A DNA stretch of 64,000 nucleotides from an uncultured Methanoregulaceae archaeon (GTDB lineage: Archaea; Halobacteriota; Methanomicrobia; Methanomicrobiales; Methanospirillaceae): positions 1,952,001 through 2,016,000 of the forward strand of contig CAVTTL010000001.1 in the NCBI GenBank assembly GCA_963737635.1, given 5' to 3'. The first letter of the stretch is position 1. Each line of letters opens with the position of its first letter. Both the position numbers and the translations under genes were made by a program. Below, piece after piece: positions 1 to 64,000 of this stretch. Under the pieces are notes generated by a model. The model had not been told where the DNA came from. It saw only the letters and a list, made by a program, of their open reading frames with translations, and ran no database searches.

Positions 1-244
1 GGAGCCGTACCCCATGCTCGGAGAACTCCACTTTTTCGGCACGGATTCCAAGCCTGACCGGCCGTTTCTCCACCTTTTCCGGACGGATCTTATCGGTCGC
101 GGACTCTACGCTCCGGAATGTGGTGGCAAATACCAGATCGCCTGGAGCGATCAGGTGCTGGAGATGCCAGAGGTCATCGATACTCTCCGGGAAAAGCCGG
201 ATTTCGCCTGCGTTATCCTTGAGCTCGCCGTACTCCGCTTTCAT
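1..244 (-). CDS. pelA: Pelota (Dom34) ribosome rescue factor, 5' part (runs off window start)
   Basis: Not in ORF track; manual translation from ATG 244 gives MKAEYGELKDNAGEIRLFPESIDDLWHLQHLIAPGDLVFATTFRSVESATDKIRPEKVEKRPVRLGIRAEKVEF with the pelota 'DDLWHL' N-terminal motif; ATGA overlap with stop of the upstream gene. Confidence 0.9.
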   Translation of the reverse strand, partial: MKAEYGELKDNAGEIRLFPESIDDLWHLQHLIAPGDLVFATTFRSVESATDKIRPEKVEKRPVRLGIRAEKVEFSEHGVRL

Positions 245-2145
245 GGCGTCTCCGAAATATCAGAACCCCCGGGAGGAACAAATGCCGCAACAGATTCGGT
301 GTTCAGGACCCCCTTGAGCAGTTTTTCTTCATCAGGTGTTATATTCTGCCGCAGGAGACGCAGCACTTTCTTTGCGACATCGTTTGGCTCAAACTGGCCG
401 GGTTTCAATTCAGCGTAAGCCTTGGTCCGCGAACGGATCACGGCAGGCGGGCCACCGATGACGGCAGCCTGCGGTTCCAGAACAAGGCCGATTCCCACCG
501 CAAGAGGAACATCGCGATAATAAGTACGCTCACCCCGGACAATAAAAGAACCGCGGGTGACGAATTCACCGGACTGGGGGGTCTTGCTGACTTGGGTTGG
601 CTGTGCACTATATACGTCGGCAGAAAAATGCCCGCTTCGCCATGCCCCCGAATACGACGCGGCAAACTGTGCCACCTCATCCATCCTTTCCGTTTTACCC
701 TTGACGATCACAACACTCGCGCCATGGACATCAGCATGGACAAACAGATCTCCCCCGGTCATGTACTTCTTGACCAGTTCCTCGTTCTGCGATGCGTCCC
801 GGCCTCCCAGAACCACGATACCGTCGCTGGTCACAAACCACCGGAACCGGTGGTACCAGAGTTTCTTCATTGGCACGATATCATGCCGGATTATCTTTTT
901 CTTCGGCTTGACCGTTTTCATGGCAAGAAGGGCGCCTTCTTTTTTCTTCCTGAATTTTTTTATAATATCATAATACCGGCCGGCATTCTGCTCCACACTC
1001 TCGTGAACAAAAATTTTCACTTTTTTTCCTATATCTATCTCGACTGCTGCCTCACTGGGATGGAAGGCAACTATCCGTTTTGCATCGGTTGTTGAAGTAT
1101 CGCGGAGATGGTGCTCGATTTCCTGCCAGGACAGGCGTTTGCTTGCGGCATCAAGAGACGATATCACCTGTGCAACAAACCGGTAATTCTCGTAGATCGC
1201 CGCAACAATCTCTTCGGTTTTCTGGATCTTCTCATCAAATTTTTTTATTGCCGCTGCCTGATACTTGTGGATCCGCTCCCCCTCAGAAAGTTTGGGTTTT
1301 GCTGCAACCCGGACTTTCTCTGCCTTAGTCATGGGATAGAATGCCTCAAGCGCCTCGGAAAAACCAGAGAATCGGGCTTCTTCTCCCGGTAGGCATTCGG
1401 ATTCCGGGGCCAATAAGACCGGTTCGCAGCTGGTGGCGGACAGGACCGGGTGCACCTGGTGCTGTACCTGTTCAAAAAGGGAGGTGATTGCAGTAAACAG
1501 CGTTCCTGGATCCGCTTTTGATGCCGGAATGGCTTTATCGATACCGGCAATTCTGCACACGTATTCTGCATACGTACCACCAAGCATACATGCTATAGCT
1601 AGGGCACGCACCAGATCCCGATCGTCACCAGCAAGGGTGGCCGCAAGATTTTCTCCTGACGCGGTTGGATCGGTGCCGCTCATCGCATAGATTGCATCGG
1701 GAACGATGTCCCGATCCTTGAACCGGTGATGGCGGAGCGGTTTTATGATCTTGTAGGATTCGTCTGTGAGGATCACATTTCCCTCGTCGAAGAGTTCGAT
1801 AATGAGGCGGTAGGTAAGCGTCCCTTTCCCGATGTCGAAAATAAGGATCCGTTCCAGCCCATGCTGCCGGATCGAAAGCACCTTTCCGCCGGAGATGTAT
1901 TTACGCAGGAGCATGGCAAACTGCGGAGGGTTTTTGGGGGGGGCAGGAAAATTTTTAACCAGATGTACCCGCCTCCCTGCTTCGACGAGCAGCTGGTACT
2001 TTGCATGCGCTTCACCGTTCAGGCGGATTCCAAGGGTACGGGTTTCGAACTGGTAGATCTTATCGATCCACAGCGGCAGCTTGTCACAGAGTTCGTACAC
2101 CACCGCCCGTACGTCAATCCCACTCATGCCCTGTGCAGTCGCCAT
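241..2145 (-). CDS. rqcH: Rqc2/NEMF/RqcH (NFACT family) ribosome quality control protein
   Basis: 634 aa; NFACT-N (FAMLLRKY, IIELF-EGNVILTD), coiled coil, NFACT-R (WYHRFRWF...GGRDASQNEELVKKY...HADVHGAS...QVSKTPQSGEFVTRGSFIVRGER). Confidence 0.9.
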   Translation of the reverse strand: MATAQGMSGIDVRAVVYELCDKLPLWIDKIYQFETRTLGIRLNGEAHAKYQLLVEAGRRVHLVKNFPAPPKNPPQFAMLLRKYISGGKVLSIRQHGLERILIFDIGKGTLTYRLIIELFDEGNVILTDESYKIIKPLRHHRFKDRDIVPDAIYAMSGTDPTASGENLAATLAGDDRDLVRALAIACMLGGTYAEYVCRIAGIDKAIPASKADPGTLFTAITSLFEQVQHQVHPVLSATSCEPVLLAPESECLPGEEARFSGFSEALEAFYPMTKAEKVRVAAKPKLSEGERIHKYQAAAIKKFDEKIQKTEEIVAAIYENYRFVAQVISSLDAASKRLSWQEIEHHLRDTSTTDAKRIVAFHPSEAAVEIDIGKKVKIFVHESVEQNAGRYYDIIKKFRKKKEGALLAMKTVKPKKKIIRHDIVPMKKLWYHRFRWFVTSDGIVVLGGRDASQNEELVKKYMTGGDLFVHADVHGASVVIVKGKTERMDEVAQFAASYSGAWRSGHFSADVYSAQPTQVSKTPQSGEFVTRGSFIVRGERTYYRDVPLAVGIGLVLEPQAAVIGGPPAVIRSRTKAYAELKPGQFEPNDVAKKVLRLLRQNITPDEEKLLKGVLNTESVAAFVPPGGSDISETP

Positions 2146-2206
2146 GGATTATACCAAATTACATATGGCTTGCGCACTAAAAAATAAGACTACCGGGTGA
2201 ATCAGG

Positions 2207-2560
2207 TTGGCCGAAGATGTCCATGAAGAAGAACAAACCTCACTTTCCAGAAAAAAGAAAACCAAACTGGAAAAGCAGGCCGAACACATAATCCGTATTA
2301 AAAAGACCTTGGTTGCCTGCATCGCGGGCATCTTTGTTGGTATTCTATCCTATTACCTGCAGGTTACGATAAAAAACGATATAGGGCTTCTTGCATTCAT
2401 GCTGATGCTCGCCGGTGTGGTGCTCCAGCGGCATATCTTTGTACTGATGCATATTGACAGCTCAAAACTGGGTGCAAAAGACTGGCTCTACCAAGGATTC
2501 ATGACTTTTGCATTCTGGTTCATGTCCTGGACTCTCCTGCTCTCGACAATGTCGCATTGA
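2207..2560 (+). CDS. Small multi-pass membrane protein, EMC6-like
   Basis: 117 aa, TTG start with GGTGA RBS, about 3 TM segments, 'KDWLYQGFMTFAFWFMSWTLLL' tail resembling archaeal EMC6-like proteins found upstream of ABCE1. Confidence 0.6.
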   Translation: MAEDVHEEEQTSLSRKKKTKLEKQAEHIIRIKKTLVACIAGIFVGILSYYLQVTIKNDIGLLAFMLMLAGVVLQRHIFVLMHIDSSKLGAKDWLYQGFMTFAFWFMSWTLLLSTMSH

Positions 2561-2579
2561 TCTTTTTTCCCTGATGACC

Positions 2580-4355
2580 ATGAGAATCAGCTATTGTCCA
2601 TAAGGATCGCTGCCACGCAAAAAAGTGCGGGACTGAGTGTATCATCTACTGTCCCCGGGTTAGGACCGGCGACGAGACCGTGGTCATCGGCAAAGAGGGA
2701 AAAGCGATCATATCCGAAGAGGCTCTGTGTTGGTTGCGGCATCTGCATCAAGAAGTGCCCGTTTGATGCTATCGATATCGTCAGCCTTCCCGAAGAACTC
2801 GAGCATCCCACCCACCGGTACGGGAAAAACGGGTTTGCCCTCTACGGGCTGCCTATACCAGTGCAGGGGAAGGTTACCGGTATTCTTGGTGCGAACGGTA
2901 TCGGGAAAAGCACGGCCGTAAAGATCCTCTCCGGGCAACTCCGCCCTAACCTGGGGAATTTTGATGCTGATGTCGCTTGGGAAGAGATCCTGAAACGTTA
3001 TGCCGGGACGGAACTCTTCGATTACCTTCAGACCGTCTCAAAGAAGAGCAAAAAGATCGCGGTCAAGCCCCAGTACATCGATTTCATCCCCAAACTTTAT
3101 TCGGGGACGACTCTTGACCTGCTCAAAACAACTGACGAGCGGGGCAGACTTGAAGAGCTTATCCCCGCGCTCAAACTCGATGCAATACTCGATCACCAGA
3201 TCGGTACGCTGAGCGGGGGAGAGCTCCAGAGAGTGGCAATAACTGCCTGCCTTGCACGAAATGCCGATCTCTATTTTCTCGACGAAATTACACCCTTTCT
3301 GGATATCTACCAGCGTATTTCTGCCGCCAAACTGATTCGTGAATTAGCGGTGGAACACCCGGTCGTGATTGTAGAACACGATCTTGCTATCCTTGACATG
3401 CTTGCCGATACCGTACATATCGGGTACGGTAGGCCGGCGGTCTTTGGGGTTATCACCCGGCCAAAAGGTGTACGGGTCGGCATTAACCAGTATCTTGAAG
3501 GATATCTCGCAGAGGAGAACGTACGGTTCCGGGACACTCAGGTGGTCTTTGAGAAGAGAGCACACGAGAAAGGTTCAAAACGTGAGGATCTGGTGGAGGT
3601 TCCTCCGCTTACCAAGAACTACGATACGTTCCGGCTCACAATTACAGGTGGCACGATAAAGGCCGGTGAAGTGCTTGGGGTCATTGGTGCAAATGGTATG
3701 GGGAAGAGTACCTTTGCGAAGCTTCTTGCCGGTGTGGAGAAACCTGACTCCGGTACTATGGACACGACACTCCGGATCTCCTATAAGCCACAATATATCA
3801 AACCGGAGACGTCGGATTCGGTCGAAATGTTCCTGCGCCGATGCACTAGTAAATTCGACAGTTCCTATTACCAGCATGAGATACTCGAACCACTCTCACT
3901 CCAGGCCATTCTCCAGTCGCCGGTTGATTCTCTGAGCGGTGGGGAACTCCAGAGGGTGGCGATCGCTTCCTGCCTCTCACGCGATGCAGATCTCTATATC
4001 CTTGACGAACCAAGTGCCCATCTCGATGTTGAACAACGCGTGAAAGTAACCCGGCTCATCAAGCACCACGCAGAAGGAAAGGAAGTGGCCATTCTTGTTA
4101 TCGATCACGACATTTATCTTATCGATATGATCAGTGAACGGATCCTTGTCTTTGAGGGTGAGCCAGGTATTAAGGGTATCTGCAGCCGGCCCCTTTGCAA
4201 TGCGTGACGGTATGAACCGGTTTTTAAAAGCGTTAGATGTTACGTTTCGCAGGGATCAGACCGGCCGGCCAAGGATTAACAAACCCGATTCATTCCTGGA
4301 CCGGGAACAGAAAAGCCGTGGCGAGTATTATTACTATGCCGCAGATGACGAATAG
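2580..4355 (+). CDS. rli: ABCE1/RLI ribosome recycling ATPase (about 3 indels)
   Basis: Reconstructed N-terminus [30 protein letters not shown]...[13 protein letters not shown] (Fe-S domain), two ABC domains ([17 protein letters not shown] x2), C-terminal TFRRD...RPRINK in ORF 4134-4355; indels near 2589, 2721, 4190. Confidence 0.92.
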
Positions 4356-4403
4356 ATTCCGGCACCCTTGGCACAGCGGGTATTCCCTGCAGGAAAACTG
4401 TTT

Positions 4404-5624
4404 TCAGTGAGAAGGGTGAAGGAACGGCATAAATCCGGCAAAGAAACTCATTATGCGGTCGAGGGCTGATGTATCACCCGGTTGCGTTTCTTCCGCAATA
4501 GGGGATATCGTCTGCGAGATGTTCTGAGGCACAGGGACCGGCGTCAGAGTGGAGGCCGGGGTCATAGTCTCAATGACAATAAGAGGGGCTGTTGATACGT
4601 CCCCGGTGTAATATCCGACAATATCCAGCGTAGAAAACCAGAGCCGGTCGCCCGCATCGATATAAATCGTTTTGACACGGTGCGAGTTGCCGGCAATTCC
4701 TTCAAACATTCCCATATGACGGATTATCGCACCATTTTTCCAGACATAAATGCCGTTGTCGGTGGCTACATACAAGGTTCCATCGGATCCCCCGGCTACA
4801 TCATTGATAGCATATGGCCCACCGTAAAAATCCCCTGAGGAAAGGATCTGGGTAAAACCGGTGACTGCACTATAATGTGCCACTTCGGTCGAATTAAAGA
4901 AGTAAACTCCGCCAAGAGGATCCCGGCGCACGTGACCGAGCAAACCGTAAAGATCTTTTTTATCCTCAATTTTGTTAAAGAGGATTGTACTGTTAGATGA
5001 GATTACCTGCCAGAGCCCTTCATGAGCGGTACCTACAAGAAGTGTATCGGTTGCGCTGTCAAGCGCCATGCTGTCGACCTCAAAGAAACCTGGTCCACCC
5101 GGGGAGAAGGGCGGGAACCAGGTCCAGTTACCATTGTGGTACCGGCTCAGCGCAGTGTTCCCGGTTGCAATCCACATATCGTCATTCCAGCGCTGGAGAG
5201 CCCTGATCTGGAGACTTTTTAAAAGTTCCTGATCAATGACATTTTGAAAGTCGTTCCCGTTATAGATCTGGATCCCCCCCGCGAATCCAATCCAGAGGTT
5301 GCCGGAGTTATCATAGGCAAGCGCCGTCACAAAATTGTCCAGAAGACCGCTGGAGAGATTGTCCCTGTTAATATGCTGTGTGCTCCAGCTTCCGTCATAC
5401 GTTGAAAGGCCAAGAGGGGTGCCAATAAGGACCTCCCCATGCAAACCATTAACGATTGCGTTAACTTGTGCGGATGGAATCGAATCCGATGATGGACGAA
5501 AAAGGAATACTGATCCGGTCTGCTGCTGGCCCGGCGAGATATTCCCTATCGAAGTATTGGCAGCCACCGCAACCGGAGTAAGGCAAACCACGAGAAAAAG
5601 ATAAAAAACAAAATTATATTTCAT
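4404..5624 (-). CDS. Secreted beta-propeller protein (two-component regulator propeller-like repeats)
   Basis: Signal peptide MKYNFVFYLFLVVCLTPVAVAA, repeats such as GLLDNFVTALAYDNSGNLWIGF, IRALQRWNDDMWIAT, VKTIYIDAGDRLWFST; start overlaps cheD stop. Confidence 0.7.
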   Translation of the reverse strand: MKYNFVFYLFLVVCLTPVAVAANTSIGNISPGQQQTGSVFLFRPSSDSIPSAQVNAIVNGLHGEVLIGTPLGLSTYDGSWSTQHINRDNLSSGLLDNFVTALAYDNSGNLWIGFAGGIQIYNGNDFQNVIDQELLKSLQIRALQRWNDDMWIATGNTALSRYHNGNWTWFPPFSPGGPGFFEVDSMALDSATDTLLVGTAHEGLWQVISSNSTILFNKIEDKKDLYGLLGHVRRDPLGGVYFFNSTEVAHYSAVTGFTQILSSGDFYGGPYAINDVAGGSDGTLYVATDNGIYVWKNGAIIRHMGMFEGIAGNSHRVKTIYIDAGDRLWFSTLDIVGYYTGDVSTAPLIVIETMTPASTLTPVPVPQNISQTISPIAEETQPGDTSALDRIMSFFAGFMPFLHPSH

Positions 5625-6105
5625 GTGCGGCGCCATCCGCGCTTCTGACAGTAACTTTTCCATTTTCTCCCGGATAAAACGACACGGTCCTGCCGGATTT
5701 TCCGCCGACTTCCTCTGCACTTATCCGGAGACGATTCTGTGCAAGGATAACGCGCAGTCGTTCAACGTTCCTCTCGCCGATATTGAGATTATTACCAAAA
5801 TATTCAAACATACTCGCCCCACCGGCCATCTTTACCACGAGGGATGAACGTTGGGAACCTCGTTCTGTCAATTTACTAAGGAGAAGAGGGACTGCGGTGT
5901 CCGCGTATTTTCCTGGTCGATCAGTGCGCCCGGAACTTTCGGGCAGCATGATATGAACCATAGCCCCTATGCGAAGGTCACGGTCATAGATCGTCAGACC
6001 AATACAGGATCCCAGACCAATAGTCATCATGGGAGAGGACCCTACAAAGTACTCACCGATACCTATCATGACTGGGACTTTTTCTTGGGAGGCGGGTTCA
6101 GGCAT
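5614..6105 (-). CDS. cheD: Chemoreceptor glutamine deamidase CheD
   Basis: GLGSCIG, HIMLP, KYAD, GGASMF, GERN motifs. Confidence 0.92.
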   Translation of the reverse strand: MPEPASQEKVPVMIGIGEYFVGSSPMMTIGLGSCIGLTIYDRDLRIGAMVHIMLPESSGRTDRPGKYADTAVPLLLSKLTERGSQRSSLVVKMAGGASMFEYFGNNLNIGERNVERLRVILAQNRLRISAEEVGGKSGRTVSFYPGENGKVTVRSADGAAHEI

Positions 6106-6120
6106 TCCGGATCCGGGAGA

Positions 6121-6732
6121 TCAGCTGGATTTCATCAGGTTTTCCAAGCGCTCGACAAACGTTTTGAGCATGTGAACCTCAGGCATCATGATGATATCGC
6201 TGTCGATCCTGTGCTCTTCACAGACCAGTTCGGTCGAGAATAACATAACCTCGTCAATCTCCTCCTGCATCTGAGCAATAAGGGATTGCATAGCTGCATG
6301 CGCCATATCGATGATGAGCGCCGGGGGAGAAGGTAGCATAACAAACCCGAGGAGTTCAGCAGTTGCATCGAGAAATGCTGAAGCCATAATATTACCGATC
6401 TCAATAAGGGCACTTTCATCCATCTCGTTGAGTGGACGATCAGGATCGGTAAGGCCGAGCATCGTGTTGGTCAGGCGCACGGCCGATTTCCGGGAAATAT
6501 AAACAATAATATAACCTCCGTGAGGAATCTCGCCCTGCAGCTCAAAGACCACAAGCGCGGCTGGCTCTCCTCCGATATGTTCAGCCAGCTGCGCCACGTC
6601 CACTACCCTGATTTTGGGTACACTCATCTCCACAGCGCTTGACAGCATCTGGGAAAGCGTGGTCGCAGCGTGCGCTGCTCCGATGTTTCCCAGTTCCTGC
6701 ATCGCATCTACCTGAACTGATGATAGTTTCAT
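6121..6732 (-). CDS. cheC: CheY-P phosphatase CheC
   Basis: Two E-x-x-N motifs (QELGNIG, SALIEIGNIM). Confidence 0.9.
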   Translation of the reverse strand: MKLSSVQVDAMQELGNIGAAHAATTLSQMLSSAVEMSVPKIRVVDVAQLAEHIGGEPAALVVFELQGEIPHGGYIIVYISRKSAVRLTNTMLGLTDPDRPLNEMDESALIEIGNIMASAFLDATAELLGFVMLPSPPALIIDMAHAAMQSLIAQMQEEIDEVMLFSTELVCEEHRIDSDIIMMPEVHMLKTFVERLENLMKSS

Positions 6733-6739
6733 GGCTTGT

Positions 6740-8701
6740 TCATTCCTGCATCGTGTTTACATCAAGAACCGGCACTACATCACCATCACCGAGAATAGTG
6801 ACCCCACTGATCCCTTTGGTGGTTCCAATAAAACTGCTCAACGGCTTTACAACTACTTCCTGCTTACCTTCAACGGCATCTACAGGAATACAGCACTTCC
6901 TTTTCTGGTACTGAACGACAATAAGGATCTCGCACCGGTCCGAGCTTCCGACCATATCATTAAGCCAGAGAATCTGGAGCACTTCATCCCGGATCAAAGT
7001 CACCTCTCCTTTCCCAATATGGTGCATCCCTTCCTTTTTGAAGTTCGCTACTTCAACAATGCTGCTGATGGGGATCGCCAAGCGCTTGCGGTTGATTCTT
7101 ACAATCATGACATCCACAATTGCCATGGTGGGAGGTAGGAGCAGCTCAAAAACACTCCCCTGCCCGGGTATAGTTTCAACTTTTATAGTACCTTTGAGCG
7201 ATTCAATCGATCGTTTTACTACATCAAGGCCGACACCTCTTCCTGAGATATCAGTTATAGTATCGGCAGTGGAAAAGCCCGGTTGGAAGAGCAGGTCAAT
7301 GGCTTCGTCTTGGGTGAGGGTGGCCGCGATCTCAGGTGAGATCAGGCCTTTTTCTATGGCTTTCTTCTTTACTTTCTCCACGTTAATACCGGCACCGTCA
7401 TCCTTGAGTTTGATAATAACGTTATCGCGGTCCCGGTGTGCAGTAAGTCTGACAAGACCTTTTGCAGGTTTTCCTGCTTTTAGCCTGGTTGCCGGATCTT
7501 CGATGCCATGGTTTACCGCATTCCTTATCAGATGAAGCAGCGGATCATTGAGGCCATCCATAACACTCCGGTCAAGTTCGGTCTCGCCGCCTTCCATAGT
7601 GAACTCAACCTCTTTATGATCGTACTGGGCGACATCACGGACAACCCGGGGCAGGCGGTTGAAGATATGGGAGAGCGGGATCATACGGATGGCCATCATC
7701 AGGTTCTGGAGCTCAGAGACCGATCGCTCTACCATGCTGATCGCCTCGTCCATCTCTTTTATCTTTTTCTCATCGGCGATCTGCTTGAGCCGGCCCCTGT
7801 TGATCACCAGATCTTCGACAAGATTCATGATATGATCGAGCTGGGAAATATCCACCCGGAGATTTTTTATTTCCCGGTTCTTTTCTGGTGCCGCTGCCTG
7901 CTTCCGGTCAGATTCCGCTGGTTTTTTTCCTGAACCGGGTTCTGTCAGCACAGCAGAAGGCACTTCTGTCGGATGGATCTCGACAGAGGCGATCTCACTT
8001 CCCTGCGCTGCAGTCCTGAGTGCTTCTTCTCCTGCATCACTCGCAATCGTGAGATGAGCTGTCCCGTCGAATTTCCCTTCATCGATCTCATTTTTTGAAG
8101 GCTGTAATGACCGGATCATCCCCAGAGCCTCAAGGTTCTGGATCGCAATCATCGCACGGACATCTTTCATCATGCATTCAGGAGCTACGATGATGGTCAT
8201 CGCATATTCAGTTCCGGTGCATTGTTGGGGATTCTCCTCTTCGAGGATTCCCTCCGGAGTACATGATTCCGTCTCTTGCCGGGCACTTGCTTCATCTTTC
8301 TCCGGTCCGCTGGCACTCTGATGTTGCAGCCAGTCGCGCAAAGCCTGGACCTGCTTATCCGGGTTCTTGGAGGAAGAATCCCCGCCAGCCTCGACATCGT
8401 CGAGCATTTCCTCGATGAGATCGGTACAGGAAAAGATGATGTTCCCCAGCTCCTCAGACATTTCAACATTGCCGCCTCGGATAAGCTGCAACACATCCTC
8501 CATTGTGTGACAGAGGCGTTCCATATCAGCAAAACCCATGGATGCAGAAGCACCTTTGAGCGTATGGATCGATCTGAAGATCTCGTCAATAGCGTTCTGG
8601 TCTGCGCCTTTCTCCAGAACAAGAAGATTGTTTACCAGATTTTCATGGTTTTCACGGGATTCCGCAACAAACAGCGACCGGTACTGCTCAAAATCACCCA
8701 T
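6740..8701 (-). CDS. cheA: Chemotaxis histidine kinase CheA
   Basis: HPt FRSIHTLKG, P2, HLIRNAVNHGIE, GFST...SGRGVGLDVV, C-terminal CheW-like domain. Confidence 0.95.
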   Translation of the reverse strand: MGDFEQYRSLFVAESRENHENLVNNLLVLEKGADQNAIDEIFRSIHTLKGASASMGFADMERLCHTMEDVLQLIRGGNVEMSEELGNIIFSCTDLIEEMLDDVEAGGDSSSKNPDKQVQALRDWLQHQSASGPEKDEASARQETESCTPEGILEEENPQQCTGTEYAMTIIVAPECMMKDVRAMIAIQNLEALGMIRSLQPSKNEIDEGKFDGTAHLTIASDAGEEALRTAAQGSEIASVEIHPTEVPSAVLTEPGSGKKPAESDRKQAAAPEKNREIKNLRVDISQLDHIMNLVEDLVINRGRLKQIADEKKIKEMDEAISMVERSVSELQNLMMAIRMIPLSHIFNRLPRVVRDVAQYDHKEVEFTMEGGETELDRSVMDGLNDPLLHLIRNAVNHGIEDPATRLKAGKPAKGLVRLTAHRDRDNVIIKLKDDGAGINVEKVKKKAIEKGLISPEIAATLTQDEAIDLLFQPGFSTADTITDISGRGVGLDVVKRSIESLKGTIKVETIPGQGSVFELLLPPTMAIVDVMIVRINRKRLAIPISSIVEVANFKKEGMHHIGKGEVTLIRDEVLQILWLNDMVGSSDRCEILIVVQYQKRKCCIPVDAVEGKQEVVVKPLSSFIGTTKGISGVTILGDGDVVPVLDVNTMQE

Positions 8702-9743
8702 GGGAATCCTCCGTCATCTTTAGCACAAGTCGCTCAATAGCTTCAGGGATCTTTGCAAGAGGGAGCACCTGATCCACCGCATTTTTCTGGATGGCGGATC
8801 GCGCCATTCCATAGACAAGGCAGTCTTTCTGATCGCATATGATACTTGTTCCACCGGCCTCTTTGACTGCCGCTGCCCCTGCACCGGCATCATTTCCCAT
8901 CCCGCTCAAAATGACCGATACGATATTTTTCCCAAAAACCTGTGCAGCCGATTCAAACGTCTTATCCACTGCGGGCCGAACACCATGAAGCGGCGGTGCG
9001 TTAGAATGAATGATCCTTCCTGTTCGTTTCCCATCCGGGGTCATCGCTGCACCTATCATGGTATGAACCCCAGCCTTTGAGAGGAACACCGTGCCCGTCT
9101 TAATCAGATCCCCATTCTCAGTCTCCTTTACAGGCATGTGGGCGATCCGGTTAAATCGTGCTGCAAGCGGTGCAGTAAAGCCAACGGGCATATGCTGGGT
9201 AATAACCACACCGCCGGTAGATCTGCGGATAGTTTTGAAAGGATGGAATCGAGCATAGGCGGGCCACCGGCTGATGACCCGATTAGGTACTACACGGTCG
9301 ACATTTACCTCTTTCTGCTTGATGATTCTGGGCTCTTTGAGAGGAGAGGGAGAGGCACTTGTGAGATGATGAATCGTTGCAATAAGTTCCTTCGCGATAA
9401 GCCTGAGCTGGGGGGCATCTTTTGGTTTAAGCATGAAATCGTCAGCGCCCAGGTTGATTGCCTCGGTAGTCATCTCCGCACCTTCTGAGGTAAGCGAACT
9501 AAACATGAGGGTTTTCGGGTGCCAGGATGCATTCCTGAGTTCACGCAGCACCTCAAGGCCATTCATCCGGGGCATCTCGATATCCAGAGTGATAAGATCA
9601 GGCTTAAGGGTCTTGATCTTCTCAAGCGCCTCGATGCCATTTGAGGCGGTTCCCACTATTTCAAGTGAGGGATCCTTTTGAAGCATGTCCCGGATGACTG
9701 TCCGCATGAATACGGAGTCATCGACTATGAGAACCTTTGGCAT
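8694..9743 (-). CDS. cheB: Chemotaxis methylesterase CheB (hidden compensating frameshift pair)
   Basis: REC domain (VDDS, TLDIEMP), QHMP, RPAVD, SGMGNDG; catalytic GSSAGGP lies in an alternate frame between about 9212 and 9288. Confidence 0.92.
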   Translation of the reverse strand: MPKVLIVDDSVFMRTVIRDMLQKDPSLEIVGTASNGIEALEKIKTLKPDLITLDIEMPRMNGLEVLRELRNASWHPKTLMFSSLTSEGAEMTTEAINLGADDFMLKPKDAPQLRLIAKELIATIHHLTSASPSPLKEPRIIKQKEVNVDRVVPNRVISRWPAYARFHPFKTIRRSTGGVVITQHMPVGFTAPLAARFNRIAHMPVKETENGDLIKTGTVFLSKAGVHTMIGAAMTPDGKRTGRIIHSNAPPLHGVRPAVDKTFESAAQVFGKNIVSVILSGMGNDAGAGAAAVKEAGGTSIICDQKDCLVYGMARSAIQKNAVDQVLPLAKIPEAIERLVLKMTEDSHG

Positions 9744-9748
9744 AACAA

Positions 9749-10111
9749 TTAGGACGCAAGCACGTTTTTGACTTCTTCAAGAACCTTTGGCGCCTGGAAG
9801 GGTTTTACGATATATCCTTTGGCGCCACTTTTTATAGCCAGCTTAACCATCTGTTCCTGCCCGACAGCAGTGCACATAATGATGCGAGCTGCAGGATCCA
9901 GTTGCTTGATTGCCTTTAACGCTTCGATCCCATTCACCTTGGGCATGACTACATCCATAGTGACAAGATCAGGTTTCAGTTCCTTGTATTTTGCTATCGC
10001 CTCTTCTCCGTTTGAAGCCTCACCTGCAATTGTGTGACCTCCCGAGAAGAGGATATTTTTAAGAAGAGTTCTCATGAAGAGCGTATCATCCACGATAAGA
10101 ATAGTTCCCAT
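9749..10111 (-). CDS. cheY: Response regulator CheY
   Basis: 120 aa single REC domain (VDD, MDVVMP, VKPF) within che operon. Confidence 0.92.
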   Translation of the reverse strand: MGTILIVDDTLFMRTLLKNILFSGGHTIAGEASNGEEAIAKYKELKPDLVTMDVVMPKVNGIEALKAIKQLDPAARIIMCTAVGQEQMVKLAIKSGAKGYIVKPFQAPKVLEEVKNVLAS

Positions 10112-10143
10112 GGAGTATCAGCCAAAGTATTTGAGTTTCCTGC

Positions 10144-10150
10144 TATAAAA
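10144..10150 (-). promoter_or_regulatory. Putative TATA box for cheY operon
   Basis: TTTTATA about 33 nt upstream of cheY ATG in the cheF-cheY gap. Confidence 0.35.
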
Positions 10151-10178
10151 CGGTAATGATGGTAAAACTGCCATTATT

Positions 10179-10989
10179 TCAGTTTGTTTGTGTTTTTGTG
10201 GCATCTGAAATATATCTGACACCTTTTGTTGTCAGCTGGACTTCACGCCGGATTGTCACCACTTCTGCTATTCCAAGCTTGATAATCCGGTCATAAATCT
10301 CATCGAGCTGTTTATGGGGGAGACTCAGGCATGTTCTCGATGGCATGGGAGTCCATTCCAGAATACACCAGCATCGCCACCTGCTGGTCAATGGCATCCA
10401 GTTCATTGCCATTCATATCCATTCCCTTTGTAGCGTCTTTGAGGAAATTGGTAAGTACCTGGAGCGTGGAGAGAGGACAGAGGACGAGACTTGACACAAC
10501 CTCACCGGACTCAACATGATCGATCCTTACAACGTCGGTCTGCTTTCCCTGAACATCCCGTTTGGTCAGTTCGATCGCTGCGACATCCTTTAACGGAACA
10601 CAGATCTGTTTTACCGCACTGACAAACCAGATGCCGGTCTTTACGACCACGATGCTGCCTTTTTCCCATTGCGCATCCTTGGCAAGTACTCCTCCCCGGA
10701 TTGCCGGAGACATAAAATATGCCATGAGACGATACGCATTGCAATTGGCAAGAATAAGACGTTTTAAAACAATGAGGACTTTTTCAACGCTTGCGATACG
10801 AACGATGGCATCCGGGTTTCCTTTGAAGGTAATAATGAGAACGTTCTTTTTTTCCTCAAGGTTAAACACAGATTTGAAAAGAACCTCTTTATTGACCGGT
10901 GCGGGTAATGTAATCCGGTCTTCGTCGAGCGAAGCCTGAATAACAATCCATTTACCTTCATGTTCAATTTTCAACGGGACTTCTTTCAT
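10179..10989 (-). CDS. cheF: Archaeal chemotaxis adaptor CheF (one indel near 10329)
   Basis: SPAIRGGV...WEKG, QVAMLVYSGM, C-terminal REVQLTTKG in ORF 10179-10412; located between fla and che genes. Confidence 0.85.
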
Positions 10990-11058
10990 GGGACACACGC
11001 GCGATGTTTTTGTCAGGTTTGATAATTTCCGTAGTACCGGATTTGATACCGTGCAGAT

Positions 11059-12297
11059 CTACTTTATTCCCTGAACTGACGGATTTTTCTTCTCTGCTCC
11101 TTTGCTTGCGATATTGAACTGCTCCGAAATATCTGATAGTTCCTTTTCTATATCTGTTGCCGGAGCCTTAAAATCTTTTAATTCGCGAAGCAGACTGACA
11201 TCCTTCTCTTTTTTAATTTGTTTGATGTCGCTCGCTAGCGAACTGAGCATATCGTCGTCGCTGGTTGGGGTAGTACCTGATGCAAATGAAGAAATATCCG
11301 ACTGGTCCTCCATGCCGAACTCAGGAGCCCCGGCCGGTGTTATGGGGGTAGCGGGAATGAGGCTGCTCGACCCCGGTGCTGGCCCGGCGGCGGGTTGAGG
11401 CGCCGCGGCAGGTGTTTCCATAACACTGTTGTCATCCCCAAGATCGATTTCATCAAGATTTATACTGTCCAGATCCCCCAGATTTTCGCCAAGACCGTCC
11501 CCTCCTTCGGTTTCGTCTGCAATGTCCTCAGCATTTGCTGCGAGAATCGCGCTCGCTTCGTCAGTAGTTTCTTCAGGCAGGGGCGGCATTTCCACATCTG
11601 GCAGGGAAATGCCGGAATCATCAACTTGTTGTACACCGTGGGTATCCGGTGACGGGGCTGATAATTCCGGTTCATCCAGACCGTCCAGCAGACCTGTTTC
11701 GAGTTCTTCACCGGAAAGTGAGAGGAACGGATCGATCTCCTTCCCGCTCCCTCCCGGGAGAGCTCCTCCGGCACCACCTCGGGATCCGATCGCAGCCGGC
11801 ACCGTTCCGGCACTCTCAAGCGCAGAACTCCTGCTGACTCTTTCGCTTATGGTATGATCCAGCAGCTTATCGATCTCTTCCACTTTTTTTCTGGGTTTTC
11901 TGCGTTCGGTAAGAATCTTTCCCAGCGATTCAACAGATGATGCCAGTAACGAGAGATGGGCACGGATACCACCAGATTTTTCCACGGTCTTTACCGGGAG
12001 TTTCTTTTCAACCTTTTTTCCTCCAGTATTTTTCTGGGCCGCAGGTGTTTTTTCGGTAATCTGCCGGGATTCAGGCTTCTGCAAAGCAGGTTTTTTGCGT
12101 TTACTGGTAATAGAGAGCGTTGAAGTAGCTTCTTTTATCTCTGCTACCGTGATTGCCCCAAGCAGGATCAAAAGGAGAAGACCGACTGCCACAATCAGGA
12201 GCAACATGTAGATAAGAGGGATATTTACCAGAATCATGGCAGAGCCAAGTCCCACGATCGTAACAAAAATAACCAGTCTGCGGACACTGTCTTTCAT
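11059..12297 (-). CDS. Membrane-anchored hypothetical protein with long acidic disordered region
   Basis: N-terminal hydrophobic segments, Lys-rich then D/E/P/A-rich linker, helical C-terminus; ATG 1 nt after flaJ stop. Confidence 0.75.
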   Translation of the reverse strand: MKDSVRRLVIFVTIVGLGSAMILVNIPLIYMLLLIVAVGLLLLILLGAITVAEIKEATSTLSITSKRKKPALQKPESRQITEKTPAAQKNTGGKKVEKKLPVKTVEKSGGIRAHLSLLASSVESLGKILTERRKPRKKVEEIDKLLDHTISERVSRSSALESAGTVPAAIGSRGGAGGALPGGSGKEIDPFLSLSGEELETGLLDGLDEPELSAPSPDTHGVQQVDDSGISLPDVEMPPLPEETTDEASAILAANAEDIADETEGGDGLGENLGDLDSINLDEIDLGDDNSVMETPAAAPQPAAGPAPGSSSLIPATPITPAGAPEFGMEDQSDISSFASGTTPTSDDDMLSSLASDIKQIKKEKDVSLLRELKDFKAPATDIEKELSDISEQFNIASKGAEKKNPSVQGIK

Positions 12298-12298
12298 A

Positions 12299-13936
12299 TT
12301 ATACACCCGTTCCTGATACTCCACCGCCTATGCTCGTCAGCGCCTGCACACTGAAAAAGAGACCCACTACCATTGGTGCCACCATAAGAATAAGTCCGGT
12401 TAATGTGCAGAATATTGCCGCGTAGAAATAATACATGTATCGATCCCCTCCGCCCACGATACGTGCAGCGATAATGTTGGACATAGTGAGAATGGTGAGC
12501 GTTATGATGACATAAGTCTGCATCGCCGCTGCCGGGAAATTGGAGAAGAGGTTCAGGCCGCCGCTAAATACACTCCCCACGGAGATACCAGCACTCTCGC
12601 CCCCGGATGCTGCAGACAGGTTCTGGAACTGGCTCATCATGGTCGACACGGATCCGGTGAGCACGAGAAGAATCTGGTATAACGCGACAAAAAGGCCGAT
12701 CATGGCGACATGCATCGGTACCAGAAGAACGATAAAACCTCGTGCAAGCATATCTTTTTTCTCCCTGAGAAGCGTCTGTTCAAGCATCGAAGATCCCACG
12801 ACAGTTCCAATGGGTTCCGGCGGTCCCCCGAGTGCCACGGTGTCCCGGTAAATGTTGAGATACTTATAGATGAGGTTGCTTCCGGCCTCCCCGATAAACT
12901 TGTCCCAGCACTGTTTTTCATCGAGTCCGAGATTGAGTTTTGAATACACAGAATTTATCAGGGGTTCAAGGGCGGAAAGAGATTTCCGGTCGATTCTCCC
13001 TAACGCATACACGGCAGTGGTTCCCTGCCCCCCCATCACCGCGCCAAAACTCCTTATAAACACGGAAAAATCGTTGTCCCGTAGAGTAATGTTGTGGTCA
13101 TCAATATAACCGATGATGCCGAGCGGGGCCATCAGAACACCTGCAAGAATAAAGATCAGGCTTGCTGAGATCCCGAGAACTGCAAGAATGACAACAATGG
13201 CAAGCGTAACCGGGACAATAATCCGTTCCATGGCATGGATAGTCCCCTGCTCCTTTGAAGTACGCTCAGAGAGCCCGTGACTTTTGGGGTCGTCGGGGAC
13301 TGACGTATACATAAGGACAATACCAAATACAGAGATTGCAAGGATAACAGAGTATGAGATATCGAATGTCGTCTGGATATCTGTGGGGGTATAGATCACG
13401 ACCGACATCATTATGATGACAGCGATAACAGTTCCCGAGAGGAGCATGGCAACATAGGCGTCCCCCCATTTCTGCAGCATGGACATTCCCTGCTCCAGCT
13501 GGTTCCGGTAGACGCTGCGAACCGTTGCGAGTTCGTTAGTTAAGAAATCCTCATCCGGGACACCGGAATCGATAGAGTTGGAATACCGGTTCAGCATGCT
13601 CTTGAGAATTTCGTTCTGCGTTCGTTCGGCAACAATGGACATGCTTTCCGAATAACTATAATTCCACTTTTTCACAAACGTATCCACTTTTGCGATGTAC
13701 CTTGCTGAAATGTACTCGTGGCGTTTTGCTGCAAAGGAAAAAATCTCGGGACGCGTAGCATTGGCTATCGCAAGCGACGCCATATAGGTCGTCATGAACA
13801 GAAGATCCGCGCCCATCTTTTTGTTCTCCCGGAGATTCGCGAGCCTCTCTTTTAGTCCCTGGATTTGGGAGGCAAAAGGAGGCGATCGGGCTGGTTGCGC
13901 TTGGGAAGCGTTCGGGAGGGCGGTCTCATCAGGCAT
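12299..13936 (-). CDS. flaJ: Archaellum platform protein FlaJ/ArlJ
   Basis: 545 aa polytopic membrane protein (T2SSF-like) directly after flaI. Confidence 0.9.
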   Translation of the reverse strand: MPDETALPNASQAQPARSPPFASQIQGLKERLANLRENKKMGADLLFMTTYMASLAIANATRPEIFSFAAKRHEYISARYIAKVDTFVKKWNYSYSESMSIVAERTQNEILKSMLNRYSNSIDSGVPDEDFLTNELATVRSVYRNQLEQGMSMLQKWGDAYVAMLLSGTVIAVIIMMSVVIYTPTDIQTTFDISYSVILAISVFGIVLMYTSVPDDPKSHGLSERTSKEQGTIHAMERIIVPVTLAIVVILAVLGISASLIFILAGVLMAPLGIIGYIDDHNITLRDNDFSVFIRSFGAVMGGQGTTAVYALGRIDRKSLSALEPLINSVYSKLNLGLDEKQCWDKFIGEAGSNLIYKYLNIYRDTVALGGPPEPIGTVVGSSMLEQTLLREKKDMLARGFIVLLVPMHVAMIGLFVALYQILLVLTGSVSTMMSQFQNLSAASGGESAGISVGSVFSGGLNLFSNFPAAAMQTYVIITLTILTMSNIIAARIVGGGDRYMYYFYAAIFCTLTGLILMVAPMVVGLFFSVQALTSIGGGVSGTGV

Positions 13937-13937
13937 G

Positions 13938-15803
13938 TTATGAACCGATGGTTAGGAGACCCTGTTTTTTAATTTTGGTCATCATGTGAAAGAGATCCCA
14001 GAATTTTACGTAACCGGCCTTGTGCAGGCGTTCAAGGATCTTTGCGCGTTTCTCCACTTCAAGGTAAATCTCTGATTTCCTGTTGTCCGGTATACCAAGC
14101 ATGGTAGCGATCTTGCTTTCGAGAAGAAATGAGCTGCCCTTCCCGGACCAGACAAATGTATCGGACACCGGTTCCCAGGTAAACATCTGGACAAACGTAA
14201 ATCCGCCGGTCTCCGCATTATATCCAACCAGTTCGTTGCAGCTGATCATCCGGCGTACGGTCTGACCATCGGGTCGTTTGACAGCACTCTGGATGATGAC
14301 CAGATTGAGATTGTCGACATACGTTTTGGGGATATTGATGGGATCGCCGCAGAGACGCTGGATCAATTTCTCCACGGATGCCGCATGGAAGGTACTCATC
14401 ACGGGGTGACCGGTCTGCATCGCGCCGAATGCAACACTCCCTTCGACACCACGGATCTCACCGACAAGAATCTGGTTGGGGCGCTGACGCAGTGCGGCTT
14501 TGAGAAGATCGAACATGGTAACCTCTCCACCTGAGCCAGTCCCTTCACCCTTACCCTTCGCAAGTGCTACCTCCCGTACCCAGTTCCGGTGTGGGACACT
14601 GAGCTCCGGAGTGTCTTCAATACTAACGATTTTGTTTTCCGGAGGGATGAAGGTGGTAATCGCATTCAAAAGCGTGGTCTTTCCGCTTGCAGTTTCACCG
14701 CTCACGAATAGCGACATCCCATATTCAACGCAAATCCAGAGATACGCAGCGGCCGTGTAATCGATACCATTACTCTCAACGATGTTGAGGATGGAAAGCG
14801 GCACCTCATTGACTTTTCGTATAGAGAAGTTGCTGCCATGTTTACTGATCTCGGTGCCGTAGACGATGTTGATACGGGAACCATCCGGGAGGGTTGCATC
14901 AACTATGGGGCTCCGGTACGTGATGGGCCTTTTTATCCGTTCCGCTACCTTGATCACAAATTCGTCCAGTTCGCTCGATACCTTGAACTCAATAACCGAT
15001 TTCAGCCCCTTGAAGATCTTGTGTTCTATGAAGATCGGCCCGACTCCGTCACAGGAGATATCTTCAATATAGGGATCGGAAAGGAACGGCTTGAGCACCC
15101 CCATATCTATTTTATCCCGGACAAGAAGATATTCGATTGCCTTATACTCGTAATTGGTCAGGATGATTTTACCATCAGGAGTGATGGGAAGGTTCCTACT
15201 CTTTTTATTGGATTTCATCTTGTTCTGGGCCGTGAAATCCGTGTTAAGGAACGTAACCAGTTTAGAGGCTGCACCTTCTTGTTTTTCCGTCCTCGTCAGG
15301 CTTGCCATATCCACACCTGGAGGCTTGATCACTGCTACAGTGGCGAGCATCTTTTTTATGACGTCTGTCCTTTCCTTGTCCGTTGTCGGATCTGTTTCAA
15401 GGCCGTCAATGAGATCTATGAGCTTGGTCTCAATAGCAGGAAGGATATCGCTTACGCTGTGCAGGAAGGAGGGTTCAATGGGGATGTAGAAGTTCCTGAC
15501 GTCATCAGGGTCCGGAAGAATATGGACGAAGGTGGTATCGTTCACCGGGTAGATGATGTTAGGATTCTTCATGGAACGAACGTCCTTTTTTAATTCGGAT
15601 AAAAAGAGGGGTATCCCGTAGGTATTTACTGGAAACATATGGAGGTATTCGAGAAGATGGGGGCTGTTCTGGACATATTCCTTAGCATTTGCCGGTAACA
15701 TCTTGAACAAGGCATCCGATTCGAGGTCCGCATAGAGATCGACATCTACAGCGACCGGTTCAGGTTTGAACGGTAGGTTTACTGCAACGGACAGGGAACC
15801 CAT
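13938..15803 (-). CDS. flaI: Archaellum motor ATPase FlaI/ArlI
   Basis: GETASGKTT Walker A, SIEDTPEL, ALRQRPNQILVGEIRG, TGH...TFHA. Confidence 0.93.
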   Translation of the reverse strand: MGSLSVAVNLPFKPEPVAVDVDLYADLESDALFKMLPANAKEYVQNSPHLLEYLHMFPVNTYGIPLFLSELKKDVRSMKNPNIIYPVNDTTFVHILPDPDDVRNFYIPIEPSFLHSVSDILPAIETKLIDLIDGLETDPTTDKERTDVIKKMLATVAVIKPPGVDMASLTRTEKQEGAASKLVTFLNTDFTAQNKMKSNKKSRNLPITPDGKIILTNYEYKAIEYLLVRDKIDMGVLKPFLSDPYIEDISCDGVGPIFIEHKIFKGLKSVIEFKVSSELDEFVIKVAERIKRPITYRSPIVDATLPDGSRINIVYGTEISKHGSNFSIRKVNEVPLSILNIVESNGIDYTAAAYLWICVEYGMSLFVSGETASGKTTLLNAITTFIPPENKIVSIEDTPELSVPHRNWVREVALAKGKGEGTGSGGEVTMFDLLKAALRQRPNQILVGEIRGVEGSVAFGAMQTGHPVMSTFHAASVEKLIQRLCGDPINIPKTYVDNLNLVIIQSAVKRPDGQTVRRMISCNELVGYNAETGGFTFVQMFTWEPVSDTFVWSGKGSSFLLESKIATMLGIPDNRKSEIYLEVEKRAKILERLHKAGYVKFWDLFHMMTKIKKQGLLTIGS

Positions 15804-15804
15804 A

Positions 15805-16539
15805 TCAGATCCTCGCAAAACTCATCGGTATGACTTTCATGCCATAGCCCGGATGTACTTCAAAACTGACGAGGTTTCCGGTTGTTTTTCGTGCACCGCG
15901 GACCTTGACAACTTCCATGACCATAACGTACTTATCCCCAACAAGGGCTTTTTTCATATTCAGATGGGCATCGCAGATTGACCTGATCCTGACCAGGGTA
16001 TCTTCCTCAAATGCATAGGTATGGAGCGTGATAAGGATAGTCTTACCATGATCGACAAGTGACTTGCAATTGGTAAAAAAGGTGAGTATAGTATCCGTCT
16101 CAGCGTATTCGGTAAAAAGTGTCAGCGCGTCGATGACTGCGACCTGTGCCGGGCTGTTTTTAATGTAGGAAATCAAGCGGATCAGAATCCCCTCCATCTC
16201 CTCTTTTTTCCATTCAAAACCGACTACGTGGAGGGGAAATACCTTGAGATATCCCCAGGAAAAATAATCGGCGATATCAAGGCTCATTGATTCCATTTGC
16301 TTAATAAAGCTCTTGCTGGTGTTTTCCGTAGTGAACAGATCTACGGACAACCCCTGCTTCATAGCACCCCAAACAATTTGCTGGGTAAGAACACTCTTAC
16401 CGGTATCATTCTCCCCTTCAATAAGAGTCAGCGAACCCACCGGAAGACCATCGGCCATCTTCTTATCCAGTTCATTATTGCCAGTAGAGATGATTTGCCG
16501 GTCCTCGCCACCCATCAAATCGGAAAGTTCAACTGCCAT
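15805..16539 (-). CDS. flaH: Archaellum RecA-like ATPase FlaH/ArlH
   Basis: IEGENDTGKSVLTQQ, RIRSICDAHL, SFEVHPGYG. Confidence 0.92.
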   Translation of the reverse strand: MAVELSDLMGGEDRQIISTGNNELDKKMADGLPVGSLTLIEGENDTGKSVLTQQIVWGAMKQGLSVDLFTTENTSKSFIKQMESMSLDIADYFSWGYLKVFPLHVVGFEWKKEEMEGILIRLISYIKNSPAQVAVIDALTLFTEYAETDTILTFFTNCKSLVDHGKTILITLHTYAFEEDTLVRIRSICDAHLNMKKALVGDKYVMVMEVVKVRGARKTTGNLVSFEVHPGYGMKVIPMSFARI

Positions 16540-16553
16540 TTTCTCTTTCCCCT

Positions 16554-17042
16554 TCAAAGAAATGCTGAAGCATAGACCCCGTTCGCTGTAGTAATCTGGA
16601 ACCAGTGGGGGGATAAACCCGTTGTTACAACCAGAATCCTGAATGTTTCGCCAGGATCCAGTTCAGAGGAATGGATAACATAAGTTCCCTGGTTAGTAAT
16701 TGTCCAGGTGCCGGGAGGTTGAGGTTGTGTTGTTGAATAGGTATACAACTGGTAGTTATTGGTATCGTTATCGTAGACGATAACATCCATATGCGTGAAA
16801 TCCGAGATGACTTCGTTTCCAGTATTAGTAATCGTGCAGTTGATATTCTCAGTATTCAGGTCAATACCTGTTTGACCGATGGTAAAGTCGGTTTTGAGTT
16901 GTTTTTCTTCGAGCAGGCTAGCGGATTTTTGTGCATTGTTGACAATCTGGGCAGTGGAAATAACACTCGCAACGAGGAGGTACGCAACGATCACCAGAAG
17001 GATTACCCCAACTGCCGCCCCTATAAGATCTGCAACAGCCAT
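16554..17042 (-). CDS. flaF: Archaellum accessory protein FlaF/ArlF
   Basis: N-terminal TM helix, NTGNE and LDPGET motifs; directly upstream of flaH. Confidence 0.7.
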   Translation of the reverse strand: MAVADLIGAAVGVILLVIVAYLLVASVISTAQIVNNAQKSASLLEEKQLKTDFTIGQTGIDLNTENINCTITNTGNEVISDFTHMDVIVYDNDTNNYQLYTYSTTQPQPPGTWTITNQGTYVIHSSELDPGETFRILVVTTGLSPHWFQITTANGVYASAFL

Positions 17043-17056
17043 CCCGGAACACCTTT

Positions 17057-17564
17057 TTAGGGAGTGGTAGTCACCGTAAACTGGTCAGAAGTCGAGATTC
17101 CATTGGGCAGGCTGAACTGGAAATATACCGGATTTGCCGTGTTTATCGTAGTGGTATATGCGTCGATCTCCAGCGTTTCACCGGGATCCCAGTAATTATT
17201 GTTATTGAGATCGCTTAACATGTATGACCATTGCCCATTGTTCAGGGGAGCGGACGTATTATCCAACGTCAAACGGTTGAAATTTCCTGCATCGCCGCAG
17301 ATGACATCGGATCGCTGGATATCGGCAACGAGCTATCCGTTCACTCCCCGTATTTTTCATCCAGACCTTGACGTACTGGCTTTGATTTGCAACATCCAGA
17401 ATAATCTGGATATTGGTCCGAAGCTGCACGTCAGATGTATGTCCGGCTGAAGAAAACGTCCCGGTCATCTGGTAGAAAACCGGGAATATGGCACTGATGA
17501 GTACACCCGCAGCTATGACTGCTGTTATCAGGAAGAGTGCTGTCGTGAATGTATCGGCGGACAT
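17057..17564 (-). CDS. flaG: Archaellum accessory protein FlaG/ArlG (one indel near 17330)
   Basis: MSADTFTTALFLITAVIAAG..., VWMKNTGS, YWDPGETLEI; joins ORFs 17259-17564 and 17057-17272. Confidence 0.75.
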
Positions 17565-17567
17565 CGG

Positions 17568-18470
17568 TTAGATCCTGTCCGGCAGGTTCATCCACTCTTC
17601 GTCTTTTCTGGCAGGCTTTGAAGGTTCCCGTTCTTTAGAGGGTAATTCAGGAGCCTCAGATCTTTCATTTGCCGGTAATGTCTGCTGGCGCTGTTCCATC
17701 ATGACCTCAATCATGTCCCGGTCAAGAGAGGAATCATTGGGAGACAGGATCCGGTTGAGTGCATACAGTTCAGAGACGAATTCATCCGGTCCAACCTCAT
17801 GTTCGTCCCCAAGATTTGCAGGCATCAGGCGAGAGATCTCCTTGATCTCGTCACAGGACTCCCGCGAGATATACCCCATGATACGATACGATTCGAGAAT
17901 GATATCAAGACGGTCGTGCCCGAATTTGCGAATGGCAGCATTGGTCCACTTGAAAAGTTTGTACACTTTCTGGAGCCGGAGTTTTTCATTGGCAAGCGCA
18001 TTCGGGCCGCCTTTATATCCGTTAGTCAGGAGCTGGGTCTTTATACGAGATATCATCTGCTCGTCCGGTATGTGTCTTTCCTCACTGGCAAGTTTGGAAA
18101 CTACTCCGGATTTTGATTCCTGATCTCCTTTTTTATTCGCCGCTTCAATGTTTTCCGTTTCCTGTTTAGCTTTTGCGGCGTCAAGTGTGGATTCCCGTGC
18201 CTCCAACGCCGCCTCTTTTGCATCCAGTGCTGCCTTTTTTGCGGCGTCTACGGAATCAGACGCTCCCCCTGACTCGGGAGTTCCTCCGGATGTGGTAAGG
18301 GTAAACGGATTCTCCATCTCATTCATCCGTTCCCTGATATCCATTAACAGACGCTTGATGGAGGTTTTAATAAGATCGACTTCCCGTTCGAGGTTCTGGA
18401 GCTTGACTTCGGGATCATCCTCAGAAGCTGCGGTGATGATATGGTCGACCTGTGTCTGATTTACCGCCAT
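17568..18470 (-). CDS. FlaC/D/E-like archaellum switch-complex protein
   Basis: N-terminal coiled coil ending ENPF; C-terminal 'KW...KFG...LDIILESY..MGYIS' resembles FlaD/E domain; lies between flagellins and flaG. Confidence 0.7.
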   Translation of the reverse strand: MAVNQTQVDHIITAASEDDPEVKLQNLEREVDLIKTSIKRLLMDIRERMNEMENPFTLTTSGGTPESGGASDSVDAAKKAALDAKEAALEARESTLDAAKAKQETENIEAANKKGDQESKSGVVSKLASEERHIPDEQMISRIKTQLLTNGYKGGPNALANEKLRLQKVYKLFKWTNAAIRKFGHDRLDIILESYRIMGYISRESCDEIKEISRLMPANLGDEHEVGPDEFVSELYALNRILSPNDSSLDRDMIEVMMEQRQQTLPANERSEAPELPSKEREPSKPARKDEEWMNLPDRI

Positions 18471-18497
18471 AGCATTTAATTATTTCCTGTTTTTAGT

Positions 18498-18512
18498 TAA
18501 TATACTTTCCTC
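18498..18512 (-). promoter_or_regulatory. Putative BRE/TATA for the accessory fla genes
   Basis: GAGGAAAGTATATTA about 28 nt upstream of ATG 18470. Confidence 0.3.
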
Positions 18513-18580
18513 AGAAGCACGAGGGTTTGCAGCGATTTTTTTCTGTTTTGGCGTTCAGAAACCGCTTTTTGGTAAATTCA

Positions 18581-18594
18581 ATAAAAAAAAGAGA
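18581..18594 (-). terminator. Oligo-T terminator after second flagellin
   Basis: TCTCTTTTTTTTAT immediately after flaB stop on the minus strand. Confidence 0.45.
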
Positions 18595-19200
18595 TTAGTA
18601 GAGTGGCTGGACTGCTGTCAGGCCACCGGGGATCGTCCTCTGAATCGGAAGGACTGCTCCTACTGACGGTTGGAAATTAATCGAGAAGATTGTGTTTGGT
18701 GTTGCCGTGGTAGGCAATCCAACCATCAGAATCATTTGAGCGTTGTTATCGAGCATGGCGCCCGTTGTTGCGTTATTAATTTTCTGTCCAATGCACCATG
18801 TGGAAGGAGCCGGTGTACCGGTAGTAGGACAGGTTCCGCTATCTGTCCCTATGCCTCCATAGGTCATATTTGCATTGTGGCCTCCGTTATTATCAGTATA
18901 GGATACCACCATTGTTGACAGATCGATGGGGGTGCCACCGGCAGTGAGTGCAACGGTGACATTCACATAGTCAAGATAGTCGTTACTTGTATCTTTAATC
19001 CCATAAGTATTCCCAACTTCTTGCAGGCTTGAACTGGCCTGTGCGACTCCCGTGTGGACTGTTGACTGTGCAGTCTGGGATGTGAAGAACCCGGCGCCGA
19101 GCACCACGTACGAGAATACAGCAGCAACGACTACGAATGCGATGAGAACGATGGCTGCTTCAAGTCCGGTGAATGCATTCTCTGAGTAAAGATTTCTCAT
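18595..19200 (-). CDS. flaB: Archaellin (archaeal flagellin) 2
   Basis: Class III signal peptide NA/FTGLEAAIVLIAFVVVAAVFSYVVLGAGFF; GGAGGGTGA RBS. Confidence 0.95.
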   Translation of the reverse strand: MRNLYSENAFTGLEAAIVLIAFVVVAAVFSYVVLGAGFFTSQTAQSTVHTGVAQASSSLQEVGNTYGIKDTSNDYLDYVNVTVALTAGGTPIDLSTMVVSYTDNNGGHNANMTYGGIGTDSGTCPTTGTPAPSTWCIGQKINNATTGAMLDNNAQMILMVGLPTTATPNTIFSINFQPSVGAVLPIQRTIPGGLTAVQPLY

Positions 19201-19215
19201 TTTTTTCACCCTCCT

Positions 19216-19800
19216 TTAGTATACCTCATACCATGTATTTGCCGTCATTCCTGCAGGAACCGTCCTCGCAATCGGAAGCGCTGCACCGATCGGGGGATTC
19301 ACCTGAACAACAAATTGGGTATTGACACCCAGATCTGATGATCCGAGATTTGGTGCAACAGTTACAAGGACCATCTCACGGGGATTGAGTAATCCGGCAT
19401 GGGCAGTCTGACCGAGATCTATCGGGGTATTTTGTTGAACCCACGTGTAATTGACGCTAGCATTGGTAAAGGTCTCTACCTGTGTAGGAGTGGAAACCGT
19501 ATACGTCACTTTACTCATATCCACAGCATTACCACCCGCAGCAAGCTGAAGGTAGAAGGTAATATTCGCAATACCAGTACCATCACTGTCGGATTGTACA
19601 CTTACCGGCCCGGATGGTTCCACTGCCGATGTAGCCTGGCTAACACCTGTGTGGACAGTCTGCTGTGCCTTCTGCGTCGTGAAGAACCCGGCGCCAAGCA
19701 CTACGTATGAGAACACCGCCGCGACAACAACGAATGCGATGAGCACAATCGCTGCCTCGAGGCCAGTGAACCCTTCATCGTTATGTTTATACGAACTCAT
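19216..19800 (-). CDS. flaB: Archaellin (archaeal flagellin) 1
   Basis: EG/FTGLEAAIVLIAFVVVAAVFSYVVLGAGFFTTQK; GGTGA RBS. Confidence 0.95.
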   Translation of the reverse strand: MSSYKHNDEGFTGLEAAIVLIAFVVVAAVFSYVVLGAGFFTTQKAQQTVHTGVSQATSAVEPSGPVSVQSDSDGTGIANITFYLQLAAGGNAVDMSKVTYTVSTPTQVETFTNASVNYTWVQQNTPIDLGQTAHAGLLNPREMVLVTVAPNLGSSDLGVNTQFVVQVNPPIGAALPIARTVPAGMTANTWYEVY

Positions 19801-19870
19801 GAATTCACCTTCGTAGATTAGTAGACACTAGTCGGTACCAGCGTCTCTTATTGTTAAAGAGTATTTAATC

Positions 19871-19884
19871 TATAAATAATTTTG
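19871..19884 (-). promoter_or_regulatory. Putative flagellin promoter TATA box
   Basis: CAAAATTATTTATA in the AT-rich divergent intergenic region, about 70 nt upstream of flaB1 ATG. Confidence 0.4.
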
Positions 19885-20074
19885 CTGAAAATGAAAAAAC
19901 CCTTGTGCATTCTTTTTAAATTTTTATGCATATAAAACCGTAATTGGGGAGCTTTATGATGGGATTTTCTCATATATAATTTCTTTGAGCAACCCCAGTT
20001 AATTAAAAATGGGTATATCACGATTGTCACCTCTTTTTATTTATGAAACGATACAATATGAGAACACGGTACCC

Positions 20075-20926
20075 ATGGATAAGAAAGACATCACATATAT
20101 CATAGCCGCGTTCTGCATCATATTTATTATTGCATTTGTTATCAAACCAATAGCCACCGGTCAGCCGGTCAATACCGGACTTTCATCTGAAACACCGGTA
20201 CCTTCCGTGAACGTTACCCCTCTCGTGGTATACTCAAATATTACCAAGCTCCCCACTACAACCCATCCTACAACCACTCCTACTTCTGTACCGACATGGA
20301 ACCAGAAAGTCCAGACCATCGGATTTGTCAATCCCGGAACGTACCAAATCTCAAATAACCAGTCCCTGCCGCAGGGCGTCCGGATCAATGCTACCCAGCC
20401 GGATAACCGGCGAACCGTGTATGCGACCATATCGGGAACATCCAGCGGAACCACTCAGATTATAAACATCCCGTTTCCTTACTGGGAGATTTCCTATACT
20501 ATCCAGCCTCTTGCAGAATCCTCCGGATCTGCCATGGCTTCTTTCGCAATTACCCCGACCAACGGGAACAGTATCTCTATTAGCGGAGTCCAAGGCTCGT
20601 TTTCAACCACACAGCCACAATTTTCGATCCAGGTAATGGATGCAACCGACCCTAACCGGATCGTAAGAACCATCTCACCTCCCGGAGGAATTGACTTCAA
20701 TCTCTGGGAAGGGATTGCCTACCCAACACCGGCGGCAGATGTCACAACTTTCGAGAAGTACGCAACTATAGAACCAACTCCGACGGCAACTTCGACAGAT
20801 CCTAGGCCATGGCTTGAAAAATTCTACGAAGGTGGGAGAGGATATTATTTTGTCATTAATTCCCACTATATCGGTTCCTATACGATCAAGATTCTTGTCC
20901 CAACACAGGACCTCGGGAAATATTGA
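20075..20926 (+). CDS. Membrane-anchored surface protein, hypothetical
   Basis: N-terminal TM, Thr/Pro-rich linker, several N-x-S/T sequons, beta-rich C-terminus. Confidence 0.7.
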   Translation: MDKKDITYIIAAFCIIFIIAFVIKPIATGQPVNTGLSSETPVPSVNVTPLVVYSNITKLPTTTHPTTTPTSVPTWNQKVQTIGFVNPGTYQISNNQSLPQGVRINATQPDNRRTVYATISGTSSGTTQIINIPFPYWEISYTIQPLAESSGSAMASFAITPTNGNSISISGVQGSFSTTQPQFSIQVMDATDPNRIVRTISPPGGIDFNLWEGIAYPTPAADVTTFEKYATIEPTPTATSTDPRPWLEKFYEGGRGYYFVINSHYIGSYTIKILVPTQDLGKY

Positions 20927-21109
20927 TTTCAGATCGCATGTAAAACAAAAACTCCGGCTAACCGGTGAAAAGGGGTATTGAGTATTCGCCAGCGCTGCTC
21001 AATACAACGAAAGTGTCTAGAAACCGAGCCTCATTACTAGATTGAAATTCCCTAAAAAAAGCCCGATAACAACAGGTAACAAAAAAATTATTGGGACTAT
21101 CCGACTCGA

Positions 21110-21487
21110 TCAGTCGAGTTTTTTCTTCCCCATGGATTCGATATACATGACCTCTTTTCCCACTTCGAGTTGTCCCTTCTTTTCGGCAGGAATGGCAATT
21201 TCAAAATTGGAATAATCTTTCATGTCCATAAGCTGTGCCATGTCCCCGGCAATAGAGATAACCTGCCCGCTTTTACGCTCGACAACGGGAACGTATGCCT
21301 TTGCTGACACCGGCTGAACAATAGAACGCTTGACGCCATCGAAAATACCAACTGCATCAATCCGTGCCTTGGCGGCCCCGTGTTTCCCGGGTTTTGAAGT
21401 GGCGAGACCTACTACTTTGCAGGGTTCATCATCCACTACGATATAGCGTCCTTCCTTTATCTTTCCGATTTCTGTCTGTTCTTTCAT
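21110..21487 (-). CDS. eif5a: Translation factor aIF-5A
   Basis: Hypusine motif SKPGKHGAAKAR. Confidence 0.95.
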   Translation of the reverse strand: MKEQTEIGKIKEGRYIVVDDEPCKVVGLATSKPGKHGAAKARIDAVGIFDGVKRSIVQPVSAKAYVPVVERKSGQVISIAGDMAQLMDMKDYSNFEIAIPAEKKGQLEVGKEVMYIESMGKKKLD

Positions 21488-21594
21488 TTGAGTTTCACAA
21501 CCTAAAACGTATCCTTATTTTAAGCGCAGATGTAATTTATCTTTATTGCCGTACATAAATACAACGCTGACCGCATTTAGAGGTTTTTATTGCC

Positions 21595-22372
21595 ATGAAC
21601 TTCCTTTCTGCCTGCAATGAAATGGCTGTATCTCGTCCGGGAAAATATCAGGCCGCTTGTGGGATCCCCGGCGGGTGGCCAAGTCATCCGCATGGGTGCC
21701 GATCACACACCGACGGAGAAGATCGATCAGGTGGCAGAGGACTGCGTGATCGGATATATCCGTGAACACAATCTGTGCTCAGTTCTTATCAGCGAGGAAT
21801 CCGGCAGGTTATCGATAGATGGCGGGAAAGGAACCATATTCCTTGATCCGGTGGATGGCACGTACAACGCAGTCACCGGTATTCCGTTCTACGGTCTTTC
21901 CCTGGCGTGGGCAAGTGAGGGGGTAGTTCAGAAGGCATTTGTCCAGGACCTCGCAACAGGAGAAACCTTCACAGCAATCCGGGGAAAATCTGCCCATTGT
22001 AACGGGAAAGCCATTCACGTCTCCCCGACCGTCCGGCTGGATAAATCTGCAATGAGTATATACGGCCGGAAATTTGATCCGACCCGGATGATGCAACTTG
22101 GTCACAAGATCCGGCGGTGGCGGCTTCTTGGCGCTTCTGCACTAGAGCTCTGTTATGTCGGTGCCGGGAGGATCGATGGTTTTGTCGATCTCAGAGGAAC
22201 CCTCAGGGTGACAGACGCAGCGGCGGGAATGCTCATCTGTACAGAAGCCGGCGGTGCTGTGACAGACTTAAACGGAGAATCTCTTGTGTTTCCCGAAGAG
22301 GTTACAGTAGGACGGTGCATTATTGCCACGAACGGTGTGTTGCACCACAAGGTGATAGAATACCTGCGGTGA
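21595..22372 (+). CDS. suhB: Bifunctional FBPase/inositol monophosphatase (indel near 21629)
   Basis: [25 protein letters not shown] motifs; probable true start [11 protein letters not shown] at 21595. Confidence 0.88.
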
Positions 22373-22377
22373 TACCC

Positions 22378-23190
22378 ATGAAGTGTCTTCTTGTCTCCCG
22401 TATAGATTTGCCCGAAGCTCTTGACTGTGCACGAAGAATAAAGACTACGCTGGAAGGAAAAGGGCACGTGGTTCTCGTAGAGACAGATACGGCAGCCCAT
22501 CTTGGCGGGGCCGGCCTCCCCTGCAGCCAGGCCAAAGCGGATATCGTGATTGTAACCGGAGGCGATGGCACGATTCTTCGGACCGTTCAGCAGTTACAAG
22601 ATCAGATACCAATCATTGGGATCAATCACGGTGAGGTAGGTTTCCTTGCGGATCTCGAACCCGATGAGGCCGGAGATTTTATAAAATCGCTCGCCCCGGG
22701 ATTTGCCGTTGAGGAACGAATGCGTCTTTCCCTCATGAGGGACAACAAATCCCTTGGCGATGCTTTGAACGAAGGGCTCATCGTCACCACCCGCCCTGCA
22801 AAGATGCTGCGGTTCTCGATCTTAATTGACGGCGTAATTTCGGAACAGTTCCGTTCTGACGGTCTGCTCATCAGCACGCCAACCGGATCGACTGCATACG
22901 CGATGAGTGCGGGCGGGCCGATTGTGGATCCCCGGATCCAAGGTTTCCTTCTTGTTCCGCTGGCTCCATACCTGCTCTCATCCCGTCCCCACCTCATCAG
23001 CAGTAACCGCAGGCTCGAGATAAGGCTGGAAAGCTCAAAGCCTGCAAAGCTGGTCATCGACGGACAAAAAACGGTGGAACTGGGCAGTTCGACATCCCTT
23101 CTGGTGCAGAAGGCAGAAAAACCCGCACAATTTGTTGACGCACACCGGAATTTCTTCGAAAAAGTAGACCACAAACTCCGGAAGCTCTAA
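22378..23190 (+). CDS. nadK: NAD(+) kinase
   Basis: [31 protein letters not shown]. Confidence 0.93.
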
Positions 23191-23279
23191 TTGATCCTTG
23201 CGGTGCGCAAAAAAAGAACAACCTTTTCTTGATGAGCGGATCTATTCTTGTTACTAAGGTGGTACGCGTGCAGGTTTCG

Positions 23280-23771
23280 ATGAAGCTTGAGATGAAGGAT
23301 TCCCCCGGACAACTGGTCGCAGCCCTCAAACCGATCTCTGACGTAGGAGGGAATATCATCGCAGTCATTCACCAGCGCGACCCTGATTCCGGTCACCACA
23401 CCCTGAACGTTCAGATTGTACTTGCCCTGCCTGAAGGACGCCTCGATACCCTGGTAACGCTCTTAAAGGAACAGGGCGTCCATATCCAGAGGATAGGTAA
23501 AGAGCGCCTGCTCTACAAGCGAACCGTTATCTTGATCGGCCATCTCATGCATACTGACCTTTCTGATACAGTTGACCGGATTGATTCCACAGGTTTTGCT
23601 GAGGTCTGCGAGATCTCGGTGAGCATGCCGGCCATTAACGAACGTTCCACATCGAGGGTTACGATAAAGGCGACCAACAGGGCAGACATGGACGCCGCGA
23701 TTACCATTCTGCGTCAGGTTGCACACCAGAAATCGCTTCTCTTGATCGAGCCCTTGGAGGAGATCGCATGA
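23280..23771 (+). CDS. ACT-domain protein (putative regulator of homoserine dehydrogenase)
   Basis: LEMKDSPGQLVAALKPISDVGGNIIAVIH; overlaps start of hom. Confidence 0.8.
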   Translation: MKLEMKDSPGQLVAALKPISDVGGNIIAVIHQRDPDSGHHTLNVQIVLALPEGRLDTLVTLLKEQGVHIQRIGKERLLYKRTVILIGHLMHTDLSDTVDRIDSTGFAEVCEISVSMPAINERSTSRVTIKATNRADMDAAITILRQVAHQKSLLLIEPLEEIA

Positions 23772-24754
23772 AAGCAGCGCTGATCGGTCTTGGGTCAGTA
23801 GGACGCGGCGTTGGAGAGATGATTGCGAAAAAAAATCACGGCATCACGATCACAGGAGTTGCAGACTCAAAGAGCGGTTCTATCTGCGACGAAGGTATCG
23901 ATATCGAGGAAGTACTCGAACAAAAACGTACCAAAGGTATCTGCGGGAACCAAGCGATCACCGCAGTAGACGTAATCCAAAAAGCGGATTATGATGTCCT
24001 TATTGAAGTGACGCCGACAAATGCGCTTACCGGCGAACCGGCGCTCGGGTACATTCGGGCAGCTCTTGCACGAAAAAAACATATCGTTACCTCGAACAAA
24101 GGCCCAATCGCCCTCGCGTACCATGATTTGTCTGCCCTTGCAAAAAAGAATCACGTTGCACTCCGGTATGAGGCAACAGTCGGCGGCGCTATTCCCATCA
24201 TGCATACAATCGAAGACGGCCTTTCAGGTAACGAGATTCTCGCGATCTACGGGGTTCTCAATGGGACGTGTAATTATATCCTGACCCGGATGGCTGCCGA
24301 AGGTCTTACCTACGAGCAGGCACTCCTCGAGGCACAGGAAATGGGCTTTGCCGAAGCCGATCCGACGTATGATGTGAAGGGAATCGATGCCGCAATAAAA
24401 CTGGTAATCCTGGTTAATACCATCTGGGGAGATGGGATCACATTGTCCGACATTGACCTAACCGGTATCGATCTGCTCACGCCGGATGCACTGCGCCTTG
24501 CAGAAGAGGGCGATAGCACCATCCGGTTGATTGCCGAAGCAATCCCGAGAGAAAAGATCCTCCGTGTTTCACCCCGTCTTATCGAAAAAAGTCACCCCCT
24601 TGTAGTTGACGGTGCATTAAACGCACTTACCCTTGAGACCGACATGGCAAAGGAGATCACTTTGATTGGTAAAGGTGCAGGATCGATCGAAACGGCGAGC
24701 GCCATTATAGGCGATATTCTGTATATCCGCGACCATTATGGCAAGCGTGCTTGA
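23768..24754 (+). CDS. hom: Homoserine dehydrogenase
   Basis: GLGSVG, VTSNKGP, YEATVGGAIP, NGTCNYIL, EADPTYDVKGIDAAIK, GAG. Confidence 0.93.
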   Translation: MKAALIGLGSVGRGVGEMIAKKNHGITITGVADSKSGSICDEGIDIEEVLEQKRTKGICGNQAITAVDVIQKADYDVLIEVTPTNALTGEPALGYIRAALARKKHIVTSNKGPIALAYHDLSALAKKNHVALRYEATVGGAIPIMHTIEDGLSGNEILAIYGVLNGTCNYILTRMAAEGLTYEQALLEAQEMGFAEADPTYDVKGIDAAIKLVILVNTIWGDGITLSDIDLTGIDLLTPDALRLAEEGDSTIRLIAEAIPREKILRVSPRLIEKSHPLVVDGALNALTLETDMAKEITLIGKGAGSIETASAIIGDILYIRDHYGKRA

Positions 24755-25845
24755 ACATCGGCGAGAATACCTGCGCCTGATGCGCCGGTTTACTCAGGAT
24801 GCCGGATTTTTTACCGTTACTGACATCCAGAAGGCGGCAGGAATCCCGAGAAGTACGGCCCAGGACTGGGTTACGCGACTTGTTCGGGAAGGATGCGTCC
24901 TTCTAAAAAAAGAGAGATCAGGAAGAGCTCCCGCCCGATATGCTGCCCTTTCTGCAATCCCGCAGAGTACCTGCCGGAGGATCTTTACCACGACGGATGG
25001 CAATCGAGTCGAGATCTTCCATGATTGCATGAGCGGTGCCTGTGCAGACTTTCTGCGGTTACCATCACACCCGTGCGGGGGGAGTGGTGACTGCAGTGAA
25101 ACGCGACGGGACGCTCCTGAGGGAGTGTGCCCGTATAGGCGATGCCCTGGTCTCTATTGGGCTTCCTCCGCATTCCGCCGTTGGGATCTCCGGCGTCAGC
25201 CATATAGGCGATCATATCGTCCAGCACATTCGTTGTATTGGTGGCCCGGCATACTCGCTTACCGATATGATGTCGCGGGCGGAGGGTGTTATTCAGGTTG
25301 AACTCAGTCAGGCCGGGGGAATAGTAGAAGGGAATGTCTGGACCCAGGCACTCACCCATCTTACCATTGGGGTTGATGATACCGATTCAAAGGCAGGCGG
25401 TGCGACGTTTGCCCTCGCGCTTGCACTGCTGACGCAGATATCGGCAGGAAGAACCGTGCTCCCGATAAGTCATCATGTCGTGATGCTTAACGAGAAACTC
25501 GTGAACAAAACTACCGGTAACTCGGCAAGTTACATCGAAGTCGCCGTTCACCCTTCCCGTATCGAGTGGGTAGTGGCAAAGAGCCGCGAGTTTGTTGAAA
25601 ACGAGACCCTTTCACCCGAGTGGGGGCTCGCGTTTCTTAAAGGAATGACTATTCCTTCAGACCTGAGAGAGTATGGAAGAAAGGTGAGGGAAGACGTGGT
25701 CGACCGCGCCGTGGCCGAGGTGGTGGCACAGCGATCCGGGGCAATGCTCTTCGGTGGCAACGGTGTTATCGGAGCACTCGGGGCCGTCGCTCTGGCCAGG
25801 CTGCCGCACGAGATCCAGCTGGATCCGGCAAGAACCGTTTTTTGA
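24738..25845 (+). CDS. N-terminal HTH fused to methanogenesis marker 11 / TiaS-FLD-like domain (indel near 25050)
   Basis: wHTH (FTVTDIQKAAGIPRSTAQDWVTRL), then IGVDDTDSKAGGATFAL, KTTGNS and GNGVIGALGAV motifs. Confidence 0.7.
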
Positions 25846-25852
25846 ATCATAT

Positions 25853-26030
25853 GTTATGCGCTGTGTATTTCAATCCCACCCAGTGATCCATTATCGGAAG
25901 AATATGCGGTCCGAATACGGAGATAGGTGGCAAGTCTCCAGCAACAACATCGAAGTTACCCGTTTCCATCCGATTGCGATTAAAGTAATGAAAAAAATCG
26001 GGATCGGCATCCTCAACAACGTGACAAATT
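25853..26030 (+). pseudogene. Decayed arsenate reductase (ArsC/LMW-PTP-like) fragment
   Basis: MRSEYGDRWQVSSNNIEVTRFHPIAIKVMKKIGIGI resembles the ArsC segment after the P-loop (G-D-R-x-E-V-x-S-A-G...V-H-P-x-A-I-x-V-M-x-E-x-G-I-D-I); catalytic CxxNxxRS loop and C-terminus not intact. Confidence 0.45.
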
Positions 26031-26151
26031 CCTGTAAAGAAGCGATTATATTCATGAAAAGGAATACACCTCGTATAACTCCAGCACTCACATAAGGCCG
26101 CGTTGGAATAGATTAAAAAAACGTGAAACCCTCGCGTTGTAGGTAGGAGGT

Positions 26152-26796
26152 ATGTTGAGCAGCAAATCCATGAATCTCCTCGTTCAATCCCTGATGGAAG
26201 GGAACCGCACGGATGCAATTAGCGAAGCGGATAAACTCATACGTGCTGGTGTTGGGCGCGAGGAGATTATTTCCGGTGGTATCGAGACGGCCATGAAACG
26301 TCTGGAAACGAAATGTACGCTCGATCAGTTTAATCTCCTTGAGATTATGGTTGCGGGCCGGGCCGTCATGGATGTTATGAAATTCCTGTACCCGGCAGGT
26401 GCCGCTCTTCCGTCCACTAAGGGCACTGTAGTGATTGCAACTCTTGAAGGGGATGTACATGATCTTGGAAAGAATATCCTCAGGTTTATTCTCATAACTG
26501 ATGGATACCGGGTCGTCGATTGCGGCCGGGACTGCCAAGTTGCGGCGCTCGCAGAGACTGCGGAGAAGGAGGGGGCCATAGCTGTTTGTGTCAGCGGCTT
26601 GATTACCACGGTTATCCCGGCAGTCAGACTGGTGAGAAGCAGCCTCGCCGCCCGTAGTCTCACCGGTGTACGGATTATCGCAGGAGGGGCAGCGCTCAAA
26701 CAGGCCTCTGCGAAGGCACTTAATGTGGATTTCGTTTGCGATTCGGCATTCGATGCGACCAACTGGCTCGATAGGATCCGGGAGGCGGATACGTGA
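26152..26796 (+). CDS. Corrinoid (B12-binding) protein, MtaC/MtbC-like
   Basis: Helical cap plus Rossmann domain with GDVHDLGKN (DxHxxG), VSGL and IAGG. Confidence 0.9.
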   Translation: MLSSKSMNLLVQSLMEGNRTDAISEADKLIRAGVGREEIISGGIETAMKRLETKCTLDQFNLLEIMVAGRAVMDVMKFLYPAGAALPSTKGTVVIATLEGDVHDLGKNILRFILITDGYRVVDCGRDCQVAALAETAEKEGAIAVCVSGLITTVIPAVRLVRSSLAARSLTGVRIIAGGAALKQASAKALNVDFVCDSAFDATNWLDRIREADT

Positions 26797-27806
26797 ATAG
26801 TATTGAGCGCATCACCGCAACCGTGAATGGAAACTCGACCGACAGGGTGCCGGTCGTCGCGCAGGTCTTCGGCCATGCCGCTGCAATAAATGACGAAAAA
26901 CTCGGAGCATACCTTAGGGATGGGAGCACTCTTGCCCGGTGCCAGATCGCGGCTCTCGAACGGTACGGGTACGATGCCGTCTTTGCGCTCATGGACGTGT
27001 CAGTTGAAACCGAAGCCGCAGGATCCGTTCTCACCTATTTCGATGACCGGTATCCCGTTATCAAATCGTACGCTCTCACGGATGCCTGTCATCTTGACCG
27101 GCTCCACCAGCCGGATCCTGAACGAGATGGCCGGATGCCAGAGCTGATTCGGGCTGCACGAATACTCCGTGAAGAGGTTGGCGGGGAAACTCTTGTGGTG
27201 GGGTGCGTGCTCGGACCTCTTACGATAACCACCCAATTGCTCGGGATGGAGAAGGCATTATTCCTTGCCGTCGATGACCCGGACCTCTTTGAGGGGATTC
27301 TTGACTTTGCGACTGAAATTGCAATCTCGTTTGGCAAAATGCAGCTCGATGCTGGCGTGCATCTCCCCTTAGTCTTCGATCCTTCATCATCGCCGGTAGT
27401 AGTCCCGCCACAGTTCTTCCGGGAGTTTGAACTCCCCCGCCTCCGGAGGATCTTCTCTGCTTTTAGGACGAGCGGATCGGCAGCAAACTGGCTTCACATT
27501 GCCGGGCCGTCTGCTCCTCTCCTACCTTGGTACCCGGAGGCGGGCGTAGATATCGCGAACTTCGATTACCAAATCAGCGCTAAAGATGCTGCACATGCTC
27601 TTCCCGGAACCTGCCTTGATGGGAATATTAAATCCTACTCGTTTGTTTCTGCGTCCCCCCGCGAGATTGCTCTTGAATCACAGAACCTTCTTGATGCATT
27701 TTCCAAACGCCGGGGATTCATCCTCTCTTCGGGATGCGAAATTCCACCGGAGGCAAAGTCAGAAAACGTAGCCGCCATGGTCAGTGCCGTGCGGGAAAAA
27801 AGGTGA
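26793..27806 (+). CDS. MtaA/CmuA-like methyltransferase (UroD superfamily)
   Basis: DRVPV, ERYGYDAV, VETEAAG, GRMPELI, GPLT, DGNI, FILSSGCEIP; GTGA overlap with corrinoid gene. Confidence 0.85.
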   Translation: MNSIERITATVNGNSTDRVPVVAQVFGHAAAINDEKLGAYLRDGSTLARCQIAALERYGYDAVFALMDVSVETEAAGSVLTYFDDRYPVIKSYALTDACHLDRLHQPDPERDGRMPELIRAARILREEVGGETLVVGCVLGPLTITTQLLGMEKALFLAVDDPDLFEGILDFATEIAISFGKMQLDAGVHLPLVFDPSSSPVVVPPQFFREFELPRLRRIFSAFRTSGSAANWLHIAGPSAPLLPWYPEAGVDIANFDYQISAKDAAHALPGTCLDGNIKSYSFVSASPREIALESQNLLDAFSKRRGFILSSGCEIPPEAKSENVAAMVSAVREKR

Positions 27807-27809
27807 CCT

Positions 27810-29418
27810 GTGCCAGTCCTCATGGTTTGTTCCGGTGAACGGACAGTTGAGATAGATTTTACTCCCGGGTTGTCCCTGCGGGAGATACTCGAAGCAACAG
27901 AAATTCCGATACGGACCGGATGCAATGGGAATGGTTCCTGCGGCCTCTGCCGAGTCAGGATCACATCCGGCAAGGTACAGGATCCCTCGCAACAGGAGAT
28001 GCTGGTCATCAATAGCAGCCGTAGCGAGGCAAAGGACGTACGGCTGGCGTGCTACGTTCGTCCTGAACTCGATCTCGGGATCGAAATATGCGGGCCTGCC
28101 CAGGATGCGACATGGAAGATTTTTCCATGTAACCATACAGGGGATATGCTGGTAAAACCTGTATTGGCGGCAACAGAAATGGAAAGCGGCAACTGCAGGG
28201 GCGCATATGGCGTGGCTGTTGACCTTGGGACATCCCAAATCAGCATCTCCATTCTCGAATTAGATACCGGAAGAAGGATCGCGGGCCGGTACGGGACGAA
28301 TCCGCAGGCCGCTTTTGGCGCCGACGTAATGACCCGTCTGGTGGCAGCGACCGGCTCCGTGGAAAAAGCTCGAGCTCCTTCGCACCCGGGTCGTTCATGC
28401 CATCGGCGACGGGCTCGCGGACATCGCCAGCCGGAACGGGGTCGACCTCGCCCGGGTGACCCGACTTGTGCTCGTAGGAAATACAGCGATGCTTGCCCTG
28501 CTCTCTGGGAGAAACTACCCCCTCCTTATCCGGCGGATACGTGGACGGGTACGATCGATTGTCTCCCTGATGAGACAGCCCCTATGGCAGCTGAATGGGG
28601 GATTCATTCTGCAACGATAGATGTCCTGCCGCCGTTCGCCGGATTTGTCGGTTCGGATCTTCTCGCGGGAGTGCAGGCAACCCGGATGATGGAGCTTGAC
28701 AGGCCGGCACTCCTCATTGATTTTGGCACTAACTCCGAAATCGCCCTCTGGGACGGACACAACCTCTTCCTAACCTCAGCCGCCGGCGGACCAGCGTTCG
28801 AAGGGAGCGGCATGCAGTGCGGCATGCCGGCTGAGGCGGGTGCTATCTGCCAGGTCCGATTCCGGAGCCATGGAGCAGAATGCGCGACGATCGCTGGTGT
28901 TCCGGCCCGCGGGATCTGTGGTACCGGTCTCGTTGACCTTATTGCCAACCTTCTCAGAGCCGGGCATTCTGTCAGAGAGGGGCCGTTTCTCACCGGATCA
29001 CAACGGCGTTTTTGTCCTTATAAACGGTGATTTACCAATCGTTCTTACCGGAAAAGATGTCGACCTTTTCCAGCGGGCCAAAGCTGCAGTCGGTGCGGGT
29101 GTCCAGTATCTGATGGAGCGTGCAGGCATCAGCAGCGATGAACTCGAGCGTCTGTATGTCAGTGGAACGTTTGGCAGCAATCTCGATACTGGCAACGCCC
29201 GGACGATCGGCCTCCTCCCGATGATGAGGGATGACCGGATTCGGCTCTGCGGAAATACAGCTTCTGCCGGCTGCGAGCAGGTTCTCGTTGATCCGACAGC
29301 AGTCAGAAAACTGGAAACGGTCAGGCAATCGGCAAGAATCGAAAACCTCGCCGGACTCCCGGACTTCGACAATCTTTTCCTCGAGAATCTGTACCTGCGG
29401 CCGCTGGGGGGTGCCTGA
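27810..29418 (+). CDS. ASKHA/RACE (DUF4445) ATP-dependent corrinoid reductive activator with N-terminal [2Fe-2S] (3 indels)
   Basis: CNGNGSCGLC...RLAC, AVDLGTS, NPQAAFGADVMTR, FVGSD, IDFGTNSE, AGGPAFEG, GICGTG, SGTFG; compensating indels near 28372/28532 and one near 28967. Confidence 0.85.
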
Positions 29419-29421
29419 ACC

Positions 29422-31679
29422 ATGGATAACCGTAGTCAAGATCATACTGATTATTTCAATACCTTCATCAGGACCGCCCAATATATTACGCACCTTACTC
29501 CACAGCAGGATATCCTAACTGAAACCGGGAATGCGCTTGTCAGGTTCTATGGAGCAAACACCGTCGGTTTCTTCGAGCAGCCCAACGGCAGGAAATTGAC
29601 CGGGCATCACTGGATTCTCCCCGATGGAATCGTGCCGGCACGGTTTATGACCCATGAGATCCAAGGTGTGGTCGCTGAAGTAATGGAGACCGGCTTCCTT
29701 GCAACCCACCGGATCGAGCCGGAGGGGTTATCAGCAGTTTTCCTTCCCATTATGTGGGAAAGTAAGATCATGGCCGTGATGACGGTCGCGCACAAAACAC
29801 CCGGTCCGTTGCAGGATGAGCTTCTCAACTCCTATCTCGCGATTTCAGGCCTTGTCAGCACTGCGGTCTCATCAGCGGTCGTATCCTTCAATACTATCGC
29901 CGAGAAAAAGCGTGCCGAAGAGTCCCTGAAAGTGGCTCGGGAGAATCTTGCATTCCTTGTCAAAAACACTCCTGCCATGCTTTACCGGTTCCATGCTTCG
30001 GGTGATCGCGCGGTGACATTCATATCAGAGAACGTCAGAGACCAGCTCGGGTGCGAGCCGGAAGCGTTCATGGACAACCCTGCATTCTTTGAATCACGCA
30101 TCCATCCGGACGATCGGGTACAGATCCAACAATGCGTAGAGAATGCACTTTCTGCCGGCGCGGCCACAGTCGAATACCGGTTCCTCAGAAATGATGGTAC
30201 ATGGCGCTGGATGCATGACGAGATGCGACCGATCAGAAGCAAAACCGGTGAACCCGCCGAACTTATCGGGTACTGGATTGACATCACCCAGAAGAAGAAA
30301 GTGGAGGAGACACTGGTCCGGAATAATGAGGAGCTCTCAGCGCTTAACGAGGAACTCAACGCGATCAACGAGGAACTCACTGCAACTCAGGAAGAATTGC
30401 GCCAAGCCAACGATGAACTTGCCAAGAACGAGCAGGATCTTCTCCGGAAGAACGATGATCTTAGAATGATTAATGAGGAACAAATCGCGATGCAGGAGGA
30501 ACTCCAGCAGAACAATGAAGAGCTCTTAAAGCTGAGCGTGCGCTCAGTGAGACAGGACAGTACCTGGACAACCTCATCAATTACGCAAACGCTCCTATTA
30601 TCGTATGGAACCCGCAGTTCCGGATCACCCGGTTCAACCACGCATTTGAGCGTCTGACCGGGCGAGCCGCTGAAACCGTAATCGGCCGGTCGCTTGATAT
30701 CCTCTTTCCCGAGGACCGGAAGATAGAGATGATGACGAAAATCCGCAGCACCATTTTGGGTGAGCAATGGGAGTCGGTCGAGATCCCAATTCGGCATTTC
30801 GATGAGAGTGTCCGGATTGTGCTCTGGAACTCCGCAACGCTTTTCCGTCCTGACGGGAAGTCTGTGTTGTCGGTCATCGCACAGGGCCAGGATATCACCT
30901 TAAGAAAACGTATCGAGGCGGATCTGGTACTAAAGAACAAGGAACTTACCGATGTAGAGCAGGAACTCCGGCAGAACGTCGACAAGCTTGCCGCAAGTGA
31001 GCGAATGCTCATAGAGAACGAGGCGAAACTGAGGGAGGCTCTTGCTGAAAAAGATGTTCTGCTTGCCGAAATCCATCACCGGGTCAAGAACAACCTCACG
31101 GCGTTCATCTCCCTGCTCAGTCTCGAAGGTTCTACAGAAGATACGCCCACCGGGAGGCTGCTCAGACAGGACCTGCAGAACCGGGCACGGAGCATGGCGC
31201 TCATCCATGAGACGCTCTACCGGACCAATAAGTTCGATGAAGTTGACGTGGGAGTTTACCTGACAACGCTTGTCGGCCAGATAGCAAATTCATTCAGAAC
31301 CACCCCATCCGTAAAAACACTCATTGACGCTCACGGCGTAATGCTCGATTTACCACGTGCGACACCATTGGGGTTAATTGTCAACGAATTGGTGACAAAC
31401 TCGTTCAAGTACGCATTCCCTGATTCCTTCGATGTTGAGGCAATCCGTAACGCTCCACCCACCATCGCGATCGCGCTTGCAAAAGAAGATGGGACGTATA
31501 TCCTGTCCTTCGGGGACAACGGTGTCGGGCTGCCTACCGGCATCGATCTCACAAAGACCCAGACCCTCGGTCTGAAACTGGTGAACTTCCTCGCGCGCCA
31601 CCAGCTCCGGGCAAAGATTGAGGTCAATTCAGAAAACGGGGTGGAGTTCGTGTTCAGATTCCGGGAAAACGGGGAGTAA
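29422..31679 (+). CDS. Cytoplasmic GAF-PAS-coiled coil-PAS histidine kinase (HisKA_2 type; indel near 30529)
   Basis: No TM; GAF-like N-terminus, PAS (IHPDD, YRF...DGTWRW, DIT), second PAS (LDNLINYANAPIIVWN after frame repair), EIHHRVKNNL, NELVTNSFKYAF, DNGVG, TLGLKLV. Confidence 0.88.
30322..30525 (+). repeat. Heptad NEEL coiled-coil repeat inside the kinase gene
   Basis: NNEELSALNEELNAINEELTATQEELRQANDEL...NEEQIAMQEELQQNNEEL; AACGAGGAACTC recurs at 21-nt spacing. Confidence 0.7.
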
Positions 31680-31928
31680 GGTAAGGTATGCGAACTACAT
31701 CCCTTCTCGCTGGGAAAGGTAACGGTCTGATTGCCATGCACCTGACCCCCTCGCACTGATTCAGCCATCACGTCAGGTTTTTCCTGTATTTTGTCAGCCG
31801 GAGATCCTTGACACTTAATTTCACGTCATTCCTTTAATACCCATGAAAAACTGCCCGCTCGGCAAATACGCGTGGATTTTTTCTCCAAAGAATGAAGGAG
31901 AGAACGCCAAGCCGGTCTTTTTTTTGTT

Positions 31929-32581
31929 TTACGCAATGAAGTCTTCGGCGATCATTCTGCAGAGCCGGTTACTCTCTGCAAGAAATCCCGGGGTTTCCCT
32001 GAGTATCGTATCCCGGATTGCAGGATCAATGTCCCGTGTCCATTCCTTGATTATCGCATCGGTAAGTTCGAGATGGAACTGAAGCCCGAGCGCTGTTTTG
32101 TAAGCGAACGCCTGGTGCATTACCACACTCCCGGTGCAGAGCAAGTTGGCACCGGTCGGGAGATCAAACGTTTCCCCGTGAAGCTGGAACACCGAAAACT
32201 GCTCCGGGAAGCGTGAGAACGTGCCGGTCGCCCCCGACTCACGGGTGAGCCTGCACCAGCCGGTCTCCTGCTGGAAAGGATAGACCCGGGCACCAAACGC
32301 TGATGCAATCAGCTGGGCCCCAAGGCAAATGCCAAGGACCGGCCGGCCTTTCTGCACCATATCCCGGATCAGGGCCTTCTCCTCCGAAAGATACGGTAAT
32401 TCTTTCTCGTCGTTGACACTCATTGGCCCGCCCATGAACAGAAAGTGGGTGGCATTGATTGTGGGCACTCCACCGGTCTCGTAGAGCCGGATATATTCAA
32501 AGGGAATCCGGCGTCCGGCAAAAAACGCTTCGAAAAAACGGCCGGCTCCGAGGCAGTATGCTGGAATATGGCAACCTTCGT
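31929..32581 (-). CDS. Type 1 glutamine amidotransferase (indel near 32540; start uncertain)
   Basis: KVAIFQH...E N-terminus, GGPMSV, LGICLGAQ, QFHLE catalytic triad motifs. Confidence 0.82.
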
Positions 32582-32703
32582 GTACTCACCTTCAGGAAAT
32601 CTTAGTTACTGCCCTCATAGACTGCCAGCCACCGGCCGTTCATGCACTATCTGTCCTCCTGTTGTAACAAAAAAAAATCCGTGAGAGAATCGGCTCGGCA
32701 GGG

Positions 32704-34542
32704 TTATCTCCCATGAGCACCCCCGCCACCAAAACCACCGCCGCCACCGAATCCTCCTCCGCCAAAGCCGCCTCCCCCAAAGCTGCCGCCGTACCCGCCG
32801 CCGCGAGGCATGGCCGTAAACATCAGGATCGGGATAAATGCATAGCTCATCCCGACGACACCGACCGGGACCCCGGTATCGGCGATGTGGATATTGAGCG
32901 ATTTCATTGCCGATTCGACTTTTTCACCGACCCCAAGAGCAGTACCGTACACCAGCCAGTCCCCCCACATCGAGAGATCGGACGGGGCATACTTCTGGAT
33001 CATCGCCATATCCGAGAGGAAATGGGTAAAAGAATCCCATTCGAGCTTGTCCTTGTAATGATCGTCTGTCCAGTGTCCGAACAAGGCGGGCGGCGTTGAG
33101 AACGCAAGAAATGCCTGGAGGCCAACGATACCCCAGAGAACGACGGCTGGATAGAGAATGGAAGCCTGCATGGGTGCCACAAGAGCGATAATGACCGTGA
33201 TGCCAAAGGCAACGATGCCGGTAAACAGCAGCGGCAGGATGTTATCTCTCCCATCTACGATATACCGGTAGGCAAGGGCTGCGTCGGCCCGGGAAGTGAT
33301 ATCGGAGAGCAGCCGCTGGACCCGCAATGCCTTTCCTTCTGCTTCAAAGCCGGTCCGGGCTTGTGCCGCCAGCTCCCCGAACTTCCCCGTGTCGAGCACA
33401 CCGTTATCTGACACCTGATCGATAAAGGCAAGAACCCGCAGTTCATAGGGGTCGGTCGTTGCAGCCGAGAGTTTCCGGATCTCGACACCTTTTTTGTCTC
33501 CCTTGTCGGTGATCATAATCATTTTTTTCCGGTGCAGGTCAAGAAGGGTGGCGTAAAAACCATCCTTATCAAACTCCATCGCATCACCCTTGAAGAGCAG
33601 GTTTACCTGCCACGGTTTCATCGACGGATCCGGAATTGTGCTGAGATACGCCGGGACGACAAAGGTCTTCTCCCGCCCGTACTTCTCGTAGATGAAAAGA
33701 AGGACAAACGGCGTGAGGATCACGGCTGCCATTCCCAGGTATTCGAGGAACCACGCGATATAGTAGGGGAAGTCGTACCAGAAGCTCCCGGAAGAGGTAC
33801 TTCCAGCAAGGCCCTCCACGTTGTTCCTGAACCCGGGGATCGCGTCGAGCCCGCCGGGAGTCGTGAGCATCTCCACCGCGATATTTTCATCGGCCGCAAC
33901 ACTGCCGGTAAACGTATACGTGTCACGGGTCTTCTCCACCGAAAACCCAGGGGGATAGGCATATACCTGCATGACACTGGTGGCAGGGACAGAAATTTGG
34001 ACTGACTGGTAGGGTATATGACTTGCGCCCGCCAGCAGGAGATTCAGGTGATCGTTTGCGGCGTCGTACTCGACCGGGGGATGGATCACGTACGTGTACC
34101 CAACCGTATAGGACCCTGCATCAAAATACGCCGGGTCGTAGATCCCGACTTCATCGGTATCCGCGAGATATCCTACCTGGCTTGAGACTGAGGAGCGGGC
34201 ACCGGGGGCCGCGATATAGACATTTCCCGTATAATCTTTCGCGTACCCAATTGTTCCCGCCGGCGCATCAATTCCAACCAGCTGGATGGACGACTGGTTG
34301 GCCGCCGCAAAGGTCAGCGGCGCTTCCCAGCTCCGGTAAAGCATCCGGTATTCGCCGGACGTGCCAACCGCATAAGTATACGTCTCATGGAGGGTGCCGT
34401 TTGCATAGAGTATTGCCGAGTACGAACTGGCGACAAGATCTCCCTGGAGCATGGGAGGAATGGCAACCACTGCAGCCAGACCGATGATACCTATTACAAG
34501 CGTGGCAATGACAAGCACGGCAATCTGTTTCGTTTCGCTCAT
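32704..34542 (-). CDS. DUF2207-family membrane protein
   Basis: Extracellular domain, TMs, W..F..FL.D...WLVYGTALGV, Gly-rich tail; follows lemA. Confidence 0.85.
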   Translation of the reverse strand: MSETKQIAVLVIATLVIGIIGLAAVVAIPPMLQGDLVASSYSAILYANGTLHETYTYAVGTSGEYRMLYRSWEAPLTFAAANQSSIQLVGIDAPAGTIGYAKDYTGNVYIAAPGARSSVSSQVGYLADTDEVGIYDPAYFDAGSYTVGYTYVIHPPVEYDAANDHLNLLLAGASHIPYQSVQISVPATSVMQVYAYPPGFSVEKTRDTYTFTGSVAADENIAVEMLTTPGGLDAIPGFRNNVEGLAGSTSSGSFWYDFPYYIAWFLEYLGMAAVILTPFVLLFIYEKYGREKTFVVPAYLSTIPDPSMKPWQVNLLFKGDAMEFDKDGFYATLLDLHRKKMIMITDKGDKKGVEIRKLSAATTDPYELRVLAFIDQVSDNGVLDTGKFGELAAQARTGFEAEGKALRVQRLLSDITSRADAALAYRYIVDGRDNILPLLFTGIVAFGITVIIALVAPMQASILYPAVVLWGIVGLQAFLAFSTPPALFGHWTDDHYKDKLEWDSFTHFLSDMAMIQKYAPSDLSMWGDWLVYGTALGVGEKVESAMKSLNIHIADTGVPVGVVGMSYAFIPILMFTAMPRGGGYGGSFGGGGFGGGGFGGGGGFGGGGAHGR

Positions 34543-34552
34543 CGTACTTCCT

Positions 34553-35134
34553 TTAGAACTCGATCTTCGGGGGTGTTATTATTTCTTCTTCGAACTGGAG
34601 GTACTCCAGCTTGGGCATGCCGGTCAGGTGCCCGATGAAACTGGAAGGGATCGTATCCATCATTGTATTGAATTCCTGTGAAATAGAATTGTACGTATAA
34701 CGATGGCGGGCGATCTCATCTTCGAGACTTTTGACCGAGTCCATGAGTGAGGTGACGCTCTGGGAGGTCTTTAAATCTGGATAGTTTTCTGCGACGGCAA
34801 GCAGCCGCCCGAAGATCGAACGTGATTCTGTCTCCACTTTTGCCAAATCCCCCGGCCCGGCGGTCGCAACGGCAGCCCTCATAGCGGTGACACGGGTGAA
34901 GGTTTCCTGTTCGAATTTCGCATAACTTTTTACTGCGCCAAGCAGCTGCTCGATCATGTCCAGTCTTTTCTTCATTGCAACCCGGATCTGTCCAAGAGTT
35001 GCCTCGGACGAATTTTTCAGAGTATAGAACCGATTGTATATGCCAATGGTCCTTGCAACGATCCATATGATAAGAACGATAATGATCAGGACGATAATAG
35101 CCAGCACTATCCAACCAAGAATATCCCCAAACAT
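34553..35134 (-). CDS. lemA: LemA family protein
   Basis: N-terminal [27 protein letters not shown]. Confidence 0.9.
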
Positions 35135-35387
35135 GGTTCTTCAGTATACTGATAATCGCGCCACTACATAAGACATGATGTGGCGGAAGAAGTCACGGGA
35201 AAATCCGATCCACGGATTATCTATGAGACGTGGATTGAAGTGACGGGAGTTTATCAAAACGGATTGGCGGGGGATAGTCGGCGTTGAATACCATATTGGA
35301 TCTCTTTGTGCCCCTAGTTCCTCCATGCAAATATTAATATAAAGTAAAGCGGGGAGTATACAATCACCGGTTAAAGGATGGAAGAAA

Positions 35388-36809
35388 ATGGGGGAAGTAA
35401 AAAAAATCCTCATAGTAGAAGACGATGCCCTCATCGCGATGAACCTCGTGGAAACACTCAACAGTTTCGGGTATGCAACTGATACTCCTGTTGCCACCGC
35501 AGAGGATGCCATTCTTCAGGCCCGCACGGCTCCTCCTGACCTGATCCTTATGGATATCCAGCTCGCAGGAAAAATGACCGGGATTGAAGCGGCAGGAATC
35601 ATACGAAGCACACACGACATCCCGGTGATTTATCTCACCGCATTCTCCGACGACGAGCGTTTACGCAAAGCCATAAACACGGTTCCATATGCGTACCTCA
35701 TCAAACCCGTCCAAAACCAGGAACTGCGATCATCCATTGAAGTGACTCTTTACAAGCATAGTATGGATAAAGCGCTCCGGGAAAGCGAGAAGCGATATCA
35801 TGCAGTCATTACCCAAGCTATGGAGGGAATCATCTTTTTTGACATTACGACCCTCGCCATCATCGAGACTAACCCAGCAGTAAGGAACGTGTCCGGGTAT
35901 ACCGAGAAAGAACTTGAGTCTATGAAAATCTCAGATCTGATGCCGTACTCTTTTAGGATCACCGACACTATGATTGCAAAGCCTGATAGTGAACAGCCTG
36001 TTCAGCTCGGGGAGCAGAAATTCCTCTGTAAAGATAAATCGCTTCTGGATGTGGAATGCAGTGTTAGCTTCATCCGGCATAGCGAAAAAAATATGACGGT
36101 CTGCCTCATCGCACACGATGTGACCGAACGTAAAAAAGCAGAAACAGCCCTTTGCGAAGCCAACAAAAAACTCAATCTTATGGGTGAGATCACCCGTCAT
36201 GATCTTCTCAACCAGATCATGGCACTGAAATCATATTTCCAATTCTCAAACGAATACGTTAAGGATCCCGTTCATGCCGCCCTCATAAAAAAAGAAGAAG
36301 ACATCATCAGAACCCTCGAACGTCAGATCACCTTTACGCGGGATTATCAGAATATGGGATTGAAACGGCCGGTATGGCAGAACGTGGCAGAAATGATGGA
36401 CAAAGCGATAGCAGAGCTTCCGGCCAAAAAGGTTAAGATCGACGCTGGTCCCCGGGATCTCGAAATATTTGCAGACTCGCTCTTCGAGAAAGTATTTTAC
36501 AACCTGATCGACAACTCGCTCAGATACGGCAAAGACCGCTTGACTTCCATCCGGATTTCATCCTCCGAATCTGGAGCCGGACTTATCTTGACCTGCGAAG
36601 ACGATGGTGTCGGCATTCCCGATGACGAAAAGGATAAGATCTTCCATCGCGGGTTTGGGAAAAACACCGGACTTGGATTATTTCTTGTCCGGGAGATCCT
36701 CGGGATCACCGGGATGACTATTCAGGAAAATGGCGTTCCCGGTAAAGGTGCCAGGTTCGAGATCAAGGTCCCAAAAGGGGGGTACCGGTTCACAAAAACA
36801 CAACAATAA
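35388..36809 (+). CDS. Hybrid REC-PAS-histidine kinase
   Basis: REC (VEDD, LMDIQL, KP), PAS, ITRHDLLNQ, NLIDNSLRYG, DDGVG, GLGLFL. Confidence 0.9.
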   Translation: MGEVKKILIVEDDALIAMNLVETLNSFGYATDTPVATAEDAILQARTAPPDLILMDIQLAGKMTGIEAAGIIRSTHDIPVIYLTAFSDDERLRKAINTVPYAYLIKPVQNQELRSSIEVTLYKHSMDKALRESEKRYHAVITQAMEGIIFFDITTLAIIETNPAVRNVSGYTEKELESMKISDLMPYSFRITDTMIAKPDSEQPVQLGEQKFLCKDKSLLDVECSVSFIRHSEKNMTVCLIAHDVTERKKAETALCEANKKLNLMGEITRHDLLNQIMALKSYFQFSNEYVKDPVHAALIKKEEDIIRTLERQITFTRDYQNMGLKRPVWQNVAEMMDKAIAELPAKKVKIDAGPRDLEIFADSLFEKVFYNLIDNSLRYGKDRLTSIRISSSESGAGLILTCEDDGVGIPDDEKDKIFHRGFGKNTGLGLFLVREILGITGMTIQENGVPGKGARFEIKVPKGGYRFTKTQQ

Positions 36810-36934
36810 AGAGGGAATTCTGTTGCGTTGTCGGGACTTTTAAATAGGCGACCTTGATGAATCGCCACGGTATCATTTTCGGTAAGTTCCGTTAACGCAA
36901 CAGCACTGATAAGCAATAATCACATTTCTGACAT

Positions 36935-38530
36935 CTATCCGGTTGCGGGATTTTTAGACTGCGTGATCATCATATCATCGATACGGATGAGCATGATCGC
37001 AGTCTCGGATGCGCTTTGGATTGACTGGCGCTTGGACCGGAGCGGCTCAAGCACACCCTCGTGGAGCATATCGATGACCTCTCCTGTGTAAACGTTGAGG
37101 CCGGCCGTCTTCCCCCCTTCGCATGGGCGTTCTTTAGCGCGACCAGCTTGTCAATCGGGTCGTATCCGGAGTTTTCCGCAAGGGTTCGGGGGACTATCTC
37201 AAAGGCCGTCGCATATCCTTCGATTGCCATCTGTATCCGTCCCCCAATGGTCTCAGCGTAATTCCGGATCTTCATTAAGAGCTCGGTCTCTACTGCACCG
37301 CCACCGACTACATACGTGCCGTCTTCGATTGCATCCATAACCACGCGGGTGCCATCAACAACCGCCCGCTCCAGCTCGTCAAGAAGATAATCGCTCGTAC
37401 CCCGGAGCAGGATGCTGACAGTTTTGGGGTTCTTGCACCCGGATATCCGGGTGATGTCGATATCGCTGTCCTCTTCGACAACTTCGGCATGCCCCAGATC
37501 CTTTGCTGTCAGATCTTCTGGCTTGTTGACAATGTTTGCATCCAGTGCACGTGCTGCGTATTTGAGATCTTTTTCTGGAACGTCTTCAACAGCATACACA
37601 CCGTGCTTTTCAAGGAAGAACTGGACCGGATCTGCAATACCCTTCTGGCAGAGCACGACATTTGCACCTGAGCTGATCACGGAGTCGGCCAGTTTTTTTA
37701 AGGCAGAGCGCTCCTGTTCTGAAAATGCTGAGATCTGCTCAGCGGTCGTAATCTTTATCTTGGCCTTCACCTGGGTTTTTGCGATCTCCATGGGCATTGC
37801 GATGAGCGCTACCTTGGCCTCAGTGATCTTCTTTGGCATGCCTTCGGTTACCCGTTTCTTGTCAAGGATAACACCGCGAACGAGCTCGGAGTCATCTATT
37901 GACTTGCCCTTCTTCTTCTTGATCAGCACGTCGTCTTCATCGGCAACGTATTTTCCATCGGTCTTTTCTGCGATAGTCATGACCGCATCAACGATGATGC
38001 CGTCTAGTTTCTCCTTGACCGATTCGATCGATTTTCCCGTGATTGCGGTGTCGGCGATCTTGATGAGCGTCTTTCTGTCGGTAGGGTCGACCTTAAACGA
38101 AAGAGAATTTGTGATTTCGAGGGCTTTTTCCATACCTTGGCGGTATCCTTGGGAGATAACGGTTGGGTGGATTCCCTGTTCGAGCAGTTTTTCTGCCTGC
38201 TCCATCAAGGCACCGGCAATAACAACTGCAGTCGTGGTTCCGTCTCCGACCTGATCATCCTGGGTCATTGCGACTTCGACCATCATCTTTCCGCCAGGAT
38301 GCTGGACCGAGAGCTCACTCAGAATTGTCGCTCCATCGTTTGTTATGACAATATCTCCCGTTGAGCCGACAAGCATCTTGTCCATACCCCGGGGACCAAG
38401 GGTAGTCCGGACTGCACCGGCAATTGCCTTTGCAGCCATAATATTCGAGTGCTGGGCTTCCTGCCCGCGATTTCGCGTTGTTCCCTGACTGATAATGATA
38501 ATTGGCTGTCCGCCAAGTCTGTTGTGACAT
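36935..38530 (-). CDS. ths: Thermosome (group II chaperonin) subunit (indels near 38518 and 37112)
   Basis: [33 protein letters not shown]; repaired ends [12 protein letters not shown] and [17 protein letters not shown]. Confidence 0.92.
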
Positions 38531-38781
38531 TTCTAACCTCACTGTTTTTATTTTTGATATTCCGGCGAAAGCCGTTCCTGTAACGGGCAAGAGTTGCTTC
38601 GTAGCCTCTTATGTCTATCTGTAGTACCCGCTTCTAGGATTGTATAAACCCGGAACGCAAGGTTGCCGTACACCCGACGTAGAGGAGGCGAGGCTTTTTA
38701 TGCAACACACGCCGTGTTTATCGTCTCGTAACATGCCTTTACCATGCACGGGTAAAGATCCGGTCCTGACGAGGATACTAC

Positions 38782-39239
38782 TTAGGCAAAATCAGTCAGT
38801 TTGGACTTGACTGAAGTTCTTTGCTTATTTCCATTATGGCCTCCCAAGGGGAAAATGCAGTTCGTGTTCCCGCGCCGGGGTTCAAGTTTTCTGGTCCCAT
38901 CGGTCTGCATGATCATGACCATTTCCGGTCATCAGCCGGAGTATCAGGATCCTCTGCACGCAGTCCACTCCTCACCAGAACCGTGTTGCTATCCTGCTGC
39001 TGTGGAGCGGTCTCATCAACAGCAACAGCATCGCGAACCGGGGAACCCTGTACAATTATCTGAGGAGATTTAGGTTCCTGGGGATTTTGATCTTTGGAAT
39101 GCTTGGACAGTCCCCTGTTAACGGCTTTGAGATCCAGAAGTTCCCGCGTGAATCCATCCACGAGCGCTTCCATCTCAATGACCTTCTTTTCAAGTGCTGC
39201 AATGCGGCCCTCGCTTGCATCACTACCAGCGTTTTCCAT
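38782..39239 (-). CDS. Hypothetical coiled-coil protein (indel near 38928)
   Basis: RIAALEKKVIEMEALVDGFTRELLDLK heptads; continues after a frameshift as MVMIMQTDGTRKLEPRRG...DFA*. Confidence 0.55.
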
Positions 39240-39499
39240 AAGTGTGATTATCTTCTCCTTTTCATCACGTTCACATTCGGGATACCTGATCTTTTGTATC
39301 CAACGGAACGATGACCAACAATAGTACCTATTGGTGCAGCCCACTCCTTATAGTAACAGGTAACAATTCAGTCAGTCAGATGGACACATTGCCGGGCAAA
39401 GGGATTTTTCCCGAAAACCTCAACAAGGGATACGAACTGCAATCAGGCCAACGGGTACGATCAATACTCCTATCAGTCAATCCATACATAGAGATATAC

Positions 39500-39646
39500 A
39501 TGTCAGGTTATGTGAAAGATCATATTTTCATCTGCCCACATTGTGATCTCAAGTGGCGCACAACAGAAATCACCCCGAAACTGCATTGTAAGCAATGTAA
39601 ACGCGATTTTCTAAACCCTTGGGCGGCGCCTGCGCCGAGAAAGTAG
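39500..39646 (+). CDS. Small zinc-ribbon protein (48 aa)
   Basis: MSGYVKDHIFICPHCDLKW...LHCKQCKRDF, two CxxC motifs. Confidence 0.6.
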   Translation: MSGYVKDHIFICPHCDLKWRTTEITPKLHCKQCKRDFLNPWAAPAPRK

Positions 39647-39829
39647 TTCATTCGACGCGGCCCCAGTGAAACACCATACTATCAGGGTTCCTACCGACCA
39701 TTTTCAATTTTAACCCCGTAATTCAGCAATATACTCGTTATTTGCACAGCATTGAGGCCTACATCCATTATCTGCAGAGCACACATACCTGCGCCCGTCT
39801 TTCCAAAAAAATTAATTTTCGACAGTAAC

Positions 39830-40078
39830 CTATAATGGCACAACCACGTGTGAATAATTCGTCACAGGCACTTTCCGGTGGTGTATATGAGAAACGATCT
39901 CACCGCCGAGGATGAGGAGAGCGTCTCTGTGGACCATTTTATCTTTATGAATATGGCTTGGAGTGATTTCAAGGGAATCGTACCGCTCCGTAAGGATTTC
40001 ATCATTGAGGATGTCTTTGAAATATATCTTGACGAGGATCATCAACATGTGGAGATGCAGTATCTCTTCCTTTTTCAC
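39830..40078 (-). CDS. UPF0058 family metal-binding protein
   Basis: MKKEEILHLH...YDSLEITPSHIHKDK..H motif. Confidence 0.75.
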   Translation of the reverse strand: MKKEEILHLHMLMILVKIYFKDILNDEILTERYDSLEITPSHIHKDKMVHRDALLILGGEIVSHIHHRKVPVTNYSHVVVPL

Positions 40079-40326
40079 ACCATCACCTTCTTAATGAGAT
40101 CCTGATGGGTTGCCTGATATCTTATCGATCGAACACAAATGGCCGATTGTGCCGAGACTATACGACGCAATGAGGGTTTCGTTGTCGAGACACTTTTTTC
40201 CGATACCAATCCTGCCTAACTTGTCACGGATTAATTTTATCTTTTTTTCAATATATTGCATGGGAGGATTGCTAAATTGGCGGGTGATACGATAAAGCGA
40301 TGTATTACAGTTAGAGGATTTTCGGC

Positions 40327-40640
40327 TCACTCGGGAAAGTCCTCCATCCTTGAAGATATCATGGAAGCCCGGTGCAGGAATGAGACCGGGATGCTGGAGA
40401 ACTCATACGGGGGCAGGAAGTACCGGAGTGGATGCGCATCAAAAAGATCCCGCATTACAGGATTGTGAGAAGATCCTTATCCCGTATTACCGGGAACCCG
40501 ATGTATTGTCGACCATATCCGGAACGACCTGTATGAAGTTTTTGACGGTTCAGATTCAATCTCTTTGGCAAGCGGGTGATGGCCCGGTAGAGCACAACCA
40601 AAACAAAAACGGCAAAAACAAAAACAACAATTTTTTTCAT
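40327..40640 (-). pseudogene. Possible fragmented secreted protein gene
   Basis: Signal-peptide-like MKKIVVFVFAVFVLVVL followed by coding-like stretches in shifting frames; no family recognised. Confidence 0.2.
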
Positions 40641-40733
40641 CGAATGGATATGATCCGAATTGGCATCATACATGAGTAGTTAAGGTGGGAGATCATAATT
40701 AATAACACAGTTTTTTAACTGTATGTGAAAACT

Positions 40734-40910
40734 ATGTATGGATCATCCAATTTTGGCGGTCGCGGTCCCAGAGACTCCGGCCCACGTGAAATGACAAAGG
40801 TTACTTGTTCAGATTGTGGAAAAGAGTGCGAAGTACCGTTTAAGCCAACCGAAGGAAGGCCCGTGTATTGTCAGGATTGCCTGCCAAAACACAGAAAACC
40901 CAGGTTCTAA
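40734..40910 (+). CDS. CxxC-x17-CxxC domain small protein
   Basis: PREMTKVTCSDCGKECEVPFKPTEGRPVYCQDC. Confidence 0.88.
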   Translation: MYGSSNFGGRGPRDSGPREMTKVTCSDCGKECEVPFKPTEGRPVYCQDCLPKHRKPRF

Positions 40911-41078
40911 GTACATTATCTTTTAAGTATCTCTTTTTTTTGGAGAATCCAGTTCTCGACAATCATCAACCGCGCCAACAGGTCCCCCCAAACATATTAG
41001 ATTCAAGCCGCGATGACATGCACATAACTTTTCAGGGATTTTTAATGTTGAAGAAGAAATTTGACCTTTAAGAGAGAA

Positions 41079-41163
41079 TGCGAGGGAAGGGATTCGAACC
41101 CTTGAACTCCTGCGAGACCGGACCCTAAATCCGGCGCCTTTGACCTGGCTTGACTACCCTCGC
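41079..41163 (-). tRNA. tRNA-Leu (TAG)
   Basis: GCGAGGG acceptor stem, CCGGA-TT-TAG-GG-TCCGG anticodon arm, long variable arm, GGTTCGAATCC T-loop, discriminator A, no encoded CCA, no intron. Confidence 0.95.
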
Positions 41164-41223
41164 CTGTTCACATTATTGGTGTAGCAGAATTAAGAGCGTA
41201 TCGCGTAAAAGCACTACAATACG

Positions 41224-42258
41224 TTAGGGGCTGACATTCTCTCCGCGAGGTTCTGTTACGCACTTACGCTCATCGGTCCAGATTCGGTAGCTCTTCATGA
41301 GGAGGACTATGATCAACGGACCTAGCACGAAGCCGGCGAGGCCCATCGTAAGAAGACCACCGATGAGCCCGACGAACATGATGACCGGGTGGATCTTCAC
41401 CCGGCGGCCCACAAGCACCGGGCGGATATAAATCTCCGGGAGTGCGGAGACTACGAAATATCCTAGGACAAACATGATGAGGACGCCTTGGATATCCCCA
41501 AGTGCGAGCGCATATGCCCCCACTATGATAAACGCGACCGAAGAGCCAAGGATGGGGATCACCTCGCAGAATGCGGCAAGGAACGAGTAGAAGATGACGT
41601 GCCCGTAGCCGAGAAGGTAAAAAACCGGGATCGCGATAAAAAACGTCAGCGCCGCAATCGCGAACTGGACGATATAGATAACATACAGCATGTCCACCGT
41701 CACCGGTAAGAGCTGGTCGCAGTAGTTCCTGACCGGCACCGGCAGGTGACAGAATACCCGGTCCTTAATTGCCGTGCCGTGGAGAAGCAACAGGAAGAAC
41801 GTGATGAAAAAGACCAGGACCTTAAAAATAACCAGTAGGAGGTTGCTGGCAACCGTTGTCCAGAAATTGACAAAGAGGGCGTTTCCTTTGGCAAGCCACG
41901 CTGTCAGCGTGTCTTTGCTCACGGTAAAACCGAACGCCCCGGGGTGCGTGGCCGGGCTTGCGATCCACGACCCGATCGTCCCGAACATCTGGTCGATGAG
42001 ACCTGCGTTTCCCCGTAGTATCATGAGCGTACCATACGCCGCTACGGAAATAAGAACAAACAGGCAGAGCGTGATAAAAGCGGCGGAGATCACCGGGCGG
42101 GTGAAACGCGTTAACCGGCGGTGGAACGGTAGCATCACGACGGTAAGCGACGCTCCCAGGACGACTGCATCGATGACCGGCCAGAATATGATAAGGGCGA
42201 CTACCGCAATAAGCATGATGCCAATGAACGGGTAGTACTCTCTGTCAGTGCTTACCAT
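41224..42258 (-). CDS. AI-2E (PerM) family transporter
   Basis: Polytopic; IPILGS, YIRPVL, IHPVIMFVGLIGG...GFVLGPLI. Confidence 0.88.
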   Translation of the reverse strand: MVSTDREYYPFIGIMLIAVVALIIFWPVIDAVVLGASLTVVMLPFHRRLTRFTRPVISAAFITLCLFVLISVAAYGTLMILRGNAGLIDQMFGTIGSWIASPATHPGAFGFTVSKDTLTAWLAKGNALFVNFWTTVASNLLLVIFKVLVFFITFFLLLLHGTAIKDRVFCHLPVPVRNYCDQLLPVTVDMLYVIYIVQFAIAALTFFIAIPVFYLLGYGHVIFYSFLAAFCEVIPILGSSVAFIIVGAYALALGDIQGVLIMFVLGYFVVSALPEIYIRPVLVGRRVKIHPVIMFVGLIGGLLTMGLAGFVLGPLIIVLLMKSYRIWTDERKCVTEPRGENVSP

Positions 42259-42323
42259 ACCTGATCAGATAGGTTACCGGCAGTACGGTAAATAGTACGT
42301 GGAGACCGGGCCTTTACGGTAAT

Positions 42324-44175
42324 TCATGAAAGGGGTGGAAAGAGATCGGATCTTCCCGGAATGTACAGCGCAGCCGCATATTCTTCGGCAAACGCAGTGT
42401 CCACCATGAGATCGATATAGACCATGTGCTTCGCAAGAGCCTCGGCGGACGCCCGGTTCCGGACCGAGACCAGGGTCGCGTACGCCCCCGAAAGCGACCC
42501 GTTCCCGATGTGATGGATGGCAGACTGCCGGGAACCGTGGTAGAATCCCGAACCGGACTGCGTTCCCGATATCGGTATAGGCTCCAAACGCCCCGGCAAG
42601 GTAGAGGTGCCGGATATCACCCACTGCGCATTTGTACCGCTTCAAAAGCACCGCGATCGCTCCGCAGGCTGCAGCCTTCGAGTCCATCACATAATCAATA
42701 TCCAACTGGGTCACAACGATGTCCCCGACCGGTGCCGGTCTCCGGGGCGGTGGCAAGCACATACGCCACCCCCTCCGGACCGGTGCAGACCCGGGGGTGC
42801 CGTGGGTTCAGTTTCCCGGCAAAGTCGAGGGCCCCGGTCTCAACCATGGCCACAGCGAGATCGACAATCCCCGACCCGCAGATACCCCGGGCAGGAGCCG
42901 AACCGATCGTGCTCCAGCGGATCTCACCGGTCGCAGGATTTCCGTGCACGTGGTCGATGGCACCTTTCATCGCCCTCATCCCGGCCCGGATACCGGCCCC
43001 TTCAAAAGCGGGGCCGGATGCACACGAAACCGAGGCCGCCCAGTTCCGGTTGCCAAGGACGATCTCGCCGTTTGTCCCGAGATCGACGAGGAGACAGAGC
43101 TCGTCAGAGGCATGCATCCCGGCAGCAAGCATGTCGCCAACGGCATCCCCTCCCACAAACCTGCTGACGTTGGGAAGACAGTAGACCTCGGCTACAGGAT
43201 GCACGTCGAGGCCTGTTTCCTGTGAGGTTTTTCTGATCGGCGCCCGCGAGACTGTGGCGTCCGCGAGTTCGAGGTACCGGGGATCGAGGCTGCAGAGCAG
43301 GTGGTTCATCACCGTGTTTCCAGCAATGCAGACATCGACGATTGCGGCTCTCTGGATACCGGCGTTTAGTGCCAGCGTCCCGATAACATCGTTGATGCTG
43401 CCGGCCGCCGCTTTCTGGAGCGTCTTCAAACCTGCGGGTACGCTTGCGTACCCGATCCTGGTCAGCAGCTCCTCACCGTACGTTATCTGCCGGTTCAGGG
43501 CTGATGCCGTCGCGAGGATCTCACCGGTATCGAGCCGGGCAAGGCAGCCGACAACGGTTGTGGTACCAAGATCCACGGCAACGCCGTACAGCGGCGTGGT
43601 ATCATCGGCCGGGGAGAGTGCAACCAGCACCGGTGGCAACCGGGACAGCGAAAGTGTAGCCGCTTGGGGGATAAGGGCGCCGAGCAGCGCATGGTACTGC
43701 TCATCGGTCATGCTCGGCCGGAGACCCGTATATCCGGCAAACCGGATCGACTGCGAGGCAAAAGGGAGGCCGTCAGATGGTGAGATCTCCACCCGGTACC
43801 GGGCGACCGCGGGATCCGGGCTCCCGTTCGCTGCCGGCACGGTGATCAGGATCTGAGGGGAATCGATCCTGCTCTCGACCGGGATCGTGAACTCAGCATC
43901 TGCCGTCACCGTTACCCGGCAGGCTAGGTGGTACCCGTCGTCCCGCTCTTTCTGCGTGAGCCGGCAGCCGGTCCCGACATCGGGGGCGTCCGTGCAGCTT
44001 CCGTGAGTTAAAATGACCCGGCATTTGCCGCACGTACCCTTGCCGCCGCAGATGCTCTCGATAGCGATACCTGCCGTCGCAATCGCGGAAAAGAGAGAGG
44101 TACTGCCGGGACGGTCACCACCCGGTTCATGGGCTGGAAGATGACCGTGATCTCCGGGATTTCCTGTTGCTGCAT
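42324..44175 (-). CDS. ASKHA/RACE corrinoid activator associated with ACDS (AcsV/RACo-like; several indels)
   Basis: N-terminal ICGGKGTCGKC...LAC, AVDLGTTT, FVGGD, VDLGTNGE, ASGPAFEG, GICGSG, YLAGAFG; indels near 44103, 42725, 42525. Confidence 0.85.
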
Positions 44176-44238
44176 GGTCGTTCTTCCCTCCGTTATCTGT
44201 TTATGGACCGGGTGGCCGGAACGGTTATGCAGGCCCGG

Positions 44239-45671
44239 TCACCATTTCTTCGGCGGCCAGTGTGCTTTTAAAAAGGCAGGGATACCCGAAGAATCTTTCG
44301 GGCCGACGAGCACGTGCCAGCCGCTCGCCTCCTCGGTCTCACCGCTCAAGCGGGCGGCGAGGCCCGGGATGATCAGGTACCGGTAATTGACCCGTTCGGC
44401 CATTTCAGTCTCCTTGAGGGCGGCGGCGATCGATTCTGCGCTCAGGTACCGCCGGCAACCGCGCTCTCTACGCTGTTGCCCCCCGTATCTACCACGATGA
44501 GGAAGCAATCGATATTGGCCGCCTTGATATCACTCTCGACCGTGAAGTAGGTCAGCGCGTAGTTGGTGGTAATAAGCACCGGCGCATCCTTTTTGGGATT
44601 GCCAAATACCCGGACACCGGTATCAACCGAGACCGGTTTTCGTGGGTCGGTGTAGATGTTGAAACGCCAGATCAGCTGGGGGAGCAGCACCCAGCCTTCG
44701 AGGCTGTGGAGGATCAACAGATCGGCATACCGGGAGAGGAGCATCGATGCGGCGCACGCCTCCTTCCACTGGATCAGCTCGTGCGAGATCTCTGGGGAGA
44801 GCCATGCTGTAATAGGTGCCCCTAGTAGGGGATACCCCAGCAGATCGTCTCCTTGTGCAAAGACGGCCCGGCGGATCTGGGAGAACGCGTGGATCGTCCC
44901 CGAGAGACCGGGCTCAACCGCGGTGCCCGGATCGAGCACCAGATCGGTCACGCCGTACGCGACAAGGGTCTTGACCAGTGACCGCAGGAGTGCAATATCG
45001 TGAGGTGCCGAGACTACGAGCGGGCAGTCGTACCGGAGGGCAATCTCCGCCATATTCTTCCAGTTGTCTTTGGTCGCCGCATAGAGGAGAGGCCGGCGCT
45101 CACGGATGTGGGCAAGACCGGCCGCCATGATCGCCGCATCGTAGGTGCAGAGGATGAGGGGCAGATCTGTCTCTGATGAAACGGCAGTGACCGCAGCGGC
45201 AAACGCGGCCGGATCGTGCTGGGTCGACCGGATCGCGATCGCGTCGAGCCGGAGCTCCCGACCGATGTAGTTGTACGAGAAGTCAGCGATCGCCCGTACC
45301 CGTGCATTACGTTCTTCCGCGCAGAGATCGTCGGAGATATCGAGGGCGATGGGTGTGGGGTTGTGGTACGTGAACTCATGCCGGTACAGGATATACTTCC
45401 CGCCCAGTTTCATCGCACGGTCACCGGTCCCGACCACGATGGTCCGGACCGGTGGCGCCATGAGGTCTTCCAGCTTCGTGAAATTGACCCGGTACTCTTC
45501 CTTTGTCACCGGCGGGCAGTTATCGACCGCAAGCTCCCCGTTCACGACTTTGGTGGCAAACGCCATGCAGTTTGCCTCCCCGCATTCTTTGCAGTTAGTC
45601 TTGGGGAGGAGCTTGTACACGTCGATGGGGCTGATCTCCTTGATCGTTTTTTTGGGTTCGCGTTCCGACAT
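44239..45671 (-). CDS. cdhE: ACDS gamma subunit (corrinoid Fe-S protein large subunit; indel near 44445)
   Basis: LPKTNCKECGEANCMAFA, NIYTDPRKP, TTNYALTYFTVESDI, LIIPGLAARLSGE, VGPKDSSGIP. Confidence 0.92.
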
Positions 45672-45686
45672 TTTTTCCTTCCCCAC

Positions 45687-46913
45687 CTAGATCTTCATGG
45701 TCGCCCACCGGGCTATGCCGTCAGGCACCGGCGCGTCTTTCTCCGAGAATGTCCGGATCATGTCTTTACAGGTCCGGATAGCGGCAGGATGCATCATCAT
45801 GAAAATGTCGACGCCGGCGAGAAGGAGCGTAAGCGCGTTGATCGTCTCCCAGAGCGGGCCTCGGAGCCCTCGGGAGCCGTACTTCTTATCCATCTTCATC
45901 CACGCTTCACGAGCCGCCCAAGCATTCGTGGAGGCTGATATGGTGGGCTGCTGCAGTTCGGTGTCGCCCATCAGCGCTGCGTGCCGGGCCCTCTCGTGGA
46001 TGGTAAATGAGTACTCAAGGCCGTACCCGAGGGCGACGGTCGTGAGATCCATGACGATATCTTCCGGCGGGAGGTATTCATAGAGACGCCGGTTGAGCTC
46101 CTTTGCCTTGTTGAGTTCAAGGCCGGTAAAGCCAAGAACCGCGTGGTTGTGCTTCTTTGCCGCTTTTGCAACGATGTCCAGCGTCTTCGTCTCGGTCATC
46201 CCGAGGGTGACCGAGTTCAAAAGGAGCCGCTCGCTGTCGGCAACCTCGGCAACCTTGCAGAAGACCTGTGCGTCTTTCCGGGGGTCCCCGCAGCCGCCGA
46301 TGATGATCGGGACGTCCACGGCCTGGAGCACCTCCTCGACAGTCCGGGCCGCCGCCTCCGGGGACGCGTCCCGGATAAGGGGATCGGTGGACATGAGATG
46401 CACCGTGATCATGTCGGCACCGTACTTCTTCACATTCATTCGTGCCCACTCAGCCGGATCGCTCATGACGTCTTTTACATTCTCCATAAGCACTTTGGGG
46501 AGCGGCACTTCCATGTCAAAGACATCGAGCGCAAAGATGGGTGCATGAGGAGCGGGATGATCGGCGTTTACAAAGGGGGGGTAATCCGATCCGCCGATCA
46601 CGAGAACCTTGCCCCGGCTGCCTCCTGCAGCCTTTGTCTCGCCAAGCCTGACCTCGTGGATCCTGCCCACGAATTCCTCCTCGACCGGAGAGAAGGTCTC
46701 CGGCAGAAGTGCGGTCGGTTTCATATGAGCTGCGGAGGGTACACCCACAGGAGCGGTGGCACCGGTGGGGATCCAGAGTTCGAGAGCGCCGATATCCATC
46801 GAGAAGTTTTCGATCTCGAGACGTTCCTTACCGGAGAGCATCGCAAGGAGCCGGTTGAGGGCCTCCGGTCCGGCCTCCGGCAGCTTTCTCCCGGAGGAGT
46901 TCTTGTCCTGCAT
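45687..46913 (-). CDS. cdhD: ACDS delta subunit
   Basis: DPAEWAR, VDVPIIIGGCG, ALGYGLEYSF, NAWAAREAW, MMHP. Confidence 0.92.
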   Translation of the reverse strand: MQDKNSSGRKLPEAGPEALNRLLAMLSGKERLEIENFSMDIGALELWIPTGATAPVGVPSAAHMKPTALLPETFSPVEEEFVGRIHEVRLGETKAAGGSRGKVLVIGGSDYPPFVNADHPAPHAPIFALDVFDMEVPLPKVLMENVKDVMSDPAEWARMNVKKYGADMITVHLMSTDPLIRDASPEAAARTVEEVLQAVDVPIIIGGCGDPRKDAQVFCKVAEVADSERLLLNSVTLGMTETKTLDIVAKAAKKHNHAVLGFTGLELNKAKELNRRLYEYLPPEDIVMDLTTVALGYGLEYSFTIHERARHAALMGDTELQQPTISASTNAWAAREAWMKMDKKYGSRGLRGPLWETINALTLLLAGVDIFMMMHPAAIRTCKDMIRTFSEKDAPVPDGIARWATMKI

Positions 46914-48299
46914 CTACGAACCAGCCCCTGGCTTCTTTGGCTGGATGGGCTCGATGATCACGCGGTCTGCCGTGATACGGGCGTTCTTGAAAATGATCTT
47001 GAAACCCCCCGCCATGACCGGGAAGTCCCCGCCGGTAAAGACCTGAACGGCGCCGGTCGTCCCCTCAAGAGGTTCTGCCTCTTCTGCCTTCCACCGCTCC
47101 ATGACAGGGTGGGCGTGCGCGGAGAGGAAGTCTCGTAATTCGCTCAGGGTCTTGACGTCCTTTTCGGTCGCAATCCTTGGGAAGAGGTCCGCCGGAATGA
47201 ACTCTTTCATCTGCTCCCGGAGATCGGACGGCATCCAGACGACCCTGGCGTAGCTCCCATCAGCGGCGAGGAACTTGGGGGACCGCATATACTCAAGCGA
47301 GATCCCATGGAACCCGTCAACCTGGCGGCCGCCAGCGGTCGAGTCTGCCATGGTCGAGAAGGGCAGGCCGTTGACAGTCACGTCCTTGTACCCCCGCATC
47401 ACGATCCCGAACCCCTCAACCTCGGGAATATAGAACGCGATCCCCTCGAAACACCCACAGGAGGTGTGGGGGCAGGTAAATGCGCTGTAGAGGAAGATCC
47501 GGTGCACGGCACCGAGAGATCGTTTTTTCGCACTTTCATTGATCCCGGCATACTCGCCTTTCTCCAGGTCGAGGCACTCTCCTTTGCTGATAGGGAAGAT
47601 CGGACCTTTTGGATCGATCCGGGCCGCCGCCCTGCCATCGAACCAGCTGATGGCGCCGCAGTTTGCGTACCGCTGCGGCGTGATGACACAGACATGACTT
47701 GGCGCAAACGACTGACAGAGAGCGCACCCGTAGAAGACATCGACATCGTTATCGGTCAGCCCCCTGGCCCGGGCGTCCCGGGCCTCGTACGCCGCCATCG
47801 CCTCGGCATACCGGCCCTTGATTTTTTCCTTGTCGGTAAAGAAGGTTACCTGAATCTTCTCGATGATGGGCAGTTCGTTTTTCAAAAGATCGATGAGCAC
47901 TTTACCGACGTAAGTGAGTGTAGTAAAACCTTTCACGTACGCTTTTTTTGAGACCCGGACCCAGATATCGTACCGCTGGTTGAGATGCATGAACCCCTCG
48001 ATGTAATTGGTGTATTCATGGATCCGGCGCTCGATCACGCCCTCGATATCCTCTTCCAGTTGGGGTCCTGCAATTTCAACAAGAATGCCAAGGGGGTACT
48101 TCTGGCCTTCCTGCATATCAGCAAGATCCGGGCCGGTAACGGTGATAGTCCCGTCCCGGATCTCGCCGGGTTTTCGTACCCGGACCAGTTCGAATTTTTG
48201 TTCGACTGACGGCCCGCCGAGCTCGACAAACATGTCGTTTTTCCGGATCCGTTCGCCTACATGGACAAGGCCTACATCGACCGGGATATCTTCAAACAT
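46914..48299 (-). CDS. cdhC: ACDS beta subunit (acetyl-CoA synthase)
   Basis: GERIRK, FYGCALCQSFAPSHVC, CGAISW, HTSCGCFE A-cluster ligands. Confidence 0.93.
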   Translation of the reverse strand: MFEDIPVDVGLVHVGERIRKNDMFVELGGPSVEQKFELVRVRKPGEIRDGTITVTGPDLADMQEGQKYPLGILVEIAGPQLEEDIEGVIERRIHEYTNYIEGFMHLNQRYDIWVRVSKKAYVKGFTTLTYVGKVLIDLLKNELPIIEKIQVTFFTDKEKIKGRYAEAMAAYEARDARARGLTDNDVDVFYGCALCQSFAPSHVCVITPQRYANCGAISWFDGRAAARIDPKGPIFPISKGECLDLEKGEYAGINESAKKRSLGAVHRIFLYSAFTCPHTSCGCFEGIAFYIPEVEGFGIVMRGYKDVTVNGLPFSTMADSTAGGRQVDGFHGISLEYMRSPKFLAADGSYARVVWMPSDLREQMKEFIPADLFPRIATEKDVKTLSELRDFLSAHAHPVMERWKAEEAEPLEGTTGAVQVFTGGDFPVMAGGFKIIFKNARITADRVIIEPIQPKKPGAGS

Positions 48300-48834
48300 C
48301 TGGCTCCTCCGCGGTGATAGCCTCAAGGTTTTCCTGCCAGTCTTTGAGAGAGAGGTTTGCAAACGAGAAGGTGGCGTTCGGCTGGAAGGTGTTGTCGAGC
48401 ACGATTGTTTTGGTGTGGGGGGCCATATGCTTGAGCCCGGAAAGGAGCGTCCATGCCATGGGGTACGGGAGGCCGGCGAGAATGACGAGATCGCACGGGC
48501 CTTTCCTTTCCGGCCCGGACCATTCGGGATCCGCGATCCGCTGGCCGGCTTCAACCGCCGGCATAATGACCGCTTGATTGTACCCCCGATCTCTCAGGGC
48601 CCGGTTGACGTGCCCCGTGGCAATCACCGGGATCCGGTGAACGCGGGCAAGAACCAGCAGGTAATCGACGAGCTTTTTGCCATCAATCTCGGTCGATGCG
48701 GCACGGTGCCCGACAAGCAGTACCGGATGTTTCGCATTGCCGATGACGGCTTTCACCATTGATGGTTTGGTGATGACTGTCGCCTTTTTTGGGCCGGCAA
48801 CCTCAGCAGTCTGCCAGGGATCTGCAGAACTCAT
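48292..48834 (-). CDS. cdhB: ACDS epsilon subunit
   Basis: PWQTAEVAGPKKA, AKHPVLLVG, LSGLKH, QPNATFSFANL. Confidence 0.88.
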   Translation of the reverse strand: MSSADPWQTAEVAGPKKATVITKPSMVKAVIGNAKHPVLLVGHRAASTEIDGKKLVDYLLVLARVHRIPVIATGHVNRALRDRGYNQAVIMPAVEAGQRIADPEWSGPERKGPCDLVILAGLPYPMAWTLLSGLKHMAPHTKTIVLDNTFQPNATFSFANLSLKDWQENLEAITAEEPDV

Positions 48835-48839
48835 AGCAA

Positions 48840-51203
48840 TCAACGCTCCTCCGGTGATCCCGGCTTATGCCGACCAAGAAGGGTCGGATCCGGGATGGCT
48901 CGTTCCTTCCAGTCTGCCTGCGAAAGGATACGCATGATATCCCCCTTCAGGGTGACCGGAACGTCGGCTGTAGTACGGATGTACCGAGGAATATCATCCG
49001 GTATCGAACCATGGTGCCTCTGGTACAGGTCGATGTAATGCGTGAGTTTCATCGCCCGGCCCCGGGTCGTATCGTTTGGCCGCATGCAGAGCTTTGCGAC
49101 AAGGACCATTGCTTCTTCTTTAGACTCTGCCGCGACAAAGAGATGCTCCGGCACCGGGCCTGTGTAGACGTTCTCGCCGGTGCGCTGGTCGCATACATAC
49201 CAGTCGGCGTCGTGGTCGGCACGGCCTAAGAGCATTCTGCGGTACTTGCTCCCGTGTGGGCCGACCACCACGGGGATCCCCAGGCGCCAGAACCCGCTCG
49301 CTATCGCCGCCGCCTTCTGGGACATCGCACCCCATGCCACGCCGACTGCACCGACACGGTTGTGGACGTAGTCCGCGATCTCGGCGTAGTTCCCCCTGAG
49401 GTTGCGCCGTGCGAAGATGCTCGCGATCTTGATGGTCGCCCCGGCGATGTGGGCATTTGCAACACAGGAACCGACGTTCACGATCCCTCCGGCGGCAAAA
49501 CTGCCCGGGAACTGTTCGTACGGGGTCTTGCCTTCTTCATCCCGGTACATGCCGATCGACATGGCAGTGCAGCCCGATGTGCAGACAATATACCGGCGCT
49601 TGGCAAACTCGACGCTCATCTCAGCGACCTCTTTCCCCCCGTTCGCGTAATTGGAGCAGCCGACAAATGCCACCACTCCCGGGATCTCGCCGAGCACAAT
49701 GGGCCCACCAACATTGCGGATCTCGATATCCTGAATAGCGCCTCTTCCGGTCCGGATCACAAATCTCTCGTTTTTTATCTTCTCTGCCGCCGCTGCAATA
49801 ATTAATGAATGCACCGGGACATTCTTGGTGCAGGCCTGCTCACACCGGCCGCAACCTACGCAGGTCTCGTAAAGGGCAGAAAGAAGAGAGAAATTCCCAC
49901 TCCCGGCGGCTTTCATGCCCTGTGGGATTGCAAGGTCGTTTGGACACGCCCGCTGGCAGAGCCGGCACTGTGTGCAGGCCGCTGCCTGCTCAAGGATTGT
50001 CTCCGGAGGGATGGCAGCATGAGATTTTCTCCGGGCCGGCATAACAGCCCGGGCGACCCGGACCGCTACCTCCCCAACCTTTTCCGGGTCGAGAATCAAG
50101 ACGCCTTTCTGCTGGCCGCTGATGAGGTCAGCTACAATTGCATCGACAGAATCATCTGTTCTCTCAGGTAGGCCCATGCAGTTCTTTTCGGACGTTGCAA
50201 TAAATGGTGTCCCGGCGGCTGCTGCTTCGGAAAATGAATCGGCCCGGATGCATTGCTCGTCTACAACAATGACATCGGGGATCCCGCTCCGGATGTACCG
50301 GAGCTGCCATGACATGGGGCCGATGATCTTCGCCCTGGACGAATACCGGCTTGCGTCAATTGATGTGCAACAGATACCCGTTATTTCAACTTGGTCGATC
50401 AGGTTCTCCTTAGAGAGGTAATCGATGATAGCGACCGCCGGTGGTACGTTATGGCCGATCACAAGAATGACAGGTTTTGTGGTTTCAACGGTTCCCATCC
50501 CTAAAGCGGCAAGTGGGGCATCGGGGTCGGCTTTCGGGTACCCGAGGGCCGATATCTGTGCGAGATCTGCCACTTCCATACCCACCTGGTCAATCGTACC
50601 GGCATGAAGCACCTTGCTCTCGAAATCGAGAGGATCTCCTTCCTGTCCGGTATGCGTCACCGCAAGAAGAGAGGTGATCTGGCTCTCACAATAATCAAGG
50701 ACGGTCTCGAGATCAGCAAGAGTTTTTGGTCTTTCCCCACAGACGAGCCGGATCACCGGGGCCTCCACCCCGATCGCGTTGCCGCCGGGATCGATGGCAC
50801 AGTCACGGCCGGCACGTTTGATCGCATAAGTCAGGAGTTCCCGAGCATGGCTCGTGTGCGTCGCGGCACCAATGCATGTGGTCAGGAGCACCGTGCGGGC
50901 CTGCTGGGCGGGCATCGTAATCCCACATGCACCTTTTTTTGTGCCGGTCAGATCGCATTTACCATATGTGCATAGGCAGCAAAGATCGCAGAACGGCATA
51001 TAGAACGGTTGGTACCGGGTGAGGAGTCTCCGGTCCCATGCTCGTAGCGTTGCAAGGGAGGGGTACGGGGTCGGACCCTCAGGTTCCGCCCATTCCTCAG
51101 ATGAGAGTTTCCCGATGGAGACCGAAAGATCCCTGATACGGCCAAAACCGGCATCCAGTTCTTTTATCGTAAGCGCGATCTTCTTTTCGGTCAACGGAAG
51201 CAC
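48840..51203 (-). CDS. cdhA: ACDS alpha subunit (CO dehydrogenase)
   Basis: CDLCCLCTYGKC, GHNV, GICCT, DEQC, two ferredoxin motifs, SGC, GSCVANAH, SQKA. Confidence 0.94.
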   Translation of the reverse strand: MLPLTEKKIALTIKELDAGFGRIRDLSVSIGKLSSEEWAEPEGPTPYPSLATLRAWDRRLLTRYQPFYMPFCDLCCLCTYGKCDLTGTKKGACGITMPAQQARTVLLTTCIGAATHTSHARELLTYAIKRAGRDCAIDPGGNAIGVEAPVIRLVCGERPKTLADLETVLDYCESQITSLLAVTHTGQEGDPLDFESKVLHAGTIDQVGMEVADLAQISALGYPKADPDAPLAALGMGTVETTKPVILVIGHNVPPAVAIIDYLSKENLIDQVEITGICCTSIDASRYSSRAKIIGPMSWQLRYIRSGIPDVIVVDEQCIRADSFSEAAAAGTPFIATSEKNCMGLPERTDDSVDAIVADLISGQQKGVLILDPEKVGEVAVRVARAVMPARRKSHAAIPPETILEQAAACTQCRLCQRACPNDLAIPQGMKAAGSGNFSLLSALYETCVGCGRCEQACTKNVPVHSLIIAAAAEKIKNERFVIRTGRGAIQDIEIRNVGGPIVLGEIPGVVAFVGCSNYANGGKEVAEMSVEFAKRRYIVCTSGCTAMSIGMYRDEEGKTPYEQFPGSFAAGGIVNVGSCVANAHIAGATIKIASIFARRNLRGNYAEIADYVHNRVGAVGVAWGAMSQKAAAIASGFWRLGIPVVVGPHGSKYRRMLLGRADHDADWYVCDQRTGENVYTGPVPEHLFVAAESKEEAMVLVAKLCMRPNDTTRGRAMKLTHYIDLYQRHHGSIPDDIPRYIRTTADVPVTLKGDIMRILSQADWKERAIPDPTLLGRHKPGSPEER

Positions 51204-51309
51204 AACCAGGCGGGATTTTCAACTAAAATACAGGAATGTAGGTATATATTTATTTTACAGGTTTTTAACCGAATCGACTGATAAACTAGCGCACGGGGGA
51301 TTGCAACGA

Positions 51310-52089
51310 TCATCCGGATCCAGCCTTCCCGTATCCGGCCTTTTCCATAAGTGCGCTGACGGAATGATATGCCGGAGAACTATCCGGTATTTCAAGAAGT
51401 GACCGGCCGGCGATAACCGATTCCTGCACCAAGGGATCGAAGACGATCTTTCCCAGGTACTCCCGGCCCGTCTTTTCCTGTGCTATTGTCTCAAGACCGG
51501 AGGGAAACAGGCATCCTCCAATCACAAAGAAGCGATCAAACGTGATTCCGACCTCACGGGTGATCCGGTCTGCACGCTGAACATGGGCAAAGGACTTGTG
51601 GGACGGCCCCAGCACATCGAATATATCCGAGACTCGTGCGGTTACCTTGCGGTTGAGATGTTCGAGACCCGCCGGGGAATCGATCAGCACGTACTGATAC
51701 CTTTTCGAAAGAGATTCAAGTGCTCCCTTGAGCGCGGCATCGGGCATACAATAGCAACCCTCGATCCACTTGGTTCCGACGGCAATAAGATCGAAATGGC
51801 TACCTTCGTAGAGTCCTTCCTGAAGAACCCTGTTCTCGATCCGTTCTTTCGGAGCGATCCCGGTCATCGTCCCCCCCATTCTGATAAACGTATCCGTAAC
51901 AAGCTCGGCAATCGTCTGTACGCCTTCCTTTTCGAGATCGACACCTACCATCTCGGCAAGATTCTGATCCGGGTCGAGATCGACCAGAAGAAGGGGGGAT
52001 TCACGCTTTTCGAGAAAATATTTTGTCTGTAATGCCACAAAACTCGTCTTGCCGGTTCCTCCCCTGCCCATGGTCACCAGTGTTTTCAT
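51310..52089 (-). CDS. cooC: CooC/AcsF-type nickel insertion ATPase
   Basis: GRGGTGKT, DLDPD, GCYC, DSPAGLEHLNR. Confidence 0.85.
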   Translation of the reverse strand: MKTLVTMGRGGTGKTSFVALQTKYFLEKRESPLLLVDLDPDQNLAEMVGVDLEKEGVQTIAELVTDTFIRMGGTMTGIAPKERIENRVLQEGLYEGSHFDLIAVGTKWIEGCYCMPDAALKGALESLSKRYQYVLIDSPAGLEHLNRKVTARVSDIFDVLGPSHKSFAHVQRADRITREVGITFDRFFVIGGCLFPSGLETIAQEKTGREYLGKIVFDPLVQESVIAGRSLLEIPDSSPAYHSVSALMEKAGYGKAGSG

Positions 52090-52904
52090 GAGTTTACCTC
52101 CGTGTTCTCTCCACTAGGTAACGTTTCTTTCGTACACATGCAGACCCGGTCAAGAATGCTCCTTATGGCCATAACTGCTGCCGAGTTTTGAAGGGTGTCA
52201 ATAGAGTCACCGACGATACCTGCAAGGGTCACTGCTCCATCGAGAGGAATCATTCCTGCAACCTCAATGTCATGGACCCTTGCATAATCCTGAATAACTT
52301 CTTCCTGCCCGGGATTTGCGATCCTGTTCCCGATCAGCGCGCATCGGTGGATCCCAGCACCACGTGCCATATCCAGAATTGTTCCCGCAATCGCAAGTGA
52401 CTGCCGGTTCGCATCACTTACAACCAGCATAACATCGACATTCTCCGCTGTCCCCCGGCCGAGATGTTCGAGACCTGCCTCCATATCAAGGATCACCATC
52501 TCATCCCGCTCCACCAAGAGGTGCCGGAGCAGGGCACGTATGACGCTGTTTGCCGGGCAGGTACAACCCGCTCCCATGGATGATATCGTTCCCATAACGA
52601 GCAGGTGTGCACCGGCAGGTGTCGGTACAGCATATTTCAGTATCACATCTTCTACCGAGAAGTTCAGGGAATACACCCCTGGATACCCTGTGCTCGTCTT
52701 TGCTGCGATAAGCTCCTCATTTTTAGCGACTGGAATAATCGCATCAGCCTCACGGGAAGTAAGTCCGAGCAGAAACCCAAGGTTGGGCGCTGAATCGGCG
52801 TCAATGGCAAGAGTCGTGTAACCGGCGCGGGCAAGCAGGAATGCAAGGGTTCCCGCTACCAGTGTTTTGCCCGATCCACCTTTCCCGGCTACCGCGATCT
52901 TCAT
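52086..52904 (-). CDS. cooC: CooC-type nickel insertion ATPase
   Basis: GKGGSGKT, DADS, GCTC, DMEAGLEHLGRGT. Confidence 0.88.
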   Translation of the reverse strand: MKIAVAGKGGSGKTLVAGTLAFLLARAGYTTLAIDADSAPNLGFLLGLTSREADAIIPVAKNEELIAAKTSTGYPGVYSLNFSVEDVILKYAVPTPAGAHLLVMGTISSMGAGCTCPANSVIRALLRHLLVERDEMVILDMEAGLEHLGRGTAENVDVMLVVSDANRQSLAIAGTILDMARGAGIHRCALIGNRIANPGQEEVIQDYARVHDIEVAGMIPLDGAVTLAGIVGDSIDTLQNSAAVMAIRSILDRVCMCTKETLPSGENTEVNS

Positions 52905-53153
52905 GCTGCACCCGCGTTATCACGGATATATACGTGAAACCGGCTTAATAAACCGGTTACGACACTATTTCAGGAATATGGCATCTTCTTCTTTCACGAA
53001 ATGGAGTGGAGGTAAAAATCACGGGGAATCTACGTGCTGTTTCTGCAATTCGTGGCTTCCCATGGATTATTTGGGTAAATCGACAACTCTCTCCATCAGT
53101 ACCCTACCATTAAAGAGGTTAAACGACTTAGATTAGTGGAATCACGGTGCCAG

Positions 53154-54359
53154 ATGGCTGAGTTACGGATCATCGGGACAGCCCATGTCTCGCAGAAGAG
53201 CGTCGAGGAAGTCCGGGCGGCAATCGAGGAGTTCCAGCCGGATGTCGTAGCGATAGAACTCGACCCGGCCCGTTTTGCGGCACTAAAAAAACAGTCCCGG
53301 GACCCAACAGTCGAAGACGTCTTGGAAGTCAAGAACTTCAACTCCCTGCTCGTCCAATGGCTCCTTTCGTACCTGCAGAGAAAGATCGGCGTCGATGTGG
53401 GTGTCGAACCGGGCGCCGAGATGAAAGCGGCCATTGTGGAAGCTGAAGGGAGGGGGCTCCCGATCGCACTTGTGGACCGCGATATCCGGCTTACCCTTCT
53501 GCGGTTCTGGAAATCCATGGGGATCATCGAGAAGATCAAGATGGTCTTTGCCCTGATCTACTCGATAGCCGAAGTGGATAAAGGCGAGGAGATCGATATC
53601 GAATCCCTCAAGGAACAGAACATTATCGATGCCGTCATGGACGAGTTCCGGCGGTTCTCGCCAAACGGTGCCCATGCGCTGATCGATGAACGCGACGCGT
53701 TCATCGCCCATCAGCTCATCCTTCTAAAGGTCCAGCGGCCGGAGAGCCGCATCCTTGCCATCGTAGGTGCCGGGCACCGGCAGGGCATCACGAATTATGT
53801 CGAACGCCCGCAGACGCTTCCTCCCTTTGATACGCTCACTAAGGAACCGAAATCGTTTCCCTGGGCAAAACTCTTTGGTTTTGGGGTTACCGGGCTTTTT
53901 GCGTTCCTGATCGCGGCTATCGCATTCTCCGGTGTCGGCTTGATGGTGCTTCTTTATGCCCTGCTCTTCTGGGTGATCATCCATGGCGCCCTTGCCGCGG
54001 TGTTTACCCTCATCGCCGGGGGTCACCCCTATTCGGCCCTTACCTGTTTTGCCGTCGCATGGATGACCTCGCTAAATCCCCTGCTCCATGCCGGGTGGTT
54101 TGCCGCGTATGTTGAAGCGAAGGTGCGTAAACCACCAGTCTCGGACTTCCGGAAGATCTATGAGACCGAATCGATCCGGGAAATGGCTCGCATTCCGCTC
54201 TTCAAAGTTGTTTTAGTAGCAGCCTTGGCGAATCTCGGAAGCCTGATTGGGACAGCCCTTTATTTTCTCCTTGTTTTCCCGTTACTCCATCTCAACCCGG
54301 TAACAATCATCTCGTCCGGGCTGCACAATATGTATGTGATGGCAGCCAGCGTGATTTAA
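53154..54359 (+). CDS. TraB/GumN family protein with C-terminal TM region
   Basis: IIGTAHVS, VAIELD, PGAEM, DRDI, IDERD, VGAGH. Confidence 0.88.
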   Translation: MAELRIIGTAHVSQKSVEEVRAAIEEFQPDVVAIELDPARFAALKKQSRDPTVEDVLEVKNFNSLLVQWLLSYLQRKIGVDVGVEPGAEMKAAIVEAEGRGLPIALVDRDIRLTLLRFWKSMGIIEKIKMVFALIYSIAEVDKGEEIDIESLKEQNIIDAVMDEFRRFSPNGAHALIDERDAFIAHQLILLKVQRPESRILAIVGAGHRQGITNYVERPQTLPPFDTLTKEPKSFPWAKLFGFGVTGLFAFLIAAIAFSGVGLMVLLYALLFWVIIHGALAAVFTLIAGGHPYSALTCFAVAWMTSLNPLLHAGWFAAYVEAKVRKPPVSDFRKIYETESIREMARIPLFKVVLVAALANLGSLIGTALYFLLVFPLLHLNPVTIISSGLHNMYVMAASVI

Positions 54360-54394
54360 GGCGTAAACCGTCTATATTTTCATAAAATAAGTGT

Positions 54395-54790
54395 TCATTG
54401 GCCCTGATCCGGTGTCTGGGAGGTGCAGGCCTTGATCTCTTGATCGATCCAATCCTGCACGATAAGTTTCATTTGTTGCGGGGTGATGCCCACGGTGCAC
54501 CGGACCCGGATCTCGACTTCGAGGAGATCAAGAATAGGTTGGACAATCCGGAAATAGCCGTCGGCGCCTTTGAAACCACCTGCATGTTCGATATGAACCA
54601 TCACGAGCTCGTTTAAATGAGAGAATTCCCCGGTGATCTCGATGATCTGTTCCAAGTTCATCCCCTTCAGAGATCCATGTGATGGCGCCGGTTCTGCGGA
54701 GGCCCCAGCATGAAAGGGCGAGGAAGATTCTTCTTCCACTGTATTTTCATCAGTACAACTGGCGTGTTGAGTGCTGGAATCCTCATCCAT
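54395..54790 (-). CDS. Hypothetical protein
   Basis: 131 aa ORF, acidic N-terminus and helical C-terminus; fills the gap between core genes. Confidence 0.55.
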   Translation of the reverse strand: MDEDSSTQHASCTDENTVEEESSSPFHAGASAEPAPSHGSLKGMNLEQIIEITGEFSHLNELVMVHIEHAGGFKGADGYFRIVQPILDLLEVEIRVRCTVGITPQQMKLIVQDWIDQEIKACTSQTPDQGQ

Positions 54791-54972
54791 AAAGAGTCCC
54801 CGAAATAATCTGCACGTTTATCAGAATGGCTCGTTCCTGCCTCAATAAATAAGTTAGCATCACTCACCTACCGTGCCTGAACAGATGTTCAGAAAAAGAG
54901 AGCATCGGTATTCACACCCGGCAACGACGCATTCCAGAACAATGTGAACGCGTCTTCATTCGCCAGTTTAAG

Positions 54973-56211
54973 TTATTCCAGATGTTTCCCGGCGCGCAAT
55001 CGAATTCCCTGCGCCGCAAGAAAACCGGTCGAGAACGCAGCCTGAAGGTTGAAACCACCGGTGTCACCGTCGATATCCAGAATCTCCCCAGCAAAATACA
55101 ATCCGGGTACCACTTTCGATTCCATTGTTTTTGGATGCACTTCTGAAAGTGCCACACCACCACGCGTAACCATCGCGACCGAGAGGTCTCCCACGGCTAA
55201 AATTTCCAGCGGACATTGGGTGAGGAGATCAATGAGACGGTTACGGTTGGCGGTAGTAAGGTGGGCGCCGGTACTTTCAGACAGGATCCCGGTCATATCA
55301 AGCAGACAGCGGGAAAGCCGCTCGGGAACCCCTATTCCTGCGATAACGGTTTTGATGGTTTTGGAAGGAGCCATCGAAATGCCGGAAAGAATCTTCTGCT
55401 CTATCGAATCTCGTGGGACCGGCCCGACAAACGAAAGCCGGATCTCGTCTCCTGCCCGGATCGCGCGGGAACAATCAAGAATTCCGGGACCGGAGAGACC
55501 GGTGTGCGTGAAGAGCACATCACCCTCCCCGCCAGCGATTTTACGGTTCTTGCGCCAGACCGAAAACGGCATCCCGGGAAAGGTCATGCCGGCCAGGCAG
55601 GTAAACGGGAAATCTGTAATCACAAGAGGAGCAAGCGCTGGACCGATCTCTGCTATCAAATGACCCAGAGACGCCGCCATCCGGTAGCCGTCCCCGGTAG
55701 ATCCGTCCCGGGATACGATGCCCCACCGGTGGCAAGAACAAGGTTTTTTGAAAAGAATTCCCGGTCAGTCGTGTGGATGGCGAAGCCTGTCTTGGTATAA
55801 CCGATTTGTTTGACCGGTTCACTGCACTGCAGGACGACGCCCCGGTCCTTGCATTCTTGAACCAAGATATCGCAGACATCACGAGCGCTCCGGCTCGCCG
55901 GAAAGATCTTGCCTTCCTTGGTTGTCTCAACAGGAAGACCGCGTTCTGCAAAAAAGCGGATGAGTGCCTGATTAGGAAAGGATAAAAGTGCCGGCTTGAG
56001 AAACAGCCCATGCGAACCGTACCGGGAAAAAAATGTCCGTATATCGCCATCATGCGTAATATTGCACTGGCCAGTGCCGGAAATGTTCAGTTTCACCCCG
56101 GGACGGGGATTTTTTTCCAAGATAAGCACGCGAAAATCCGGGCCAGCCACATGGATCGCGCAGGAAAGGCCGCGGGCCGGCACCGATAATGGCGACATCG
56201 TACTGGTCCAC
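54973..56211 (-). CDS. HI0933/BaiN family flavoprotein (indels near 56174 and 55702)
   Basis: GAGPAG, ISGTGQCNITH, ATGGASYP, FTHTGLSGP, VTRGGV, FAGEILDIDGDTGGFNLQAAFSTG. Confidence 0.88.
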
Positions 56212-56329
56212 AGGTCACCTGCACGGATTATCTCTTTTCGCAGGCACTTGAACTTTGCATTGTCCTTGTCAACATGCTCCTGATCAGGATATCACTTTCC
56301 GGTTTATCTGAAAAGAGCTAAAACAGGTT

Positions 56330-56599
56330 TTATTGACATTTCTTTCTGAACCATTCTGCATAATGCCGGCGCAATTCTTCGGACTCCTCCGGAGTAAAAT
56401 CCTTTTTTTTATAGGCATGCAGGTGTTTTTCCATCTGCCGTATGATATGTTCCGCGTCGTGGTAATCCTCAACTTCGAGATATGCAGGAACTTTAGAGAC
56501 CTCATATGCATGACCACAGACCGGGCACAGTTTCCATTTCTGGAACCGGTCCACGTAGGTGAATGCCCGGCACCCCGGACACCGGAGAATGTGGTACAT
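56330..56599 (-). CDS. Zinc-ribbon protein (DUF1922-like)
   Basis: MYHILRCPGC...KLCPVCG. Confidence 0.7.
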   Translation of the reverse strand: MYHILRCPGCRAFTYVDRFQKWKLCPVCGHAYEVSKVPAYLEVEDYHDAEHIIRQMEKHLHAYKKKDFTPEESEELRRHYAEWFRKKCQ

Positions 56600-56789
56600 A
56601 ATCATGAGGTCTTCAGTGTGTCCCCTATAAAAATTTATTGATATCCGATGCTGATCCCGGGAAAGAGTTGTATATTACGCTGTTCCGCTCGCAGATGGAT
56701 CCGGCAGATCAGCGGGTTCATGTTTTTACCGGGAATTAAAAACCAAACGAAACCCCTATATCGTGCGATTACCTCATAGAACCAGTACT

Positions 56790-57542
56790 ATGGAGAATAT
56801 TGTCGTCACAGGTATCCGGGGACTTCCCCTCATAAAGGCCGGTGATAATATTGCGGCGATGATCTGTGAGAGAGTGATCATAGAAGATGGAGATATTATC
56901 TCTATTGCCTCCACCGTATACTCGAAGGCAAAAGGGTATACAAAATCTCTCTCGGAAATCTCGCCTTCACCCCGGGCGATACGACTGGGGAAACTCAATG
57001 GAGAAGACCCGCGTTTTGTCCAGGCTGTACTCGATGCTTCGCAGGACATCATCATGGAGTATCCCTTCATTCTTTCTGAACTCTCCTTTGGCCATATCGG
57101 AGTTCGGGCCGGAGTCGATCAGAGCAATATTGATGATGGCAGGGTAATCTTCCTTCCATCCGACCCCATGGAAGCGGCAGGAAAGGTCAGAGAAGAGATC
57201 CGGCAGATTACCGGAAAAACGATAGGTGTGATTATCACAGATACCTGCGGCCGTTCATTCAGGAGAGGACAGACCGGGCACGCAATCGGGTGGAGCGGGT
57301 TTACCGCTATCCGGGATTTCCGGGGCGATATAGACCTCTTCGGTCACGAGCTCAAGATTACGGAAGAGGCTGTGGTGGACGAAATTGCCGGATTTGCCAA
57401 CTTTGTTATGGGCGAGAGCAATAATGGCGTCCCGGCGGTACTGTTCCGTAACTGCCCTTCATGGACCGGCCATGACAACCTGTATTTCTCAAAAACCGAA
57501 GATATTACCCGCAGGTTGCTTAAGGAAAACTGCCCTTCGTAA
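56790..57542 (+). CDS. cofE: Coenzyme F420-0:L-glutamate ligase
   Basis: AGVDQSN, LPSDP, ITDTCGRSFRRGQ, DFRG..DLFG.EL.ITE.AV.DEIA, MGE. Confidence 0.92.
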   Translation: MENIVVTGIRGLPLIKAGDNIAAMICERVIIEDGDIISIASTVYSKAKGYTKSLSEISPSPRAIRLGKLNGEDPRFVQAVLDASQDIIMEYPFILSELSFGHIGVRAGVDQSNIDDGRVIFLPSDPMEAAGKVREEIRQITGKTIGVIITDTCGRSFRRGQTGHAIGWSGFTAIRDFRGDIDLFGHELKITEEAVVDEIAGFANFVMGESNNGVPAVLFRNCPSWTGHDNLYFSKTEDITRRLLKENCPS

Positions 57543-57576
57543 GGGAAAAAGCGGATCCGGTCTTTTTTGAACCGGG

Positions 57577-57747
57577 TTATGCTGCAGTGCCGTACAGGAT
57601 ATTGAAGACCATGACAATAATACCGATCACCGCGGCGATTGCCATAACGGTAATGGGACTGATATGAACTGCACGACGATCCTCGCTCTCGTAATAGTTA
57701 ACGAGACCCGCCGATGAGAGTAATCTTCCACCTTGCTTCTTTGCCAT
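57577..57747 (-). CDS. secG: Preprotein translocase subunit Sec61beta/SecG
   Basis: MAKKQGGRLLSSAGLVNYYESED...ISP plus one TM. Confidence 0.88.
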   Translation of the reverse strand: MAKKQGGRLLSSAGLVNYYESEDRRAVHISPITVMAIAAVIGIIVMVFNILYGTAA

Positions 57748-57795
57748 ACAAATATATTTCATTTTTCGATATATAAAAGAGAGACACGGTAAACC

Positions 57796-58840
57796 ATGAA
57801 CGACCACCAGATCCTGTCCGGTCACGCCCTGCTCGGTGAAGATCTCTTACTCCGGCCGGTCGATATTGTTATCGAGAAGGGTCATATCTCCGCAGTCGAA
57901 GAGAATCCCCGGGCCCCCTCGTTCTGGATCTGCCCAGCTTTTTCGACGCCCACACGCATCTTGCTGACACGATTGCCACGGATTGCGGCGGCACCGGGGA
58001 TCTGGTAAGCATGGTAACCCCGCCTGACGGCCTCAAGCACCGGCTTCTCTCTGCCGCGTCACCGGAAGACCTCATCGCAGGGATGCGAGCCTCCATCGAT
58101 GGTATGATCCGATCCGGGACATTTGGATGCGCGGATTTTCGAGAGGGCGGCAGAAGCGGTGTGAACGCGCTCCGGGAAGCCACCGTAGGTCTCGACTTCG
58201 AGCCCGTCATCTTCGGGAGGGAGGGGGGGAAAATGTTGCCGAGGGTCTCGGCGTGAGCAGCGCCCGTGACACAGCCGGGTTGGAACATCAGGTAAGGGCC
58301 GCCCGGAACGCCGGAAAACGGATCGCGTTCCACGCAGGAGAGCGCGACAACGCTGATATTGATGAAGCGCTTTCCTTTGAACCGGATCTCCTTGTTCACA
58401 TGACCCATGCGACTAAAAAACAGCTCCGCGCTTGTGCGGACCAGGAGATTCCGATCGCAGTCTGCCCCCGTTCCAACTGGATACTGGGCGTAACCGCATC
58501 GGCCCGGTATCCCCCTTTGCATACAATGCTCGAACTCGGCTGTACGATAATGCTTGGCACAGACAATGTGATGTTTGTCCCTCCGGATATGTTCTCAGAA
58601 ATGGCCTTTACATCGACGATATATCGTCTCGATCCAAAGACTGTGTTCCGGTCTGCAGTGGCAGGATCGCAGTTAACCGGCTCACCGTTCTTTATCCGGA
58701 AAGGGGGACGCGCAGCCCTCTTTACGTTCGATCCGGGTCGCTCAGCTCTTTCTTTCAGCCGCGATCCCTTATCCTCTCTGGTAAATCGTGCTCAATTGGG
58801 GACAATCGGGAATAACGTTTTTAATTTGAAAACTCAATAA
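57796..58840 (+). CDS. Metal-dependent amidohydrolase (indels near 57940 and 58230)
   Basis: DAHTHLAD, PPDGLKHR, DFREGG, FHAGE, VHMT, CPRSN, LGTDN. Confidence 0.85.
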
Positions 58841-58863
58841 AAATGGCATGTTTGTTTTGGGTG

Positions 58864-59298
58864 ATGCCAGTGTTTACTAACATACTCGTAGCCATCGACG
58901 GTTCAAACGCAAGTGACCAAGCGATCGAACGGGCCGTCGACGAGGCAAAAGTGTGGAACGCAAAGCTCCACGCCGTTTACGTAGTAGAAACCGGTCTCTT
59001 CTCATCCCTCCCGTCAGATAATAACGTTGAGATAATGTACCGCGTACTGGAGAACGAGGGAAAGGCCGTCCTTGAGAAAGCGAAGAAGACTGCGGCACTA
59101 AGCGGCGTTTCTCTCGTCTCTCATGTAAAACATGGCCATGCCGGCACCGAGATCATTGCACTTGCGCATAAAGAGAAAGTGGATCTCATTATTTCCGGCT
59201 CCCATGGAAAGAGCAAAACCGACACTCTCCTCTTGGGAAGTGTCAGCACCTATATAACAACACACAGTACGGTCACGACAATGGTGGTGAGATCATAA
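58864..59298 (+). CDS. Universal stress protein
   Basis: ILVAIDGS, GSHG, LLGSVS. Confidence 0.9.
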   Translation: MPVFTNILVAIDGSNASDQAIERAVDEAKVWNAKLHAVYVVETGLFSSLPSDNNVEIMYRVLENEGKAVLEKAKKTAALSGVSLVSHVKHGHAGTEIIALAHKEKVDLIISGSHGKSKTDTLLLGSVSTYITTHSTVTTMVVRS

Positions 59299-59303
59299 CG
59301 GAT

Positions 59304-60152
59304 ATGTTAGTTAAGGACTATATGACCTCGGATGTTGTCCATGTTGACATTCCCGGTAACCGCGACGATGTCCTCAAGATCTTAAAAAGGACGGGCATAT
59401 CAGGTGTTCCGGTTCTCAAGAACAAGAAACTGGTCGGCATTATCACCCGTAAAGATTTGTTGCGCAAACCCGAAGAGACCCAGCTTGGGCTTCTCATGGC
59501 ATCAAAACCGATTACGATCGGCCCGGATGCGGATATCCACGATGCTGCCCGACTGCTCGTCAAGCATCGCATCCGAAGATTGCCTGTGGTCGAGGATAAC
59601 AAGCTGATCGGCCTGCTCTCGGTAGCCGACCTGATTCACGCAATCGCCCAGATGAAAATAAAAGAAGAAATTAAGGATACCTACACGAGCACGACCTTTG
59701 CCCTCTGGGAGGACACACCTCTCCCGCTCGTGGGACGGGTTATGGAAATCTCCGGGGTCGACGCCATTCCTATCCTGAATTCCGATAGCGTACTTCAAGG
59801 CATAATTTCAGAACGCGACCTCATCAGGAATTCGAGCATCGAGGATTCAGTCGGGGTAAGTGACTTCTCCAACGGCACCGATGATGACGAATGGACATGG
59901 GAGAGTATCCGGGATAACCATACGATCAGTTTCGGTATCTCCCGGGTGCAGCTACCTAACCGGCCGGTAAAACTTGCGATGGTCAAAAATGTCGTAGCGG
60001 TTCCCAAGAATTCAGAGGTCAGCGAATGCGCACTCAAGATGCGCAGGTCACGGGTCGACCAGTTGCCGGTAATCAACGGTGACAAGCGTCTGGTGGCCAT
60101 GCTCTATGACCGGGATCTCATCCGGGTCCTTGCCAAAGAAGATGCAGAATAA
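59304..60152 (+). CDS. CBS domain protein
   Basis: Four CBS repeats (SGVPV, RRLPVV, DAIPIL, DQLPVI). Confidence 0.9.
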   Translation: MLVKDYMTSDVVHVDIPGNRDDVLKILKRTGISGVPVLKNKKLVGIITRKDLLRKPEETQLGLLMASKPITIGPDADIHDAARLLVKHRIRRLPVVEDNKLIGLLSVADLIHAIAQMKIKEEIKDTYTSTTFALWEDTPLPLVGRVMEISGVDAIPILNSDSVLQGIISERDLIRNSSIEDSVGVSDFSNGTDDDEWTWESIRDNHTISFGISRVQLPNRPVKLAMVKNVVAVPKNSEVSECALKMRRSRVDQLPVINGDKRLVAMLYDRDLIRVLAKEDAE

Positions 60153-60236
60153 CAACCTTTAAATTTTCCAGTGTCATCTAATACCATAAAACGCTTTTAA
60201 TTGATTTTTAGCGTTCATTTGTTTTTGAGGTGTAAT

Positions 60237-60879
60237 ATGCCTGAACAATATCAGGAATCTATGACGGGGACAACGACGGTGGGTCTGGTATTTGCCGGAG
60301 GGGTGATCCTTGCCACTGAGAAGCGTGCAACCATGGGATACCTGATTGCAAGCAAGCGTGCAAAGAAAGTCTACCAAATCGCTGGTAGGATCGGTATGAC
60401 TATTGCCGGCGGAGTAGGAGACGCCCAGCAGCTGGCCCGGATTATAACGGTCGAGTGTAACCTGTACCAGATACGCAGGTCGAGGGCGATTACAGTGGGG
60501 GCGGCTTCAACCCTCCTCTCTAATTACTTAAACCAGAACCGATATTTCCCGTATTATGTCCAGTTGCTTGTTGGCGGCATCGATGAACACGGGCCGAGCG
60601 TCTACTCGGTCGATGCGATGGGCGGCGCAACCAAGGAAGAGGATATTGTCTCGACTGGTTCAGGATCCCCCATGGCCTATGGCGTGCTGGAAGACCGGTA
60701 CCACCCGGGCATGAGCGAGGATGAAGCCACCGAGCTTGCAGGTACGTGCACTCAGGTCTGCTATGAAACGAGATGCCGGTTCCGGTGAAGGAATCCATGT
60801 TGTTATCATTACCAAGGATAAGTATCAGGAACTCAATGAGGATCAGCTCAAAAAATATCTCGCCAAAAATTCCGCATAA
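60237..60879 (+). CDS. psmB: Proteasome beta subunit (indel near 60741)
   Basis: Propeptide then TG/TTTVG, AGGVGDAQ, GSGS, repaired KRDAGSG. Confidence 0.93.
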
Positions 60880-60903
60880 TCTCTTTTTAGGACGTCTTTT
60901 GTT

Positions 60904-62826
60904 ATGTTGATTGAAGATCGGCTCAAAGAGCTCAAGGATAAGATTAATGAGCGGGTGCCAGCAGGCATCAAGGTAACTGAGGTTGAATTCGAAGGACCCG
61001 AACTGGTCATCTACACTGATGACCCCAAACGGTTCGCCGACGAAGCCGACCTCATCCGGATCCTTGCCCGCGACCTCCGGAAACGTATTGTCGTCCGTCC
61101 CACCATCCTTGAAGACCCGGAAAAAGCGGCAACAGAAATAAGGGCAGTAGTACCGGAATCTTCTGGCATTACGGACATTTTTTTCGACCCGGATACCGGA
61201 GAAGTCCTCATAGAGGCAGAAAAGCCCGGCGTTGTTATCGGTAAGAACGGGATCACCTTACGGGAGATCACTAAACACATTGGCTGGACACCAAAGGTTG
61301 TCCGCACCCCTCCCATCGAAAGCAGTACCGATAAAGCAGATCCGCCAGTACCTGCGCTCGGTCAACGAGGAACGCAAAATGTTCCTCCGCACCATCGGGC
61401 GAAGGATCCACCGCGACATCCCGGGCCGCGATGACGCAAACAAAGACGCTCCCCGGAAAGACCAATGGGTGCGGGTTACTACTCTTGGGTGCTGTCGCGA
61501 AGTCGGCCGGGCCGCTTTCCTGCTCACCACTCCGGACAGTCGCGTCCTCATCGATTGCGGGGAAAAACCGGACAACTCAAACGGCACTCCCTACCTGTAC
61601 GTACCCGGAAATACACCCTCTTGCCCAGCTCGATGCCGTTGTCCTTACCCACGCGCACCTCGACCACTGTGCACTCATCCCACTCCTCTACAGGTACGGG
61701 TACGAAGGGCCGGTCTATTCGACCCCTCCGACCCGGGATCTCTCCGCGATGCTCCAGCTTGACTACCTGGACGTAATTAATAAGGAAGATCGTAAGATCC
61801 CATACAGTTCCAATGAGGTCAAGACGTACATCCGGCATTCGATTACACTCAATTATGGCAGTGTCACTGACATCGCGCCGGACATCAGGCTCACGTTCCA
61901 TAATGCAGGGCATATTCTGGGATCTGCGATCGCCCATTTCCACATCGGCGATGGTTTATACAACATAGCGTTCACCGGGGACTTCAACTACAGCAAAAGC
62001 CGTCTTTTTAACCCGGCCATCAACCAGTTCCCCCGGCTGGAGGCGCTTTTCATGGAGAGCACCTACGGCGGCTCAAACGACTTTCAGCCACCCCGTTCGG
62101 ATGCTGAGCTCAAGCTGTATGAGACCATTAACAAGGTGCTCTCACGTGGCGGCAAGGTGATCATACCCGCATTTGCTGTTGGCAGGTCTCAGGAAGTCAT
62201 GCTCGCCCTTGAAGAGGGTATGCGTCTTGGCAAGATCCCGCAGGTCAAGATCTACCTCGACGGCATGATCCGCGAGGCAACAGCAATCCACACCACCTAC
62301 CCGGAGTACCTCAATAACGATCTCCGCAACCTGATCTTCCGGGAGGGGATGAATCCCTTCCTCGCTGATTGTTTCCAACAAGTGGACTCTTCCGATCTCC
62401 GGGATAAAGTGATCAACGGCGACCCGTGCGTGATCATATCCACAAGTGGCATGCTCAACGGCGGGCCCGTCATGGAGTACCTGCTTAACCTCGCAGAAGA
62501 TGAGAGAAATGCACTTGTCTTTGTCGGGTACCAGGCAGATGGCACACAGGGACGCCGCATCCAGAAAGGATGGCGCGAGGTACCCCTTGGCCGGAAAAGG
62601 AACTATTACGATAAACCTCGAGATCGACACCATTGACGGGTTCTCGGGGCATTCCGATCGCCGCCAGCTGATGAATTACATTGGCCAGATCCAGCCCCGG
62701 CCTGAGAAAATCTTCTGCATCCACGGTGACGAAAACAATACCATTGACCTTGCCAGCTCCATCTACAAACGCTACCATATCCAGACACATTCGCCGATGA
62801 ATCTTGAGACGTACCGCATGGTATAA
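60904..62826 (+). CDS. fttA: aCPSF1/FttA KH-beta-CASP ribonuclease (about 3 indels)
   Basis: KH ([10 protein letters not shown]), [37 protein letters not shown]; follows psmB. Confidence 0.92.
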
Positions 62827-62837
62827 CCCGGATATCC

Positions 62838-63928
62838 ATGAAGGCATACCTCTTTGTTGTCTGCCTGGGCGTATTTGCGGTTATGGCCCTCTCCAACGCG
62901 ATTGTCCCGGTGCTGCCCGGCGTTTGCCACCGGCCCTGCGTGGGAAGGTGCCATCTATGCCGCGTATTTTCTGGGGGCGTTTTTATCGACGCTCCCGGGG
63001 GGTATCCTCTCCGATCGATATGGTAGGACACCAATCATCCGTGCGGGCCTCGCGCTCACTGTCGCAAGCGGGGCATTGCTTTTCTCTACCACCGGGCAGC
63101 TGCCGGTACTTGTCCTCCGTTTGGTAGAAGGTGTCGGTGCCGGTCTCTTTATCGCTGCCGGGATGTCGTATGTCAACACGCAGCCTGATCACACCCGCCT
63201 GAGCGGCTATTATCTGGCAATGCTCAATTTCGGGCTCGTTATCGGGCTTGCCGCATCCGGCTGGCTCGCCATCCGGTTTGTGCAGCCTGCTCTCGGAATT
63301 GGCGTCTTTACAGTACTCTCACTTGCAGCTCTGGTTTCAAGTGTTTTTATCGGCGAGACGCTAAGGCCGGTTCATTCACCGGAAGCTCGGTTTCCGGGAA
63401 ACGGGAGAATGTAACAGGGGACTCCAGTTACGGGAGATCGTCGCACTTTCCATCTCCCACTGCCCATTGTGGTATTCCGCAATCATTCTCGTTGGCATTA
63501 CGGGAGCGGTCACCTCGCTGTACCCTTCATTTTCCGGTGAACCTGCGGATGTTCTCGGTCTGTGGATCGCTGGCATGAGCGTGACGACCATTTTCACCGT
63601 CCTTGTCTTCTCCCGGTTTTCGGTCCCGGCACTACCCGCAATCCGGTGGTCGGCGGTGCTCATGATAGGCGGCGTCATCCTGACGTATAAATCCCCGCTC
63701 GGGTTCGTTGTGCTCGGTGCTTTAGCCGGGATCGTTATGGTTGCCCAGATGACCGTCCTTGCCAAGGAGGAGCATCAGGGATGTATCATGGGCCTCTTTT
63801 CGACTTCCAGTTATCTTGGCATGACGATACTTCCTTTTATTGCCGGAATTATTGCTACAGTGGCAGGTTTTTTTGACGCATTCCTTTTTACCGCGATCCT
63901 TGGAGCGACAGTTGCCTTATTGCTGTGA
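62838..63928 (+). CDS. MFS transporter (indels)
   Basis: GILSDRYGR motif A, LRLVEGVG, EHQGCIMGLFS; split over ORFs 62838, 62854, 63467. Confidence 0.8.
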
Positions 63929-64000
63929 CCCCCCTCGCGAAAAATCGGCAAGGGTGCCCGGCTGGAGCAATCCTTCTCCCGGAACCCGATTTGCAGGTCA

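Follow-up and report, generated by a model that had tools for sequence, protein, structure and literature searches.

A mobile four-gene corrinoid cassette with its own GAF-fold sensor domain suggests an undescribed form of B12-based sensing in anaerobic archaea and bacteria

Why does a Methanoregulaceae archaeon carry genes for a corrinoid protein, a methyltransferase and a reductive activator immediately in front of a sensor histidine kinase gene? The question is raised by a stretch of 64,000 nucleotides (hereafter the window; positions 1,952,001 to 2,016,000 of contig CAVTTL010000001.1, assembly GCA_963737635.1) from an uncultured member of this family, in which an initial annotation, made from the letters alone, saw a candidate cobalamin-based signalling system. 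To our knowledge, no role outside metabolism is known for trios of corrinoid methyltransferase components, and the signalling roles known for cobalamin are limited to that of a photosensitive ligand, in the CarH family and photocobilins, and that of a ligand of riboswitches.

The four genes, their positions and their spacing were found as the initial annotation had given them, both in a check of the open reading frames (ORFs) of the window and in the letters of the junctions (Table 1). The GTG start of the methyltransferase (MT) gene overlaps the TGA stop of the corrinoid protein (CP) gene within ACGTGA, and two gaps of 3 bp follow, TGA-CCT-GTG between MT and the activator and TGA-ACC-ATG between the activator and the kinase. 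The domains of the latter are ordered cassette-specific GAF, PAS_3, coiled coil, PAS, HisKA_2 and HATPase_c. Also as noted earlier, no substrate-specific methyltransferase (MT1), transporter or transcriptional regulator stands beside the cassette, the neighbours being TiaS upstream and a glutamine amidotransferase downstream. In the host genome, which is 90% complete, a search found neither the MtaB nor the MttB family nor other corrinoid methyl-transfer parts, and MT was the only URO-D gene.

Table 1. Features of the cassette and its flanks (positions in the window)
Feature	Position	Strand	Basis
CP, corrinoid protein, 214 aa	26152..26796	+	Pfam, alignment, AlphaFold2 model
MT, UroD-superfamily methyltransferase, 337 aa, GTG start	26793..27806	+	PF01208
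RACo/RACE-type ATP-dependent reductive activator, 535 aa after three one-base corrections	27810..29418	+	Fer2, Raco_middle, RACo_C_ter
Cytoplasmic sensor histidine kinase, 752 aa after one correction (about 30523)	29422..31679	+	Domains, run contigs
Cassette-specific GAF-fold input domain, kinase residues 1-170	29422..29931	+	AlphaFold2 model, Foldseek, alignment
PAS_3 of kinase, residues 199-284	30016..30273	+	Pfam, 75 bits
Second PAS of kinase (residues 16-125 of the window's protein 6)	30564..30893	+	Pfam
HisKA_2 phospho-acceptor and HATPase_c catalytic domains	31068..31667	+	Pfam, 75.5 / 29.4 bits
Left flank: gene similar to TiaS, also interrupted by assembly indels	24738..26095	+	
Right flank: glutamine amidotransferase of class I, in convergent orientation	31929..32468	-	

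As written, the window carries three frameshifts in the activator gene and one in the kinase gene, which the initial annotation had not mentioned. They would fit a decaying, non-functional island, in which both genes are pseudogenes and their adjacency is meaningless. This reading is contradicted by Logan contigs of four runs (X1, X2, X3 and X7, representing four studies, one possibly the source of the window itself): all four have the intact version, with one-base differences from the window at 28371, 28533, 28962 and 30523, and both ORFs are open after these changes. The same contigs revealed at least eight more indels elsewhere within 24500-44400, and like indels split other genes of the window, e.g. 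TiaS. Because the run contigs differ at all four places, the ORFs then open and further indels occur elsewhere, we consider the breaks to be assembly errors and not marks of pseudogenes. Gene order is, in addition, kept in more than 130 loci; decay was rejected, its probability being practically nil.

Searches by similarity to MT yielded 77 loci from about ten phyla, 72 of them with room downstream, and in 68 of the 72 the next downstream protein started with the same GAF subfamily. A different GGDEF or kinase protein occupied the sensor place in three loci (L054, L078 and L079), and one locus had none. The N-terminal domain of this protein is Tll0287-like in L054, and its counterpart in L078 and L079 has no Pfam family; the link is therefore not strictly via the cassette GAF. 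The outputs vary, the 68 loci comprising 33 histidine kinases (7 of them hybrid), 13 GGDEF proteins, 12 HD-GYP (HD_5) proteins, 4 PAS-only proteins and 6 that were cut or unassigned. Likewise, the best 80 of 387 GAF matches, which have this domain at the N-terminus, were in a Pfam tally 49 kinases, 6 GGDEF, 1 GGDEF+HD_5, 2 HD_5 and 1 SpoIIE protein, together with 11 that had PAS/GAF domains only and 10 without a family. When 821 ORFs around MT were clustered, four families each occurred in 63-73 loci, whereas the fifth most frequent reached 10; conservation did not extend to any family of MT1, MtrH-type proteins, transporters or regulators. As a further counterpoint, five MT-anchored genome loci lack RACo at its place and have the GAF protein directly after MT, and several metagenome loci, e.g. 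L093, which has 4.4 kb of DNA in front of the GAF, have no RACo between MT and GAF.

The association holds, near-absolutely, in the opposite direction as well. With a narrow GAF alignment, which reaches only GAF relatives 39-100% identical to L036, RACo or MT was located at most 200 nt upstream in 62 of 63 GAF-anchored metagenome loci, and where the loci had at least 3.6 kb upstream, CP and MT were found in 29/29 and all three genes in 28/29. Strong matches to the GAF subfamily occurred once per genome in 6/6 genomes, always as the cassette copy. The genes are tightly coupled: the sensor gene begins at a median of 0 nt from the stop that precedes it (IQR -3 to +5; 68 loci), and the intergenic medians are -4 for CP to MT and +3 for MT to RACo. 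As the loci were found via MT or GAF similarity, they sample one orthologous group, and many are close kin (e.g., 10 from Sulfuricella). The initial annotation had predicted that the trio would be followed by variable output proteins sharing the N-terminal GAF, and had named trios accompanied by MT1 genes and lacking signalling genes as the contrary case. The predicted pattern was observed, a signalling protein being present in 71 of the 72 loci and no MT1 family being conserved, and the signalling interpretation was thus supported by tests in both directions.

The cassette moves as a unit, sensor included. In the closest complete relative (G020), 61 bp separate the genes that flank it here, where the window has about 6.1 kb, which by this comparison makes the cassette an insert of roughly 6 kb. 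Searches of other genomes found MT in 6 of 200 from the family and in 2 of 80 from the genus. The MT tree mixes phyla and groups the window with L018 and L021 (support 100/94); it is unrooted, so no donor is given. Carriers with strain or isolate records are Sulfuricella sp. T08, Candidatus Chloroploca and Methanosphaerula palustris.

CP consists of a four-helix cap and a Rossmann B12-binding domain (Pfam B12-binding_2 and B12-binding, the latter with 55 bits) and bears the His-on motif DVHDLG; 31 alignment rows show no variation at G, D, H, L and G, nor in the cap helix KCT.EQFNLLEIM..GRA with its Cys55. Its score against TIGR02370 (methyltransferase cognate corrinoid proteins) was 102.5 bits with a cut-off of 215.3. 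The activator matched Fer2 (41.7 bits), Raco_middle (63.9) and RACo_C_ter (102.6 and 107.8) in Pfam, spread over two frames; with a 2Fe-2S domain at the N-terminus followed by the RACo middle and ASKHA ATPase domains, it belongs to the RACo/RACE group, and it scored below the cut-offs of the AcsV (149 vs 800) and RamA (67 vs 500) models. MT is a member of the UroD superfamily (PF01208, residues 4-335, 224.3 bits vs a cut-off of 23.9) that remained under every NCBIfam cut-off (MtaA_Meth, 112.7 vs 400; MtbA, 99.6 vs 600) and under those of TIGR01463 (156.1 vs 235.4) and PRK06252 (147.4 vs 244). It has more than 1000 homologues, the best among the matches listed being 62-79% identical, and its top solved relative is MtaA (4ay7, E 5e-25), to which it aligns with LHIAG in place of LHICG and GCE in place of GCG. 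The zinc site is His-Ala-Cys, against His-Cys-Cys in MtaA, and departs from the His-Cys-Cys rule that the accessible text of PMC10418091 gives for UroD-type S-methyltransferases. In an alignment of 73 rows, the column of the middle cysteine is occupied by a single residue in at least 80% of rows, which in the window is Ala; His235 is kept in 81%, and Cys315 and an additional cysteine, C274, in 97% each.

A soluble GAF-PAS-PAS HisKA_2 kinase had been proposed for the fourth gene. PAS_3, PAS, HisKA_2 (75.5 bits vs 22.3) and HATPase_c (29.4 vs 26.4) were all recovered, and a strongly hydrophobic stretch was absent (highest Kyte-Doolittle mean over 19 residues, 1.62); for the first 170 residues, Pfam gave no GAF match at E<=0.01 (and a weak one in L061), and the predicted model has the GAF fold. 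The AlphaFold2 model of this domain (pLDDT 91.8) had 255 PDB matches at E<=0.001, topped by the solved GAF domains 3p01, 3ci6, 4g3k and 6oap (E about 1e-7, probability 1.0 in Foldseek), and the nearest Atlas clusters were all GAF. Residues Q20, Y21, F92 and P109 are conserved at 97-99% in 151 rows. Two further ideas on this domain were rejected: a photoglobin identity, prompted by PMC8717448, because the N-terminal model is an alpha/beta GAF and not a globin, and a GAF cysteine as methyl acceptor, since the domain of the window has no Cys and neither have 50 of the 151 family rows.

Taken together, the four genes probably constitute a self-contained, horizontally mobile, corrinoid-based sensory cassette, in which the GAF domain reads the state of CP and MT. 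CP would be the sensing element, with a cobalt cofactor cycling through Co(I), Co(II) and methyl-Co(III); the UroD-type MT would write or erase the methyl group, using a small methyl donor or acceptor, and RACo would reset oxidised Co(II) to Co(I) with ATP and a low-potential electron. The dedicated GAF would sense which state CP and MT are in, most likely through binding to CP itself or to a CP-MT complex, and relay this state to the output of the host, here a HisKA_2 histidine kinase and in other hosts a classical or hybrid kinase, GGDEF cyclase, HD-GYP phosphodiesterase or SpoIIE phosphatase. We infer the contact between CP and GAF, the way in which information flows and the nature of the stimulus, for which a methylated O- or S-compound or its demethylated partner would rank first, an oxidant attacking Co(I), such as O2 or N2O, second, and light cleaving the Co-CH3 bond third. 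As a counterpoint to reading by contact, a GAF domain can bind a small ligand on its own. A putative CP-MT-RACo complex is supported by natural fusions, namely seven of CP to MT among long CP relatives and one of MT to RACo (locus L054); no CP-GAF fusion was seen among the seven long CP relatives, such a blank being weak evidence.

The last-ranked stimulus corresponds to a special case of this sensory reading, a regenerable methylcobalamin photoreceptor, in which light cleaves the Co-CH3 bond of CP, RACo and MT restore the dark form and the GAF signals whether it is light or dark; we consider it decidedly unlikely. The CP model (pLDDT 88) does fit solved B12 photoreceptor domains and methyltransferase CPs about equally well, its fold matching MttC, MtmC (TM 0.72), MtaC and MetH together with B12 photoreceptors (MttC 7xcn, E 5e-14; MerR-family CBD 8jbt, E 4e-13; photocobilin 8j2w, E 6e-13). 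The Chloroflexota genera Chloroploca and Oscillochloris, presumably phototrophs, are among the carriers. The accessible text of PMC11796333, moreover, predicts photoreceptors among proteins that join a cobalamin-binding domain to DGC, GAF or HTH domains. However, CP is 23-26% identical to MT-type CPs and only 16-18% to CarH-type domains, and scored 25 bits against the CarH equivalog of NCBIfam (cut-off 400), compared with 80-102 bits against MT-type corrinoid models. Pfam found no HTH domain in its 214 aa, and it thus lacks both the equivalog score and the DNA-binding domain that define CarH-type photoreceptors. Most carriers, judged by their names, also originate from dark anoxic peat, sediment and groundwater. 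CarH, AerR, photocobilins and photoglobin-B12 proteins share with the cassette the cap-plus-Rossmann B12 domain as a sensor for HTH, DGC, GAF or kinase outputs, but according to the accessible text (PMC11796333, PMC8717448) they are single proteins or fused domains, whereas the B12 protein of the cassette is separate and accompanied by enzymes able to write and reset its state. Neither a methyltransferase nor a reductive activase partner is named for them in the accessible parts of these papers, in which 'methyltransferase' occurs 0 and 1 times, respectively.

Metabolic systems offer another comparison. The corrinoid methyltransferase systems of methylotrophic methanogens and acetogens (MtaABC, MtsAB and O-demethylases with RACE) are built of the same three parts, a cap-plus-Rossmann CP with DxHxxG, a UroD-superfamily MT and an ATP-dependent activator. 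In contrast to these systems, neither a substrate-specific MT1 (MtaB, MttB) nor an MtrH-type partner was found in the cassette or its host, and the cassette includes a signalling protein as its fourth component. The cassette could nevertheless serve methyl transfer in metabolism or detoxification on a small scale, with a substrate sensor of its own: the GAF would bind substrate or product, the output would regulate expression or behaviour, in the manner of MecA in the mec cassette and of MsmS/RdmS for methyl-sulfide methyltransferases, and the UroD enzyme would carry out both half-reactions, as MtsA does; this we regard as rather unlikely. The occurrence of CP-MT fusions is in line with it, and so are two precedents and a proposal, each known to us from accessible parts of the papers. 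The mec cassette for anaerobic dichloromethane catabolism likewise has an MtaA/CmuA-family methyltransferase, CP, RACo and a sensor kinase, with the PocR kinase MecA and the regulator MecD beside MecE/MecB/MecH (10.1101/2021.08.30.458270). Its ten genes include an MtrH-type transferase, two more methyltransferases, a transporter and a DNA-binding regulator (10.1101/2021.08.30.458270), none of which is conserved around our cassette, and no PocR domain was found in the kinase with Pfam. MsmS and RdmS of Methanosarcina acetivorans are also archaeal multi-PAS/GAF kinases adjoining corrinoid methyltransferase genes; they sense redox by haem or thiols and control methyl-sulfide genes via non-REC regulators (PMC6944256), whereas the cassette GAF of the window has no Cys and the type of output varies between hosts. 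Finally, UroD-type enzymes accompanied by a CP and a RACE and lacking an H4folate methylase are proposed to function in methyl-sulfur or methyl-selenide metabolism (PMC10418091). The type 1 mlp clusters of Kountz and Balskus encode, by definition, at least Mlp2 and Mlp3, with His-Cys-Cys sites, and come mostly from Firmicutes (PMC10418091). They share with the cassette the widespread horizontal spread, the MtaA-like UroD protein, CP, the bacterial-type RACE, the missing H4folate methylase and hosts not known as methylotrophs (PMC10418091), but the cassette has one UroD gene, also the only one of the host genome, and hence no Mlp2-Mlp3 pair. The words sensor, signal and GGDEF are absent from the accessible text of that paper, and its two instances of 'kinase' refer to metabolic enzymes (PMC10418091).

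Several observations argue against a substrate sensor of this kind. Neither a response regulator nor a DNA-binding partner is conserved with the cassette, nor is a transporter or a second methyltransferase, and 25 of the 68 outputs make or break c-di-GMP, which is not single-operon control. The GAF subfamily was found only in the cassette in the 6 genomes and 63 metagenome loci, the host has a single UroD gene with MtaB and MttB not found, and the stop-start coupling suggests that the products may form a stoichiometric complex. We retain the sensory cassette as the preferred reading. A further parallel in organisation is given by H-NOX and other stand-alone sensors, which are separate cofactor proteins encoded in operons with transducers of variable output and control these by contact. 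The H-NOX cofactor is haem and its signal the binding of a gas, and unlike the cassette it has no enzymes maintaining the state of the sensor.

No description of the cassette was found in the literature searched, a search that had most subscription journals and supplements outside its reach. Whether this is the first signalling system to use an enzymatic corrinoid cycle as its input, written by a methyltransferase, reset by an ATP-dependent reductase, read by a GAF domain, fed into a phosphorelay or c-di-GMP and moving as a four-gene unit among about ten phyla, is a question on which we are evenly balanced. If true, it would represent a new use of B12 chemistry, in which archaea and bacteria alike tie the trio to a private sensor domain with interchangeable outputs, and the domain to the trio, and as a modular, resettable switch it could serve synthetic biology. 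It would also provide a function for a UroD-family protein with more than 1000 homologues, named only 'uroporphyrinogen decarboxylase' in databases. The constant company of the trio and a protein with this special sensor suggests an undescribed form of B12-based sensing in many anaerobic bacteria and archaea. Metagenome surveys of peat and wetlands count such genes as methylotrophic potential, for which the reading would be relevant, and it would explain the presence of 'methylotrophy' genes without the remaining pathway in hydrogenotrophic methanogens, sulfur oxidisers and phototrophs.

Four plus-strand genes lie where the initial annotation had placed them (table): a corrinoid protein (CP), a UroD-superfamily methyltransferase (MT) and a RACo-type reductive activator, together referred to as the trio, followed by a sensor kinase. 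The tight coupling claimed for them was confirmed at the level of single letters, the GTG start of MT overlapping the TGA stop of CP and the next two junctions reading TGA-CCT-GTG and TGA-ACC-ATG. The GAF-PAS-PAS-HisKA_2 layout suggested for the kinase was recovered by Pfam in its PAS_3, PAS and HisKA_2 parts, but not in its GAF part, as residues 1–170 had no Pfam match at E ≤ 0.01. The GAF fold came instead from structure: an AlphaFold2 model of the N-terminus (alignment of 41 relatives, pLDDT 91.8) matches the solved GAF domains 3p01, 3ci6, 4g3k and 6oap (E about 1e-7), and the Atlas clusters nearest to the domain are all GAF. Conservation is highest at Q20 and Y21 in the first helix, G91-F92, P109 and Y138-L139-A140; the invariant surface helix would fit a protein contact.

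As written, the letters of the window require three frame changes in the activator and one in the kinase. Contigs of four public runs, each from a different study and one of them possibly the window's own source, were compared over 24500–44400, and all four differ from the window by one base at exactly 28371, 28533, 28962 and 30523. With these differences applied, the reading frames are open (activator, 535 aa; kinase, 752 aa). The same contigs contain at least eight further indels within this range, and Pfam revealed the same kind of split in the TiaS, HI0933-like, MFS and second RACo genes of the window. The frameshifts are therefore assembly errors, and both genes are intact in nature; pseudogene calls anywhere in this genome require checking against reads. 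In some runs' contigs there are also joints within window 36837–40309, which are uncertain as their short sides span 20–47 letters; one in run X1 skips 3362 bases, from 36837 to 40200, and an opposite-strand joint (38618/40309) is also present. Short ORFs without Pfam matches occupy 38.9–40.7 kb.

Features of the window and sites of disagreement with the contigs of the public runs
Feature	Position	Strand	Basis or remark
Chemotaxis cluster CheD, CheC, CheA, CheB, CheY, CheF-arch, adjoining archaellum genes	4404-19827	-	Pfam
Split TiaS gene	24738-26095		Pfam
CP, corrinoid protein, 214 aa	26152-26796	+	Pfam/NCBIfam: B12-binding_2 + B12-binding
MT, UroD-superfamily methyltransferase, 337 aa	26793-27806	+	Pfam/NCBIfam: URO-D, 224 bits
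RACo-type reductive activator	27810-29418	+	Pfam/NCBIfam: Fer2 + Raco_middle + RACo_C_ter
Sensor kinase	29422-31679	+	Pfam/NCBIfam: PAS_3, PAS, HisKA_2, HATPase_c
Receiver-PAS-HATPase hybrid protein, 3.7 kb downstream of cassette kinase	35343-36809	+	Pfam
Second RACo-type gene, Fer2 + Raco_middle + RACo_C_ter, split over three frames	42277-44200	-	Pfam
cdh (CODH/ACS) operon	44445-51218	-	Second RACo directly downstream
Split HI0933-like gene	54976-56291		Pfam
Split MFS gene	62842-63925		Pfam
Other indel sites	25048, 32538, 37111, 38518, 38567, 38654, 38785, 38928, +5 more		Run contigs vs window

Homologues of MT number more than 1000; the best among the matches listed are 62–79% identical, and the names include Methanoregulaceae, Methanosphaerula, Nitrospirota and Desulfomonilaceae. 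A scan anchored on MT, with one genome per species, gave 77 loci, titled as Methanoregulaceae and Promethearchaeota among archaea and as Nitrospirota, Thermodesulfobacteriota, Chloroflexota, Pseudomonadota, Acidobacteriota, Bacillota, Campylobacterota and a spirochaete among bacteria. Carriers recorded under a named strain or isolate include Sulfuricella sp. T08, Candidatus Chloroploca and Methanosphaerula palustris. Searched by tblastn with the window's pieces, the 77 loci show the order CP, MT, RACo and then a protein starting with the kinase's N-terminal domain. Five loci (L018, L063, L080, L085 and L088) end too early; in 68 of the 72 with downstream room the cassette GAF domain follows, and three have another signalling protein in its position (Tll0287-like plus GGDEF in L054, a GGDEF protein in L078 and PAS-HisKA-HATPase in L079). 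The remaining locus, L052, appears degraded and has no signalling protein downstream. In five of the 68 (L035, L036, L045, L050, L056) the GAF protein comes straight after MT, RACo being absent between them. Between the preceding stop codon and the start of the sensor, the median spacing is 0 nt (IQR −3 to +5; 68 loci). Outputs behind the GAF domain are mixed: 33 histidine kinases (seven hybrids with a receiver domain, one HisKA_2), 13 GGDEF cyclases, 12 HD_5 (HD-GYP) proteins, four with PAS only and six cut or unassigned. The prediction that the trio is consistently followed by variable outputs sharing this GAF domain was thus borne out. Clustering of 821 ORFs from the loci gave four families present in 63–73 loci, the next being found in 10, and no MT1, MtrH-type transferase, transporter or response regulator was conserved among them. 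Trios usually accompanied by MT1 and lacking signalling genes, the arrangement that would have spoken against the initial annotation, are not the pattern found.

In the reverse direction, a GAF profile searched against 1.84 billion representative proteins matched 387 at E ≤ 0.001, 340 at E ≤ 1e-10 and 227 at E ≤ 1e-30, and among the best 150 of the 387 nearly every protein carries the domain at its N-terminus. A Pfam scan covering 80 of these 150 identified 49 kinases (HisKA, HisKA_2, HisKA_3, hybrids, one with Hpt), six GGDEF, one GGDEF+HD_5, two HD_5 and one SpoIIE protein, 11 with PAS or GAF domains only and 10 without any family; fusion to a B12 or URO-D domain occurred in none of the 80. 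In all six genomes checked, namely the window's own and those holding L068, L058, L034, L066 and L022, the profile had a single strong match, in each case the copy within the cassette. With a narrower GAF alignment as anchor, a metagenome scan yielded 68 loci, of which 63 extend at least 500 nt upstream; RACo or MT lies within 200 nt upstream in 62 of these, the exception being a 29-residue match. Where at least 3.6 kb upstream was available, CP and MT were present in 29/29 loci and the complete trio in 28/29.

The association of trio and GAF domain is too tight, widespread and exclusive for chance, and one private input domain before interchangeable outputs is what marks a sensory module. Read from this pattern of genes, the trio would on balance be the input device of such a module, with the GAF domain as its proposed reader. 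The main rival, a small metabolic system that carries a sensor for its own substrate, like the mec cassette or MsmS/RdmS, appears unlikely to us: neither regulators nor pathway genes are conserved around the cassette, some outputs act on c-di-GMP and the GAF domain is exclusive to the cassette.

MT scores below every NCBIfam cut-off; relative to MtaA (4ay7) it keeps the zinc-site His and last Cys, while Ala replaces the middle Cys, in a column where one residue occupies at least 80% of 73 family rows. Another Cys, C274, is conserved in 97% of the rows. In PMC10418091, His-Cys-Cys is the mark of S-methyltransferases, and loss of a Cys that of UroD-superfamily O-methyltransferases. The activator belongs to the 2Fe-2S type rather than to the RamA type. 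Seven natural CP-MT fusions (P0271–P0277) and one MT-RACo fusion, a single 885-aa ORF in bacterial L054 (1838–4492), support a putative complex of CP, MT and RACo. In CP, DxHxxG is retained, and both the cap helix and its Cys55 are invariant. The CP model matches corrinoid proteins of methyltransferases about as well as B12 photoreceptor domains. A light-driven version of the trio–GAF sensor seems to us quite improbable.

The host genome contains one UroD gene, its only other B12-binding matches sit in larger ORFs, and MtaB and MttB were not found in it at 90% completeness. A third, intact RACo gene is located at C1:1768030–1769952. The stretch of the second RACo gene and cdh has a G+C of 0.59–0.61, vs 0.48–0.53 on either side. 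Beside the chemotaxis cluster, the archaellum genes include a FlaI-like ATPase, a KaiC-like FlaH and several flagellins.

Among other genomes, MT was detected in 6 of 200 from the family and in 2 of 80 from the genus. In the nearest of the genus's complete genomes, TiaS and the amidotransferase, which flank the cassette, are 61 bp apart, vs about 6.1 kb between the same homology blocks in the window; the kinase therefore came in with the trio. In the MT tree the window groups with two Methanoregulaceae rows (100/94), two other archaea fall elsewhere and bacterial phyla are mixed; the tree is unrooted and therefore names no donor.

Full-text searches, in a literature collection without most subscription journals, found no description of the cassette. 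The closest published systems are the mlp clusters (PMC10418091), which have several UroD genes and no sensor, the mec cassette (10.1101/2021.08.30.458270), the photoglobin-B12 and photocobilin photoreceptors (PMC8717448, PMC11796333) and MsmS and RdmS (PMC6944256). The cassette combines a corrinoid methyl-transfer cluster with a dedicated transducer and, if a mechanism of write, reset and read is true, it would represent a new kind of sensor.
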